Assembly: GCA_051362555.1 (NCBI GenBank)
Contig: CM120644.1
Coordinates: 13,228,567 to 13,292,566 of the forward strand
DNA from: Lingula anatina
Taxonomy: Eukaryota; Animalia; Brachiopoda
Direction of reading: 5' to 3'
DNA: 64,000 nucleotides
The first letter of the stretch is position 1; the number at the start of each line of letters is the position of its first letter. The notes beneath the pieces were generated by a model. The model ran no database searches, was not told the DNA's origin, and saw nothing but the letters and a program-made list of their open reading frames with translations. Positions 1-64,000 of the stretch are shown here, piece after piece. Position numbers and translations under genes: made by a program.

Positions 1-244
1 CTAATTAAAAAACAGGAATTATTATGTGAACTATCATGGACAATGTTGATTGATATTGAGAAATTATACTGTGCCTTATCGCTGTGTCATGATAATTAAT
101 TAATGTTCTAAACATATTGCATCTGGTGATTTTTCTAATGTACAGAAATGCTATTTTGCAATAACCATCAAGTAAGATTCATTGGATACAAAAATGTGGC
201 TTTTTAAACCTCTTTTCTAAGATTTTTCAATAGTGCCCAAAAGT

Positions 245-637
245 GTCCCGTCAGAGACGTCCCGTCAGAGACAGTGACTTTTTACACTTAACAGCCTATG
301 CTGCCAAGGAAAGTAAACAAAACTGGCCTGTTTGTGCATTAACTGCTTCCCAAGACTTGTACCTTGCAATATGAATCACAAAAGTCTTGATTAAATGAAA
401 TTTCAAAGAGAATTTTGCATTGGAGTTTTAGTAAAAAAATACAGGGGTCAAAAATGTCCCGTCAGAGACAGACCTTTAAGTGATTGTCATTCCCACATTA
501 ATTTCAATACAAATTAGCTGCTTGTTTTACATAATCCTTTATGGTCTAGCTAAATAAAAATGTATTTAAAAGTAACCATGTGGATCGTTTACCAACTGTA
601 ATTTTTAAAATTGTCTCTAAAATGTCCCGTCAGAGAC
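245..637. repeat. Four copies of the 14-mer GTCCCGTCAGAGAC (245, 259, 456, 624), possibly subterminal repeats of a DNA transposon
   Basis: Exact motif seen four times in the same orientation. The transposon role is inference. Confidence 0.5.
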
Positions 638-1721
638 ATTTCAAATACCGTGTTTTGACCCTATTATTTATTTTTTGGCCCATTGATATACAGCATAGAG
701 TGCTAGCAGAAAAATCTGTTCAAATATTTTTTCTTTTCTTTTTTTTTTTTTTTTTTTTTTTGGAGGGGAGTTAATTAAACTATGCCTTTTGGTAATCCTC
801 TAAGTTATACTACTTGAAACTATATGCTGGCATTTTGTTGGCTTATGTGCATGGCCAAAATTTACTTCATATGCACCTTTAAACTTAGCCCCTTGAAATT
901 ACTTTTAATCTTGAAAAAAAAACTTGCACATTCAATCATATCTGCCACAGGAAAAAATTATAGTTTTAATAGTCTTGATGGTTTTAAAAGTCAGTTTTGG
1001 TCATTTCCACAGAAAGGAGAAATATCAAAGTGCAAATACATGTGTTTTAAAAGAATGCTTTGAAACCTATTCTCCTTTTATTTTAGATTACAGAAATGCA
1101 TGTCAGAAGGAAAAGAAGGCATATGTGAAAGGTGAGTAAATGTATTTTCAGTGAGTGTCAAAGACTTCTGAACAAATCTAAGAATTTAAGTGTATCACCC
1201 TCATACTGACTTATCTCTTCTTTGTGAAACTAATATGTCTGATAATTCCATAATTATTGTTGTTTTTTTTTTTTTTAATAGTAACACAGAATCCAAAATG
1301 TTTCAGTGTTGCCTTGCTTCTGAATAACAGGAACCCCACTTTTTTTTAGTTCAAAACAACCATGCAACCTATGATGAACTGTTCATATATATAAATATAT
1401 ATTCTTAATGCATCACTTTTTTGGTAGAATAACATTTTATGTTTTAACTTTTTTAGATAAAAAGGACAACCAGAGCAATGGTAGTTGTGTAAGTATATTG
1501 TTAATTGACCTGCAATTGCTGTTGCATATCTTTTCCACTAAATGCTGAAAAAATTGTAATTTCCTCTTTCAAATAATAAGTACATTTTACACACATGAAT
1601 TCAAATTTAATAAAGCTTTCCCTGTGTTATTCAAGGAAAAAAATCAGAGCCAGCTTGTAATGCAGCAGTTGAAGAAAGTGTTTCAGTGCCTCGTGCATCA
1701 TTTGTCCCCCGTCTTACTCCC

Positions 1722-1820
1722 ACCATCTCCAACCCTGTGCCCTCCATATCTCCCCACACCCATACCATATCCAACCCTGTGCCCTCCATAACTCCCCACA
1801 CGCATACCATGTGCCCTCCA
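1722..1820. repeat. ~42-bp C-rich minisatellite, about 2.5 units
   Basis: ACCAT(C/A)TCCAACCCTGTGCCCTCCATA... recurs at 1722 and 1764, with a partial third unit. Confidence 0.7.
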
Positions 1821-2078
1821 TATCCATCCCCCCCCCCCCCATCTGTCTCATTTAGTTTTTTAAATGAAGTCATGCTTTCTTTATTTATTGTTTAAATTCT
1901 CTTTCTTTCAGTGTATGTTATTAACAACTTGAAAATGGATGGGCCAGCAATTAAGCACACTATGAGTGCAAAAATTCACTGCAAAGAGGGCCTTAAAAAA
2001 GGTAGGAAAAGTATTTTTAACTGTGATTAGGTTATACCATGCCTGCTAAATTTATTTTAGTTTTACTTAACAACATAA

Positions 2079-2126
<48 letters not shown>

Positions 2127-3042
2127 TGTTTTTATTAATGGAAACTACTAGAAGCTTACTTGACAAACTACCTGTGAGTGCAACAAATTTTACAAGAAAT
2201 GTCAAGTTTTATTTTTCTTGTCTTTCAGATGTGATATGGTGCTTGTATCCCAGTCAAAATTTGGTCTGACTTCTCTAGCGAGTGAAACAACAGCGGTGAT
2301 ATGTTTTCCAGAGATCAACTACAACCTGCCTGATCTTTACGTTTATTTCTCTGGCTGACAGATTTGGAGTCTCCTAGGACAGCAGGGACTATCTAGCTAT
2401 CAGTTCAACTGACCAAACTCACTCTGAGCTCTTATACTAAGTTCTACTCCTTATATACTTATACACACAAAATACATTACAGTGAATCATTAACAGGATT
2501 GAGATATTGAAGCCAGTCAACAGAATTAAGACATATTACTAAGAACTCTATAATTAAACTCGGACTTCTTTAAACTTGGATGTAAATAAAGTTGTTGAAT
2601 CCTCTTAAAGATTAAAGCATCCTTTATAGCTTGGTTACTGTTCTTTCCAATGAATAAAATGCATAAGCAGATTCACGTTGTATCATTATATCAGAGACAT
2701 CTGAACAATCTTTACCAAATGTTGATTTAATTTGATTTAAATGTGCAAGTTTCTAAAATAAAATATTGAAAAATGTTTATGGTGTTTCTTACTGATATTC
2801 TGTGTGTGCTATTTTTTCATTCATTTGATAATTTTCTGTATGTGTTCTGCCAGCTGCACTATATGGCTAAAATACAGTAATAAAATTTTGCTACTCCATG
2901 ATTTCAAATATGGCATACATGATTGAGATTTAATTTAAAAAGAAAACTGGCATAAATAAAAGCATAATCACTGGGTTAAATATTAGTTGTCAGTCTACTG
3001 CAATAGTGGTACTGCAGAAGAATGTTTTTTCGATTTGTTTGT

Positions 3043-3073
<31 letters not shown>

Positions 3074-3074
3074 G

Positions 3075-3487
3075 TTCCGGAAAAATTCGCGAGAACAGTT
3101 CTGGAGATTTTGCAGCAAATTTGCAAGAAGGATTTCTTATGAGTTTGCAGAGCATTCGCAAGAACAGTTCTGAAGGGTTTGCAGCAAATTTGCAAGAACT
3201 TCTAGTGAATTTGCAGAAAATTCGCAAGAACAGTTCTGGAGAGTTTGCAGCAAATTCGCAAGAACTGTAGTGGAGAGTTTGCAGCAAATTCGCATGAATG
3301 GTTCTTGAGAGTTTGCAGCAAATTTGCAAGAAACCTGTGACAGATTCCCTTTTGTCATGCTGATTAAGTTTGTGGGGAGTTTGCAGCAAATTTGCAAGAG
3401 ACTTAATTTACATGGTAAATTTCCTCTTGCAAATTTGTTGCAAATTTGCAGCAACTGTTTGCAAGAAGCCTTAAATTTTGCTAAGGG
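3075..3487. mobile_element. Array of imperfect palindromic TTTGCAGCAAATT(T/C)GCAAG repeats ending in ...TTTTGCTAAGGG; probable end of a CMC/EnSpm-like DNA transposon
   Basis: About 10 degenerate copies of the motif are visible. The terminus reads CCCTTAGCAAAA on the minus strand. CCC termini plus dense subterminal repeats resemble animal EnSpm elements (family call is inference). Confidence 0.5.
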
Positions 3488-6400
3488 CAGGTGGCTTCAT
3501 GTTCAGTTCGTCGTATTCCTTGTCCGTAAGTTTGCATACAAACTTTTGTCTCTCTCTGTGGAAGAAGGGCGAATTAAAACACCGCCACATCAGCTTAAGC
3601 TCTTTATCCCGGTGACTAGAAATTACTTGGAACCAATCTTTGTTACGTGTGTGTTTTTTGGTCGTGATGATATCTTCCGTAGTTCTGTCCGTGGTCAAAT
3701 CGTCAATGAAGTTCGGTAGTTTTTCATAAAAGTCCATCTTGTTCCTGTAAAATGAAAATTAAAAGCAATTTGCGTCAATTCACACACGGAATCACGGCAC
3801 ATATACCTGCAAACAGTATAGTTCTTAATATTCCGGTACAATGTATATTCTGGTACATGTACACTTCAATTTACCAAAATGTCCACATACTTCGATTGAA
3901 TTTCCTCGCACCATGGAACATATTGTACATTACTGATATTAAAGTGCCGAATAACACTCTTTATCGCACTGCATTTCTAAATGAACACATTCAGGAGAGG
4001 ACAGCCAACTACGGCGGCATCGGTACGCACATAAACTGGTGGATCTGGAATTTTGTTTAAAGGGGTGGGGGTCCGAATAAAATATTTGACATCCCTGGGC
4101 TTATATATGAAAGCATGGCACACGAATGGATTTTTTTTTTCTCTCGTTTAGGTCTTTATATCATTTTTGGTCGAAAGAAGAAGAGCGTTCCACAGCAGAA
4201 CAGAGCTGACCTCTGGCTCTACAATAGGATTCCATGCGTTCTGTTGCCACCAATCACGTACTCGTAACTTATCTTACTTTCCAATCACGTGGTCCACAAT
4301 GCCCAACTCTTGCGCATGCTCAGCAAGGATAGGCTCTGGGTTAGAATACATTATTTCATCTGCCTTTTCTTTACCAACTCTCTTCGGGAAGAAGTATGTC
4401 CAGTATTCCGAGCCATACAAGTTCATGTTTTGATAAGAAGGAGTCAGCAGTACACCCTGAAGATAAAAAATAAACGAATTCATTGGCAGAAAGTTGCAAG
4501 ACATGCCAGCCACCTGGTGACCGTCAGCCAAAGCATCAACACCTACCGTTCAGGTCGCCATCGATATATACTGAAAGAGCAGATATACGCCGCATTCCAT
4601 AGTTTATAATATTGGCATTACCATATATAATCGTTAGTTCATTGTCAGAAAAAGTCGTTTAAGCACAACAATTCTAACTAAGTGAAAATGAAAAGTAAAA
4701 ACTGATCCCAGTACCACGATAAACAAAAGCTAAAACATGTAATAATAAATAAATAAATAAATAAATAATCAATAAGGAAAATACATTAGCAAGAAAACAA
4801 TGACAAAAGACATAAAATCAATAAGCAGAGGAACAGTTCAATGATAACAGAACGAAATGTTGCAATGCTAAAGCCACCTTTTAAAACAATAATATTACTG
4901 AGTATTATACATACTGGATGTGATACGACAATGTCGGCCGCTGCCGCAAGCATCGCTCCCCCGGCCCCAGCGTTCCCCTGAAGAGCAGCAACCACCAACT
5001 TATCAGTCATCTTGCTCATTTCCAGTATGACGTCGTCGATTTTATTTATATTATGCCAAGCTTCCAATACTGGGTCGCTGCTGGCTTCAATCCGACAGAG
5101 ATGGATTCCTGATTTTACAAAAATTCAATATTGTAAACTCCAAAAAACATGTTTCATTTCTATTTTTTCTTGTCGGTTTTCAGTTCATTTCTGATCTGGT
5201 TTATTTAGATCAGTTTTAAGCTTGTTTGAGGATTTAAGCCCAAGCACTTCCTTTAAAAATATCCTCACACTATTGCAATTCATTATTCCTATAATACTTT
5301 AATAGCTTTAATAGTTTAAGTGAAAATTGCCGTTGTTTTTTATAATCAAATATAACGAATGTACCGAGTACTTATACAGGAAATACAGTAAAAAAATTCT
5401 CAGGCAGAATTGTTTGAACATCTGTATATCGAGATCCCACCTGTCGAAAAGAAACGCTCTCCGCCCATCAACACAACAACGCGGACGTGGCTCATCTTGG
5501 CAACTTGACTAAGGACCTCTTTCAAATGATCCGCTTGGTTGCAGTCCATGGCACCATTGTAAAAATCAAAGTGAACGTAGCACACTTGTCCGGAATGTCT
5601 CAACCAAACTTGGCTATATGAAGACAAACTGCCTAAATCTGCAATCTCTGAGGCCAGCGTTGGTGAAATTGCAGACACTGCTGGCAGTTTGATGGACAAC
5701 TTCTTTTTGTTCTTGAAAGCAAGTAGAAATCTATGCAAAAGCTTTCAGTTTATTAGAAAAATGCTTATTAAACGGACCCCTCCAATTTTCAAAGCAGGAA
5801 GACTAATACATTACATGCGATTCTCATCTAAAAGAGTGATAATAAAAAACATTCTGAGATCCACCAAGGGATTCCTATTGTAGAACGAACTGCAAATTGA
5901 CACCGGCCGACATTACATTTTCCCACTTGAATTTCTTTAATACACGCTTTGAAATATCCTGGATAAGGCAGTGAAAGATGAAGTTGTCATTACTGCATTC
6001 CTCCTGATGCGACAGATGAGACAAAAAAGTCTTGAAAATAATAAAAACACTCTCACCTTCAGGCAAGTTATCCATACTCCCCCATTGTCTCCGCTTTTAA
6101 CCAAAAGTGCCCCCTGCTTCTTTCCAATTACGGAACCAGGTTTGTAGGCACTCAACATTTGTCCCAAAACTCCACTACGGTCTTGCTCTATGAGGGCACC
6201 GTATACCCTATACGTTTCGGTTAGCTGTATGTTGTTGTCCAGAAATGTGATATTAGCAAGGGCGCCTGGCTGTGTATCGGAACTTCGAATGATTCGGCAT
6301 ATATCTTCAGCTGAAGCAGACCAGTCGATCTCCCTGTCGGACTTTTTCATTGAGGGCAACAGGCAGCCTTTTATTTCTGATCGATTGTAATCAAGTGGCG

Positions 6401-7361
6401 TTGGCGTCACTCCAAGTTGATACCTGTGAATAAGATTAAATGGTATATATTAATGAATTAACGCAACGCACTTTAAAACAGTCTACAGAGATTAAAAAGG
6501 AGCTACCTGGTTCCTATGGAGAAGACAACAATTATTATTATTATTATTATCATTATTATTTATTAATTAAATGATTAACCTACAATTATTCATTCAAACA
6601 AAGTGCAGTCTAATTGAAGTGAAATACCTCGTAAGCCCGTCAACGACCAGCTCGGCCGCCAAGTCACTGATTTCCCCACCGTACACTCCTGTTTTCGTGG
6701 CGTTTGCTTTTAATGGAAATGTCCCCGTGCTCCAGATGTCGCCTCCGTCCATAACCGGGCTAGCTTGCAGCAGCGTCGCACCCCATTCCCTCTTTGCTTG
6801 CCGTATCGCCCAATCGATGGAATTAGGTCCCCGGTCACCTGCAATACCAGGATGAAAAACCAAACATGGCCGCTCGGTCGTCTTCCAAATTGTTTCTGGG
6901 ATGTATTTTGTAAGGTACGGGCAGATGATGACGTCGGGTTGGTAAAGTGTTACCGCATTTTCCATGGCACTTCCACTATCACATGGTACGGCATGAGTAA
7001 TCACCTGGGTGATAAATATGAATAAATTAATACGCTTTTAGTACCACATGCACAATGTAGGGAAGACCGGGGCTAGTTGGACCCCGGGTTAAGTTGGCCC
7101 CCCATCAATTTATGACAAAGTAACTGTGGGGTAAAAGAATTGATCACATCATTGTTGTCCATGTTTTTAGGCTATTAGGGCCTATATGGGGCGAGTAAAT
7201 CCCGAAATATGGAATCGAGACGATTGCGCTCGGTCGTAATGCTCGATGCTTTCGAGTTACGAGGTCCAGGACAGCCAACTACCGTTGCATCGGTATGTGC
7301 AGACTGGTGGATCCAAAATAGGGGGTAGAGCAAGAATATACAGAAAGCTTTTACCTCCTTG

Positions 7362-7445
<84 letters not shown>

Positions 7446-8834
7446 CAGAGCACACGACTGGAACATATTTGATTTTCTCTCGTTAAGTTGTTTATATTAT
7501 TATTTTTTTCATGTGTGGGAAGAGCTAGATTACCACAGCAGGAAAAAAAAGGATCTCTGGCTCTACAATTAATGGATTACATCGTAGCCTCTAATCACAT
7601 GTAAGATAACTTTCAAATCACATAAATGTACGTCGATTCATATGCCCCGACGACATAATAACCTTGATTATATCAACAGTGGGCTGTGGAAACATGGACA
7701 ACAACACGGTGCCCTACTGAACTAGTTAAAGACCTCAACTAGCTACCTGTAGGTCAGGCGTATCAGCGACCGTTGCAGTGACTAGACACTGACATGAGGG
7801 TCTTTTGTGAGGCGTGTAACTATTTTACAGACGATAATTTGGAAAATATGGAGATCCTAAATGTCGCTTTTAATTGTTGTCATATGACTTAGAATGGGCA
7901 ATGTATTTTTGTTTGAATTGCGAACTCAATTAATGAACTGCATGATGTCAGAATGCCATCAAAGATATTATGAACAGTTTTTAAAACACGATTTTAATTC
8001 TCACTTTCATTGACCAGTCAGTAAAATAGGAAAAAAACTGATGAAAATGATTTGGAAAAAAATATTCCATATTAAATGTTAAGTCTGCATGTTCAGACTG
8101 GTGAATTCAGAATTTGGTCAAGAGGAAAGGGCTAGAATAAAAGATTTTACCTCTGTCGGCAAATATATCAAATATATGAAAGCAGGGCACACTACTTGTA
8201 TTAGAACATGTTTAATTTTGTCTCGTTCAGTTGTTTATATTACTATTTTTTAGGAGGGACAATATAAGAGAAAGGATCACTAGCTCTACAATGGATGCAC
8301 ATTGTTGCCCCCTATCACATGTAACTTGGCTTACTTTCCAATCACGTACATGTACGTCGATTTACATGCCCCAGTACAAAATCACGGGTTAGAATACTAT
8401 CAACAGTGGGCTGTGGCAAACATGGACAACAACACAGTGACCTACTGAACTATAAAGACCTCAATGGAAGCTGTGCCATTAAAATGTGTAAACAGGCCCA
8501 CATTAACTGATAGAACACAAAAGAGGCATTATACCTATACCTATGAATGCTATATATAATTGAAAACTATGATATAATGTTAATTGTGACACTACCGACT
8601 TTTCACCTATATATGTGGACTATTTGGGTAAAAAAGAAGCCTCAATCAATACAATCACGTTGGTTGTATCGATATCGATACTTGCAGAATGTCACTTACC
8701 TTCATTCTTTGTAAGGTCATTTTAACTCTATTGGTCAAGCTGTTAACAGCATTCGAGACGAGTAAAATACGGAGTCCTTCCAGTAAAGACGGGTTTCTTG
8801 CTACCTGACCTGGCATAGGCAAATACGGCGGCAT
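3471..8834 (-). CDS. hypX: HypX/HoxX-like protein, copy A (formyltransferase + enoyl-CoA hydratase/crotonase fusion), ~598 aa, 7 coding exons
   Basis: Exons (minus): 8700-8834, 6628-7004, 6057-6423, 5441-5711, 4915-5108, 4278-4456, 3471-3744. All junctions are GT-AG and phase-compatible; total 1797 nt open. Motifs: LRILLVSNAVNSLTNR, FHPGIAGDRGPNSIDWAI, MDGGDIW, IRSSDTQPG, FDFYNGAMD, FFSTGIHL, GNAGAGG, PSYQNMNLYGSEYWTY, FHRERQKFVCK, matching the bacterial HypX architecture. Confidence 0.93.
7365..7443. repeat. (TA)n microsatellite (others at ~2083-2123 and ~13176-13206)
   Basis: Direct observation. Confidence 0.95.
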
Positions 8835-9999
8835 AGTTGAATGTCTTTTTCTTTCTGTCTAGCTATCCACGAACAACTAATAAGGCAAAACAAAATAACG
8901 ATATGAAACAATATTAAATAATATATTTTCAAATCGTAGGTATTTAGCACGCGATAGTAAATTACCCGCTAGCTGCTCGAGGAGGGGTGTCAGACAATTA
9001 AGCTGATTCCACTGATTGCACTTAAGCGAGAACCCCCCGCAGAGTTGGACCGACCCAGCAAGTACGGCGTGTGAACCTGATCGCGGTCTTAAACCAAAGA
9101 CTTGCATAACACCTGTGTGCGACCTTGCGTGAAGTCTGGGACACGACTCTTCTTGACCGGACTTAAGGCACGACCGCACGCTGATATTGGGCAGTCAGTT
9201 GTTAGCATTAAGAAATTATCTACTTATTTTCTATTCTGTGACAGCAATTCAGTGTATGAAATCAATGTACATCTTGGTTTGCCTGTATCATGAGATTTCT
9301 TCATTCAACTCTCGATACAATATCATCAATATCACGACTACGGACTAAGACTATGTCAAAATTTGGAAAAAAAATACCACGTGCGCAAGGTTTCGAGTGA
9401 GGTGCACGGCGACGCAAAACATTCTAGCCTTTTTTGCCCAGGTTGAATAAAAGGACGTAAAATCATTTTTACAAGTTTGGAGATCACAATATATTCATCC
9501 CATTTTAAACCGCAAACAATAGGAGTGACAAAGACGTGTGCTAAATATGACGGACTTATTAGAAACTATTATAAACCAAATGCCGATTCGCGTCCCACGA
9601 AATTTACATACGTACCCTGAATAACCTAGTTGATGTAGTTGCACTGCCGCTTGTCTTCTCCTTTTTTAATACTTAAATAATATTTTACTGCTTATCGGAA
9701 TAATTAATTAATTAATTAATTAAGCACCGAGTTCGGTATATGTGTATATGTGTCGATCACACAAATGTGAGTATAGCTGGGCTCTTCTATAGCGCCGGTT
9801 TGTACTTGACATTATGCAAATGAAAAAAATTATATAACAGATTCTATATCTAGCCTTCATCGGTCCACCAGCAAAATGGTGTCAACCACATTCAGTGTGA
9901 GTGTACTGGCCAGGCAAACTACCATTACGTAAGAAAAATTGAATAACAAGAAGTTTGCATGTCGCATTATTTATATAGACAGCCTAAAGAGAAATTTAA

Positions 10000-10198
10000 G
10001 ACCCCGTTTCCATAGATTTTAGATCGATCTATCCCTGTGGGGAGTCTCACTTAAGCGTCTGTCCCGCCTACTGAGCTGTAAGGGGGTAATTAACTATGGT
10101 GCGCGCTCGGCTGACTGCAATTTAGCGTGAACCCCCAGGGAGTTAGGTCGATCTAAATCTTAATCTCTGGATCGATCTAAATCTGTGGGAATGCACCC
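10000..10198. mobile_element. PIF/Harbinger-like MITE
   Basis: Imperfect TIRs GACCCCGTTTCCATAGATTTTAGATCGATC / GATCGATCTAAATCTGTGGGAATGCACCC, flanked by TAA on both sides. Related copies at ~27545-27733, ~50625-50838 and 63413-63628. Confidence 0.7.
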
Positions 10199-10824
10199 TA
10201 AGTGGCACAGTTTACAGTTTGGTCTCATTGAGGCTTGTAGGTGAGGAGCTTGGTCCGTGTATTGGGGGGTGGGGGTGGGAGAGGTGGGGAGGGGGTGGAG
10301 GGGCAGAGTGGTTGCCATTTCGCCAGAATATGAAAAACGACCGATTTGTCCTTTTCTGGCGAAATAGAAATCGCTTTGTCTGCCCACCCCCCACCCCCAA
10401 CCATAATACACTGACCGAGCCTGACCCTGTAGTCACCACGCTAGCCTGCCCCCATACCTACAGTTGTATGTATTTGGTGCAAGCTGACAGAGAACTTGGT
10501 ATAAAAACAGAATCAATTTAGCCGTTCGATTTGAAAATGCTTTATTTTGTGTTATTTCATTACCGTATTTTGTCTTAGGTTATCCGCCTCTAACCGTCTT
10601 GAACATTGTAGTTCGGAAATGCATATGTGGTGAATTTTAAACAGGGGAATGTGTTTTGTGTTTTTGCCCCATAACAACCTGTACACGCGAAGGGCACTTT
10701 GTGTAAGATTTAAACTTGGTAGAACTTTTTGGAACAGCAAGTCCTCGTGTGATGCTTGCCACGTGGTAAAGTGGAATGTTGTGAACGGAGTACAGGTATT
10801 TTCCTAATGATATACATGTATAAT

Positions 10825-11045
10825 ACCCCCTTTACACTGGACGGCGTCCTTTCTGCGTCCTTTCTGCGACCATAAATTTGGCATCTCTGTGGTCTTAATA
10901 AGGAGGCACGAGCATTGATTTTGTATCAGAATGAATGCTCAATGATCGGCAAGTTGTCGGGATGTAAAGTATTATAATTTCTTTAACTCTCAAATGGGGC
11001 CGTACTGCTGGACGCAGAAAGGACGCCGTCCAGTGTAAAGGGGGC
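10825..11045. mobile_element. MITE with ~35-bp TIRs (Harbinger-like)
   Basis: CCCCCTTTACACTGGACGGCGTCCTTTCTGCGTCC ... GGACGCAGAAAGGACGCCGTCCAGTGTAAAGGGGG is a perfect inverted repeat. Confidence 0.8.
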
Positions 11046-11089
11046 TTACTGCTGTACTTGTCCATCATGCCCCATCATATCCAGTACAG

Positions 11090-11242
11090 CAGGGGAGGAT
11101 TCAGAGATAATTTCTGACAGTCTTCCAGATCCATCCATTTTTGACCGTCTTCCGACAGAGAAAAATTAGATACCCGTCAATTTTAACTTGAAAATCTGAC
11201 CGTCTTCCGGAAGATCCAGAAGACGGCTTCAATCCACCCCTG
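11090..11242. mobile_element. ~155-bp interspersed element with CAGGGG(A/C)GGAT...ATCC(A/G)CCCCTG termini (hAT-like MITE family)
   Basis: Homologous copies at 30823-30983 (inverted) and ~40727-40881; partial copies at ~33425-33482 and ~49510-49569. They share TCTGACCGTCTTC and GAAGACGGC cores. Confidence 0.7.
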
Positions 11243-11913
11243 TGTATGATACACTAACATGAGTTATTAGTGACAATATCAGATTTCTCCCGTTTGATTG
11301 CAAATGTAGTGCCTTGTGCAACTGGAATATTTATGTGCTATCTGTTCATGTTGAAATCAACGATAGGGGGCCTTTATCTATCGCTCTACTATGTAAAAGA
11401 CCAATCAAATCAAATTACAATAAGATATGGTAATTTTTAAAAACATGAAAGTAGGTAAGATATGATTGCAAATTTTATTAAGTAGAGTTAAATACTTCAG
11501 GATGGCTCTCACAGCAGCACTTTCAGCATATTCCAAGAGGGAACTACACGTATTTGCTGTAATAATTATATTTTATTATATATTTTTATAACTTCCTTCA
11601 ATAAATACCCTTCAATAGTCATTGATTCACCGCTTACCACGTATGTAAATATCAAGATATAAACAAAAAAGAAACAAAGTAAATTCCATGAAAACCGTTC
11701 TCCAATTGTAATGAAGGTAAGCAAAAATATATAAGCTGTTAGTCTTTTTGTTGTTGTCATGACAATGGACACTACTAGTATTTCCCCAGTATAACAGTTA
11801 TCACAAAAATTCGCAAAAGTCACAATAAAAGTTTGAAATTTGAAAGATTTTACTTCTCTGTGCGGAAAGAAATTGTCCTGACCCGTCCCTGCATCACGCG
11901 AGATTATGCGAGA

Positions 11914-13172
11914 CTATGAGTGAACAAATGCTTCCTTGCCGCTTCCTTGAATTTCCCTGAACAAACGTGGCTTCATGTTCAGTTCGTCGTATTCCTTGTC
12001 AGTAAGTTTGCATACAAACTTTTGTCTCTCTCTGTGGAAGAAAGCCGAATTAAAACATTGCCACATCAACTTAAGCTCTTTATCCCGGTGGCTGGAAAGA
12101 ACTCGGAACCACTCTTCGTTACGTGTGCGTTTTTTGGCCGTGATCATTTCTCCCGTAGCTTTGTCCCTGGCTAAATCGTCAATGAAGTTCGGGAGCTTTT
12201 CATAAAAGTCCATCTTGTTCCTGTAAAATGAAAATAAAATGTCAATTTATACACTGTACATATAGAGCTGTACACATATACACTATACATGTACATGTAT
12301 ACACTACTTCTTATACCGGTACATATTGTACATTGTACATATACACTCAACTGTACCACAATGAGTCACCAAATGTCCAATTCTACTAGATCTCTTGCCT
12401 CTCCTCACATCATGAAACATATTGTGATATTGTCATAATAAACTCCATTTGTAATAGAACACATTTACATTTACCTAAGAGAGGACAGCCAACTACGGTT
12501 ACGATATGCATATACATATACCAGTAGATTGGTGGCTACAAAGTTTTGTTAAGGGGGTGGAGGCAAGAAAAAGGTTTTACCTCCCTTGGCAAAAAAAAAT
12601 AATAATAATAATAATAAAATAAAATAAAATGCAGAGCACACAACTGGGAATAGCTTTGTATATTAATATGGTGGAAAGAAGAGAGTACCACAGCAGGAAA
12701 GAGAGGATCGCAGAAAAGAAAGGAAAGCAACAATGGACAAATATGTGCACTGATGCCACCAATCACATGTAACATGTCTTACTTTCCAATCACGTTGTCC
12801 ACAATGCCCAAATCTTGCGCATGCTCAGCGAGGATAGGCTCTGGGTGCGAATACATTATTTCATCTGCCTTTTCTTTACCAACTCTCTTCGGGAAGAAGT
12901 ATGTCCAGTATTCCGAGCCATATAAGCTCATGTTTTGATAAGAAGGAGTCAGCAGTACACCCTAAAGATAAAAAACATACACAATAATCATTTGGCAAAA
13001 AGGTGTGCACAGGATATGCCAGCCACCACGATAAAAAACTAAAACAATAAATAAATAAATGAACCAGTCAATAAATAAATAAAAAGAACAATACATTAAA
13101 GGCAAATAAATTCAAAAGGCATAAAGCCAATAAATAGAGGAATATGATAACAAATATGTTGCAATGCTAAAA

Positions 13173-13209
<37 letters not shown>

Positions 13210-16200
13210 AATAGTATTATTATACATACTGGATGTGACACGACAACGTCGGCCGCTGCCGCAAGCATCGCTCCCCCGGCCCCAGCGTTCCCCTGAAGAG
13301 CAGCAACCACCAACTTATCAGTCATCTTGCTCATTTCCAGGATGACATCATCGATTTTATTTATATTATGCCAGGCTTCCAATACTGGGTCGCTGCTAGC
13401 TTCTATATGGCAGAGATGGATTCCTGATTTTACAAAAATATTATATTTTAAAAAATTTTTGAGAAACATCTTTTTCTATCTTGTCAGTTTTAAGTACATT
13501 TTTAATCTAGTTAATTAAGTTTAGTTTTAAGCTGATAAGAATGAAGTAATTTTTCTTTAGTCAACAGCTTTATATTGAAATAGTTTTAAAGTACTGCTAG
13601 ACATCGAGATATTGAAGGTAAAATTATTGAGCTGTTGACTGAAGAAAAATTATTTCATTCTTATAACATAACACAGCTTATGAAATTATTCTCTGAGTTT
13701 TAAGCTTGTTTCAAAAATTAACCCTAGGCACTTTCTTTAAAATATATCTACTCATTATTGCTAAACATCATTTCTTAAATAGTTTCAATAGGTTTAGTGA
13801 TAAAATGTCGTTGTTTTATAAAAACAATTAAAAAGCAAATATATATTATACCGGAAGTATAGTAAAACTTTTTTCAGCCAGAATTGTTTGAACATCTGTG
13901 TACATCAAGATCTCACCTGTCGAAAAGAAACGCTCTCCGCCCATCAACACAACAACTCGGATGTGGCTCATCTTGGCAACTTGACTGAGGACCTCTTTCA
14001 AATGATCCGCTTGGTTGCAGTCCATGGCACCATTGTAAAAATCAAAGTGAACGTAGCACACTTGTTCGGAATGGCTCAACCAAACTTGACTATATGAAGA
14101 CAAATTGCTCAAATCTGCAATTCCCGAGGCTAGCGTTGGTGAAACTGCAGACACTGCTGGTAGCTTGACAGACAACTTCTTTTTGTCCTTGAAAAACATT
14201 GGATATATCTTTTCTTTCCGACGAATATTATTTATTTTTTCACTTTACATCTTAAATACAGCAAATAAAATTAAATAAAGCAGAATTAAATTTGTTTTAC
14301 GTTTTATTTTGGTCTGATGACATTCAACTGCATTTTCACTGCGGAGCAGTTCTATTTGATTGATGGAAAACTTTCATGGCCGCTGGTCTTCAGAGTTAGT
14401 AAAAGCGACTCCACCACAAGATTTATTTAGCAAGCTAGCTTTTACGTTGCTCTGACGCTCAGGGTAGGTATTAGAAAAAAGCTCATCAAATGAGCCCCTC
14501 TAATTTTCAAAGCAGAGGGGCTAATCGCGCTCGGCTGTCACCTTGATTGGATAGTAAACGGTTGTCGTAAAATCGCTAAATAATATTAAAACCGGGTGCA
14601 TAAACTAGAAAACCACCTAGGACAACCTTAGACTGCCACATTAATCCAATACAATGCAAAAATAAACTATAACAAGTGGTTAAAGCCTTCAAACCGAATG
14701 TCGTAAATCCCCATATACCTCCATAGAGACAATAAAATAGAGTCAGCTTGTGAAACAAAAATAAACCAACTTAAACATAATAATCGAAATAAAATACTGC
14801 CGGGCATCGGAGCGGCCTAAAACTTGGCACGCTTACCGCAAATACTACAGGCTACATCATCCCGCCGCTCGTTTGTAAATTCCGTGCATGGCATACGCTC
14901 AATCAAACCGTATATCCAAATTGCACCTCTGATGTTTAAATTGGTCCTCTCTAACCTACCATTACGAAAAAGAAGCCATGCCATTGGACAATGCGACCTC
15001 TGCGGTTACGTCATTTCCTGAATTGGATTGTAGAGAGGACTTTACGACATTCGGTTTGAAGGCTTTAACCACTTGTTATAGTTTATTTTTGCATTGTATT
15101 GGATTAATGTGGCAGTCTAAGGTTGTCCTAGGTGGTTTTCAAGTTTATGCACCGGGTTTTAATATCATTTAGCGATTTTACGACAACCGTTTACTATCCA
15201 ATCAAGGTGACAGCCGAGCGTGGGGCTAATTAAACATGTTACTCACTCTAGAAGAGAGAGGAGAAACATTCTGAGATCCACAAAAGCATACTTTCTGTAG
15301 TAAACACTCGTCACCTGTCAACTACTATTCACGAATGTCTCCTGATGCGACAGTTGAGACAAATAAAAAATAGGTTTGGAAAAATGAAAAGAAAACACAC
15401 TCACCTTCAGGCAAGTTATCCAAACTCCCCGATTGTCTCCGCTTTTAACCAAAATGGACCCTTGCTTCTTTCCAACTACAGAGCCAGGTTTGTGGGCACT
15501 CAGCATTTGTCCCAAAACTCCGCCACGGTCTTGCTCTATGTGGGCACCGTATACCCTATACGTTTCGGTTAGCTCTGTTTTGTTGTCGAGAAATGTGATA
15601 TCAGCAAGGGCGCCTGGCTGTGTATCGGAACTGCGAATGATTCGGCATATATCTTCAGCTGAAGCAGACCAGTCGATCTCCCTGTCGGACTTTTTCATTG
15701 AGGGCAACAGGCAGCCTTTTATTTCTGATCGATTGTAATCAAGTGGTGTTGGCGTCACCCCAAGTTGATACCTTGTGGACATGATGGAATGGTATATAAT
15801 TGAATTAAAACGCAACGTGTTACCGCACTTTAAAACAGTCGACAGAGACTAAAAAGGAGCTACATGCTTCCTCTGGGGAAGACAACCATTATTATTATTA
15901 TTTATTTATTTATTATTTAATTAATTAACCTGCAATTAATCACTGAAACAAAGTGCAGTCTAATTGAATTGAAATACCTCGTAAGCCCGTCAACGACCAG
16001 CTCAGCGGCCAAGTCACTGATTTCCCCACCGTACACTCCTGTTTTCGTGGCGTTTGCTTTTAATGGGAATGTCGCCGTACTCCAGATGTCGCCTCCGTCC
16101 ATAACCGGGCTAGCTTGCAGCAGCGTCGCACCCCATTCCTTCTTGTCTTGTCGTATGGCCCAATCAATGGAATTAGGTCCCCGGTCACCTGCAATACCCG

Positions 16201-17859
16201 GATGAAAAACCAAACATGGCCGCTCGGTCGTCTTCCAAATTGTTTCTGGGATGTATTTTGTAAGGTATGGGCAGATGATGACGTCGGGTTGGTAAAGTGT
16301 TACCGCATTTTCCATGCCACTTCCACTATCACACGGTACGACATGAGTAATAACCTGGATGATAAATAGGAATAAAAATGCATACTATTACTAGCAGTCA
16401 CGTATACGCAAATAAAGGGCGCTATCCTTAGATGGATATAGAAAAACACTTTTAAGCGGTTCCCCGTGGTGTTGGAGTATGATCATGATATTTTCTTCCC
16501 AAACAGTTCTCAAAATCCTCTAGCATTCGCTTTGTGAGTTTTCTTCTTTTTTAATATTTCACGGAGACCACCAGGTTTTCCTGTACGTTTCAGAAGGAAA
16601 TATCGATACCTGGCATTTCTGAATGTGTTTTTATCGTATCTAAAGTCAGAATTGGTAAAGACTACTAGTTTGTGTTGAATATGTATAAATAGAAAAATAT
16701 TGCGGATAGCATATCTGTGAAAACCCCTCCAGATGTAGTATTTTTAAGTATGTGCTTTTTTATTTCAATTATATGGAAATTTTAAGACTCACTGGATGCT
16801 TTATTCCCTTTTTACTTTTTTTTACACATTTATATCTGTTAATGTGTTCTCCCCATTTCATTTACCGGCAATTTTGCACTCAGTGATACCTCAATGCGGC
16901 AATAAAGACATGTATATGTATATCAAAATCTGAAGGTATTTTAAGGCTGATTTTAACCATGGGTAGCTACATGTACATGTATTACAGGGCATTAATTCGT
17001 TTATGCTACCAACAATTCATTTCATATTTCCCAGTTCTCACTAATGAACTTATATCATACTTTGTGATCGTTTATGATTATGATTTGGTAGTCCGAGGAT
17101 ATTTTTAAATATATATTTAAAATATACATAATAAGTCATTTAAACGCACTCGAAAAGTTATTCAGTTTTTCAAAGTACTCAGTGCCCATGTGGTATGAAT
17201 GTCTCTGAAGATCTGATAGTTCTCAGTTTTATACGGTATATTTTTTAGTTGGACGCAGAGCATAAGGCACTTTTATTTACCTCAGGTAGTAGATGATGTG
17301 TTTTGTGATCATTGGAGATTAAAATGGCAATAAAAAATTTAGAGTTGGGATTTAATAGTTTAAAGAAAATGGCAATATATGCTTTCGTTCATAAAACTAA
17401 GAAAAACATGTGGGAAGTTTAACAGCGTGAATATACATGACAAACTGACTTTAAAAACCAACACCAAAAACTACACCAATTCATGATCAGTTGTTTACGC
17501 CATAAACATAAAAACAGTGTGCAGCCCAGTGTTATAAAAGGCGAGAAACCCGGAAGATTTGTTAAAATAAGTTAACCCGTTGACAAGCTGTCGTGATGTT
17601 TTTCTATTTATTTATTTATTATTATCATTCTAAAAAAAACAGGGCTCAGTTTTAGAAAGGACGTTATGCACTAACCATACAAAAGCCAAACCAGTGGATA
17701 AATTCTCTAAACACCTGCTCCCCACACCCTTCTGGATCCACCACTGGCAAATCATAAGGCAAAACCTTTATTTTTCTATTTGCATTTCTTTATTTAAAGT
17801 TTTAAAATTATATTACCATTAATATTTTTATTATTTAATTTCATTTTTTCTATTTTATT

Positions 17860-17894
<35 letters not shown>

Positions 17895-20069
17895 TTATTT
17901 TTTAATTATTTATTTTATTTTATGTATTTATTTTTTTATTATTTATTTATTTATTTATTTTTTTTTTTGAGGGAGGCTTTTAATATAACCGGCTGTCTGC
18001 ACGCAAGACAAGATTAAGATCAGGAACCAACATGCCCTCTACCAACTTGCAGATAGAAGGCTGCAGAGAGAAATGTAAACAACATATACACTTTAAGTGA
18101 GAACAACACTCCATGTGAGACTCAAAAATTCACAATTAATACACAGTTAACAGCCCATAGAAATATAAGTAATTCCATTTTAACGTCCAAGCTAAGGTTA
18201 TCGACACTGTTTTCTAAAATCTGAGCTTGCCATCACGTGGCATGTGAACTATTCACTGTATGAACTACACGTTTGCCAAATTAGCGATCTGGAAACAGCC
18301 GTTTCATGCGTTTGTACAGTGTACAAATGCCATCAAAATTATGTCTTTTAGGTCATCATAGCTCTCAAATGTTTGTTTTTAAAGTCAAAGCATTACTTTT
18401 GTGTCCGTTCTGTAATAAATTGAACAAAGAAAGATTCAATCACTCTGCAATTATCGTAAGCAAACACATCCAGGACGCGGCTATTTTAGCAACACACTGT
18501 ACTACAAGTCAGGTCAGGTCACCCACCTGTTACTAGTACAGATGTACCCAGTAAAGCAGTATAACCTGTTAAATGGTCAAGATGTGGGCGAGTAAACGGT
18601 CAACACCACCCTCCTCTCTGTAGGTAAGTGTGGAGGGTGGTTAGACACCCTATGAAACGAAAAATAAAATCCATCTCTCTCTTTCTAGATAAAGCCAATT
18701 AACGGATTTCCAGCAACGCCGCAAGATAGAGTGGTGCCCGTGGGGTTAATCAGCCAAAAACAAACAACTCATCGTTACGATGTTGATGGTCGACTATTAT
18801 TTGATTGATTGGTTGATTGTACATATTTTTTCAGGACACGTGTCCCCGAATCTCACGTCGTCAGGTGACCTCTGTAGAAAAACATGCCGAAATTCGCCTG
18901 TGCCACAAATTTATATGGCCCCATAAACTGTCAGAGCACAAAGGTGGCATTGTACTAATGTTCATGAAATTCAATGCTGTTTAATTGAAAACAATAGTTG
19001 GTGGTATGAATATTATAGATGGCCAACCTCCGTAAACAGGGGCGAATCCAGGATTATCTGAAGGGGGTCCATTTTTTTTCTTTTTAGCAGTTTAGCACTA
19101 TGATTCACCTATTCAAAATTCTAATATCAAGAGGGGAATATTGGTGTGATTTTTTTCCAGAAACCGAAGGGGTGGTCAGTGCCCCCCCCTGTCACCCCCC
19201 TTAATCCGCCACTGCTTAAATATCTCTTAATAGATTGTTACAAAAACACATTCGACTAAATTTTAATGTCTAAACGGATTCATTAGGCCTTAGTAAGTAC
19301 GGGTAACCGACGTTTGCCCCAGGAAATATCCGTTAATGGCACTTTTCGGCCAAAATGAAGAGTTTAAGGGGACACATTGACCTAGCTCGAAACCCACAAA
19401 GCAAGTTACGGGACAGTGAAAAAAGGAAAGAGCACGTGGCATGTGGCATGTGATCGGTGGATTGTTTGAATATTACTCTTGCCAAATAAGCGGTCTGTCG
19501 TTGCGACAGAGAAAAAAATCCCATCAAAATCATGTATGTTAAGTCATCATAGCTCTCAAATGTTTGTTTTGAACGTCGAATCATTACTTTGGTGTCCCTT
19601 CTAAGATAAATTTAAGCAAATTAAGATTCATTTTATTCTGCAGTTATCATAAACATACATTTCTTGGTCGCGGCTACTTTAGAAAATTGTGCACTTGGGC
19701 CTGAACTTAGATCGACTACCTTTAGAAACGTGCTAAAATTCGGCTGTGCCACGAAATTATATAAATAAATAAACTGTCAGAAGGCTACTCAGCTGAAAAA
19801 GAACATCAAGCAATAATTAGCTTTATGGATATAATATTCTGATGACGCCCTTGTTCATTTTAATGAAAAAATAAATTAAAACTCCTCAAGCAAAACATAT
19901 ATGCCTTGGTTGTGTCGACACTTGCTTTACTTACCTTCATTCTTTGTAAGGTCATCTTAACTCTATTGGTCAAGCTGTTAACAGCATTCGAGACGAGTAA
20001 AACACGGAGTCCTTCCAGTAAAGACGGGTTTCTTGCTACCTGACCCGGCATGGGCAAATACGGCGGCAT
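11914..20069 (-). CDS. hypX: HypX/HoxX-like protein, copy B, ~609 aa, 7 coding exons
   Basis: Exons (minus): 19935-20069, 15978-16354, 15405-15771, 13917-14187, 13230-13423, 12783-12961, 11914-12220. Exons 1-6 have the same lengths as copy A (135/377/367/271/194/179 nt). GT-AG junctions; 1830 nt open; same catalytic motifs. Confidence 0.93.
13534..13695. mobile_element. Hairpin-containing ~160-bp insertion in hypX-B intron 4
   Basis: Flanked by the direct repeat AGTTTTAAGCT (13523-13533, 13696-13706). A single empty site lies in copy A at ~5212. A related copy lies at ~34511-34652. Confidence 0.7.
14526..15222. mobile_element. Non-autonomous DNA transposon with ~180-bp TIRs and an 8-bp TSD, in hypX-B intron 3
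   Basis: 14526-~14707 is the near-perfect reverse complement of ~15041-15222. TSD GGGCTAAT at 14518-14525 and 15223-15230. Absent at the corresponding position in copy A (~5801). Confidence 0.88.
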
Positions 20070-20838
20070 CGTTGAATGTCTTTTCTTCTTTTCTAGCTAT
20101 CCACGAACACCTAAGGCGAAACAAAACGATGAAATGAAATAAAATAAAAGATGTTCAAACCTCAAAGGCTTAACCGATGCTGTTATTAAACAAGGTTCCC
20201 TGTTAATGTTGACCAATGTTATCATGCGCCTTATGCACTTTTATGAGGACAGGTTGGGTTACTAGGTCACGCTATATACAGTATCCGAATTTTTATATTA
20301 TGTTAGGGCCCGTTAACAATCAATTTTGCTAAACTAGCTAATGCGGACGAATTCCACGGAGATTCTCGCTGAATGCAATCAGTAACGCCTCCTCTTCTTT
20401 CCAACGTACTCGTGTAAATGCCAGCTTCCCTGTTTTCTAGTCAAAGCAAGGAGAAGGCGTGTTTATATCTGTTAATCTGATCGCATTCAGCTATGGGCCA
20501 TGTGGAGTTCGTGCGCATGAGTTAGGTCGACTAAAGCCATTGTGAACGGTCCTTGCGGTAACAGAGGGTAACCAAGGTCAAGGTTTAGGTCAACACACCG
20601 CGATTTGACCAAACGTACAATGATATCTTAAATGTAAATAAACATTTGAGAGGGCGATAAGGGTGGATGGTCAGCAAGGACAAACTACAGGTAACAAGGG
20701 GACAACCTAGCCTCCAAAACAACATTTGTTGACATGTATATATATTATGACGAATTACTACATGTGGGGTCAGGTTCTGTGTGCAATTTACATCCACCGG
20801 AGAGGCTACTTATATGTACGTGCCGAAATTAAAATTAA

Positions 20839-21175
20839 AAGGATAATAACTCTTCGTTTCGGTCAAAAAATGAATTTTCCTGGAGTAAACGACAATTTTC
20901 CCATACTTACCAATGGTTAATGAATCCATTTATACATTCAAATTTAGTCCCTGGTTTTTTTCTAAAAAGTTTAGTTTTTAGTTAAAATCTCTTAAGAGAT
21001 TTTAACAGAGTATAGCCATCAATGGAGGTAACATGGTCTAAAGACAAGCTCAGATATCAGAATAATAGCTTTAACTCCCGTTTTTGTGGTAAAACAGAAT
21101 ATATTATATTTCTATGAGTTATTCACAATGTTTTTATTGTGAAATATAGATCTCATACAAAGAGTTATTATCCCT
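20839..21175. mobile_element. Kolobok-like ~338-bp MITE, copy 1
   Basis: TIR A(G/A)GGATAATAACTCTT, flanked by TTAA on both sides. Four highly similar copies are in the window. Confidence 0.8.
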
Positions 21176-21276
21176 TTAATTTCTAACTTAGGCACCAAAA
21201 GCGACCGTTAAATTTTATAGAGCAGCTCAGGCCCATTACTAGAAGTGGTATTCCATTTATTTATTTATTTGTTCAT

Positions 21277-21323
<47 letters not shown>

Positions 21324-23059
21324 TAAAGTAGGCTGGGGCAGATGTTATTTTATGAAGCAATATTAAATAAAGTTGAGTTGAAATATAGCGGCTAGTATTT
21401 CATTTTTAAATGTTTTTTTAACCGATTAATCATATTCTGCTTAAATTGCCTAAATTAAAATTAATTTCTTACTTTGGCACCAAAAGGGACTATTAAATGT
21501 TGAAAAGCAGTTCAGACCATTACTAGAAGTGGTATTTCATTTATTTATTTATTTATTTATTTATTTAGACGTTATTTTATGAAGTAGTATTTTAATTTTA
21601 AGAATAAAGTTGAGTTTGATTATAGCGACTATATTCCATTTTTATTTTTAAATGATTTTTTTCTAACCAATAAATAAAACTCTGCTATAACGAAAAGAAA
21701 AAAACTCTCTAAAATATATACGTGTGTATTCATTTACGTTCAAATTTTTTCAACAAGCCAAACGTCTGTTTTAACGATAACTGCGTCAAGAGAATTTTAA
21801 ATACATTTTATCTTAATATCCTACTGCTAGTTTTCTGTTTATTAAAACCTTTATTCACATTTATTATAGAAATCTAAGTGGAAATGCCTTTTATATATGT
21901 GATAATAGTTGTACATGTAACAGCGTTGAGGGTCTTGTGAGCGGTTTCAAGAAATAAATCATTTTAATCATATTCCTCCCTATTGTTATGCTAGTGCGTC
22001 TCCATCATTTGCACTAGCACTTATTAGGGGTTATAATTACGCAACATTCAGTATTTTGCTGAGCATCGATTAAAACTAATATAAAATATATTTGCCTGTA
22101 GCTTCTGAGGCACTTCAGTTACCAACTTTCCCCGTAAGCCAAAACCTGTTCTCCCACTTGCGCTCTCTCTCTCTCTCTCTTTCCATGAATTTGAAGTTAT
22201 AAATTAAAAGAAAATGATACGTACGTATTTTTCACATCAGGATCACCAATGATTATATTACTGACTTACAGAAGTTTTGTATGATGATAAAAATTAGTAT
22301 TTCAAATAGCATCTTACAAAGCATACCTTTAGCTGGGGTGGCACATGTAAAAATGACCAGGTTATCAACGGCGTCGGATGAGGGTGCCACGTCACAGCAA
22401 CCTAGCTCCTCGTTATATAGGCTCCCTGGTACTATGTGTATCATCTATCCCGATATATATTAATACATAGGTGTCGTGACTCACTTTTTTTTAATCTCAG
22501 TATACTTGAATTTTACCAATCTATGTTGTCTTAAGAAGGCATGAGTTAAATACTTCCCTTTAAGATGCTATCCCTACTGACAATACGTGACGCGACAAGA
22601 TATATAATGCGTGGGCCTTAGTTCCACCTTTATCATTGAAACCAAAATGCGTTTTATCTATCAACATTATGGATAGGTCTAAGGACTTTCGAAAACGAGC
22701 CCACTGCTGCAAGAGCGATACACCATGAGAATAATGGATTAAAAAAATCACAACAAAAAAATAAAACATAACATTTCTCATTTTAAAACTGTTACAATAT
22801 AGATTTATAGACAATATATATGCTTGTTGGTATTTATTAGTATTATACTGTTTTATTCGTTATATGTCTGAAATAATTAAGATAACTTTAACTACGAACA
22901 TTAAACCCGTTTTAATACTTAAACTGACAAAATTTGATATTACTACGGACAAGAGAGTTTTTTTTTTCTTTTTTTTTTTTTTTTTTAAGGAGGGGGGATT
23001 TTATATAGCAGATGAGTGGGCCATTGCTTTAATTAATTATTCGCCTGGACATCCGTCAA

Positions 23060-23400
23060 CAAGGTACAAAAGATATGGAAATCTGATATACCTCGACAAC
23101 TTAAAAATCAACATATTTCAAACATTGGTAGAGCCAGTACTTCTTTACGGTTCTGAAACATGGACCTTAACAAAACAACCTTAACAAAAATTATTGATGG
23201 GTTCTACACAAGATTACTTAAAGCTGCACTGATTATCATTGGAATATCGGACAAAGTGCCAAACTTGGAACTTTATGGCGAAATACCGAAAGTCGCCTCT
23301 GAAATAAGAGACCGCAGATTGAAGGCTGCTGGCCATTTTTACCGTCATACAGAAGCAGCAGCAAAAAGATTTCTGCTCTAGGTACCGGCGCATAGCTCAT
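23060..23400 (+). mobile_element. Degenerate RTE-clade non-LTR retrotransposon fragment (C-terminal RT region)
   Basis: Frameshifted peptides KINIFQTLVEPVLLYGSETWTLTK and IDGFYTRLLKAAL...NLELYGEIPKVASEIRDRRLKAAGHFYRH. LLYG(S/C)ETW and RRL..AGH are typical RTE motifs. Confidence 0.8.
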
Positions 23401-26400
23401 TGGGCACACGAAACAAACCTTACGTCCAGTTCTCCTTGGGAAGACTGGCTTGGAACACATAAATGAGATGAATTTTAAATTTCGTTTCATCAGGGTGTCT
23501 AGCCAGTGCCCTTACACCCTCCTCCAGCGAGGAAGTTGGAGTTGACGGTTTAGTTGCCCCCATCCTGACCCAGAAACAGGTTGCGTTAGTTTAGAGGACA
23601 GGATACCAGTAGCAGGAAGGCTGACCTGGCGTGACCCGACTAGACATATTGCTTTGCCTGACCTCTTCTATATATGACATGTGAAAACGATGATGAAAAA
23701 TGGAATGACCCCCTTAATATGGCTCTCTTCTGCGACGGTGCACCATTTTAATGGTTAAAACTTTCTTAATGGACAAAACTTTACAGGACATATTAGTGAA
23801 AGACGTCATCGCCCAGGTAGCCTATGGAACAGGGTCGACCGCGGCAGGAGTAATATAAGTTTTATTTTATTTTCCACGTAAAGCAGGCCTTTCTTCCCTT
23901 CACTTATTAGGTAAATAAATAAATCAATAAATAAATAAATAAATAAATAACGAGCGTTAACAGATGAAGCCAAGCAACATCACTTCTACATGTATACGCC
24001 CTAAAAGTATCAGCTTTTACGAGAATAATCTGCTGTTTTTTACATCACCCTACTCCAGTGTGCCATTTTTTAAAGAGCTGAGGTTATTATTCAAAGAAAA
24101 AAAACGAGGCAAATCGCTTCTAGCATTATATGCTCTCCTTAACGTGTCAGTCTTACCCTCTTCTCTCTCTCTCTTTTTCTCTATCTCTCTCCCTCTCCAT
24201 GGATTTTAAAGAAATTATAAAACAAAGAAGTCCTACGTATACATTTTAGTACCTGGAGAGGCAACGCAAATATTTCTGAGAAACGTAAGTCTATCCTTAA
24301 AAAGAAATTTAATAGTTTTTTTTTACTATTATATCATTTCAAGTAGCATACCTTCAGTTGGAGTATTAATTTCGACCAGCGTCCGAGAAGGGCACGACTA
24401 AAACTGGTGATTCAGACGTGTTTCTTGATCACTGCTACGTAAATATGTACGAAGGTATCGTAGCACGCGTCTTCGTCTTTTTCTCTTCAATCTGAGTACA
24501 CTTGAATTTAGCCACCCTATGTTGTCTTCACTAAATTAGAAGGTTGGAGAAAAATATCCCCATTTAAGACAACGTTCCAGAGTCCTTGCTGTCCCAGGCC
24601 CTAGCATTTTTATACGTTTGTATACGCATTTTATAAGCATTTTTTTACATTGACCAATCAAACGCATGTTTAGAATAGAATTGGACACGTAAGCAAGCAT
24701 ATGGGGCGTGGCTTTAAGTAGGGGACCAAATACAAATCACGCCATTGAATAAAATTGTTTCGACAAGTTCTGGTGAAATGCATCCTGATATCCTATTTCA
24801 ATGACGGTAAACAAAAACTTGACACTATGAGGCTCTGTGCGACGCATAAACGATAACCGGCTGTACTACCGAGTGTTTTTTTTTTTTTCGCCACCTTTGC
24901 AAATTTTTTTTTCGAGAGAAAAATTCTTTGAATTATTTTTTAAATTCATCATTTCAAATAGCAACCTTCATTAAGCATACCTTCAGTGTGAGTGATAATT
25001 TCCTCCAGTTTGTTAACAGCGTCCGAGAAAGGCACGAAACGAAAAGGAGTCCTGGTAAATTAAGACGTGTTTCTTGCTCTTTGTTATGTGAATACAAAAG
25101 TGTCGTGGCACGCGTCTTTTTCTCTTCAATCTGTGTATACTTGAATTTTACCACCCTATTAGTATGTCGCCTTTAAAAGGTAAGAGCAAAATATTCCCCT
25201 TTAAGACAATGTTCCACAGTCCTTGCTATCCCAGGTTTTAACGTGTTCGCTGACCAATCAAACTCACATTTTAAATAGCGTCGGACACGTCAACGACCAC
25301 GGAACATGTTGTAAAACACGGTTTCAAGGCGGATGTATTTTAGTCAGGGATCGAATACAAATCACGCCACTGAGTCTAATGCACTGAGCTATCAAATTGA
25401 TCCGTGAGTACTGTTGAAGGACGTTTTGCGGTTAGATTGTTTCTAGGACAGTACGTGACACCATAGAAGTATTGGTGACACTAATAGGCATGGGTAGCCG
25501 CCTGTACTCTGAGCAGGAGCAGTAGTAGTAGTTTATTTCTGTGTTGTGGATACATTAATAACAAAAAGTAATACACAATAAAAAGAACACAAACGTACAC
25601 AGAGCTCATAACACAGTGATGCTGATGAATAAATTATACAAGTAAATACAGGGAATACGCACACAATACATGTATCTACAACAACATGCACGGGACCTTC
25701 ACGTAGCTCATATTACGCTGTTAAAGTTGGGTCCAAACTCCTCATTTAGTTGTTTAGTCACGAGGCATTCAAGCAGAACATGCCTCTCTGTTTGCACTGA
25801 TACCTCGCACACACACACAGTCACAGAAATGTGCCCGGAATTAGCCGGAGACCCATATCTGTGGATATCAAGTGAAAAATCATAAATGAATCTGTGGCCC
25901 TGGTAGAGGGTAGGAGAAAAACAGATGGAAGAAAATAGAAATGAATCGAGTAGGTTGTAAGGACATATCGTGCCAGAGATCAATTAACGTGTATAAATTA
26001 GCAAAATTATCTTGGTTTCCATTCATTTTATTATATTATCGGTGTAGTGTATTTCGATGCAATTCTTAAAATTTCTGGCAAACTCGTTTTCTATGGAGAG
26101 ACAATTGAGAAAAGTAAGGTTACGTTATCATAATATTTAGAATTAAAAAAAAATAAAATTCACTGACGGGATACATTAAGCGCCGAGCCCCAACACAGTT
26201 TATTAATCATAGGCTTTATACCACGACGTACCTTCACCCCCCCCCCCCCCCACCTCACTTGTCTCTAGTGGGTTTTCAATTTAGCTGTTGACACACACAT
26301 ACACACACATACACACACATACACACACACATTTAATTTTGCACTTCTTTGAGACTGAAAATCAAACAAGTAGACTTAACTTCAGTTCTGTGCTAAAATG

Positions 26401-28265
26401 CATGTGCCCCGACCGGAGATCCTTGAGGAGCGGGAGAACGTTTACGTAACATCCCTTTTTCTGGGTACATAGATATCGGTCCTTCCTGTTCTCTCCCCCT
26501 CCTTTTCATCCATTGTAAGCCACACTGGAGTGCGGGTTATGATAAGACTTCTCATTTACAATGTATAGGCATAGGGGACCCCCCCCCCCCCCCTCCTCCC
26601 CCGACATACCCTTTTTTTTACTATTTACATGAATGTGAAAGTGGGACTTCGCGGTATTCTCAGAACTCTACTAATTCCCGGACTTATTAGTGTTTGTTAC
26701 TTTTCACGTCACGAACCGGAATTGACGTTTGGCCCATGAATAGTTCAGACACCCACACACAGTCAACTAAGTCAATACTGAACACCTGAAGCAAGGAGGT
26801 TAATGAAATACAATTCCTTGCTTTTGTGAGGGCTATAGACGGAGTTCTGTACTACTCTTTATATGAACGAGTTGTTAGGATAATACGTAGCGGGCCGAGA
26901 TCCAAGCCAACCGAATGTAATGAACCTTTTCATACATATGGAATGCATGTCCTAAACTTGTATAATTTTTGTACGCTTAATTCAAGCGTGGGCTCGAAAG
27001 AGGACATGGTACGTTTTCGTCTTACTTAATGGATAACACAATCTAAAGATTCCACGGTTCGTGTCAGATTTACGTAAGGTCGCGCAAAGAAAACCCAATT
27101 CCACATAATGACCAGTTAAATGATTTCTTCGTTGACGCTCCGTAGCTACATGTTCTACGTGAAGTCTCCAACTTCTAGCTCTAAACAACGTCTCCGTACT
27201 CCGTCGTTTCCAGTCTCCGTTTCTTCTCCCGTCTCCTCTCTGGGTCCCAAGGTATCAGTTCTCCTCGTTAAATATATACTAATATGTTATCTTACGTGGA
27301 TCGAAAGCTGAACTATTGTACGTTAACTCTAATTATTTTTAATTGTAAAGTTAATTTCTTTACTTCGGCGTTATACAAAGAGGCCGCCGCATTGCTCAAG
27401 AGATATTGTACTACAACACATTACGTCATATGACTTCAAAAGAGATCTATGTCGGAAACTTTTGTTTCATTACTAATGTTGGAGACCTTCACTCTAATAA
27501 TATTTACAATATTTACAAAGATTACGTAAAGTACACATAATTACATGTTTGGATCGATCTATCTTACTGGGGAGTCTCACTAAATACTGTTAACTTAACC
27601 GGCTTAAATGTCTACCGAATCAGCTAACAGCTTTACTAGGTGTGACAGACATTTAAACCGGTAAGCTTGATAGCAATTTAGTGAGACTCCTCAGGGAGAT
27701 AGATCGATCCAAATATCTGTGGGAATGGTCCCTATGTCGGACACGATACGAAGTTCAACTTCAAGCACATAATTTTTCTCGATATGAACGGCTCCTTTTT
27801 TCTGAATGCAGTTAATTAGGAATCATATGTATATATTTTCTGTAATTTATTTTTCAAATGACATTCATTATACAATATTAAATATGCTTAGAGATAAAAT
27901 TATAATTATCCAGTTAAAATTACACACAACGTTTACCAAATGTATTTTAAGTCCCATGCAGGTAAACTTTCAATCGTTTTACTGCAAATAAATAAATAAA
28001 TAAATAAATAAATAAATATTAAAGTAATTAATTCATTAATTAATATGAAAAAGTACTATAGAAGGTTTTCAAATGAAGTCCACAAGCTTCATTTTCCAAA
28101 TCTACGCTAGCAAGTGCAATATTTCTTTCGATTTGTTCTGTACTCTCTTTAGTTCAATTTCAAGACTTCAGAAGTCTTATTCTAATCAGACATTCGTACG
28201 TGTGTGGCTAGTTTTCAACTGCAGTACATGAGTTGTTGAAACTTTCCTTCACGCTATATTCCATA

Positions 28266-28946
28266 TCAGTTATCACTCATCCACGCCATCACCATAAACC
28301 TCCCGTTTTTAGCGCCCTCTACTTCCGCTTTGTGGTGAGACGGGTAATCCTCGGACTCGTATGTACACACGGACGACAACTGAAGGTGTTCTTTCTTGAT
28401 GCCGATCTTACAAAGCTGGGATGCATTATAACCTACGAAGTCTATACCCATTGGCCCATCTCTCCCCCTCAAGCGGACGTAGTTTTCTTTATCCGTGCTT
28501 TCTACATCGAAGGCTCCCTGAAGATGTGGTCGCCAGTCCTCTACATCGTCACGCGGAACGTCGAGATAATCCATTCGGTAATGTTCGGCACATATAGCGG
28601 GGGCTTGGATAATCCGAACATCGCCGACGTATTGTTCGAGAGAACAGCCGTTGTAGGAGGCCATTACCTCAACGGTCTTCACGGCTACTTTCCTAATAGA
28701 TCCTTCCCGTCCCGAGTGAGCGAGGCCCACGGTGCCTGAGGGGCCGTGGAAGAAGATATACATGGCGCAGTCGCCTGGGTCGCATTCAAGTCCAATATTC
28801 AGGAGTTTGGTAACCAAGGCGTCGCCAACGGGACCGCCCATTAACTTATTTTCCCATTGCGCGCGGTTTCCCCCCGTAATCACGTGAACTTCGTTGCCAT
28901 GGACAGCACGCATGCGCACAAAGTTTTTCAGGCCGCGACTGGACAT
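28266..28946 (-). CDS. yfiH: YfiH/PgeF/LACC1(FAMIN)-family protein (Cu-oxidase_4/DUF152; purine nucleoside phosphorylase-like), at least 226 aa on one exon
   Basis: Motifs in family order: AVHGNEV (QVHG), GDALVT, PGDC (ADC), GLAHSGREG (HAGWRG), APAIC (GPAI), IDF..YN..QL...GI, CTYESEDYPSHH (CT...FFSHR), GRF. The His-Cys-His triad is present. First ATG at 28946. A CAG acceptor at 28959-28957 suggests a possible upstream exon. The symbol denotes the family, not proven orthology. Confidence 0.85.
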   Translation of the reverse strand: MSSRGLKNFVRMRAVHGNEVHVITGGNRAQWENKLMGGPVGDALVTKLLNIGLECDPGDCAMYIFFHGPSGTVGLAHSGREGSIRKVAVKTVEVMASYNGCSLEQYVGDVRIIQAPAICAEHYRMDYLDVPRDDVEDWRPHLQGAFDVESTDKENYVRLRGRDGPMGIDFVGYNASQLCKIGIKKEHLQLSSVCTYESEDYPSHHKAEVEGAKNGRFMVMAWMSDN

Positions 28947-29291
28947 CAATTTGGTTCTGAATATGAGAAAGTGTTTATTTGAAGTGCTAGGAAGTGACCA
29001 ACCTACTCGCTCGAAAGAATGTTTCGAAAAATAGAAAAAAACATGTACCTAAGCAATATTTGAAAAAAAAATGTGTATATGAACTGAAATAAGAACAAAG
29101 TGCTAATGTGGAAATAAAGAGAAGTATTAATAGCTTGAATGAGTTAATTCATACTTTTAAATGATAAGGTGGCACTATAGACAGCTTAATATACCGCCAG
29201 GCAGAGTAGCACGCACAATCGCACATATTGCATAAAAAAAAGATAAAACAATTGATTCAATTACTGATTATCTGACCGGTGATTCATTAAA

Positions 29292-29515
29292 GGCATCGTT
29301 CACATGGAAAGTCTATTTTCTAAAAATCTATTTTCTATTCGCGGTATCTTATGATCACGGTCTGTGGCCTGAATATCCCGCGGCGTAATTACTGGCAGCG
29401 CGAGCCAGTTACTTCCAAAGCTGTAATTAATTCTCGGCTGTGCTCGGAGTGATCACAAGATACCGCGAATAGAAAATAGATTTTTAGAAAATAGACTTTC
29501 CATGTGAACGAAGCC
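29292..29515. mobile_element. MITE with ~65-bp TIRs (Harbinger-like) just upstream of the YfiH-like ORF
   Basis: GGCATCGTTCACATGGAAAGTCTATTTTC... / ...GAAAATAGACTTTCCATGTGAACGAAGCC, with a 3-bp AAA flank on both sides. Confidence 0.85.
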
Positions 29516-29601
29516 AAAGTTTTTAGTCTTACATGAAAATATCGTAAATAAAATGAAAATTAAACATAACATGTTAATATTGTAAACAATTAACGAAATA
29601 C

Positions 29602-29643
<42 letters not shown>

Positions 29644-32389
29644 CTATGTATATGCCCCCCACCTATGCACAAGTCACCCACCTGTTACTGACCACCTCCT
29701 CCTCTGGAACACCCCACTTAGGGTTGGGGTCAATGTGACCATCCTGTATCCGGGATATAATGTACATCAAGGACATCTTCTGGAAACAATATATTAAATA
29801 TATTTATATAGTGAAGACACTACTGTCTACCTCCTCTTTTTCTCTCTTCGTTCAAAACCCATCTGCATTTCATTTAATTTTTTTTCTCTCTCCTTTTCTA
29901 ACTTTATTTTTCGCTTACTAATCATATCGACTTATTTTCATCTACTTGGAAATTAATCAAGCCACGTCTTCGTGGCCCTGTTTCTAGGTAAAAGTGATTC
30001 ATAGATGTCGTGCGGTAGGCGACGTTTGCGATTTTAGAAGACTTCAGCGACAAAGGTGGGCAAGTGGTGTAGGTGCAATCGAGCCCAAAATGTGACGTAA
30101 AATCTCTGCCCACTCTCCGTATGAGACAGTACGTATTTATAATGTTACGTGTTGTGTTCCTCCGGGACAGCCCCTTCCCCTGGGTCTTTTGTTGTCATAA
30201 TTCTCTACTCGAATGATAATACCTCCTTGCTGATAAACAGACGCCAGGCGCTCCAGTATTTTGCAAATATCTTGCCAACTATTAACCTGTAACACCACAG
30301 GCTACAATGGTATCGTTGACATAGTCCTTCTATCGCCCTAGTAGTCTGCCTACCTTTCTCTTGCCAGAAGGGGGTTGGGGGGGGGTACAAGATTTGTAAC
30401 TGATGTAAAATTTCATGACTTCAGATAATGCATTAATATGAAAAAGAAAAAAAACTCGTTCGACGTGAACAGGAACAAACTGGTCACTGAGCATACCCTC
30501 TACAAGGGCCAAATATGTTTTTTTTTTTTTGCTCAGTTTTTACAGATATGCATCATGCTAACTCTTTGCACCTTTCTCTTGTGTCCAGTGGAAAAAATAA
30601 TGTGGAATTAATGTCATCACTACGCTGGCCTTAAGTATAGAACCATCAATTAGAGGGAGAGTTGTGGTGACTTTTTTTGCCAAAGATGCCACAAAGATGT
30701 TCACAAAGATGCCATCATCTGCGTGCAGAATCTGACAAAGCTGCTTCCCTATGAAACTGAGTGGCTGTAGGAATAAGCAGCCTGCTTTAGAAAAAGTTTT
30801 GTTGGTTTCCACCCGGTGCTAGCAAGGGCGGATTGAGGCCGTCTTCTGGGTCTTCTTGAAGACAATCAGAATTTTTCAAGTCTACACCGATGGGCAACTA
30901 ATAATTCTGTTGGATGGAATGGAAAATGGATCAACAAAAATAATTTGAAAATCTGTCAGAAAATATCTCTGGATCCGCCCCTGCAGCTAGGCTAGGTGGC
31001 CTTTACTCCAAAATATTCAGTTTTACCATTTAGTTGCTCTCGGTCGTAAAAGGGTCACTGCTATGGGCTTGTATTTGATTGATTGATTCTAACTGACTGA
31101 CCGAGGTCATTCATTACCAAGTCCCTGTCACACCTCCTACACAGCCTCTTCTAGGACCCCAAGCTTGCCATGACTTCTGTCTCTCATTTGACAAATTTAC
31201 TCCATTTGGTTACAAAAAGTTGTTGACATTCTTGATGTTCAACCTCTGAAACGTAATCACTTGCACTCTCAGTGTCACCCCGTCTTCTTCAACATCAGTC
31301 TGATGCACCAAAGTCATTCACATCTGTTGAACTATTCTACTCTAAAATTTATCGGTATCTTTATTTCCTCAAATATATCATTATTTTGCTTTTGTTTTCA
31401 TCTTAGAAAATGTTGTGTATAACTACCGTAAATCAAGTGAGTCCTTTAGGAACCCAGCAAAATATATATTAAACGACCGCAGCCTAAATTATTTCCAGTA
31501 CGATAACCATAGATGATACCAAAGCTGCGGACATATCTCCTGGAAGCGGATAAAAATGTGACAAATTCATGAAATTTCATGGAAAAATAATATATAAGAA
31601 ATTAAGATAACAAACACGCGTCGTTTACTATGAATAGGGTTAATCGCTTTTTTTCAGTTTTTTTATTATTTCTATTTCAGTCAACAGGCCTGTTAGAGGA
31701 TACCAGTTGCTACGAGAACATGATCGCCTTTTCTTCCCTTTATGAATGTATGTCACGCTTCCAAGAATGAGAGACTCATCATTGCGGTCTGGATATGATC
31801 CCTACTAATCAGCAGATATCGCGTAACAATAATACACAATTAACTTCGTGGAAAAATGAGCCCAGACGATGTTAGAAAAATAAATGCGCTGGCTGGACTT
31901 TCTAGGAAAAAGCAAGAACACTAATAGAGTCACATTTCATGTTGCCATCATTTTTTGTTTCTCTTTTTCGGGAAAACTGGCATATAGACGAGAGATGGCA
32001 AGTATGTTTCTTCTTTCAAAAGCTCCCTGAGAAAATTGATATAGGGAAGAGAGACAAAGGACAAATGTGGCCGACCACTAGCCTATAAAATCAATATCAT
32101 TCTTTAGAAAATATTTCTTAAATCTTAACCGAGTCCGTTTTGTAACTCATCACCATACATAAAGTTCAACATTTCGGTTTTTAGTTTGAGTTTTGATGTA
32201 TTTATTTATTTTGTTTATTAAGTGTTATATGGAACGCCGTTGACCTTCATGGTTTTCCACAATTCTTTGATTCTAGTTTTTTTAACATTCTTTCATGTGA
32301 ACATACCCTTCTTTTGAATCTATTCATTTAGAATTGCCATCCAAAGTGCCCGTTGTTTTCCTCTACTTCTCTTTCCGTCCACTTTTCCT

Positions 32390-32600
32390 GTTGGCCCCAG
32401 CTTCCCCATGCCAGCAATTCGTTAATGTTGCGTGCTCCAGAAATCTCAACAGGCATTTTCTTATTTCTGTGATGAAACTTTCTTTGCTGCCGCTCGTTGT
32501 AATCTTTTATTCGACTGTCTGTCCCCGAAATTTTCATCATTGTTCTGAGAAACCACATGCCACAGCTTTCAAGGCGCTTTCCATCTCTGATTTTACAATT
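32390..32600 (-). mobile_element. Highly decayed RTE-like LINE fragment
   Basis: Peptide MWFLRTMMKIS resembles the RTE EMW.LRRM.KISW motif. Multiple frameshifts. Confidence 0.4.
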
Positions 32601-32858
32601 TAGGGTTTACAATTTGTAAAAATAAAATCACAATTATAGCTTTTATATTTTGTTTTTAAAATTGTAAAATATCAAACACAAGACGACTCTCCCTGCCGAG
32701 AGAAAGAGAACGATGTCTTTTCGGATTAAGCAAAATTCCCAAAAAGGAATCAGAAATAGATATATTCATACTTCTCATTATAGCACCTTTTGAAAACAGA
32801 GGAAGTATTGCAGATACCGCATTTGGTTAGAATATATTATAAGAAAATGATCTGCTCT

Positions 32859-32904
<46 letters not shown>

Positions 32905-34510
32905 ACTGAAATAAAGTTATTTATCAATTCTGTTGATCATCATTTATTGATCAGCCAAACACACGTAACCCTGTCATAGCCCTCGTCTTCCCTTTCTCTG
33001 TCTGCAGTGTAAAATTGACCTTCGTGTGTTTTTGTTATTCTCCGCTGGTCATCCGGGCTTATGTTTTCTGAATGTTTTTGTTTATCACCAATGATTATAA
33101 GTAAACTGCGACAGGACTTTAAATTTCACAGCGTGTTTCATTTAAATTGTTCTGTCTCTCCTATTGTTTTCAATTACAATTTAAACTGAAGTCTCCAATA
33201 CGCGTCAAGTGTTTTCGCACCACAACTAAGTTGCATCTATTTTACCGCTTCTATCAAAACATTGTATGCGCATTAATAACGCACTGTAAAACAAACTACT
33301 TGTAGCATGTAATTCGCCATTAATTTATGCTACATCCAAATATACGAAAACGATTTAGTTTATCTATAAAAGTGTACGAAAGTTGTTTTATTTATTGGGG
33401 GTTCAGTACAAGTGCACTGCCTTGAACTTGAAAATCTGACCGTCTTCTGGAAGACCCAGAAGACGGCCTAAATCCGCCCCTGGAGTAACAGATCTAGAGA
33501 GTTGCTGAAGCCTGTTTTCCATAGAACCTTCCTGGTTTCAGCCAATGAGTGCTCGAATTCGGCTATTAAGCCACGGGGCTTCCACTTGATCAAACCAGGA
33601 GGTTTATGACCAAAACGGGAAAAAACTTAACCTCGCTGTTTGTTTTTTCCCCATCATAACTTCCAATATTTTCGTCCGATGATAATTATGAAAATATATT
33701 TAAAAAGTACATTGAATAAGACTTTCTAACAACATGTGTAACAATGTATTATTTCTCCGTTGTAAGCCTCCAGCCGCGCAAATACCGTGAGAAACCGCTA
33801 GTGATTTCACTTCCTCGTTTGGTTCCTACTATTTACAAATCTTGCTCAACCTGCGCGTTTTGAGCCATTTTTCCAGAAGCTTCGTACGGCGTCCAGGGTG
33901 TTATTTTCTCGTATTTGGTCTCATTATTATGCAGAGAATGAACCAACCGCTCGACTGAAAGGTTGCAGAAGGTGATTTAACCGAAAACAGCAACCACAGC
34001 CAGCTTGTCAATTTTTCAATCGTGTTTTAGAGTTAGGGTAACGAAGTTTATAAAATTCTGCAACCCCTACCTAGATATTTTTCACTAATGCTCGATTCAA
34101 ATGAGTTATTCATTTGTCATTTTTTGGTAAGACATAGCAGTGACAGCCGTTAGAAAATTAGTGATTCCCTATTTAAAGTAAAACCGAAACCGTATACTGA
34201 CGTCACTGTTGTCTAGCACGCTTTTTGCTGTTCTTCGCATGACAATGAATCTACGCTTACAACCCCCCCCCCCAAAAAAAAGACAATAACAATAAAATAA
34301 TAACATAAATAGTTAATAAAAATATGATAGAATAAAATAAATGAAAACTCTAAAATCCATATAGACAGTACAACTCCTTTATATAGCTAAGCATGAACAT
34401 TTACTCCAGTATTTTCATCACACCAGAACGTCATAGCCTAATCATAATGCTTTTAGTAGGCCTAATATTTAGACATTAGAAAGTTAAGTTTTAATCCTTC
34501 TTTAACAATC

Positions 34511-34652
34511 AGAATGATGTGATTTTTTCTTCACACAACAGCTAATATTGAGATAAGGTTTACCTCCAATATTTCGATGTCTATCTCAATATTAGCTGTT
34601 GTGTGAAGAAAAAATCACATCATTCTTACAACTTAACACAGCTGATGAAATT
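34511..34652. repeat. Hairpin element with a ~45-bp perfect stem, same family as 13534-13695
   Basis: AGAATGATGTGATTTTTTCTTCACACAACAGCTAATATTGAGATA pairs with TATCTCAATATTAGCTGTTGTGTGAAGAAAAAATCACATCATTCT. Flanked by the direct repeat CTTCTTTAACAATC. Confidence 0.75.
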
Positions 34653-35004
34653 CTTCTTTAACAATCGCTTTGTACTCACGTACATGTAGATAGACTGGGA
34701 CTTCAGGGGAAAAACACATTCTCCATCATTTTCTTGCCGAATGTGAACCAATTTTTTTCTGCCATAAATGCTGAACGTTATATCAAAATGGGTAATTTTT
34801 ACCAACCTTAATTAATTTGGGACTCCTACCCCCCCCCCCCCCACACACACACACACACACACACACCCACTTCACACACATTCTGTAACCATCATACATT
34901 ACTTCCTATTTACTGAGGTGCAACCTGTAGATAGGCCACTCTAAATGAGGGCAGAGAGGTTTCGCTTTCAGATAAGGAATGATACCAAGGCAAATCCACA
35001 CCCG

Positions 35005-35040
<36 letters not shown>

Positions 35041-37022
35041 CGATGTATCTCTTCAGATGCTACACAGCCACATACTCGTTCTAGGCTAGCAGTCTGTTCA
35101 GTCCTAGTTTTCTTATTTCATAAGAATCATTATGTTTTCTTGAAATACGACGGCGGAATTCTCGCCGAGTGTAGTCAAGTGATCAGAGTAAGAGTCAGCC
35201 AACCTTCCTTACTCCCCCCCCCTACCAAGACCCAAGTGTTAATATCACCGGTCTAATATCTTACCTTTATATCTGAGTTCACCTGGGTTAAAACGCCTGT
35301 GGATGTTATATAAAGATAAATATACTGGTGAAAAATATGGCGTGTTCCACGGTGAATTCGACTGGGTTTGAATGGGAATTTCCCGTGCCTGGGATTTCCG
35401 CGTATCGAAGTGATACACGTCACGTGGTAGTGGATTGCAGCAGTTGCGACAGGTGCAATTGTGACTGGTCGCATCTGTGCTATTCCACTGGTTCTCCATA
35501 CTCCCTCGATTTGTGGGAGCTGTTTTAAGTCTCAAAAATAATTTCATATGTAAATTGGTCAAAACTTCCAAATCCAAAGAATTCGTGTTCTTGGACCCAA
35601 GCTGAAGCAGTAGACGTCAAGTTGAAAGAAACGCAACATAAGACAATTTAATGACATACAAAATACAACTTAAACCAGTAGGCCTAAGTAGGTCTTTTAA
35701 GACGTACTTAAGATGGCTTTTGTTGATAGATTCCGATTCGAAAGTGAACGAAATTTTGGCCTGAAAGATAATTGGCCAGGCAACCTTTTCATTTTAATCC
35801 AAACTATTCACCTGTGCCATCTTATAGCGTTATAAATAGTGTCTGCATCTACATGGTCACTTCTATCAGCGTGCACTGTTATTTTATCAAGCCGCACGCG
35901 AAAGTAACCCTCACCTAGATTTTCTGCCTTTAAAACACCCTTCAGTTTACCGAGGTATGGACCGACCATGAGAGGCCTTAAGGCACAATTAATTAAAAAA
36001 TATCCCGTGCTAGCTTAGTAAACAATCTAATTATTGTTAGATTGGTTGTGTCATTAATGTTATTATCATTTTTTAAATTCTTTCTCAAGAGTAAGCAAAT
36101 CCTAGATCTGAAGAACAGACATTAATAATGCCGTTCTCATCGGGCGTGGTTTCTGAGACAACTAAAATTAATTGTTTATTAGTTTTAATCAAATTGTTTA
36201 TAAATAAATGCATAATTCTATATTCCCCGTACCTCTTTCCTATAATTTGGGGTTGTCTGCCAGATGCAAAGAAATAAAATAAACCGTGGTTTGTGGTTGA
36301 CGTTTGTATTGGGTGAACTCCCCTCCCCGCCAAACGAAGCCCGACAGTCAGAAATTTCACGGGATTTGAAGGCCGATTTTAAAGATGTGGTCCTCAGCAA
36401 GCAAAAATAAATTCAAGGCGCTTCCCATCCTTTCTACACACGGCTGGCTGAGTGAGACTGAGTCCACTGCTCACTGCAATTCGCGTACAACATTAAACTT
36501 GGCTGACACACATTTATCTAACGCAAAAGATAACGGAATACATTGACTTTTATTAGAGATGACTTGGAAAAAACAAAAAAAAACGATGTATGAAATATCT
36601 AAATTTGGAAAGCAGGTACTTCTTACACTGCTATACCCGTGCATTAATGATGACAAAGCGGTACAACTACTGTAAACGATAGTTTGGATTATAAATAATA
36701 ACCATATCCCATATGTATACTTTTATAATACGGCAGTGCTCCCTTTACTTCACAGCACCAAGTAAATTGCACATTTGATCAATCAAAGCACTTTCGACTA
36801 GACCGATTTTCAATCTGAGAAAAAAAAAATCATACGAAATACACTGTATACGAGTAATGCTTAATTTTGTTCGCAACAGAAGCAAGGTTTGGCCCGTGCA
36901 GTAAACTTTCCAGTAACTGCCCATATATTTTACTATATATTGTACTGGTATATGATATATCTACATAACAATCTTGCCAAAAGAGCAAGAAAAAAAACTT
37001 AACGTAAGTTCGCTTGAGTAAA

Positions 37023-37724
37023 CTAAGTGAGAATCGTAGACAGGCACGCCAGTAGGATACAAGGGAAAAACGCCAAAGACGTCACCGACGTAGCACCATT
37101 CACGTCGCCGACAGTGGTGCTACTGGTGACAGTGGTGCTGACGGTAGAGGTCGACCTTGTCGTGGAGGTCGTCGTCGGTACCGTAGTCGTCCTTGCTGAC
37201 GTCAGACCTGTCGCCTCGAAGCATTTTCTCTCCATGGTGTTCCAGACTTGGTTCATTTCGAGTCGTACGTACTCGTGCTGGCTGCACTTCGTCAGCAGGT
37301 CAGCCACACAGTCTCTGTACTGACACGGGTCATTGTTTCTGTTGTATGGAGTGGTGCACTGGGCGACTAGATTTATGGTACAGTCTTCGGCTGGAAAAGG
37401 AAATTAAGAACGTGAATTCTGTGGAAACTTGGTAATTAACCTGAAAACTGCCCCCCTAAAAAATAAATAAATAAATAAAATAAAATAACATAACATAAAT
37501 AAGGGAACTTCAAAATGGTGCAACTATAATCACCATTAGGTTCCTCCTCTCTCTCTTTATATTTGTTCGTTTATTTTTAACACTACACTGCACTTAATAT
37601 AAACTGAGTCACCATTCCTATATTTGTTATATAACATCACCACCTGCCTGCAATGCTTACCCGACAGCAGTTCAGCGAAACTCCCTCTCAAAATGGCGAC
37701 AAACACTACTCCTGTTATTAACAG
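37023..37724 (-). CDS. Small secreted 6-Cys-domain protein with a Thr-rich stalk and a putative GPI-anchor signal (start-codon exon not located)
   Basis: Exon 37661-37724 encodes signal-like LLITGVVFVAILRGSFAELLS, followed by a phase-1 GTAAG donor. Exon 37023-37390 encodes AEDCTINLVAQCTTPYNRNNDPCQYRDCVADLLTKCSQHEYVRLEMNQVWNTMERKCF...TTTVPTTTSTT...NGATSVTSLAFFPCILLACLSTILT*. Confidence 0.8.
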
Positions 37725-38261
37725 CTGAAAAAGTAAATTCAATAGATCAGATTGAGAAAAAAAGGAACCTTAAGATGTACACATTATCTTGATTTTCATC
37801 ATATTGTCTTGGTCGTTAGCGATAAATATCTTCGAAGACCTCAAAATATGTATTTTTAAATGTAAATATTTATAGAAAAGTATCCTTCGGTACAGAATTT
37901 ATATCTGAGGCATAGGGAAGTCAAATTAAGGAAAAACCCAGTAACCAATCAAAGATCTTGTTAAAAGAGCACGCATGTTTAAACACCGTCAGAAGCATTC
38001 AGACAAATACCTCCACAATATACTCCGTGCACTGCTAGGCCAAATAATACACTCAGTGTTCCAAATAATATAAACACGGTGTTGTTATTGTTAAATAAGC
38101 GAGACTCTACCCATATAATGAACGTAATAGTATGAACAAAACGAACGCTCAGAGGCCTGCAATGTCTTTTGGCACATAAGACATACGGGTTCTTGTTAAA
38201 CTGTACTCCATTCCAAGAGTAGGCCTACAGCTTCATTGACCATTGTAAAAAAAACAGTTAA

Positions 38262-38599
38262 AGGGATAATAACTCTTCGAATGAGATCTATATTTCACAA
38301 TAAAAACATTGTGAATAACTCATAGAAATATAATATATTCTGTTTAACCACAAAAACCGGCAGTTATAGCTATTATTCTGATGTCAGAGCTTGTCTTTAG
38401 ACCACGTGACCTCCATTGATGGCTATACTCTGTTAAAATCTCTTAAGAGATTTTAACAAAAAACCAAACTTTTTAGAAAAAAACCAGGGACTAACTTTGA
38501 ATGTAAAAATGGACTCATAAACCATTGGTAAGTATGGGAAAATTGTTGTTTACTCCAGGAAAATTCATTTTTTGGCCGAAACGAAGAGTTATTATCCCT
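38262..38599. mobile_element. Kolobok-like MITE, copy 2 (inverted)
   Basis: TTAA-AGGGATAATAACTCTTCG ... CGAAGAGTTATTATCCCT-TTAA: perfect TIR plus TTAA TSD. Confidence 0.85.
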
Positions 38600-40559
38600 T
38601 TAACTTGCTCCCCAACTGACGTAAAAACTGAGATGTCACGGCGGATGCTGCGTGTTATTTACTATTTATAGTAAAGGATGACATTACTCGTATTACACAT
38701 TATATACATACATGTATATGAAACTGAAATGAACTATCAGAGGCCGCTACGGACTAATTTATATAGCTATTTCTGCGTCATTCAGGTCATCACCGTCCAG
38801 GTAAATTATCCATCACAATGACTCACTTTTGTTAAAATGTAGTCTGTATTGTTTATGTATTATTATTCACCGCAACATGTGTTTTATCAACGCAAAACTT
38901 GCCATTGCGTGGAATTCTCCGAAAATAAAATTGATGATTTCCATTTCTATACACACACTGCCAGATGTACCTGTACTGTGACCAGAATATTTATCAGTTA
39001 ACTTTGAACCAGTGTGACAGGAATGGTAGTCCTACAAATAGAAATCCGGTATCCCTTAATTAGTACCTGACAGGGTTAGTCAGAGTATCGGGGTTAGTAT
39101 ATGGGACGGATGTCACCTGTACAAAGTAATGGGAAGTGGACCACGGTTTCTAGCGGACTACCACTCCTGTTACACCGGACCAAAATTAACGTCACTGCGG
39201 GCTGTACATGGTTATTTACATGTACAACTAAACTGTTCACCAAATATATAATTTTCCACACTTCAGCACAAATTTCTTGTGTTACAAGTACATAGCATTC
39301 TGTTACACGAGAGAGAGAGAGAGAGACTGTGTGTGTGTGTGTGTGTGTGTGTGTCTGTGTGTGTGTGTGTAACCTAATGATACAGGACCAAACAGATAAC
39401 AGATTGTGGTAAAATATATATACTGGGAATGTACAGTAGGCCTACACTGTTCAAACCCATGGCTTGCCAAGGTAATATCTGTGATAATACCTGCTGTATG
39501 ATTCCATAAAGTAATGATTTATCCTATCAGTAATCCACGAAAATAATGGTCCTTCACAATCACAAGTTATAAATTAATCTTAACAAAAGCAATTTTTATC
39601 CTGGAAGGCTATGGGTTGAAAAACATTATTTAAAAACAAACTCTTATCTGTTTGAAGGAGTCAAGTAAGGAATGCCTAACTAACCCCCCCCCCCCCCCCC
39701 CCCCCGAACTTCCCCATCTCCAGTTCTTTTAAAGGCCTTGCATTCAGTATTATTTCTGGTCAACCACCCATTGCATTTTTGCATTTTGATGGAAGAGCCT
39801 TCACGTGGAAATAAGTATAATGATGCCAATTTAAGTCTATGAGTTCAATTAATGGCACTGCAGTATGGGTTAACATGAGCATTTAGCTGGCATGATGAAC
39901 TGTGCATGAAGCTGCCCGATTCTTGATGTGTTTATAAATAGCCTATACCTATGTAACATGCACTAACGTAGGCCTACAGTTCCACCTTAAGTACAAGTCA
40001 TTAATAAATTAATTAAGCCATGCCTTCTCAACCAGTTTAAGCTTCATATGAAGTGACCAATAAGATTTTGCAGGGTGTTCATGTGTCAGGGAACATGAAT
40101 TCTAGAAATATTATAAGAAAACTCTTTAATGCACTTTTTTTTAGATTTATGCTGCTTAAGACTCATATTTAGAGGTACATTTCTGGTAGCCTAATGTTCA
40201 TTCTCCTAATCAGATCAGCACCTTCAAATTTGACTACAATAGGCCAACTTCTATCTTGTTAATAATTCCAAAATACTTGAAAAGCTCTGAAAACGCAGAA
40301 TCAGTATTTCGAGCAATTTCACAGCCTACTGAACGGACTGTATTCCACTACGAACACAGAGTCATATGAATGAACAAAAGGGGAGATCATATACTAGTAT
40401 ATACCAGTTCCTCATTATAATATGAATGCTGAAAATAGACTGCTCTAGGATCGATTATTCAACACACAGGAAGGCTAAACTCGATTATAGGCAATATTCC
40501 CCATATACCGTAGATTTCGTAAACTGTCTGACCTTAGATTTCAGCAGATGAGTACTTCC

Positions 40560-43500
40560 GATTCTAACAAGGCAGCAAAGCTGTCAAATGTACAGACAAA
40601 AAACAGGAAAAAAAAGATGCAAAATAGGTCATTTTGTCAATTTTGATGCAATAATATATGCTTATAATAGCACAGTCAGTCAACACTGATTTTTAATCAT
40701 GCACAACAGGTAACATGGTCAATAACAGGAGCAGATCCAAAGATATTTTCTGACAGTATTCCAAAGTATCTTTGTTGATCCATCCTCCATTTTGATGGTC
40801 TTCCAACAGAAACCCGTAAATATTAACTTTAAAATCTGACTGTCTTCCAGGAGACCCAGAAAATGGTTTCAATCCACCCCTTCAATAAGATTACAGTTTC
40901 AGGACCATGAGAGTTAAAATTCACATGATGAAAGTCCCAATATATGAAAAATGATGACAGTGCATAAAATAATATTACAGCGTGTTTAAAGACATAAATA
41001 CCAATACAACTGCTTATGTGGAAATACTGAAAATGTGCAGAGCCTCAGGTGGATGGGAGTTAAAAATCACATCTTAAAAATGCCAGTGTTGGAGAAAAAA
41101 TTAAAAAGAAAACAACAAAAATATAATTCCAATGAAGCTGCTATTCACTGCTTCCTTATTATGGACACTATGTTATCTAGCAGAGAGCTTAACCTTTGGG
41201 AGTTTACAGGGAAATATCAACAGGTGTGCTATATGAAATTTCATTTAATGGCCGCTTAATTAGGCAAATGAGTTTATAGCCTAGTGAATACCCAAGGGGA
41301 ATTTACAGACTGACCACACAAATTTGTCTATCAAAGGTCTTCAGGCCCATAAGTCACACCTTAAGAAAAGCAGAAAACAATAATGTACAAAATAAAACAG
41401 GAGACTGCCAATTCTGACGCAATAATACATTATGTTTAACTGCACAGTCAAAATCAAATTTTAATTATGCACAACGTACAGGTAACACTGATGAAATTAA
41501 AAGCAGGCTCCAGGCCCATCAGAGTTCAAGTTTACAATTAGAAAGTGCCAGAGTGAGAAAAATGAAAATTTCACAAAAAATTCATAAATTTAATAAAAAT
41601 AATAATCCAATAGAGCTGGTTCTCTAATATGAGCTGTATGTCAATCCTAAGAATCATTTTTGTAAGAATAGTTAAAAAATAGAAAGTAACACTTTACTTT
41701 ACATAATATTAATGGTGGCAGAGCACAAAGTAGGTTTTTTGTCAATTTTGATGCAACATTACATAATGATTAACTAATTAAATACCACCAATTTTAAAAT
41801 ATCTACTATTAAAAACAAGGACATTAAGAAAATTTGATTACCACTGGGCTTCATGCCCAAGGGAGCTCTAAGTCCCACATTGAAAATTGCAACATGTGAA
41901 AGATAAAAATTTTCACAAAAAAACCTGTATTACTTCCAAACAATTAACTAATGAGACAATTTTTCAACTGAAGCTGTATTTCAGTCCTATGTTTCTTTCC
42001 TGTAAGTGTGAGAAGAGCGAGTGACATGGTTTTCCTTTCACCGCCACTACAGAGGCAGTGCCCAGAATAGGGTTTTGTTCAATTTTGATGCAATATTACA
42101 CAATGCTTAACAGCATAATAACCATAATTTTTTTTATAATAAAATAAAAGTATCATAGATATTCAGAAAATGTGACTAGCCTATAGAGTTCAGAGTCATA
42201 CTTTGAAAATCCCAAAATGTAAACAAGAGAAAACTGTATTGAAAGAGTTTATTTCCATTTTCAACACCTTTTTTACATAAAGCAAAATAATCAATTTACT
42301 GTCATTTTTATATGATCAATCAAAAATATGTTGTCAAAGCAAAAATATCAATAGAACAATTATAAATGTCCAACTTGCTCCATTCTGAAATTCTGAACAT
42401 AGTGAATGGTTGAATCTGACAAACTGTAAAGATATTTTTTTTTTTCCATTTTTGACACTTTATTACACAATACACGATAACAGGTTTACTATCATTTTTA
42501 CAAAATCAACTAACAATGTTGTAAAGATGCAGGAAATGCCAAACAAACACTTTTACGTATCTTATTAGTTAAATAATGAGACTGTTAACATGCCTAAGAA
42601 TTGAATGTGAGGAAATGTGAAAAAACAGCATAACTTCTAAAATAATGGACCGATTATGCTGATTTTCCAACTCAACCTTCCTTTTAGTAAGATTGGCCAC
42701 TCCTAAGAGTATTATGACAATTGGCCTATCTGTTTTTCACTTATCGTGTTATCAGTGTTGCATATATGCTGAAAAAAGTGAAAAAATAGCCTAAATTCAG
42801 TAAAAATGACCCAATCATGCTGATTTTCAAACTTGACCTGCGTATTATGAATATTCATCAGTTCGGTAAGTTTCAAGCCAAAAGGTAAAATGGTTTTCCA
42901 TTTATGGTGTTATCGGTGCTGTATATATGCTGAAACAAGGCAGCAAAGCTGTCAAATGTACAGACAAAAAGCAGGAAAAAACAAAATAGGGTACTGTCAA
43001 TTCTGACGCAAAAGTATATTATGTTAAACTGCAAATTCAACATCAAATTTTAATTATGCTCAACAGGTAATTCCAATGTAAGTAAAATGTGTAACAAGCA
43101 TAAGGCTTCAGCCCCATAGGAGTTCAAGTTCACACTCTGAAAATGTATAACTTCCAGAAAAAGAAGTCAATTAGACTGCTTTTCCAACTCAGGCTGCATT
43201 TTAGTCCTGTATTTCTTTTTTGAAAGTTTGGCAATCATAAGTAACATGGTTTTCCCATAATGGTTTTCATGGCAGCAGCACCCAAAATTGTGTGTTCTTC
43301 TATTCTGATGCAATATTACATAATGGTTAACAGCATAATGACAATCAATTTTTAATAATAAAATAAAGGTATCATGGATTTTCAGAAAATGTGACTAGCA
43401 AAGGTCTTCATGCCCATGGAACTTCAAAGTGACACCTTGAATATGCCAAAATAAAAACTAGACAGCACTGTTCTGAAATGGGTTTATTTCCATTTTTAAC

Positions 43501-45265
43501 ACTTTTTAATATAAAATGAAATAAACAGTTTACTGCCATTTTTATATGATCAACTAAGAAAATTGATGACATGGGACAAATATCAATAGAACTGTGGCAA
43601 ATGTCCAATTTCCTCCATTCTGACATTCTGAACATAGTGAATGATTGAATCTGACAAAATGAGTTTTTTTCCATTTTTGACACTTTATTACACAATACAC
43701 GATAACAAGTTTACCATCATTTCTACATAATCAACTAAAAATGTTGTAAAGATGCAGGAAATGTCAAACAAATACTTTTATGTGTCTTATTAATTAAATA
43801 ATAAGACTGTTAACATGCCTAAGAATTGAATTTGAGGAAATGTGAAAAAACAGCATGACTTCTAAAACAATGGCCCGATTATACTCATTTTCAAACTCAA
43901 CCTGCATTTTAGTAAGATTGACCACTCCTGTGAGTTTAATGTCAATATCTGTTTTTCTTATATTGTGTTTACAGTGTTGCATATATGCTAAAAAGTGAAA
44001 AAACAGCATAACTACTAAAATAGTGGCCCGATCATGCCGATTTTCGAACTTGACCTGCGTTGTAGTAAGATTGATTACTCCTGTGAGTTTCATGACAACA
44101 GGCCTATCGGTTTTCCTTAATATGTGTTTACAGGGTTGCATATATGCTGAAAAGTGAAAAAAAAGCATAACTTCTACAATAATGGCCCGATCATGCTGAT
44201 TTTCGAACTTGACCTGTGTTTTATGAATATTCATCAGCTCTGTAAATATAAAGCCAAAAAGTAAAACTGCCTTCCACTTATCGTGTTTACAATGAAAGTG
44301 CACGGCGTCGGGGCTGGCGATGACGGCGACGACAGACGCAAGTGATGGCAATATGTACAGACACATCTATATATATATTTACTGTACTGTTTGAGAACAG
44401 TAAGTGACATGGTTTTTCTTAAATGGTCATCATGGGAGCAGTGCCCAAAATAGGTTTTTTTCAAATTTGGATGCAATATTACATAATGTTTAACAGCATA
44501 ATGACCATCAATTTTTAATAATAAAATATTAGTATCATGGATATTCAGAAAATGTGACTAGCAAAGGTCTTCAGGCCCATGGAACTTCAAAGTCACAACT
44601 TGAAAATGCCAAAATGTAAATAAGACAGCACTGTTCTGAAATGTTTTTTTTCCCATTTTTAACAATTTTTAACATAAAACAAAATTAACAGTTTACTGCC
44701 ATTTTTATATGATCAACTAAGAAAATTGATGAGATGGGAAAAATATCAATAAAGCAGTGTTAAATGTCCAATTTCTTCCATTCTGAGATTCTGAACATAG
44801 TGAATGATTGAATCTGACAAAATGCAATGATATGAGTTTATTTCCATTTTTGAAACTTTATTACACAATACACGATAACAAGTTTACCATCATTTTTCCA
44901 AAATCAACTAACAATGTTGTAAAGATGCAGGAAATGTCAAACAAAAACTTTTACGTATCTTATTAGTTTAATAATGAGACTGTTAACATGCCTAAGAATT
45001 GAATCTGAGGAAATGTGAAAAACATGCTGAAAAGTGAAAAAACAGCATAACTTCTACAATAATGGCCCGATCATGCTGATTTTCGAACTTGACCTGCGTT
45101 TTATGAATATTCACCAGCTCTGTAAATATAAAGCCAAAAAGTAAAACTGCCCTCCACTTATCCTGTTTACAAGGAAAGTGCACGGCATCGGCATCGGCAT
45201 CGCCATCGCCATCGGCATCGGCGACGACAGACGCAGGTGATGGCAATATGTACAGACACATCTGT
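40560..45265. repeat. Block of tandem/nested composite repeats (~1.2-kb units with ~155-bp internal cores and a GGCATC/GACG microsatellite); pearl/HINE (Helentron-derived)-like
   Basis: Homologous segments start at ~42050, ~43270 and ~44440. AACAAGGCAGCAAAGCTGTCAAATGTACAGAC occurs at ~40566 and ~42934. GATGGCAATATGTACAGACACATCT occurs at ~44344 and ~45239. Cores recur at ~43846, ~43999 and ~44159. The family assignment is by resemblance only. Confidence 0.7.
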
Positions 45266-46869
45266 GTCTGTACATAAAAATGCAATAGTATTTTGGTAGA
45301 TATCAAAACCCCATATCGATACAGCGCGTGTAAGAGACCAACCGGTTGGGGGACCGGGTTGGGGGGGGGGGGGTGAGGGAGGGAAAGGACGTCAAAAACA
45401 CGTAGGCCTACATCTTGTCTCGGAGAATGGGAATGATACATGAATACAGGCCTACGGTATGCCGATACCGATACAGAATAAAATACTAAGGATCCACTTA
45501 AATACTATATGGGTCTATATAACGTTGAAAAATACGCCTTTGTGACCTTCGCGTGAATCAATAGGCTTTACGATAAATTTGAAAGCCCCATTTAATGTTT
45601 GAGCTACGTTACCTGAACAGCAGTATATTTCTCCTTCCCAGCCATATTCGCGGTGTATTTTAAACCTTCTTTACTCCTAAATATGTTTACAAGAACAGGA
45701 TACGCCACAATATAGGAGTAATGGCCGGTTTACTCATCCCTCTCAGCTGACACTTGCCTCGCACCTATTTGTGTTGTAAATGCGTTCAAGTTCCGCTTGA
45801 CCCACTTTTAGAAAATGATGTCGCGCATGCGTCTTGAAGACATAAATGATTGAATATCACCCCTCCCCCCCCCCCCCCCCCCCCTCCACCAAATAAAACT
45901 GCAAAAAGGGATTGTTTGTAGGTTAATAGGAATTAATATTTGAAGGTAATTAGATGAACAGATAAATCAACAATTAAAGCAGTATGTGATGCTTTCCGTT
46001 CTTTTTCAAATGAACCAGACTTTTGACAGAAAAAAAGTAAAGAATTAAAGCGCACGGAGAGCAGGAGAGAAAACTTTAATAGGCCCTAAGGAAAAATTCA
46101 GCTATGAAATTCATGCTGTCTTAAAAAAGACATTATCATTCTGTTTCTCCATTTAAGATTTAGGAGTGAATTTATGTGTCAAATAAATATTTTAAATGAA
46201 CGTTACGGAGGGAGTAGGGCCTATCTATAGGCCTATAGGCCTACTAGGCCCTATATAGGGCCTATGGGTTTGGAATTGTATTTCCTATTTAATTTCATAT
46301 TTTGGGGAGAAAAAGTGCCATGTTTTATTCTGTAAAGAAACAATCAAAACTACAAAATATAGTTAATTTTTATCTTACGATCAAAGGAAAATTTGGTTAA
46401 AAAACAATAATTAAAGGGGGTTTGTTCTAGAGAGTAGGTCTACTGACCGTAATAAATAACACATGGTTTCTAAACGAACAAAGGCATACACATGTAGTAT
46501 CGTATATCATATATATATAACACTTCTCAACTACAATGTTCAAAATAAGCGACCTAATTGCAAGTGGCTTGGAGACTTTCTTGTCTGTGTTTCGCGATGA
46601 GCGCGGCGGCGATAAAACTTTAATCATATGGGATGTCAAAAAAGATGTGTCACCTACACGGACAAAGACGCGAAAATGATGACAGATTGACGTCCAATTT
46701 TTCTGAAACAAATGGAACCTGGGAAGCAGACCTTTGTGTCTTTCCGTGAGTCCATTTAGAATGGACAAGCAGTGGCTTCACAACACTGGGATTTCACGAC
46801 GTAGGATAGTTATCAAAACAAAACATTGGGGTTGTTTATATTTTATGAAAAAAAAAAAAAAAAAAAAAA

Positions 46870-46901
<32 letters not shown>

Positions 46902-47732
46902 AGAGCGACCAGATATGGAGAATATCCAATCGAGGCCCAGGCCATGCAAGGTAAAAGTTGATCTGCTCCATGTAAAAAATTGACTTAGTGAGAAAATCTC
47001 GTAGCCTATCGGGCAAGGTTGCGAATTATACATGTAGAGATAAATTTTATAACTACAAAGGCATTTTTTATTCTGTACACATGTCGGAAGTGGATCTGTA
47101 AGTTTTCTTTTTTAATTACCATTATTTTGACACATGGTGAATGAAATGGGTTATCAATTAAAACTTCAACCATAAGAAACCAAAATCGAAGTTTATGTCA
47201 TGGTGAAAACTGTAATATTGGATTATACTTAATACGACATCTGTTATATAAACTAGTCAATTGATGAGAACTCAATGATTGTATGTTCTTTAAACTCAAT
47301 GATGTTCTTAAAACTCTATGATGTACTTTAAACATTAGAAATTGTGCAGAGATATTCAATAGCTACCCATGTTGAAAAGTAGTTTTTTTTTTCTTCAGTT
47401 TACGTGATATTCGGTATACGTCCCATGCTTTTAGCCTTCACAAAATGAATATTAACGTAGATAATAAAAGACAGAGGTAAACATTGCCTGTTGCACTCTA
47501 CCTCTCATTTTAGAAGCACGGCAAACATTACCAGGCTAATTTCTTCATATTTTTCGGCTATTTCTGTAGAAGGTAACGCACTGTCACACCTTCAAGTGTG
47601 TTCTTAAGTAAAACGCCCGCCTAGCTGTTTCCCTCTCAGCTTCATCACAATATTAGTCAGGTGAATTATGTCGGCATATGAATATGACAACAGGGCTGTT
47701 ATTATTGGAACGAATGATTGGTGAAAATATAT

Positions 47733-47774
<42 letters not shown>

Positions 47775-47870
47775 GAGAGAGAGGGGGGAGAGAGAGGGAA
47801 AGAGAGCTAGATGTAAAAGCAAAACTGTGAATATTTTCTATGGATTTATTCTTCTTTCCCTCATTTTCAG

Positions 47871-49241
47871 ATGATTCTGGTTATGGTTGCCCTTGTGTTT
47901 ATCATTTCGTTTCAACAAAGCGTCGCGAACGAATTCTTCTCAGGTAAGTGTCTTGCCCCTAAAGTGTCATCTCTGATATATCCAATACTTAAATTGATAG
48001 ACAATAATTTACATAAAGCGATTTGAAATGAAACATAAATAGGTAAGACAGTTTATTCATTTTATCGCTGAATTCCCGTTTAAACACCAGAACTATAACA
48101 TTTGTTATTAGCCTTATAAACAAAATCGCCGAAATAGCTTTTGACCGGACCCAAAAATTTATTTTCACCGAGTTCTAAAATTTGGGCTTGGAAACGTGTT
48201 ATATTGGGGTGATTTGGAGGCCTTTTTGTCATTTTTAATTCTAACCCATTATTAGCCTTATTTTCTTTTTCAAGTCTTTCACAGAAAGAGGCACTTTATA
48301 AATGTACAATTTCGCTTTGACCAATAAAAGAAATACTGTGGCGAGAGAGAGTCGCCTAAAATGTCCCCAGGATAGTAGGCCTAACTAGGAAAAAGTTGTG
48401 ATGTGCGAGCGCAACATGATTCTACATAGTCATATGTTCATTATTAAAAGTAGCCATTTAAATTTTTTTCAGAGGATAATTGCATCACTCAAAGCGTTCG
48501 TTGTCGCACCACACACCGGTTCACACGAGACTCGTGCCAGTACAGAGATTGTATTGAAATTTTATTGTTCCACTGCGTTCACTATTCGCAAATTAAGATC
48601 CAGCTTACTCAAGTGTGGACTCGCATGGAGAAGAAATGTTTTGGGTCGACTAGGTCAAGGTCATACACTGTCGATCCCTACGGTGGTGAGTATAACTACC
48701 CTCTACTAGGGTGGCAGATTATATAGGGGAAAACGGAAAAATCCAAACAGAGCAAATGACTTTCTATTTATCTAGAGACATATCTGTGAATATCTGTGAA
48801 ATCTGTCGTCTGTAGTCACTGTAGTTAGTGCACTGTCACACGTGTTTTCCAGTAAAACTCTCGCCTCTTTTCCTCTCAGCTACATGTACATGTATATCAC
48901 AATATAAGTCAGATGATTTTGTCTTCATTTCATTTTTTCTAGCTGACCAGTGCTTATCACAAATGCGGACTTGCCAAAGATTGTTTTCAGAACGCACTGA
49001 CTCGTGCCATCATAGCGGTTGTATCGACACTCTGCTCATTAAATGTCGAAAAAATCCACAAATAAGTTACATACTGCAGCAAGCTTGGCTGAAAGAGGAA
49101 AAAAGATGTATCACAGATCCCTCTACTGCAAAACCAACAAGCGGCAGGAGACTGAGTAACCTACCTCAACTGGAACTTAATTTAGGAATTACAATTTTGC
49201 CAGTTTTGAAGATTGTTGAATTTTACTACAGGTTGCTGTAG
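47871..49241 (+). CDS. Secreted protein with two tandem 6-Cys domains and a hydrophobic C-terminus, ~194 aa, 3 coding exons
   Basis: Exon 47871-47943 encodes MILVMVALVFIISFQQSVANEFFS. Exon 48473-48685 encodes EDNCITQSVRCRTTHRFTRDSCQYRDCIEILLFHCVHYSQIKIQLTQVWTRMEKKCF... Exon 48943-49241 encodes ADQCLSQMRTCQRLFSERTDSCHHSGCIDTLLIKC...WLKEEKRC... All junctions are phase 1 and GT-AG; 585 nt open. Confidence 0.82.
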
Positions 49242-49384
49242 TAACATGGGAAGAATAACGTTGACGTTGAAAATATGTTGGACAGTCAGAAGTGACAGTC
49301 ATAAAAAAAGAGAAAAATGAGTGTTTTTTAATCGTATATTTCCTATTCAAGAATGTATTTATCCAACCCTCGGGATGCAAATTT

Positions 49385-49385
49385 G

Positions 49386-49465
<80 letters not shown>
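49385..49465. repeat. (AAT)n immediately followed by (TAT/TTA)n microsatellite
   Basis: Direct observation. The two halves are reverse complements. Confidence 0.9.
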
Positions 49466-49466
<1 letters not shown>

Positions 49467-49470
49467 TTTA

Positions 49471-49501
<31 letters not shown>

Positions 49502-51053
49502 TGTTGATTATTCCTCCATTTTTGACCGTCTTCGCACAGAAAGATCCTGAAGACGGCCCTTCGCCCCTGGCACGATTTGAAATAAATCAAAATAGTGAAA
49601 TTTGCAAAGCCTGCTGCACCGTTTTGGTTGATTTTACTTAATTTGCTTTCTGATGTCGTTTTGAGAAGGTATATTGGAAATATTAAGTTGATTGTATTTA
49701 TTCAAAGGTAAGTCCATCGGGATTTGTTAACATAATATTTATTTTGCCTTTGTTGCACGGGGAATTCCTTTGTATTTATAGTGTTATGTGTGGACCCAAA
49801 GGAATTTCCCACCCCTCCCCCACTCTTGATAAAGAAAATAATGATGTGGGAGAATGAAAATAAAAGTGCAAGAATACGTTGAAAATTGTATGAAGGTTAA
49901 TTGCTGGTAATGCTGTGAGGAAATTCTTATGAGTGGGCGAAATTGGCCAATGTAAAAATTTTAACTTCTACTTCCGTATTTTAGCCACCAGCTCTAATTT
50001 TTCGAAAGCGAGGCAAGGGCTATCAAACAATTACGATACAATTTTCAATCTCGTAAAATAGAAATTCTTCAATAATGATTAGAGCATAGCGTACATTAAA
50101 AGACCTTTGGGTTTTTATTGTAATCTTCAATAATAATAAACATAAAACATACGACATAATAAATCCTAATGTTTGACTCATTTATCAGCTTAATTGACAT
50201 TTTGTACAATTTTCAGGCTAAAAAAAAGCCAAAGACAGCCAGGTTGACCTCGTTGGTCGTTTTGGTAGCCCATTTAATTAACTGCACATGCAGCAGTAAT
50301 GCACCCTACTAATGCATTTTGGGGGACTTTCTCGAACTGGATGGACAGGCAAGTACATGTAGGTCTATTTAAGACCAAAATTTTGAAAAAGGTGCAATTT
50401 TACAGCTCTTTAATGGTTGAGAGAGTGATTAATACAAGTTCACTTTGAGTAGTATAAGAAACTAGTAGAAGTGGTTCATATGAAGTGTTTCATATGAGAT
50501 ATGGGGAAATCCGTGCCCTCTTCAAATGTAATTTTAAACTCTCTAAACAATGAGCTTACAGCTCATTTTCACCTCTACCACGAATTGGTATTGAAAAGGT
50601 ATAAAGTTTATAGTCTATAAATCAGATCGATTTAATTCTGCGGGGCTTCCCGCTAAAGTGCTATCAGTGTAATCAACTTAATTGTCTGGCATACCCCCAA
50701 GAGGGCAATAGACTATCATTAATTACCCTCTCGGAGCTTGGGTAGCCGTGCCAGACATTTAAGCCGCGTATGCAATTTATCGAGAGTCCCCCCAAAGTTA
50801 GATCGAACCAGCTAGTACGGATTATGGGAACACTCCCTATGTTTAATATATATTTAGAAGATATACTAATCCCAAATGTCGAAGTAATCAACATCTACGA
50901 CACCCAATAACCCAATTCTAAAATGGCGTCCATCAGACATAATATACCGGTAAATGTATAGTCTAAGCATTCCTAGGTATAAAATATTTCTATATGTCAA
51001 ACAAAGCAACATATGGTTTCTTTTTTTCCCGCAAATTACTGAATTTTTAGCTG

Positions 51054-54000
51054 TTATTCCATTTCGACGTCGTCATTTTCAGCATCATGCACATATTGGT
51101 TATTTACATCAAAAATGGCATCCATGAGACGTTTCCAAAACAAACGCTGTCCTTCTTGACTGCCTGTCCACTTTATATAGCCTTTTGCCTTAATGAATTT
51201 CCGAAGCGATTTCGTCATATCACCAAATGGCACCGTTTCAAACATGACTGGTATCACTGTGTTGTAACCACGAGCCAATGACATTTCAAACTCAAATTCA
51301 CACCACGAGTTTAGCACGAAGTTTTCTGATAGAACGAGAACTGTCTTCCTGCTGTTATCTACAGCTTCGACGATAGCTTCAGCAAGAGATGCTCCACCAA
51401 TGAAATCCCTCTCATCTATGATGACGTCAAGCTCGTTCTCTTCTAGATGACGTAAAAGTTCATTCATTACCCACTGGTAATTACCGTCATCGTATGAGAG
51501 GTACACGTGGCCAGGTGGCGGTTTGACGAACCCGTGTCTTCGTAACCGGCGGCGCAGAAGGTAAAAGCGATATCTAAAAGATTAAAAGAAAGCTATCCAA
51601 ACAAAAACGTAGCCAAACATTTGACCATGAAAATTCACGATTGAACAATATCGGATATGAGAAAAAAAAAGCCCCAAATGTATTTTGAACTTACAATACG
51701 CCAGAGCGTACTCATTTTGGTAGTGTTAGTTAAATAGGAGAATACTGCATCTAATAAGACATCTTTCAAAAATGCATATATACGTATAGATATTGCCAAA
51801 TATTTACAATAGAATAGAACAGTGACCTGTGAAAATCTATTTTAAATAAATGAGTATTGAAAAACAAAAAAATGTATTTTGAACAATACGTGAGAGCGTA
51901 CTCATTTTGCTAGTGTGGTTTGTTAGGAGCACACAATTAATAAACATCTTTCACAAAATTCATACAGGCTTATAGATATTGCCAAGTACAGTGTATTTGC
52001 AACAGAAAATAGTGAGAGTTTAAAATGAGTCAACAAGTATGATACTCACTGAATTGTCCAGCGATATATATACGCTAGTACAACCCCACAGGTCACGCTG
52101 GCCGTAATGGTCAGAGATATCCCAAGAGAAAGCCAGTGATTCAGGGTTGTGACCGATTTTGGAATGACGTCACATTCCCTCTCGAGTCTTTGCAATGTCA
52201 TATTAAGGGTTGAATTGGTGCCATTCGCATGACATGTCGAGTTGTTAGAGAAAGATACTGTTATATTTGAATCGATAACCCAGCGAGTGAATTCTTCACC
52301 ATCGCAACTGGCGCAGTCTACGGGATTGTTCGACATATTGAATACTAAATTGGAGCTTTTGTTTACCCTGTCAGTGAATTTCAATTCTGCTGGGGAGAGT
52401 GCGTGCAGCTTGTTGTTACTGAGGTTCATGTACTCAATAAATGCAAAGTTCATCCAACTGAAAGATACAGTCGTTATGTCATTGTTGCTCAGGTCAAGCC
52501 ATTTCAAGGAAATGAGATTGACAAAGAAATGTTTTGGTATCAGTCTGATGGAGTTCTGTGACAAATCAAGGTATTGGAGTCGAGGGAGGTCCAAGGGGTC
52601 AAGCCCACCTTTACCTATGAGAGATCCCATTTTATTGTCTTTAAGATAAAGTTCTCTCAATGCCGGTAAATCATGAAATAAAGTCTTTGGTACATAATAC
52701 AAGACATTATGAGACAGATCTACGAATTCCAAACGATGTAGTCCATACGGAGTGTAACAAGCATATGGAAGCCTTAGACCGACGGCACTCAATGAACGCA
52801 GATTGTTTGAGTAGAAGTACAAGCTCCCATTGACAGTATCGCAGTTAAATGGGCCATATTTAATAGTCGCCCACCAATTTAGTGATAAATATTCCAGTTG
52901 TTTAGGTAAAGTCATCTTGATTACAGGTAAGGGTATGGTTATGTTTGCAGACAGTTCTTCAGCGATAGGTGTGTCTGATTGATCCGTGGTTTTCGTGGTT
53001 GTTAGCAAAATCTCAGGATGTCCGTCCCAGAAGGAATGAGTTATTTCGCATTTTGGTTTTGGAGATCTATTGTGGATTACATTGTTGTCGATCTTCACGA
53101 ATTTCAAATTTGTTATGCTAATTTTTGCCATTAATGAAACGACCCAAGGATGATGATTTTTGGGATGATACAATATGTTGTTGTAGCTCAAGTCGAGGTA
53201 TTCTAAGTGTTTGAGATTTTGAAAAATGTTTTCTTTTACTTCAACGATATCATTATTGATTAGCTCCAAACTTCTGACTGTTTTATGTTTTAAACACTCA
53301 AATGTAGATGCCGAAATACTAAATTCGAACGGAGATTTTGTATGCATATCAACCATATCATTCATACGCAGCGTCTCGATCATGGTATTATTCAGATCAC
53401 ATATAAAATCTTGCAACTTTTCTGTTGAAGTAAAAATACTTCCCTCAACGTCTAGTATTTTGAGATTTGGAAAAGATGACATGACGTCACGCTCCACAGA
53501 GCTAAAGGCACAGTTAATGAATGCAAGCCTTTCTATTGGACAGTCTTTCAGTGACATAAACGCACGTCCTTTTAACTGCAAGTCGGTAGCAAAGGCAAAG
53601 TAAAAAGTTTCGTTAAAAACCAAAGTTTTCAGCGAAGTAAGATTACTGTAACCAGGACCAAGTGACAGGTCACCTAGTGGAACATATGGAAGAAAAAGCT
53701 GTTCCAGCTGCCGTAATGGAGCCATTGTACGGTCTATGTAATCCTGCTGAATGAGCTGAAATCGGTTCATATCATTAAGTTTAAGAATTTTCAAGCTGAT
53801 CAAGTCCTGGAAGAGGCCAGGTGGTAACAGAGTATAATCGAGGTTCACATCATAGGGGATAGGGGACAAATCTAAGTATTCCAGGGTCTCCAAACCAGCG
53901 AAACTATACTCACTGAACGCTTTTATGTTATTCCCTCCCACATAAAGAACTTTGAGTCTTTTCAGTTGACTTAAGGCGTAAGGTCGTATTTCGTTCAATC

Positions 54001-54226
54001 CGGCATGCCGTAGATCTAAATTCGTTGTATTTTGTGGCAAAGCAAGAAATGAATCGGCGATCGAGCTACCTGAGCAATTCACAATTAACTGCTTTTCCGG
54101 AATATATTGACACCGACAAAGTGATGGGCACGTATTCAGCGTTTGGTTCACAGTCGCAGCCAAAGTGTTGCTCAAGCTCCACCAAAGTCCCACAAGGAAC
54201 AGAGTTGTTTTTTTCACTGCCTGCAT
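51054..54226 (-). CDS. TLR: Toll-like receptor, copy 1, intact, ~898 aa (signal peptide, LRRNT, LRRs, LRRCT, TM, TIR)
   Basis: Exons 52050-54226 and 51054-51573 (phase 2, GTGAGT/TTTTAG). Motifs CPSLCRC, LxxLDLSxN repeats, NNPVDCASC, TM LSLGISLTITASVTCGVVLAYIY, and TIR VYLSY..., ERDFIGG, SRKTVLVLSENF..SWCEFE, FWKRL. Confidence 0.95.
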
Positions 54227-54421
54227 TGTCGTGGTGTCCCTTTCACTTTAAGGAATCGACTCTAATTGATAATTTAGTCGTAACCTCCCTTTGCTTCGAT
54301 CTACATATATAATTTCTTACATTTGTAAAAATACATCTCTACATTTTCGACAGATAAAACATCTCAGACGCACATGAAGAATGCGGAACCCTAGACGCAT
54401 GAGAACCTTTTAATTTACAAA

Positions 54422-54668
54422 TTTTATAGTCGCAAAATTTCCGTTGAGTCACTTCCTTATCCATTATAAAAATATCGTAAAATTCGTGGTATAATGACAC
54501 TACCAGAATACTCTTTATTGTGTCTAGGAACGTCTTCTTTTTGTGTATCTTGTTGACAAGTATAGAAAAGAAAGCATTATGTGACCTTGTCAGATGTTTG
54601 AAAGAGCTTTGCGTAAACCTTTGTGTGACTGCTTATTTCCTCGGGGCTAACAAACCTGGGGAATTCCC
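54422..54668 (-). promoter_or_regulatory. Putative TLR copy-1 promoter: TATA (54422-54428), AP-1/ETS composite TGAGTCACTTCCT (54445-54457), NF-kB site GGGGAATTCCC (54658-54668)
   Basis: Consensus matches, conserved in the same order upstream of copy 2 (60005-60017, 60207-60217) and the diverged copy 3 (63170-63182, 63384-63394). Confidence 0.65.
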
Positions 54669-56086
54669 ATCTAGCTAGTGGGGTAAGCTTATTGGCTTGA
54701 AGTAGGCTGTGGGAAATGTGTCGCGGCACTTTTCTTAACCCAACAATTTTTAGATTTAGGATTTGTTCCCCACACCTTTTTTTTATTTTGGAGGGGGGGG
54801 GGGGGGGTGCGTGGTGGAATGTTCCTATCCATGGTTGTTTGATCAATTTTCATTTGTTTTTCACATGTAGTTTTTATTTCCTCTCAGTGAACAGTCACTT
54901 TACAGTTCACTCATTTTCATTGATTCACAGTTTATTTTCAAATGATATGTTTTAAGTCTATAACTTTACAGGAATGAGATGCTAATAAGTTGAAGACGGC
55001 AGTGATACATACCACATATTCTTCTAAATATTTTATTAACGTTATGTCATGCTTTATCTTTTGTAACACTTATTCTCACTGATGAACAACTACTTGACAT
55101 TTTAGTCAATCTTACTTATGTATTTATTTATTATTTTAATAATGTGATGACTAGCCAGGGCATCCATCCATTGGAAGACGGCAACATGTTCTGGACCGAA
55201 CGGCTATATAGGGTACCGTTAGAAAGAATGTTTATCGGATGGGTAGAAAGCATTTTGTAACACCTATAGTAATGGTGTAAGTACCATACTTTATGTGAAT
55301 CTACCTGTAGCAACAAGGATACCTGAATTGTGATAACTTTGGATTGATTCAACAATTTTAAGGGGGGAGGGAAACAATTACATTTGTACAGTGAAGTGTT
55401 TAAATTTGACAGATATTTTTGTTGCTTAGACAGAAATGGAAGAAAGAAGAATATTATAGAAAAGGCTTTCGAGCAGGAGTCTCAATGTCCATGAGAAAAG
55501 AAAAAATCATCAGACCTTTACAAACTTATGTTTATAAAAAACATATTTTGCTTTTCAAAGATGAAAAGTATTATTGGAAAGGTGGATAAATCATTATTGT
55601 TAACTCGTTATTTTGGCTGGGGAATCAAGATTTTGGTTGTACTCATTGTGATGACTGATTTTTTTAGATAGAACACTAACTGGGCTATTTACCTTGAGAT
55701 TTTCAAAATGATATCTCTAATCACTACGCAATAAATGGAGGATAAAACGCATATAAAAGAGCTCTACAAACGTCATTGTTTAGTTTTTGTTACCGAACCG
55801 TACTGCAAGGTACTTTGGTTATAGTTAAATATGGTGTAAATATATATATTCACAGCAAAGTACAAAGATCATGAAATATCAACGTCGACTCCAGCAATGA
55901 CCAAATCTTATAATGGAAACAAACCTTCAATTAAAAAACCGTTTTTGAGTCATCAGTTCCTTCAATAGGGGTTCGTGCTGATGGATTAAGTATCTGTAGA
56001 GGGTTCAGTTGAACAATGGTTGATGTTGTTTAGGGTTCCCAGTATTATTTAGTTAAAAAAATAGATCCGTTTTCTACCACCATTAA

Positions 56087-56424
56087 AGCAATAATAACTC
56101 TTCGTTTCGGCCAAAAAATGAATTTTTCCTGGAGTAAACAAAAATTTTCCCATACTTACCAATGGTTAATGAATCCATTTTTACATTCAAAGTTAGTCCC
56201 TGGTTTTTTTCTAAAAAGTTTGGTTTTTTGTTAAAATCTCTTAAGAGATTTTAACAGAGTACAGACATCAGTGGAGGTCACGTGGTCTAGAGACAAGTTC
56301 AGATATCAGAACAATAGCTATAACTGCTGTTTTTGTGGTAAAACAGAATATATTATATTTCTATGAGTTATTCACAAGGTTTTTATTGTGAAATATAGAT
56401 CTCATACGAAGAGTTATTATCCCT
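56087..56424. mobile_element. Kolobok-like MITE, copy 3
   Basis: Same sequence family, TTAA flanks, left TIR mutated to AGCAATAATAACTC. Confidence 0.85.
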
Positions 56425-56780
56425 TTAAGATAGAGGGGTACAGCAGCATTGAAGTGTTGGTGACGAAAAACGTGAGCTCATGCAAACATAAAGGGTAAAT
56501 GCATCACAGACATACCCAATACTTGATTTCAAATTAAACACCGAGATATTTAAATGTATATGGTAGCTCACGGGATAAAAATAGCGTCAATAACAATCAC
56601 GTGGAAGAAATGACGGGAAAAGGGAAGACCAAATAATATCAGCTTTTACATTTCTTTTTATTCTTTTCCATTTGCATGTGCTATAAAAATGCACTATTCT
56701 CAGACCCAGTGTTTAATATATTAAACAAATCTAAACATGTTTTCCGTTTTTCACATTAGTTCTTTGGCTTTGTGTGTATG

Positions 56781-59778
56781 TTAAACCATTTCAGCGTCGT
56801 CATTTTCAGCATCATGCACATATTGGTTATTTACATCAAAAATAGCATCCATGAGACGTTTCCAAAACAAACGCTGTCCTTCTTGGCTGCCTGTCCACTT
56901 TATATAGCCTTTTACCTTGATGAATTTCCGAAGCGATTTCGTCATATCACCAAATGGCACCGTTTCAAACATGACTGGTATCACCGAATTGTAACCACGA
57001 GCCAATGACATTTCAAACTCAAATTCACACCACGAGTTTAGCACAAAGTTTTCTGATAGAACGAGAACTGTCTTCCTACAGCTTCGACGATAGCTTCAGC
57101 AAGAGATGCTCCAACAATGAAATCCCTCTCATCTATGATGACGTCAAGCTCGTTCTCTTCTAGATGACGTAAAAGTTCATTCATTACCCACTGGTAATTA
57201 CCGTCATCGTATGAGAGGTACACGTGGCCAGGTGGCGGTTTGACGAACCCGTGTCTTCGTAACCGGCGGCGCAGAAGGTAAAAGCGATATCTAAAAGAAT
57301 GAAAGAAAGTTATCCAAACAAAAACATAGCCAAACTTTTGAAAATGAAAATTTATGATTCAGCTATATCTGATATAAGAAAAAAAGCCCCAAATGTACTT
57401 TAAACTTTCAATACGCGAGAGCGTACTCATTTCGTGGTGTGAGTTGAATAGGAGAATACTGCATCTAATAAAACATCTTTCAAAAATGCTTATATACGTA
57501 TAGAAATTGCCAAATACTTGCAAAAGAAAATAACAGTGACCTATGCAAATCTATTTCAAATAAATGAGTATTTAAAATGAGTCAACAAATATGATACTCA
57601 CTGAATTGTCCAGCGATATATATACGCTAGTACAACCCCACAGGCCACGCTGGCCGTAATGGTCAGAGATATCCCAAGAGACAGCCAGTGATTCAGGGTT
57701 GTGACCGATTTTGGAATGACGTCACATTCTCTCTCGAGTCTTTGCAATGTCATATTTAGGGTTGCATCGGTGCCATTTGCATGACATGTCGAGTCGTTCG
57801 AGAATAATACTGTAATATTTGAATCGATAACCCAGCGAGCGAATTCTTCACTATCGCAACTGGCGCAGTCTACAGGATTGTTCGACATATTAAATACTAA
57901 ATTGGAGCTTGCGTTTATCCTATCAGTGAATTTCAATTCTGCTGGGGAGAGTGCGTGCAGCTTGTTGTTATCGAGGTTCATGTACTCAATAAATGCAAAG
58001 TTCATCCAACTGAAAGATACGGTCGTTATGTCATTGTTGCTCAGGTCAAGCCATTTCAAGGAAACGAGATTGACAAAGAAATGTTTTGGTATCAGTCTGA
58101 TGGAGTTCTGTGACAAATCAAGGTATTGAAGCCGAGGGAGGTCCAAGGGGTCAAGCCCACCTTCACCTATGAGAGATCCCATTTTATTGTCTTTAAGATA
58201 AAGTTCTCTCAGTGCCGGTAAATCGTGAAAAAAATTCTTTGGTACATAAAACAAGTTATTATGAGACAGATCTACAAATTCCAGGCGATGTAGTCCATAC
58301 GGAGTGTAACAAGCATATGGAAGCCTTAGACCCAGGGCACTCAATGAACGCAGATTGTTTGCGTAGAAGTACGCACTCCCATTTTCAGTACCGCAGTTAA
58401 ATGGGTCAAATTGAAAATTCGGCCACCAGTTTAATGATAAATATTCCAGGTGTTTCGGTAACGCAATCTTGATTACAGGTAAGGGTACAGTTATGTTTGG
58501 AGACAGCTCTTTAGCATTAGGTTTGTCTGATTGATCCGTGGCTTTCGTGGCTGTTTGCCAAATCTCAGGATGTCCGTCCCAGAAGGAACGAGCTATTTCG
58601 CTTTTCGGTTTCAGAGATTTATCGTGGATTACATTGTAGTCGATTTTCAAAAATGTCAAATTTGTTAGGCTAATTTTTGTCATAAATGAAACGGCACGAG
58701 GATGATTATCCTTGATTTGATACAATATGTTGTTGTAGCTTAGGTCGAGGTACTCTAAGTGTTTGAGATTTTGAAAAATGTTTTCTTTAACTTTAACAAT
58801 ATCATTATTGATAAGCTCCAAACTTCTGACTGTTTTATGTTTTAAACATTCGAATGTAGATGCCGAAATACTGAATTCAAACGGAGATTTTGTGTTCATA
58901 TCAACCATATCATTCATACGCAGTGTCTCGATCATGGTATTATTCAAGTCACATATGAAATCTTGCAACTTTTCTGTTGAAGTAAAAATACTTCCCTCAA
59001 CGTCTAGTATTTTGAGATTTGGAAAAGATGACATGACGTCACGCTCCACAGTGCTAAAGGCACAGTTAATAAATGCAAGCCTTTCTATTGGACAGTCTTT
59101 CAATGACATAAACGCACGTCCTTTTAACTGCAAGTCGGTAGCAAAGGCAAAGTAAAAAGTTTCGTTAAAAACTAAAGTTTTCAGCGAAGTAAGATTACTG
59201 TAACCAGGACCAAGTGAAAGGTCACCAAGTGGAACATATGGAAGAAAAAGCTGTTCCAGCTGCCGTAATGGGGCCATTGTACGGTCTATGTAATCCTGCT
59301 GAATGAGCTGAAATCGGTTCATATCATTAAGTTTTAGAATTTTCAAGCTGATCAAGTCCTGGAACAGGCCAGGTGGTAACAGAGTATAATCGAGGTTCAC
59401 ATCATAATGGATAGGGGACAAATCTAAGTATTCCAGGGTCTCCAAACCAGCAAAACTATACTCACTGAACGCCTTAATGTTATTCCCTCCCACATAAAGA
59501 ACTTTGAGTCTTTTCAGCTGACTTAAGGCGTAAGGTCGTATTTCGTTCAATCCGGCATGCCGTAGATCTAAATTCGTTGTATTTTGTGGCAAAGCAAGAA
59601 ATGAATTGGCGATCGAGCTACCTGAGCAATTCACAATTAACTGCTTTTCCGGAATATATTGACACCGACAAAGTGATGGGCACGTATTCAGCGTTTGGTT
59701 CACAGTCGCAGCCAAAGTGTTGCTCAAGCTCCACCAAAGTCCCACAAGGAACAGAGTTGTTTTTTTCACTGCCTGCAT
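56781..59778 (-). pseudogene. TLR: Toll-like receptor, copy 2: intact ectodomain and TM, TIR frameshifted by a 10-bp deletion (pseudogene or truncated ~809-aa receptor)
   Basis: Exons 57602-59778 and 56781-57290. GCTGTTATCT of copy 1 (51351-51360) is missing at ~57077, giving EAVGRQFSFYQKTLC* (stop at 57038). The rest of the TIR is intact in another frame to 56781. Confidence 0.85.
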
Positions 59779-61632
59779 TGTCGTGGTGTCCCTTTCACTT
59801 TAAGGAATCGACTCTAATTGATAATTTAGTCGTAACCTCCCTTTGCTTCGATCTACATATATAATTTCTTACATTTGTAAAAATACATCTCTACATTTTC
59901 GACAGATAAAACATTTCAGACGCACATGAAGAATGCAGAACCCTAGACGCATGAGAACCTTTTATTTGCATTATTGGTGAAATTTATAGTCTCAAAATTT
60001 CCGATGAGTCACTTCCTTATCCATTATAAAAATAATGGAATAATGACACTACCAGTATACTCTTTATTGTGTCTTGGAACGTCTTATTTTTGTGTATCTT
60101 GTTGAAAAGTATAGAAAAGAAAGCATTATGTGACCTTGTCAGATTTTTGAAAGAGCTTTGCGTAAACCTTTGTGTGACTGCTTATTTCCTCGGGGCTAAC
60201 AAACCTGGGGAATTCCCATCTAGCTAGTGGGGTAAGCTTATTGGCTTGAAGTAGGCTGTGGGGAATGTGTCGTGGTACTTTTCTTAACCCAACAATTTTT
60301 AGATTTAGGATTTGTTCCCCACACCTTTTTTTTTTTTTTTTGGAGGGGGGGGGAGCGTGGTGGAATGTTCCTATCCATGGTTGTTTGATCAATTTTCATT
60401 TGTTTTTCACATGTAGTTTTTATTTCCTCTCAGTGAACAGTCACTTTACAGTTCACTCATTTTCATTGATTCACAGTTTATTTTCAAATGATATGTTTTA
60501 AGTCTATAACTTTGCAGGAATGAGATGCTAATAAGTTGAAGACGGCAGTGATACATACCACATATTCTTCTAAATATTTTATTAACGTTATGTCATGCTT
60601 TATCTTTTGTAACACTTATTCTCACTGATGAACAACTACTTGACATTTTAGTCAATCTTACTTATGTATTTATTTATTATTTTAATAATGTGATGACTAG
60701 CCAGGGCATCCATCCATTGGAAGACGGCAATATGTTCTGAACCAAACGGCTATATAGGGTACCGTTAGAAAGAATGTTAATCGGGTGGGTAGAAAGCATT
60801 TTGTAACACCTATAGTAATGGTGTAAGTACCATACTTTATGTGAATCTACCTGTAGCAACAAGGATACCTGAATTGTGATAACTTTGGATTGATTCAACA
60901 ATTTTAAGGGGGGAGGGAAACAATTACATTTGTACAGTGAAGTGTTTAAATTTGACAGATATTTTTGTTGCTTAGACAGAAATGGAAAAAAGAAGAATAT
61001 TATAGAAAAGGCTTTCGAGCAGGAGTCTCAATGTCCATGAGAAAAGAAAAAATCATCAAACCTTTACAAACTTATGTTTATAAAAAACATATTTTGCTTT
61101 TCAAAGATGAAAAGTATTATTGGAAAGGTGGATAAATCATTATTGTTAACTCGTTATTTTGGCTGGGGAATCAAGATTTTGGTTGTACTCATTGTGATGA
61201 CTGATTTTTTTAGATAGAACACTAACTGGGCTATTTACCTTGAGATTTTCAAAATGATATCTCTAATCACTACGCAATAAATGGAGGATAAAACGCATAT
61301 AAAAGAGCTCTACAAACGTCATTGTTTAGTTTTTGTTACCGAACCGTACTGCAAGGTACTTTGGTTATAGTTAAATATGGTGTAAATATATATATTCACA
61401 GCAAAGTACAAAGATCATGAAATATCAACGTCGACTCCAGCAATGACCAAATCTTATAATGGAAACAAACCTTCAATTAAAAAACCGTTTTTGAGTCATC
61501 AGTTCCTTCAATAGGGGTTCGTGCTGATGGATTAAGTATCTGTAGAGGGTTCAGTTGAACAATGGTTGATGTTGTTTAGGGTTCCCAGTATTATTTGGTT
61601 AAAAAAATAGATCCGTTTTCTACCACCATTAA

Positions 61633-61970
61633 AGCAATAATAACTCTTCGTTTCGGCCAAAAAATGAATTTTTCCTGGAGTAAACAAAAATTTTCCCATA
61701 CTTACCAATGGTTAATGAATCCAGTTTTACATTCAAAGTTAGTCCCTGGTTTTTTTCTAAAAAGTTTGGTTTTTTGTTAAAATCTCTTAAGAGATTTTAA
61801 CAGAGTACAGACATCAATGGAGGTCACGTGGTCTAGAGACAAGTTCAGATATCAGAACAATAGCTATAACTGCTGTTTTTGTGGTAAAACAGAATATATT
61901 ATATTTCTATGAGTTATTCACAAGGTTTTTATTGTGAAATATAGATCTCATACGAAGAGTTATTATCCCT
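61633..61970. mobile_element. Kolobok-like MITE, copy 4 (duplicated along with the TLR unit)
   Basis: Shares the AGCAATAATAAC left-end mutation and left flank with copy 3. Right flank is TTAC, running straight into TLR coding sequence. Confidence 0.85.
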
Positions 61971-62832
61971 TTACGCAATGTCTCGATCATGGTATTATTC
62001 AGATCACATATAAAGTTTTCCAACTTTTTTGCTGAAGTAAAATTACCACGCTCAACGTCTAGTATTTTGAGATTTGGAAAAGATGACATGACGTCAGGCT
62101 CCACAGAGCTAAAGGCACAGTTAATAAATGCAAGCCTTTCTACTGGATTGTCTTTCAATGACATAAACGCTTGCCTCTTTAACTGCAAGTCGGAAGTTCT
62201 GCGAAACGTATCGCTGAAAACCAAAGTTTTCAGCGAAGTAAGATTACTGTAACCAGGACCAAGTGAAAGGTCACCTAGTGGAATATATGGAAGAAAAAGC
62301 TGTTCAAGCTGCCCTAATGGTGCCATTGTACGGTCTATGTAATCTCGCTGAATGAGCTGAGATCGTTCCACATCATAAAGAAGTTTAAGAATTTTCAAGC
62401 TGACCAAGTCCTGGGCAGGCCAGGTGGTAACAGAGTATAATCGAGGTTCACATCATAGGGGATAGGGGACAAATCTAAGTATTCCAGGGTCTCCAAACCA
62501 GCAAAACTATACTCACTGAACGCTTTTATGTTATTCCCTCCCACATAAAGAACTTTGAGTCTTTTCAGTTGACTGAAGGCGTAAGGGCATAATTCGTTCA
62601 ATCCGGCATGACGAAGATCCAGGTTCGTTGTATTTCGTGGCAAAGCAAGCGGTGAATCGCCGATCGAGCTACCTGAGCAGTCCACGATTAACTGCGTTTC
62701 CGGAATATATTGACACCGACACAGTGATGGGCACGTATTCAGCGCTTGGTTCACAATCACAGTCGCCAAAGTGTTGCTCAAGTTCCACCACAGTCCCACG
62801 AGGAACAGAGTTTCTTTTTTCACTGCCTGCAT
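61971..62832 (-). pseudogene. TLR: Toll-like receptor, copy 3: 5' fragment only, frameshifted and truncated
   Basis: MQAVKKETLFLVGLWW...LLPPGL, then a 1-bp deletion at ~62416 (GGGCAGG vs GGAAGAGG). Homology continues in the next frame to NNTMIETLR and stops at the MITE end. Confidence 0.9.
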
Positions 62833-63412
62833 TGTCTTGGTGTCCCTTTCTCTTTATGTAAACGAACGATACTTCGTCTCTCACATGAGTATTTCGACCA
62901 AGTTTAGACAAGTTTAGTAATTGAATACACCGTCACATTCATGCACACAAGTCGTTTGTGAACTGATTGATGTGATCAAATACTTGATCTCTCACTTAAT
63001 TATTTCGAACAAGTTCCGACAGGTTATGTTGCTTCTCTTCGTCTTCACGTACATGCTCTCGTATATGTCGTTTGTGCATAGATTGATTTGACCAAATAAA
63101 TACCGCAGAGACACTAAAGATCTTGGTATTTAAGAGCTAAAATCTATTTTATAGTTGCAAACTCTCCTTTGAGTCACTTCCTTGACAATTATAAGAAAGA
63201 TCTCGTGGATTGCTTGAATGATCACCCGATTTGAATACTCGTTCTTTTTTACAGAAAATGTCTTCCGTATGCGCGTTTTGTTGACGAAAGAATGAAAGCT
63301 TTGTGTGATTTCGTCGAATGTTTGTAAGGGCTTTGCGTGTAAACTTTGTGTGACTGTGTTTTTCTTTGGGGCTAAAATATAGTGGGGACTCCCCAGCAAG
63401 TTTGTTGGGTAA

Positions 63413-63628
63413 GACCCCATTCTCATACCTAATGCGATAAAGCAGGATCGATCAATCTTCGAGGAGATTCTCGCTAAATTGAATTTAGCTTTAGCAGAAC
63501 TGATGTCTGGCACACTTACTGAAGCTGCTAAACGACAGTTAATTACCCACTTACAGCTTCAGTAGGCGTGCCAGACATCAGAAGTTGGGCCGATTCTGCG
63601 AGATCTATCTAGGAATGGGAATGGGGTC
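63413..63628. mobile_element. Harbinger-like MITE inserted in the TLR copy-3 promoter
   Basis: GACCCCATTC...GAATGGGGTC termini with a TAA TSD. Copies 1 and 2 have the empty site GGGTAAGCT. Confidence 0.75.
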
Positions 63629-64000
63629 TAAGCTGTAGAGATTTATCTTAAAGTGTGACACACGCTTTGAGGAATACGTCAATGAATTTTAAATACTTAA
63701 AGAGACTTTTCGAATATGTAAGTGAAGGTTAATCTTTTATGCAAAAATTTCAATTGATCACGGTGGCGGTAGACCGTAAAACCTTTTTTACAATTAACCC
63801 CGTGTGTTTTACTATCCTGGTATCCTTTTCTTGTCTTAGGGAATTTATGCCTTGCACTGCAGTAAAATACCACTACATTGCTGTTAGGTTCGAATACTAA
63901 AACAAAGCCATATTTTGATCGTTAATGTTTGCGAAACTTACTGGAGGGTTGAACACGTGCACCAGGACGGACACCTGTTCATTAAGGGCCCCTTTTCACT

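What the first reader, a model, noticed from the sequence alone, without database searches (positions are those of the whole stretch)
3471..20069. Intact, spliced, duplicated HypX (bacterial CO-synthesising hydrogenase maturase) in an animal genome: candidate heme-independent carbon monoxide pathway
Seen: two full-length genes with six GT-AG introns each in the coding region, encoding a formyltransferase-crotonase fusion. The N-domain His and Asp of FHPGIAGD and the Asp of MDGG are retained. So are the C-domain Tyr and Glu of SYQNM(N/S)LYGSEYWTY, though the Tyr-Glu spacing looks one residue shorter than I recall for bacterial HypX. Known: bacterial HypX transfers the formyl group of N10-formyl-THF to bound CoA and decarbonylates formyl-CoA to CO, supplying the Fe-CO ligand of [NiFe]-hydrogenases under aerobic conditions. 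Animals are not known to have [NiFe]-hydrogenases, and their main recognised enzymatic CO source is heme oxygenase. No hyp/hox partner gene is visible here. Inference: a domesticated, probably horizontally acquired HypX has been repurposed, either to release CO from one-carbon folate metabolism (gasotransmitter, antimicrobial, symbiont feeding) or to dispose of formyl groups. Automated HoxX-like annotations may already exist in other eukaryotes, so the gene's presence may not be new, but I know of no described function in animals.
Basis: partly seen in the sequence, partly recalled or inferred. Interest (0 to 1): 0.9.

Follow-up and report, generated by a model that had tools for sequence, protein, structure and literature searches.

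The report
Animal copies of bacterial CO-making enzyme
This brachiopod (lamp shell) DNA carries two intact, intron-split copies of HypX, the enzyme bacteria use to make carbon monoxide from a folate-bound one-carbon unit; they belong to an old family shared with many other invertebrates, so these animals likely have an unstudied, heme-independent way of making CO.

Summary
Observation confirmed. Two tandem minus-strand genes, each with seven coding exons and six GT-AG introns, give stop-free proteins of 598 and 609 aa (dN/dS 0.22). Gene B equals a Lingula anatina RefSeq protein; spliced reads support two of its introns, while expression of gene A was not shown. Both match Aquifex HypX over the full length (gene B: E 2.5e-99; model Z 42, rmsd 2.0 A) and keep all five proposed catalytic residues. 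The shorter Tyr-Glu loop also occurs in bacterial HypX.

Recent horizontal transfer is not supported: the genes nest in a well-supported animal clade (bivalves, annelid, nemertean, amphioxus, sea cucumber, Trichoplax) within a wider eukaryotic group. Many relatives are already auto-labelled 'HoxX-like'. My ten literature searches found no paper on their function.

Best reading (0.6): a hydrogenase-free formyl-THF decarbonylase that releases CO as a signal or metabolic modulator. Indirect support: 7 of 80 bacterial hypX loci lie beside an MHYT (CO-sensor family) gene, and five of those seven genomes show no hydrogenase genes. Seven of 14 named animal proteins have mitochondrial-type presequences, but not Lingula's. 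CO release is untested.

The parts
8700..8834 (-). Gene A coding exon 1 (ATG, aa 1-45)
   Evidence: RNA reads laid here carry gene B's letters at 8768 and 8811
6628..7004 (-). Gene A exon 2: Formyl_trans_N with H96, D102, D131 (Aquifex H74, D80, D109)
6057..6423 (-). Gene A exon 3: Formyl_trans_C, T221/Q222 (Aquifex S194/Q195)
5441..5711 (-). Gene A exon 4: linker and start of crotonase domain, FYNG with N345 (Aquifex N306)
4915..5108 (-). Gene A exon 5: crotonase domain, GNAGAGG
4278..4456 (-). Gene A exon 6: SYQNMNLYGSEYWTY with Y456/E465 (Aquifex Y416/E426)
3471..3744 (-). Gene A exon 7 to stop TAA
   Evidence: equals the end of RefSeq model P0043
19935..20069 (-). Gene B coding exon 1 (ATG); the strongest upstream acceptor (20111) is followed by an in-frame stop, so no longer N-terminus through it
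15978..16354 (-). Gene B exon 2: Formyl_trans_N triad H96/D102/D131
15405..15771 (-). Gene B exon 3: Formyl_trans_C
13917..14187 (-). Gene B exon 4
   Evidence: intron 4 (493 nt) crossed by 3 reads in X7
13230..13423 (-). Gene B exon 5
12783..12961 (-). Gene B exon 6: SYQNMSLYGSEYWTY with Y456/E465
   Evidence: intron 6 (562 nt) crossed by 6 reads in X1
11914..12220 (-). Gene B exon 7 to stop TAG

Best explanation
These are two intact paralogs of an old eukaryotic branch of the HypX family that likely still turn N10-formyl-tetrahydrofolate into free carbon monoxide, with no hydrogenase partner seen nearby, so the CO would likely act as a diffusible signal or metabolic modulator. Inferred mechanism, by analogy to bacterial HypX: the N-terminal formyltransferase (H96/D102/D131) moves the formyl group from formyl-THF to a tightly held CoA; the CoA arm swings through the shared cavity; the crotonase domain (Y456/E465) decarbonylates formyl-CoA, releasing CO and regenerating THF. 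Shown: gene structure, purifying selection, low-level splicing of gene B, fold, residues, ancestry. Inferred: CoA binding, CO release, and what receives the CO. In many other animals the enzyme is probably mitochondrial; the Lingula proteins lack such a presequence and are probably cytosolic.
For: (1) Full-length match only to HypX: phmmer E 2.5e-99 against 1e-9 for the next family; Foldseek TM 0.83, prob 1.0; VIA Z 42, rmsd 2.0 A over 532 residues, next family Z 29 on one domain; model pLDDT 92. (2) All five residues proposed as catalytic in PMC6802093 are kept in both copies and in 90 of 90 aligned proteins, 29 of them named eukaryotes; CoA 3'-phosphate contacts are kept as T/Q/N. The decarbonylase half is as conserved as the transferase half, which a simple hydrolase would not need. 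(3) Selection: dN/dS 0.22 overall, 0.195 and 0.23 for the two halves. (4) HypX without hydrogenase already occurs in bacteria. Of 41 genomes searched for HypD, 14 had none, and 12 of those 14 had no NiFe large subunit either. (5) 7 of 80 bacterial loci have an MHYT gene directly adjacent on the same strand, in four separate clades and four phyla. In 5 of these 7 genomes it is the only MHYT gene found, in the other 2 one of two, and 5 of the 7 show neither HypD nor a NiFe large subunit. The MHYT domain of CoxC senses CO (PMC11347149, passages). (6) HypX is fused to FolD, which makes formyl-THF, at either end, in Macrostomum, Togula, Ktedonobacter and unnamed proteins and in Adineta by precomputed domains. 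This supports formyl-THF as the substrate. (7) Bacterial HypX was shown to release CO in vitro (as reviewed in PMC12134894, passages).
Against: No enzyme assay and no cavity measurement here. Residue conservation does not prove the product; crotonase folds are easily repurposed. The His before Y416 is Ser or Thr in Lingula, other lophotrochozoans and a plant/tardigrade clade. It was His or Tyr in the 61 bacterial loci read with Tyr in register, so the pocket has changed. Aquifex R9, Q15 and R131 are Ala, Asn and Gly, though PMC6802093 shows those contacts are dispensable for CoA binding. Y416 is itself not invariant: Thr in 12 of 32 readable hyp-context loci. No MHYT gene is in the window and no animal CO receiver was identified. 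MHYT domains also respond to NO and O2. The bacterial 'no hydrogenase' genomes are drafts or MAGs of unstated completeness. FolD fusions fit any formyl-THF-consuming reaction. Expression is low: exon bins about 0.2-1.5x from 1.3-1.8 Gb read per run, and at most 0.1x over gene A exons 2-5.
Confidence: 0.6

Rival explanations
1. Formyl-group disposal: the enzyme acts as a formyl-THF deformylase (PurU/ALDH1L-like role), hydrolysing the formyl-CoA intermediate to formate, or venting CO only as waste, to regenerate THF.
For: FolD fusions and mitochondrial-type presequences in 7 of 14 named animal proteins tie it to mitochondrial one-carbon flux, where formyl-THF is abundant (general knowledge). The crotonase superfamily includes thioester hydrolases (general knowledge). 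The pocket His is changed to Ser/Thr.
Against: Animals already have ALDH1L and MTHFD1L routes for this (general knowledge; not checked in this genome). The whole HypX decarbonylase motif is kept. Adjacency to MHYT genes in hydrogenase-free bacteria points to CO as the useful product.
Confidence: 0.2
2. The enzyme runs a different transfer: it salvages formyl-CoA (for example from alpha-oxidation or oxalate breakdown) onto THF, or formylates another acceptor.
For: The formyl-THF/CoA transfer step is chemically reversible (inference). Gene A ends in -SKI, a PTS1-like tripeptide.
Against: Only 1 of 53 C-termini checked is PTS1-like, and gene B's is not. In Aquifex, CoA is a tightly bound prosthetic group, not an exchanging substrate (PMC6802093), and the tethering residues are kept.
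Confidence: 0.1
3. CO is made as a ligand for a metal-carbonyl cofactor of an unknown animal protein, or is passed to a symbiont's hydrogenase or CO dehydrogenase.
For: This is the only proven use of HypX CO. The whole genome could not be searched for Hyp genes.
Against: 0 of 9 Hyp/hydrogenase queries hit the window. Animals are not known to encode [NiFe]-hydrogenases (general knowledge). The family spans free-living animals, mosses and protists.
Confidence: 0.05
4. The genes are a recent horizontal transfer, a contaminant, or decaying relics with no current function.
For: Patchy distribution; low expression; RefSeq truncates gene A, and no A-specific junction was seen. Tardigrade, gnat, rotifer and flatworm copies fall outside the main animal clade and may be separate acquisitions.
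Against: Six shared spliceosomal introns, dN/dS 0.22, spliced reads, Toll-like receptor genes in the same window, nesting with bivalves, and AU rejection of a bacterial grouping.
Confidence: 0.05

Closest known systems
HypX/HoxX, N10-formyl-THF decarbonylase (Aquifex aeolicus PDB 6J0P, 6J1E-6J1J; Cupriavidus necator; Rhizobium leguminosarum)
   Same: Three-part architecture, 33-37% identity, Z 42 / rmsd 2.0 A; H74, D80, D109, Y416, E426 and the CoA 3'-phosphate contacts are kept.
   Different: Intron-split animal genes; no hyp/hydrogenase gene in the window; one-residue shorter loop between Tyr and Glu (also common in bacteria); His415 to Ser; R9/Q15/R131 not kept; 20-residue N-terminal extension.
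Auto-annotated 'hydrogenase maturation factor HoxX-like' proteins of invertebrates, plants, protists and fungi
   Same: Same clade: 40-49% identity to bivalve, nemertean and Owenia proteins; amphioxus 37-40%; Trichoplax, Apostichopus; Atlas clusters with Cnidaria or Ascomycota commonest.
   Different: None in kind; this is one locus of that family. No functional study was found in my searches. Lingula lacks the presequence that half of the named animal members have.
ALDH1L1/L2 (10-formyl-THF dehydrogenase) hydrolase domain; methionyl-tRNA formyltransferase
   Same: N-terminal formyltransferase fold; ALDH1L also passes the formyl group to a phosphopantetheine arm (PMC6802093).
   Different: Only the N-half matches (E 1e-4 to 6e-9). 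No ACP or ALDH domain; Asp in place of the triad Ser; a crotonase domain follows.
Heme oxygenase (recalled: the main recognised enzymatic CO source in animals)
   Same: Proposed product (CO) only.
   Different: Unrelated fold and substrate; HypX needs no heme, O2 or reductant in the proposed scheme.

Membership tests
HypX/HoxX protein family | Formyl_trans_N + Formyl_trans_C + crotonase (ECH) domains in one chain | tested here: met
   (P0001: all three over cut-off); exon scans of gene A
HypX/HoxX protein family | Whole-chain sequence and fold closest to solved HypX | tested here: met
HypX/HoxX protein family | N-domain triad His74/Asp80/Asp109 | tested here: met
   H96/D102/D131 in both copies
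HypX/HoxX protein family | C-domain Tyr416/Glu426 | tested here: met
   Y456/E465, span 9 instead of 10; the short loop also occurs in 14 of 32 readable hyp-context bacterial loci, 2 of them with Tyr
HypX/HoxX protein family | CoA 3'-phosphate tethering residues S194/Q195/N306 | tested here: met
   T221/Q222/N345; sequence level only
HypX/HoxX protein family | Bound CoA and CO release from N10-formyl-THF | not testable with these tools
   needs purified enzyme
Aerobic [NiFe]-hydrogenase maturation system (hyp operon, HypCD scaffold) | hypA-F / hydrogenase genes in the same neighbourhood | tested here: not met
   0 of 9 Hyp/hydrogenase queries hit the 64-kb window; not filed under this system
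Aerobic [NiFe]-hydrogenase maturation system (hyp operon, HypCD scaffold) | HypCD and a [NiFe] large subunit elsewhere in the genome | not testable with these tools
   no whole genome is held for this window
ALDH1L (10-formyl-THF dehydrogenase) | ACP and aldehyde-dehydrogenase domains after the hydrolase domain | tested here: not met
   a crotonase domain follows instead

The most novel reading that the evidence does not exclude
Animals inherited a second, heme-independent enzymatic source of carbon monoxide: HypX converts folate one-carbon units into CO, ancestrally inside mitochondria, where it couples one-carbon flux to CO signalling or to control of respiration. The same source-plus-sensor logic is visible in bacterial hypX-MHYT gene pairs, so hydrogenase maturation would be only one use of a general CO synthase.
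Probability: 0.3. Interest if true: 0.9.

Novelty: new variant of a known kind. Interest (0 to 1): 0.66.

Why it matters
Heme oxygenase is the main recognised enzymatic source of CO in animals (recalled). A conserved HypX from Trichoplax to amphioxus, sea cucumber, bivalves and brachiopods would be a second route, fed by serine/glycine one-carbon metabolism rather than heme turnover, and probably mitochondrial in many lineages, next to the CO-sensitive cytochrome c oxidase. One recombinant-enzyme assay can test it. The locus itself is not unique: it is one member of a family that annotation pipelines already label 'HoxX-like', and other notes of this scan have flagged fungal and protist members. 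The interest lies in the unstudied function, not in a recent gene transfer.

Tried and rejected
Recent HGT or contamination: rejected. Short Tyr-Glu loop as a sign of lost activity: rejected, since it is the usual form in eukaryotes and common in bacteria. The two copies as alleles assembled in tandem: unlikely, as dS is 0.16, alignable intron parts are mostly 73-85% alike with large indels, and intron 1 does not align. Peroxisomal targeting: only gene A ends PTS1-like, 1 of 53. A hidden upstream exon giving gene B a mitochondrial presequence: the few candidates by a crude scan are not convincing; most overlap what looks like a LINE fragment near 22.8-23.4 kb; not excluded. A first exon 5 donor (4910/13225) broke the frame and was replaced by 4914/13229. 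The motif count used a faulty pattern and is replaced (7 of 80 loci unread there); only its hypX-MHYT gaps are used. The mixture-model tree and the 92-row bootstrap tree did not finish; I use the quick 92-row tree and the finished 45-row LG+G4 tree. Exon 7 and exon 1 alone have no Pfam match. NCBIfam gave no HypX-specific model among the 25 best families shown. No RNA holder was listed by index; raw-read runs of the same species label were laid instead (4 of 9 runs, 6-30% of each read). High read depth at 10.0-10.2, 10.8-11.05 and 14.5-15.2 kb comes from repeat elements, not these genes. No complex prediction was sent. PMC5187695 (Burstel 2016) is not held, and I did not try Schulz 2020.
Full report
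1. Observation. The window holds two tandem minus-strand genes. Gene A exons: 8834-8700, 7004-6628, 6423-6057, 5711-5441, 5108-4915, 4456-4278, 3744-3471 (598 aa). Gene B exons: 20069-19935, 16354-15978, 15771-15405, 14187-13917, 13423-13230, 12961-12783, 12220-11914 (609 aa). All twelve introns are GT-AG, at the same positions and phases, and there is no internal stop. Over 592 codons dS is 0.16, dN 0.036 and dN/dS 0.22 (Nei-Gojobori). Gene B's product is identical to P0001, named by its source as Lingula anatina LOC106164295, with four RefSeq accessions for the same protein. RefSeq's gene A model starts at Met196 and lacks the formyltransferase N-domain, although the DNA here allows a full-length frame. 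The window is animal DNA: Toll-like receptor LRR and TIR exons lie at 51-63 kb.

2. Expression. I laid 4 of 9 listed RNA runs on 2600-17000, reading 6-30% of each. Six reads in X1 cross B intron 6 and three in X7 cross B intron 4, both at the predicted ends. Three X7 reads join B exon 5 to A-like exon 6. Reads lying on A exon 1 carry gene B's letters at both listed positions, and two of four listed variants on B exon 2 equal gene A's letters. So B-type transcripts are made at low level, and some animals may carry mosaic alleles. Depth over A exons 2-5 is at most 0.1 in all four runs, so expression of A is not shown. The B exon 1-2 junction lay outside the stretch laid.

3. What the protein is. 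P0001 has Formyl_trans_N, Formyl_trans_C and ECH_1. Its only whole-length PDB match is Aquifex HypX (E 2.5e-99; next family 1e-9). The AlphaFold2 model (pLDDT 92, pTM 0.90) overlays HypX at TM 0.83 and Z 42, rmsd 2.0 A over 532 residues. PMC6802093 (I read parts 1-4 of 7: abstract, results, discussion, start of methods) names H74/D80/D109 and Y416/E426 as catalytic and S194/Q195/N306 as CoA tethers. Lingula has H96/D102/D131, Y456/E465 and T221/Q222/N345. The five catalytic positions are kept in 90 of 90 proteins that I picked for alignment from about 450 fetched. Exceptions exist outside that pick: His for Tyr in 1 of 46, and Thr for Tyr in 12 of 32 readable hyp-context loci. The one-residue shorter Tyr-Glu loop is present in all 29 named eukaryotic rows and 7 of 16 named bacterial rows, so it is not a lesion. 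Real differences from Aquifex are His415 to Ser, and R9/Q15/R131 to Ala/Asn/Gly; the paper shows the latter contacts are dispensable.

4. Distribution and ancestry. Named relatives occur in seven bivalve genera, a nemertean, Owenia and Branchiostoma, many already labelled 'hydrogenase maturation factor HoxX-like'. Others are in Apostichopus, Trichoplax, Macrostomum, Plasmodiophora and Togula, and Hypsibius, Bradysia, Adineta, Ceratodon, Chara and Calypogeia. Atlas clusters have Cnidaria or Ascomycota as commonest taxa. No vertebrate was named among the 120 best hits of either, which does not prove absence. In the finished 45-row tree (IQ-TREE LG+G4, midpoint root), Lingula A+B group with bivalves (100/98), then Owenia+Tubulanus (100/99), inside a 100/99 clade with Trichoplax, amphioxus, sea cucumber and five unnamed proteins. 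A 99/98 branch separates all named eukaryotes except Macrostomum from all 16 bacterial rows. The AU test rejects putting Lingula on the bacterial side (p 3e-5). Unnamed members of the animal clade are uninterrupted ORFs in gene-poor DNA (L081-L086: 0-20% of flank in ORFs, against 63-96% coverage in ten bacterial loci). Caveats: no mixture model, no true root, no named fungus in the tree, the order inside the animal clade is weakly supported, and the tardigrade, gnat, rotifer and flatworm copies fall outside it. The simplest reading is an old gene, inherited vertically in the main animal clade with many losses, duplicated locally in Lingula.

5. Is HypX useful without a hydrogenase? I fetched the best 80 of 601 bacterial matches from a partial GTDB scan; this is not a random sample. 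35 of 80 have hyp or hydrogenase genes within the fetched stretch. I searched 41 genomes behind 42 loci (41 of the 45 non-hyp loci plus L068; four loci on short contigs left out): 14 have no HypD, and 12 of those 14 have no NiFe large subunit. These are mostly drafts or MAGs, so absence is not certain. Seven of 80 loci have an MHYT-domain gene directly beside hypX on the same strand (gaps from an apparent overlap to 415 nt): Peribacillus, three Cellvibrionaceae, another gammaproteobacterium, Coleofasciculus and Actinocrispum. They fall in four separate clades. In 5 of the 7 genomes this is the only MHYT gene found, and in 2 one of two, so the pairing is not chance. Five of the 7 show neither HypD nor a large subunit. 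The MHYT domain of CoxC senses CO through copper; other MHYT proteins are linked to NO responses, and O2 competes (PMC11347149, passages; it does not mention HypX). HypX is also fused to FolD at either end in several lineages and once to hemerythrin. This is indirect evidence that HypX serves as a general CO source; it says nothing direct about animals, and no MHYT gene is in this window.

6. Location in the cell. By a rule of thumb of my own (extension of 25 residues or more; first 25 residues rich in Arg/Lys with at most one acidic residue; internal background 0-13%), 7 of 14 named main-clade animal proteins and 5 of 8 unnamed clade members look like mitochondrial precursors. None of 15 bacterial proteins has any extension. 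Lingula A and B and five bivalve proteins have only about 20 extra residues and fail the rule. The strongest acceptor upstream of each ATG is followed by an in-frame stop. The ancestral animal enzyme was probably mitochondrial and the Lingula form is probably cytosolic; no dedicated predictor was available.

7. Mechanism and rivals. Most likely (0.6): formyl-THF to enzyme-bound formyl-CoA to CO plus THF, as shown for bacterial HypX in vitro (reviewed in PMC12134894, passages), with CO as a diffusible signal or modulator. Rivals: formyl disposal to formate (0.2), another formyl transfer (0.1), ligand supply to an unknown carbonyl cofactor or symbiont (0.05), recent transfer or relic (0.05). Gene structure, selection, fold, residues, ancestry and low-level splicing of B are shown; CoA binding, CO release and the receiver are inferred.

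8. Known or new. It is a member of the HypX protein family on every feature testable here, but not of the hydrogenase-maturation system as far as the window shows. Ten full-text searches (seen as listings with abstract starts) gave no paper on eukaryotic HypX; the phrase 'hydrogenase maturation factor HoxX' had 0 hits. The library lacks most subscription papers. Burstel 2016 was not held and Schulz 2020 was not read; they or their supplements may mention eukaryotic homologs. Earlier AI notes of this scan flagged fungal and Plasmodiophora members and the bacterial MHYT pairing. I had found the pairing before seeing that note, and these notes are not independent evidence.

9. Verdict. Real feature, correctly described. 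Not a recent horizontal acquisition and not unique to this genome, but one locus of an overlooked, conserved animal enzyme family with a plausible and cheaply testable claim: a heme-independent CO source. Novelty: new variant of a known kind. Interest 0.66; boldest reading probability 0.3, interest 0.9 if true.

Noticed in passing
L001, L009, L016, L018, L029, L048, L080 (gene beside hypX): hypX directly adjacent to an MHYT-domain gene in four bacterial phyla, mostly the genome's only MHYT gene and mostly with no hydrogenase genes found: a candidate CO source-sensor pair. L089 also holds an MHYT ORF.
   Followed up: yes
L050, L053, L057, L059, L061, L066 (about 9800-12000, +): In six Solirubrobacterales loci hypX abuts a GGDEF-EAL gene whose N-terminal membrane domain is His-rich, has no Pfam match and is not MHYT; possibly another gas or metal sensor. 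These genomes do have HypD elsewhere.
   Followed up: partly
P0296, P0442, P0257, P0116, P0213, P0254, L091, L097: HypX-FolD fusions in both orientations across flatworm, rotifer, dinoflagellate, Chloroflexi and unnamed proteins; P0170 is a HypX-hemerythrin fusion.
   Followed up: partly
L010, L014, L015, L017, L025, L026, L030, L031, L041, L055, L063, L074: HypX in hyp operons, mostly Bacteroidota, has Thr in place of the supposedly essential Tyr416 (PHT instead of PHY).
   Followed up: no
L008, L024, L035, L036, L052 (gene after hypX): In Nonomuraea hypX is followed by an HTH + EPSP-synthase-family gene, away from the hyp cluster.
   Followed up: no
window 28269-29048 (-): Uninterrupted 260-codon ORF of the Cu-oxidase_4 (YfiH/LACC1/FAMIN, purine nucleoside phosphorylase) family, E 5e-26, about 8 kb upstream of gene B.
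   Followed up: partly
window 51054-62853 (-): Tandem Toll-like receptor genes: two near-identical 733-codon LRR exons with TIR exons, and a third, frameshifted LRR copy; one TIR exon is split across frames at about 57.0 kb.
   Followed up: partly
window 14528-15220, 10826-11044, 10018-10157: Elements with terminal inverted repeats (191 nt at 96%; 35 nt at 100%; 37 nt at 73%), MITE-like, in B intron 3 and between the genes; they attract most RNA reads from other loci.
   Followed up: partly
window 4455/13229 and 16074-16184; runs X7, X9: Reads joining B exon 5 to A-like exon 6, and A-type letters on B exon 2, suggest mosaic alleles or gene conversion in other individuals. A further read class links 11617 and 3523 with 34 foreign letters between (15 and 27 reads); unexplained.
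   Followed up: partly
window 3040-3470: Array of short degenerate repeats (ttgcagcaaatttgcaaga-like) directly downstream of gene A's stop codon.
   Followed up: no
window 37023-37403 (-) and 48454-49241 (+): Short Cys-rich exons with Thr-rich, hydrophobic C-termini that look like small secreted or GPI-anchored proteins; no Pfam match for the two scanned.
   Followed up: no
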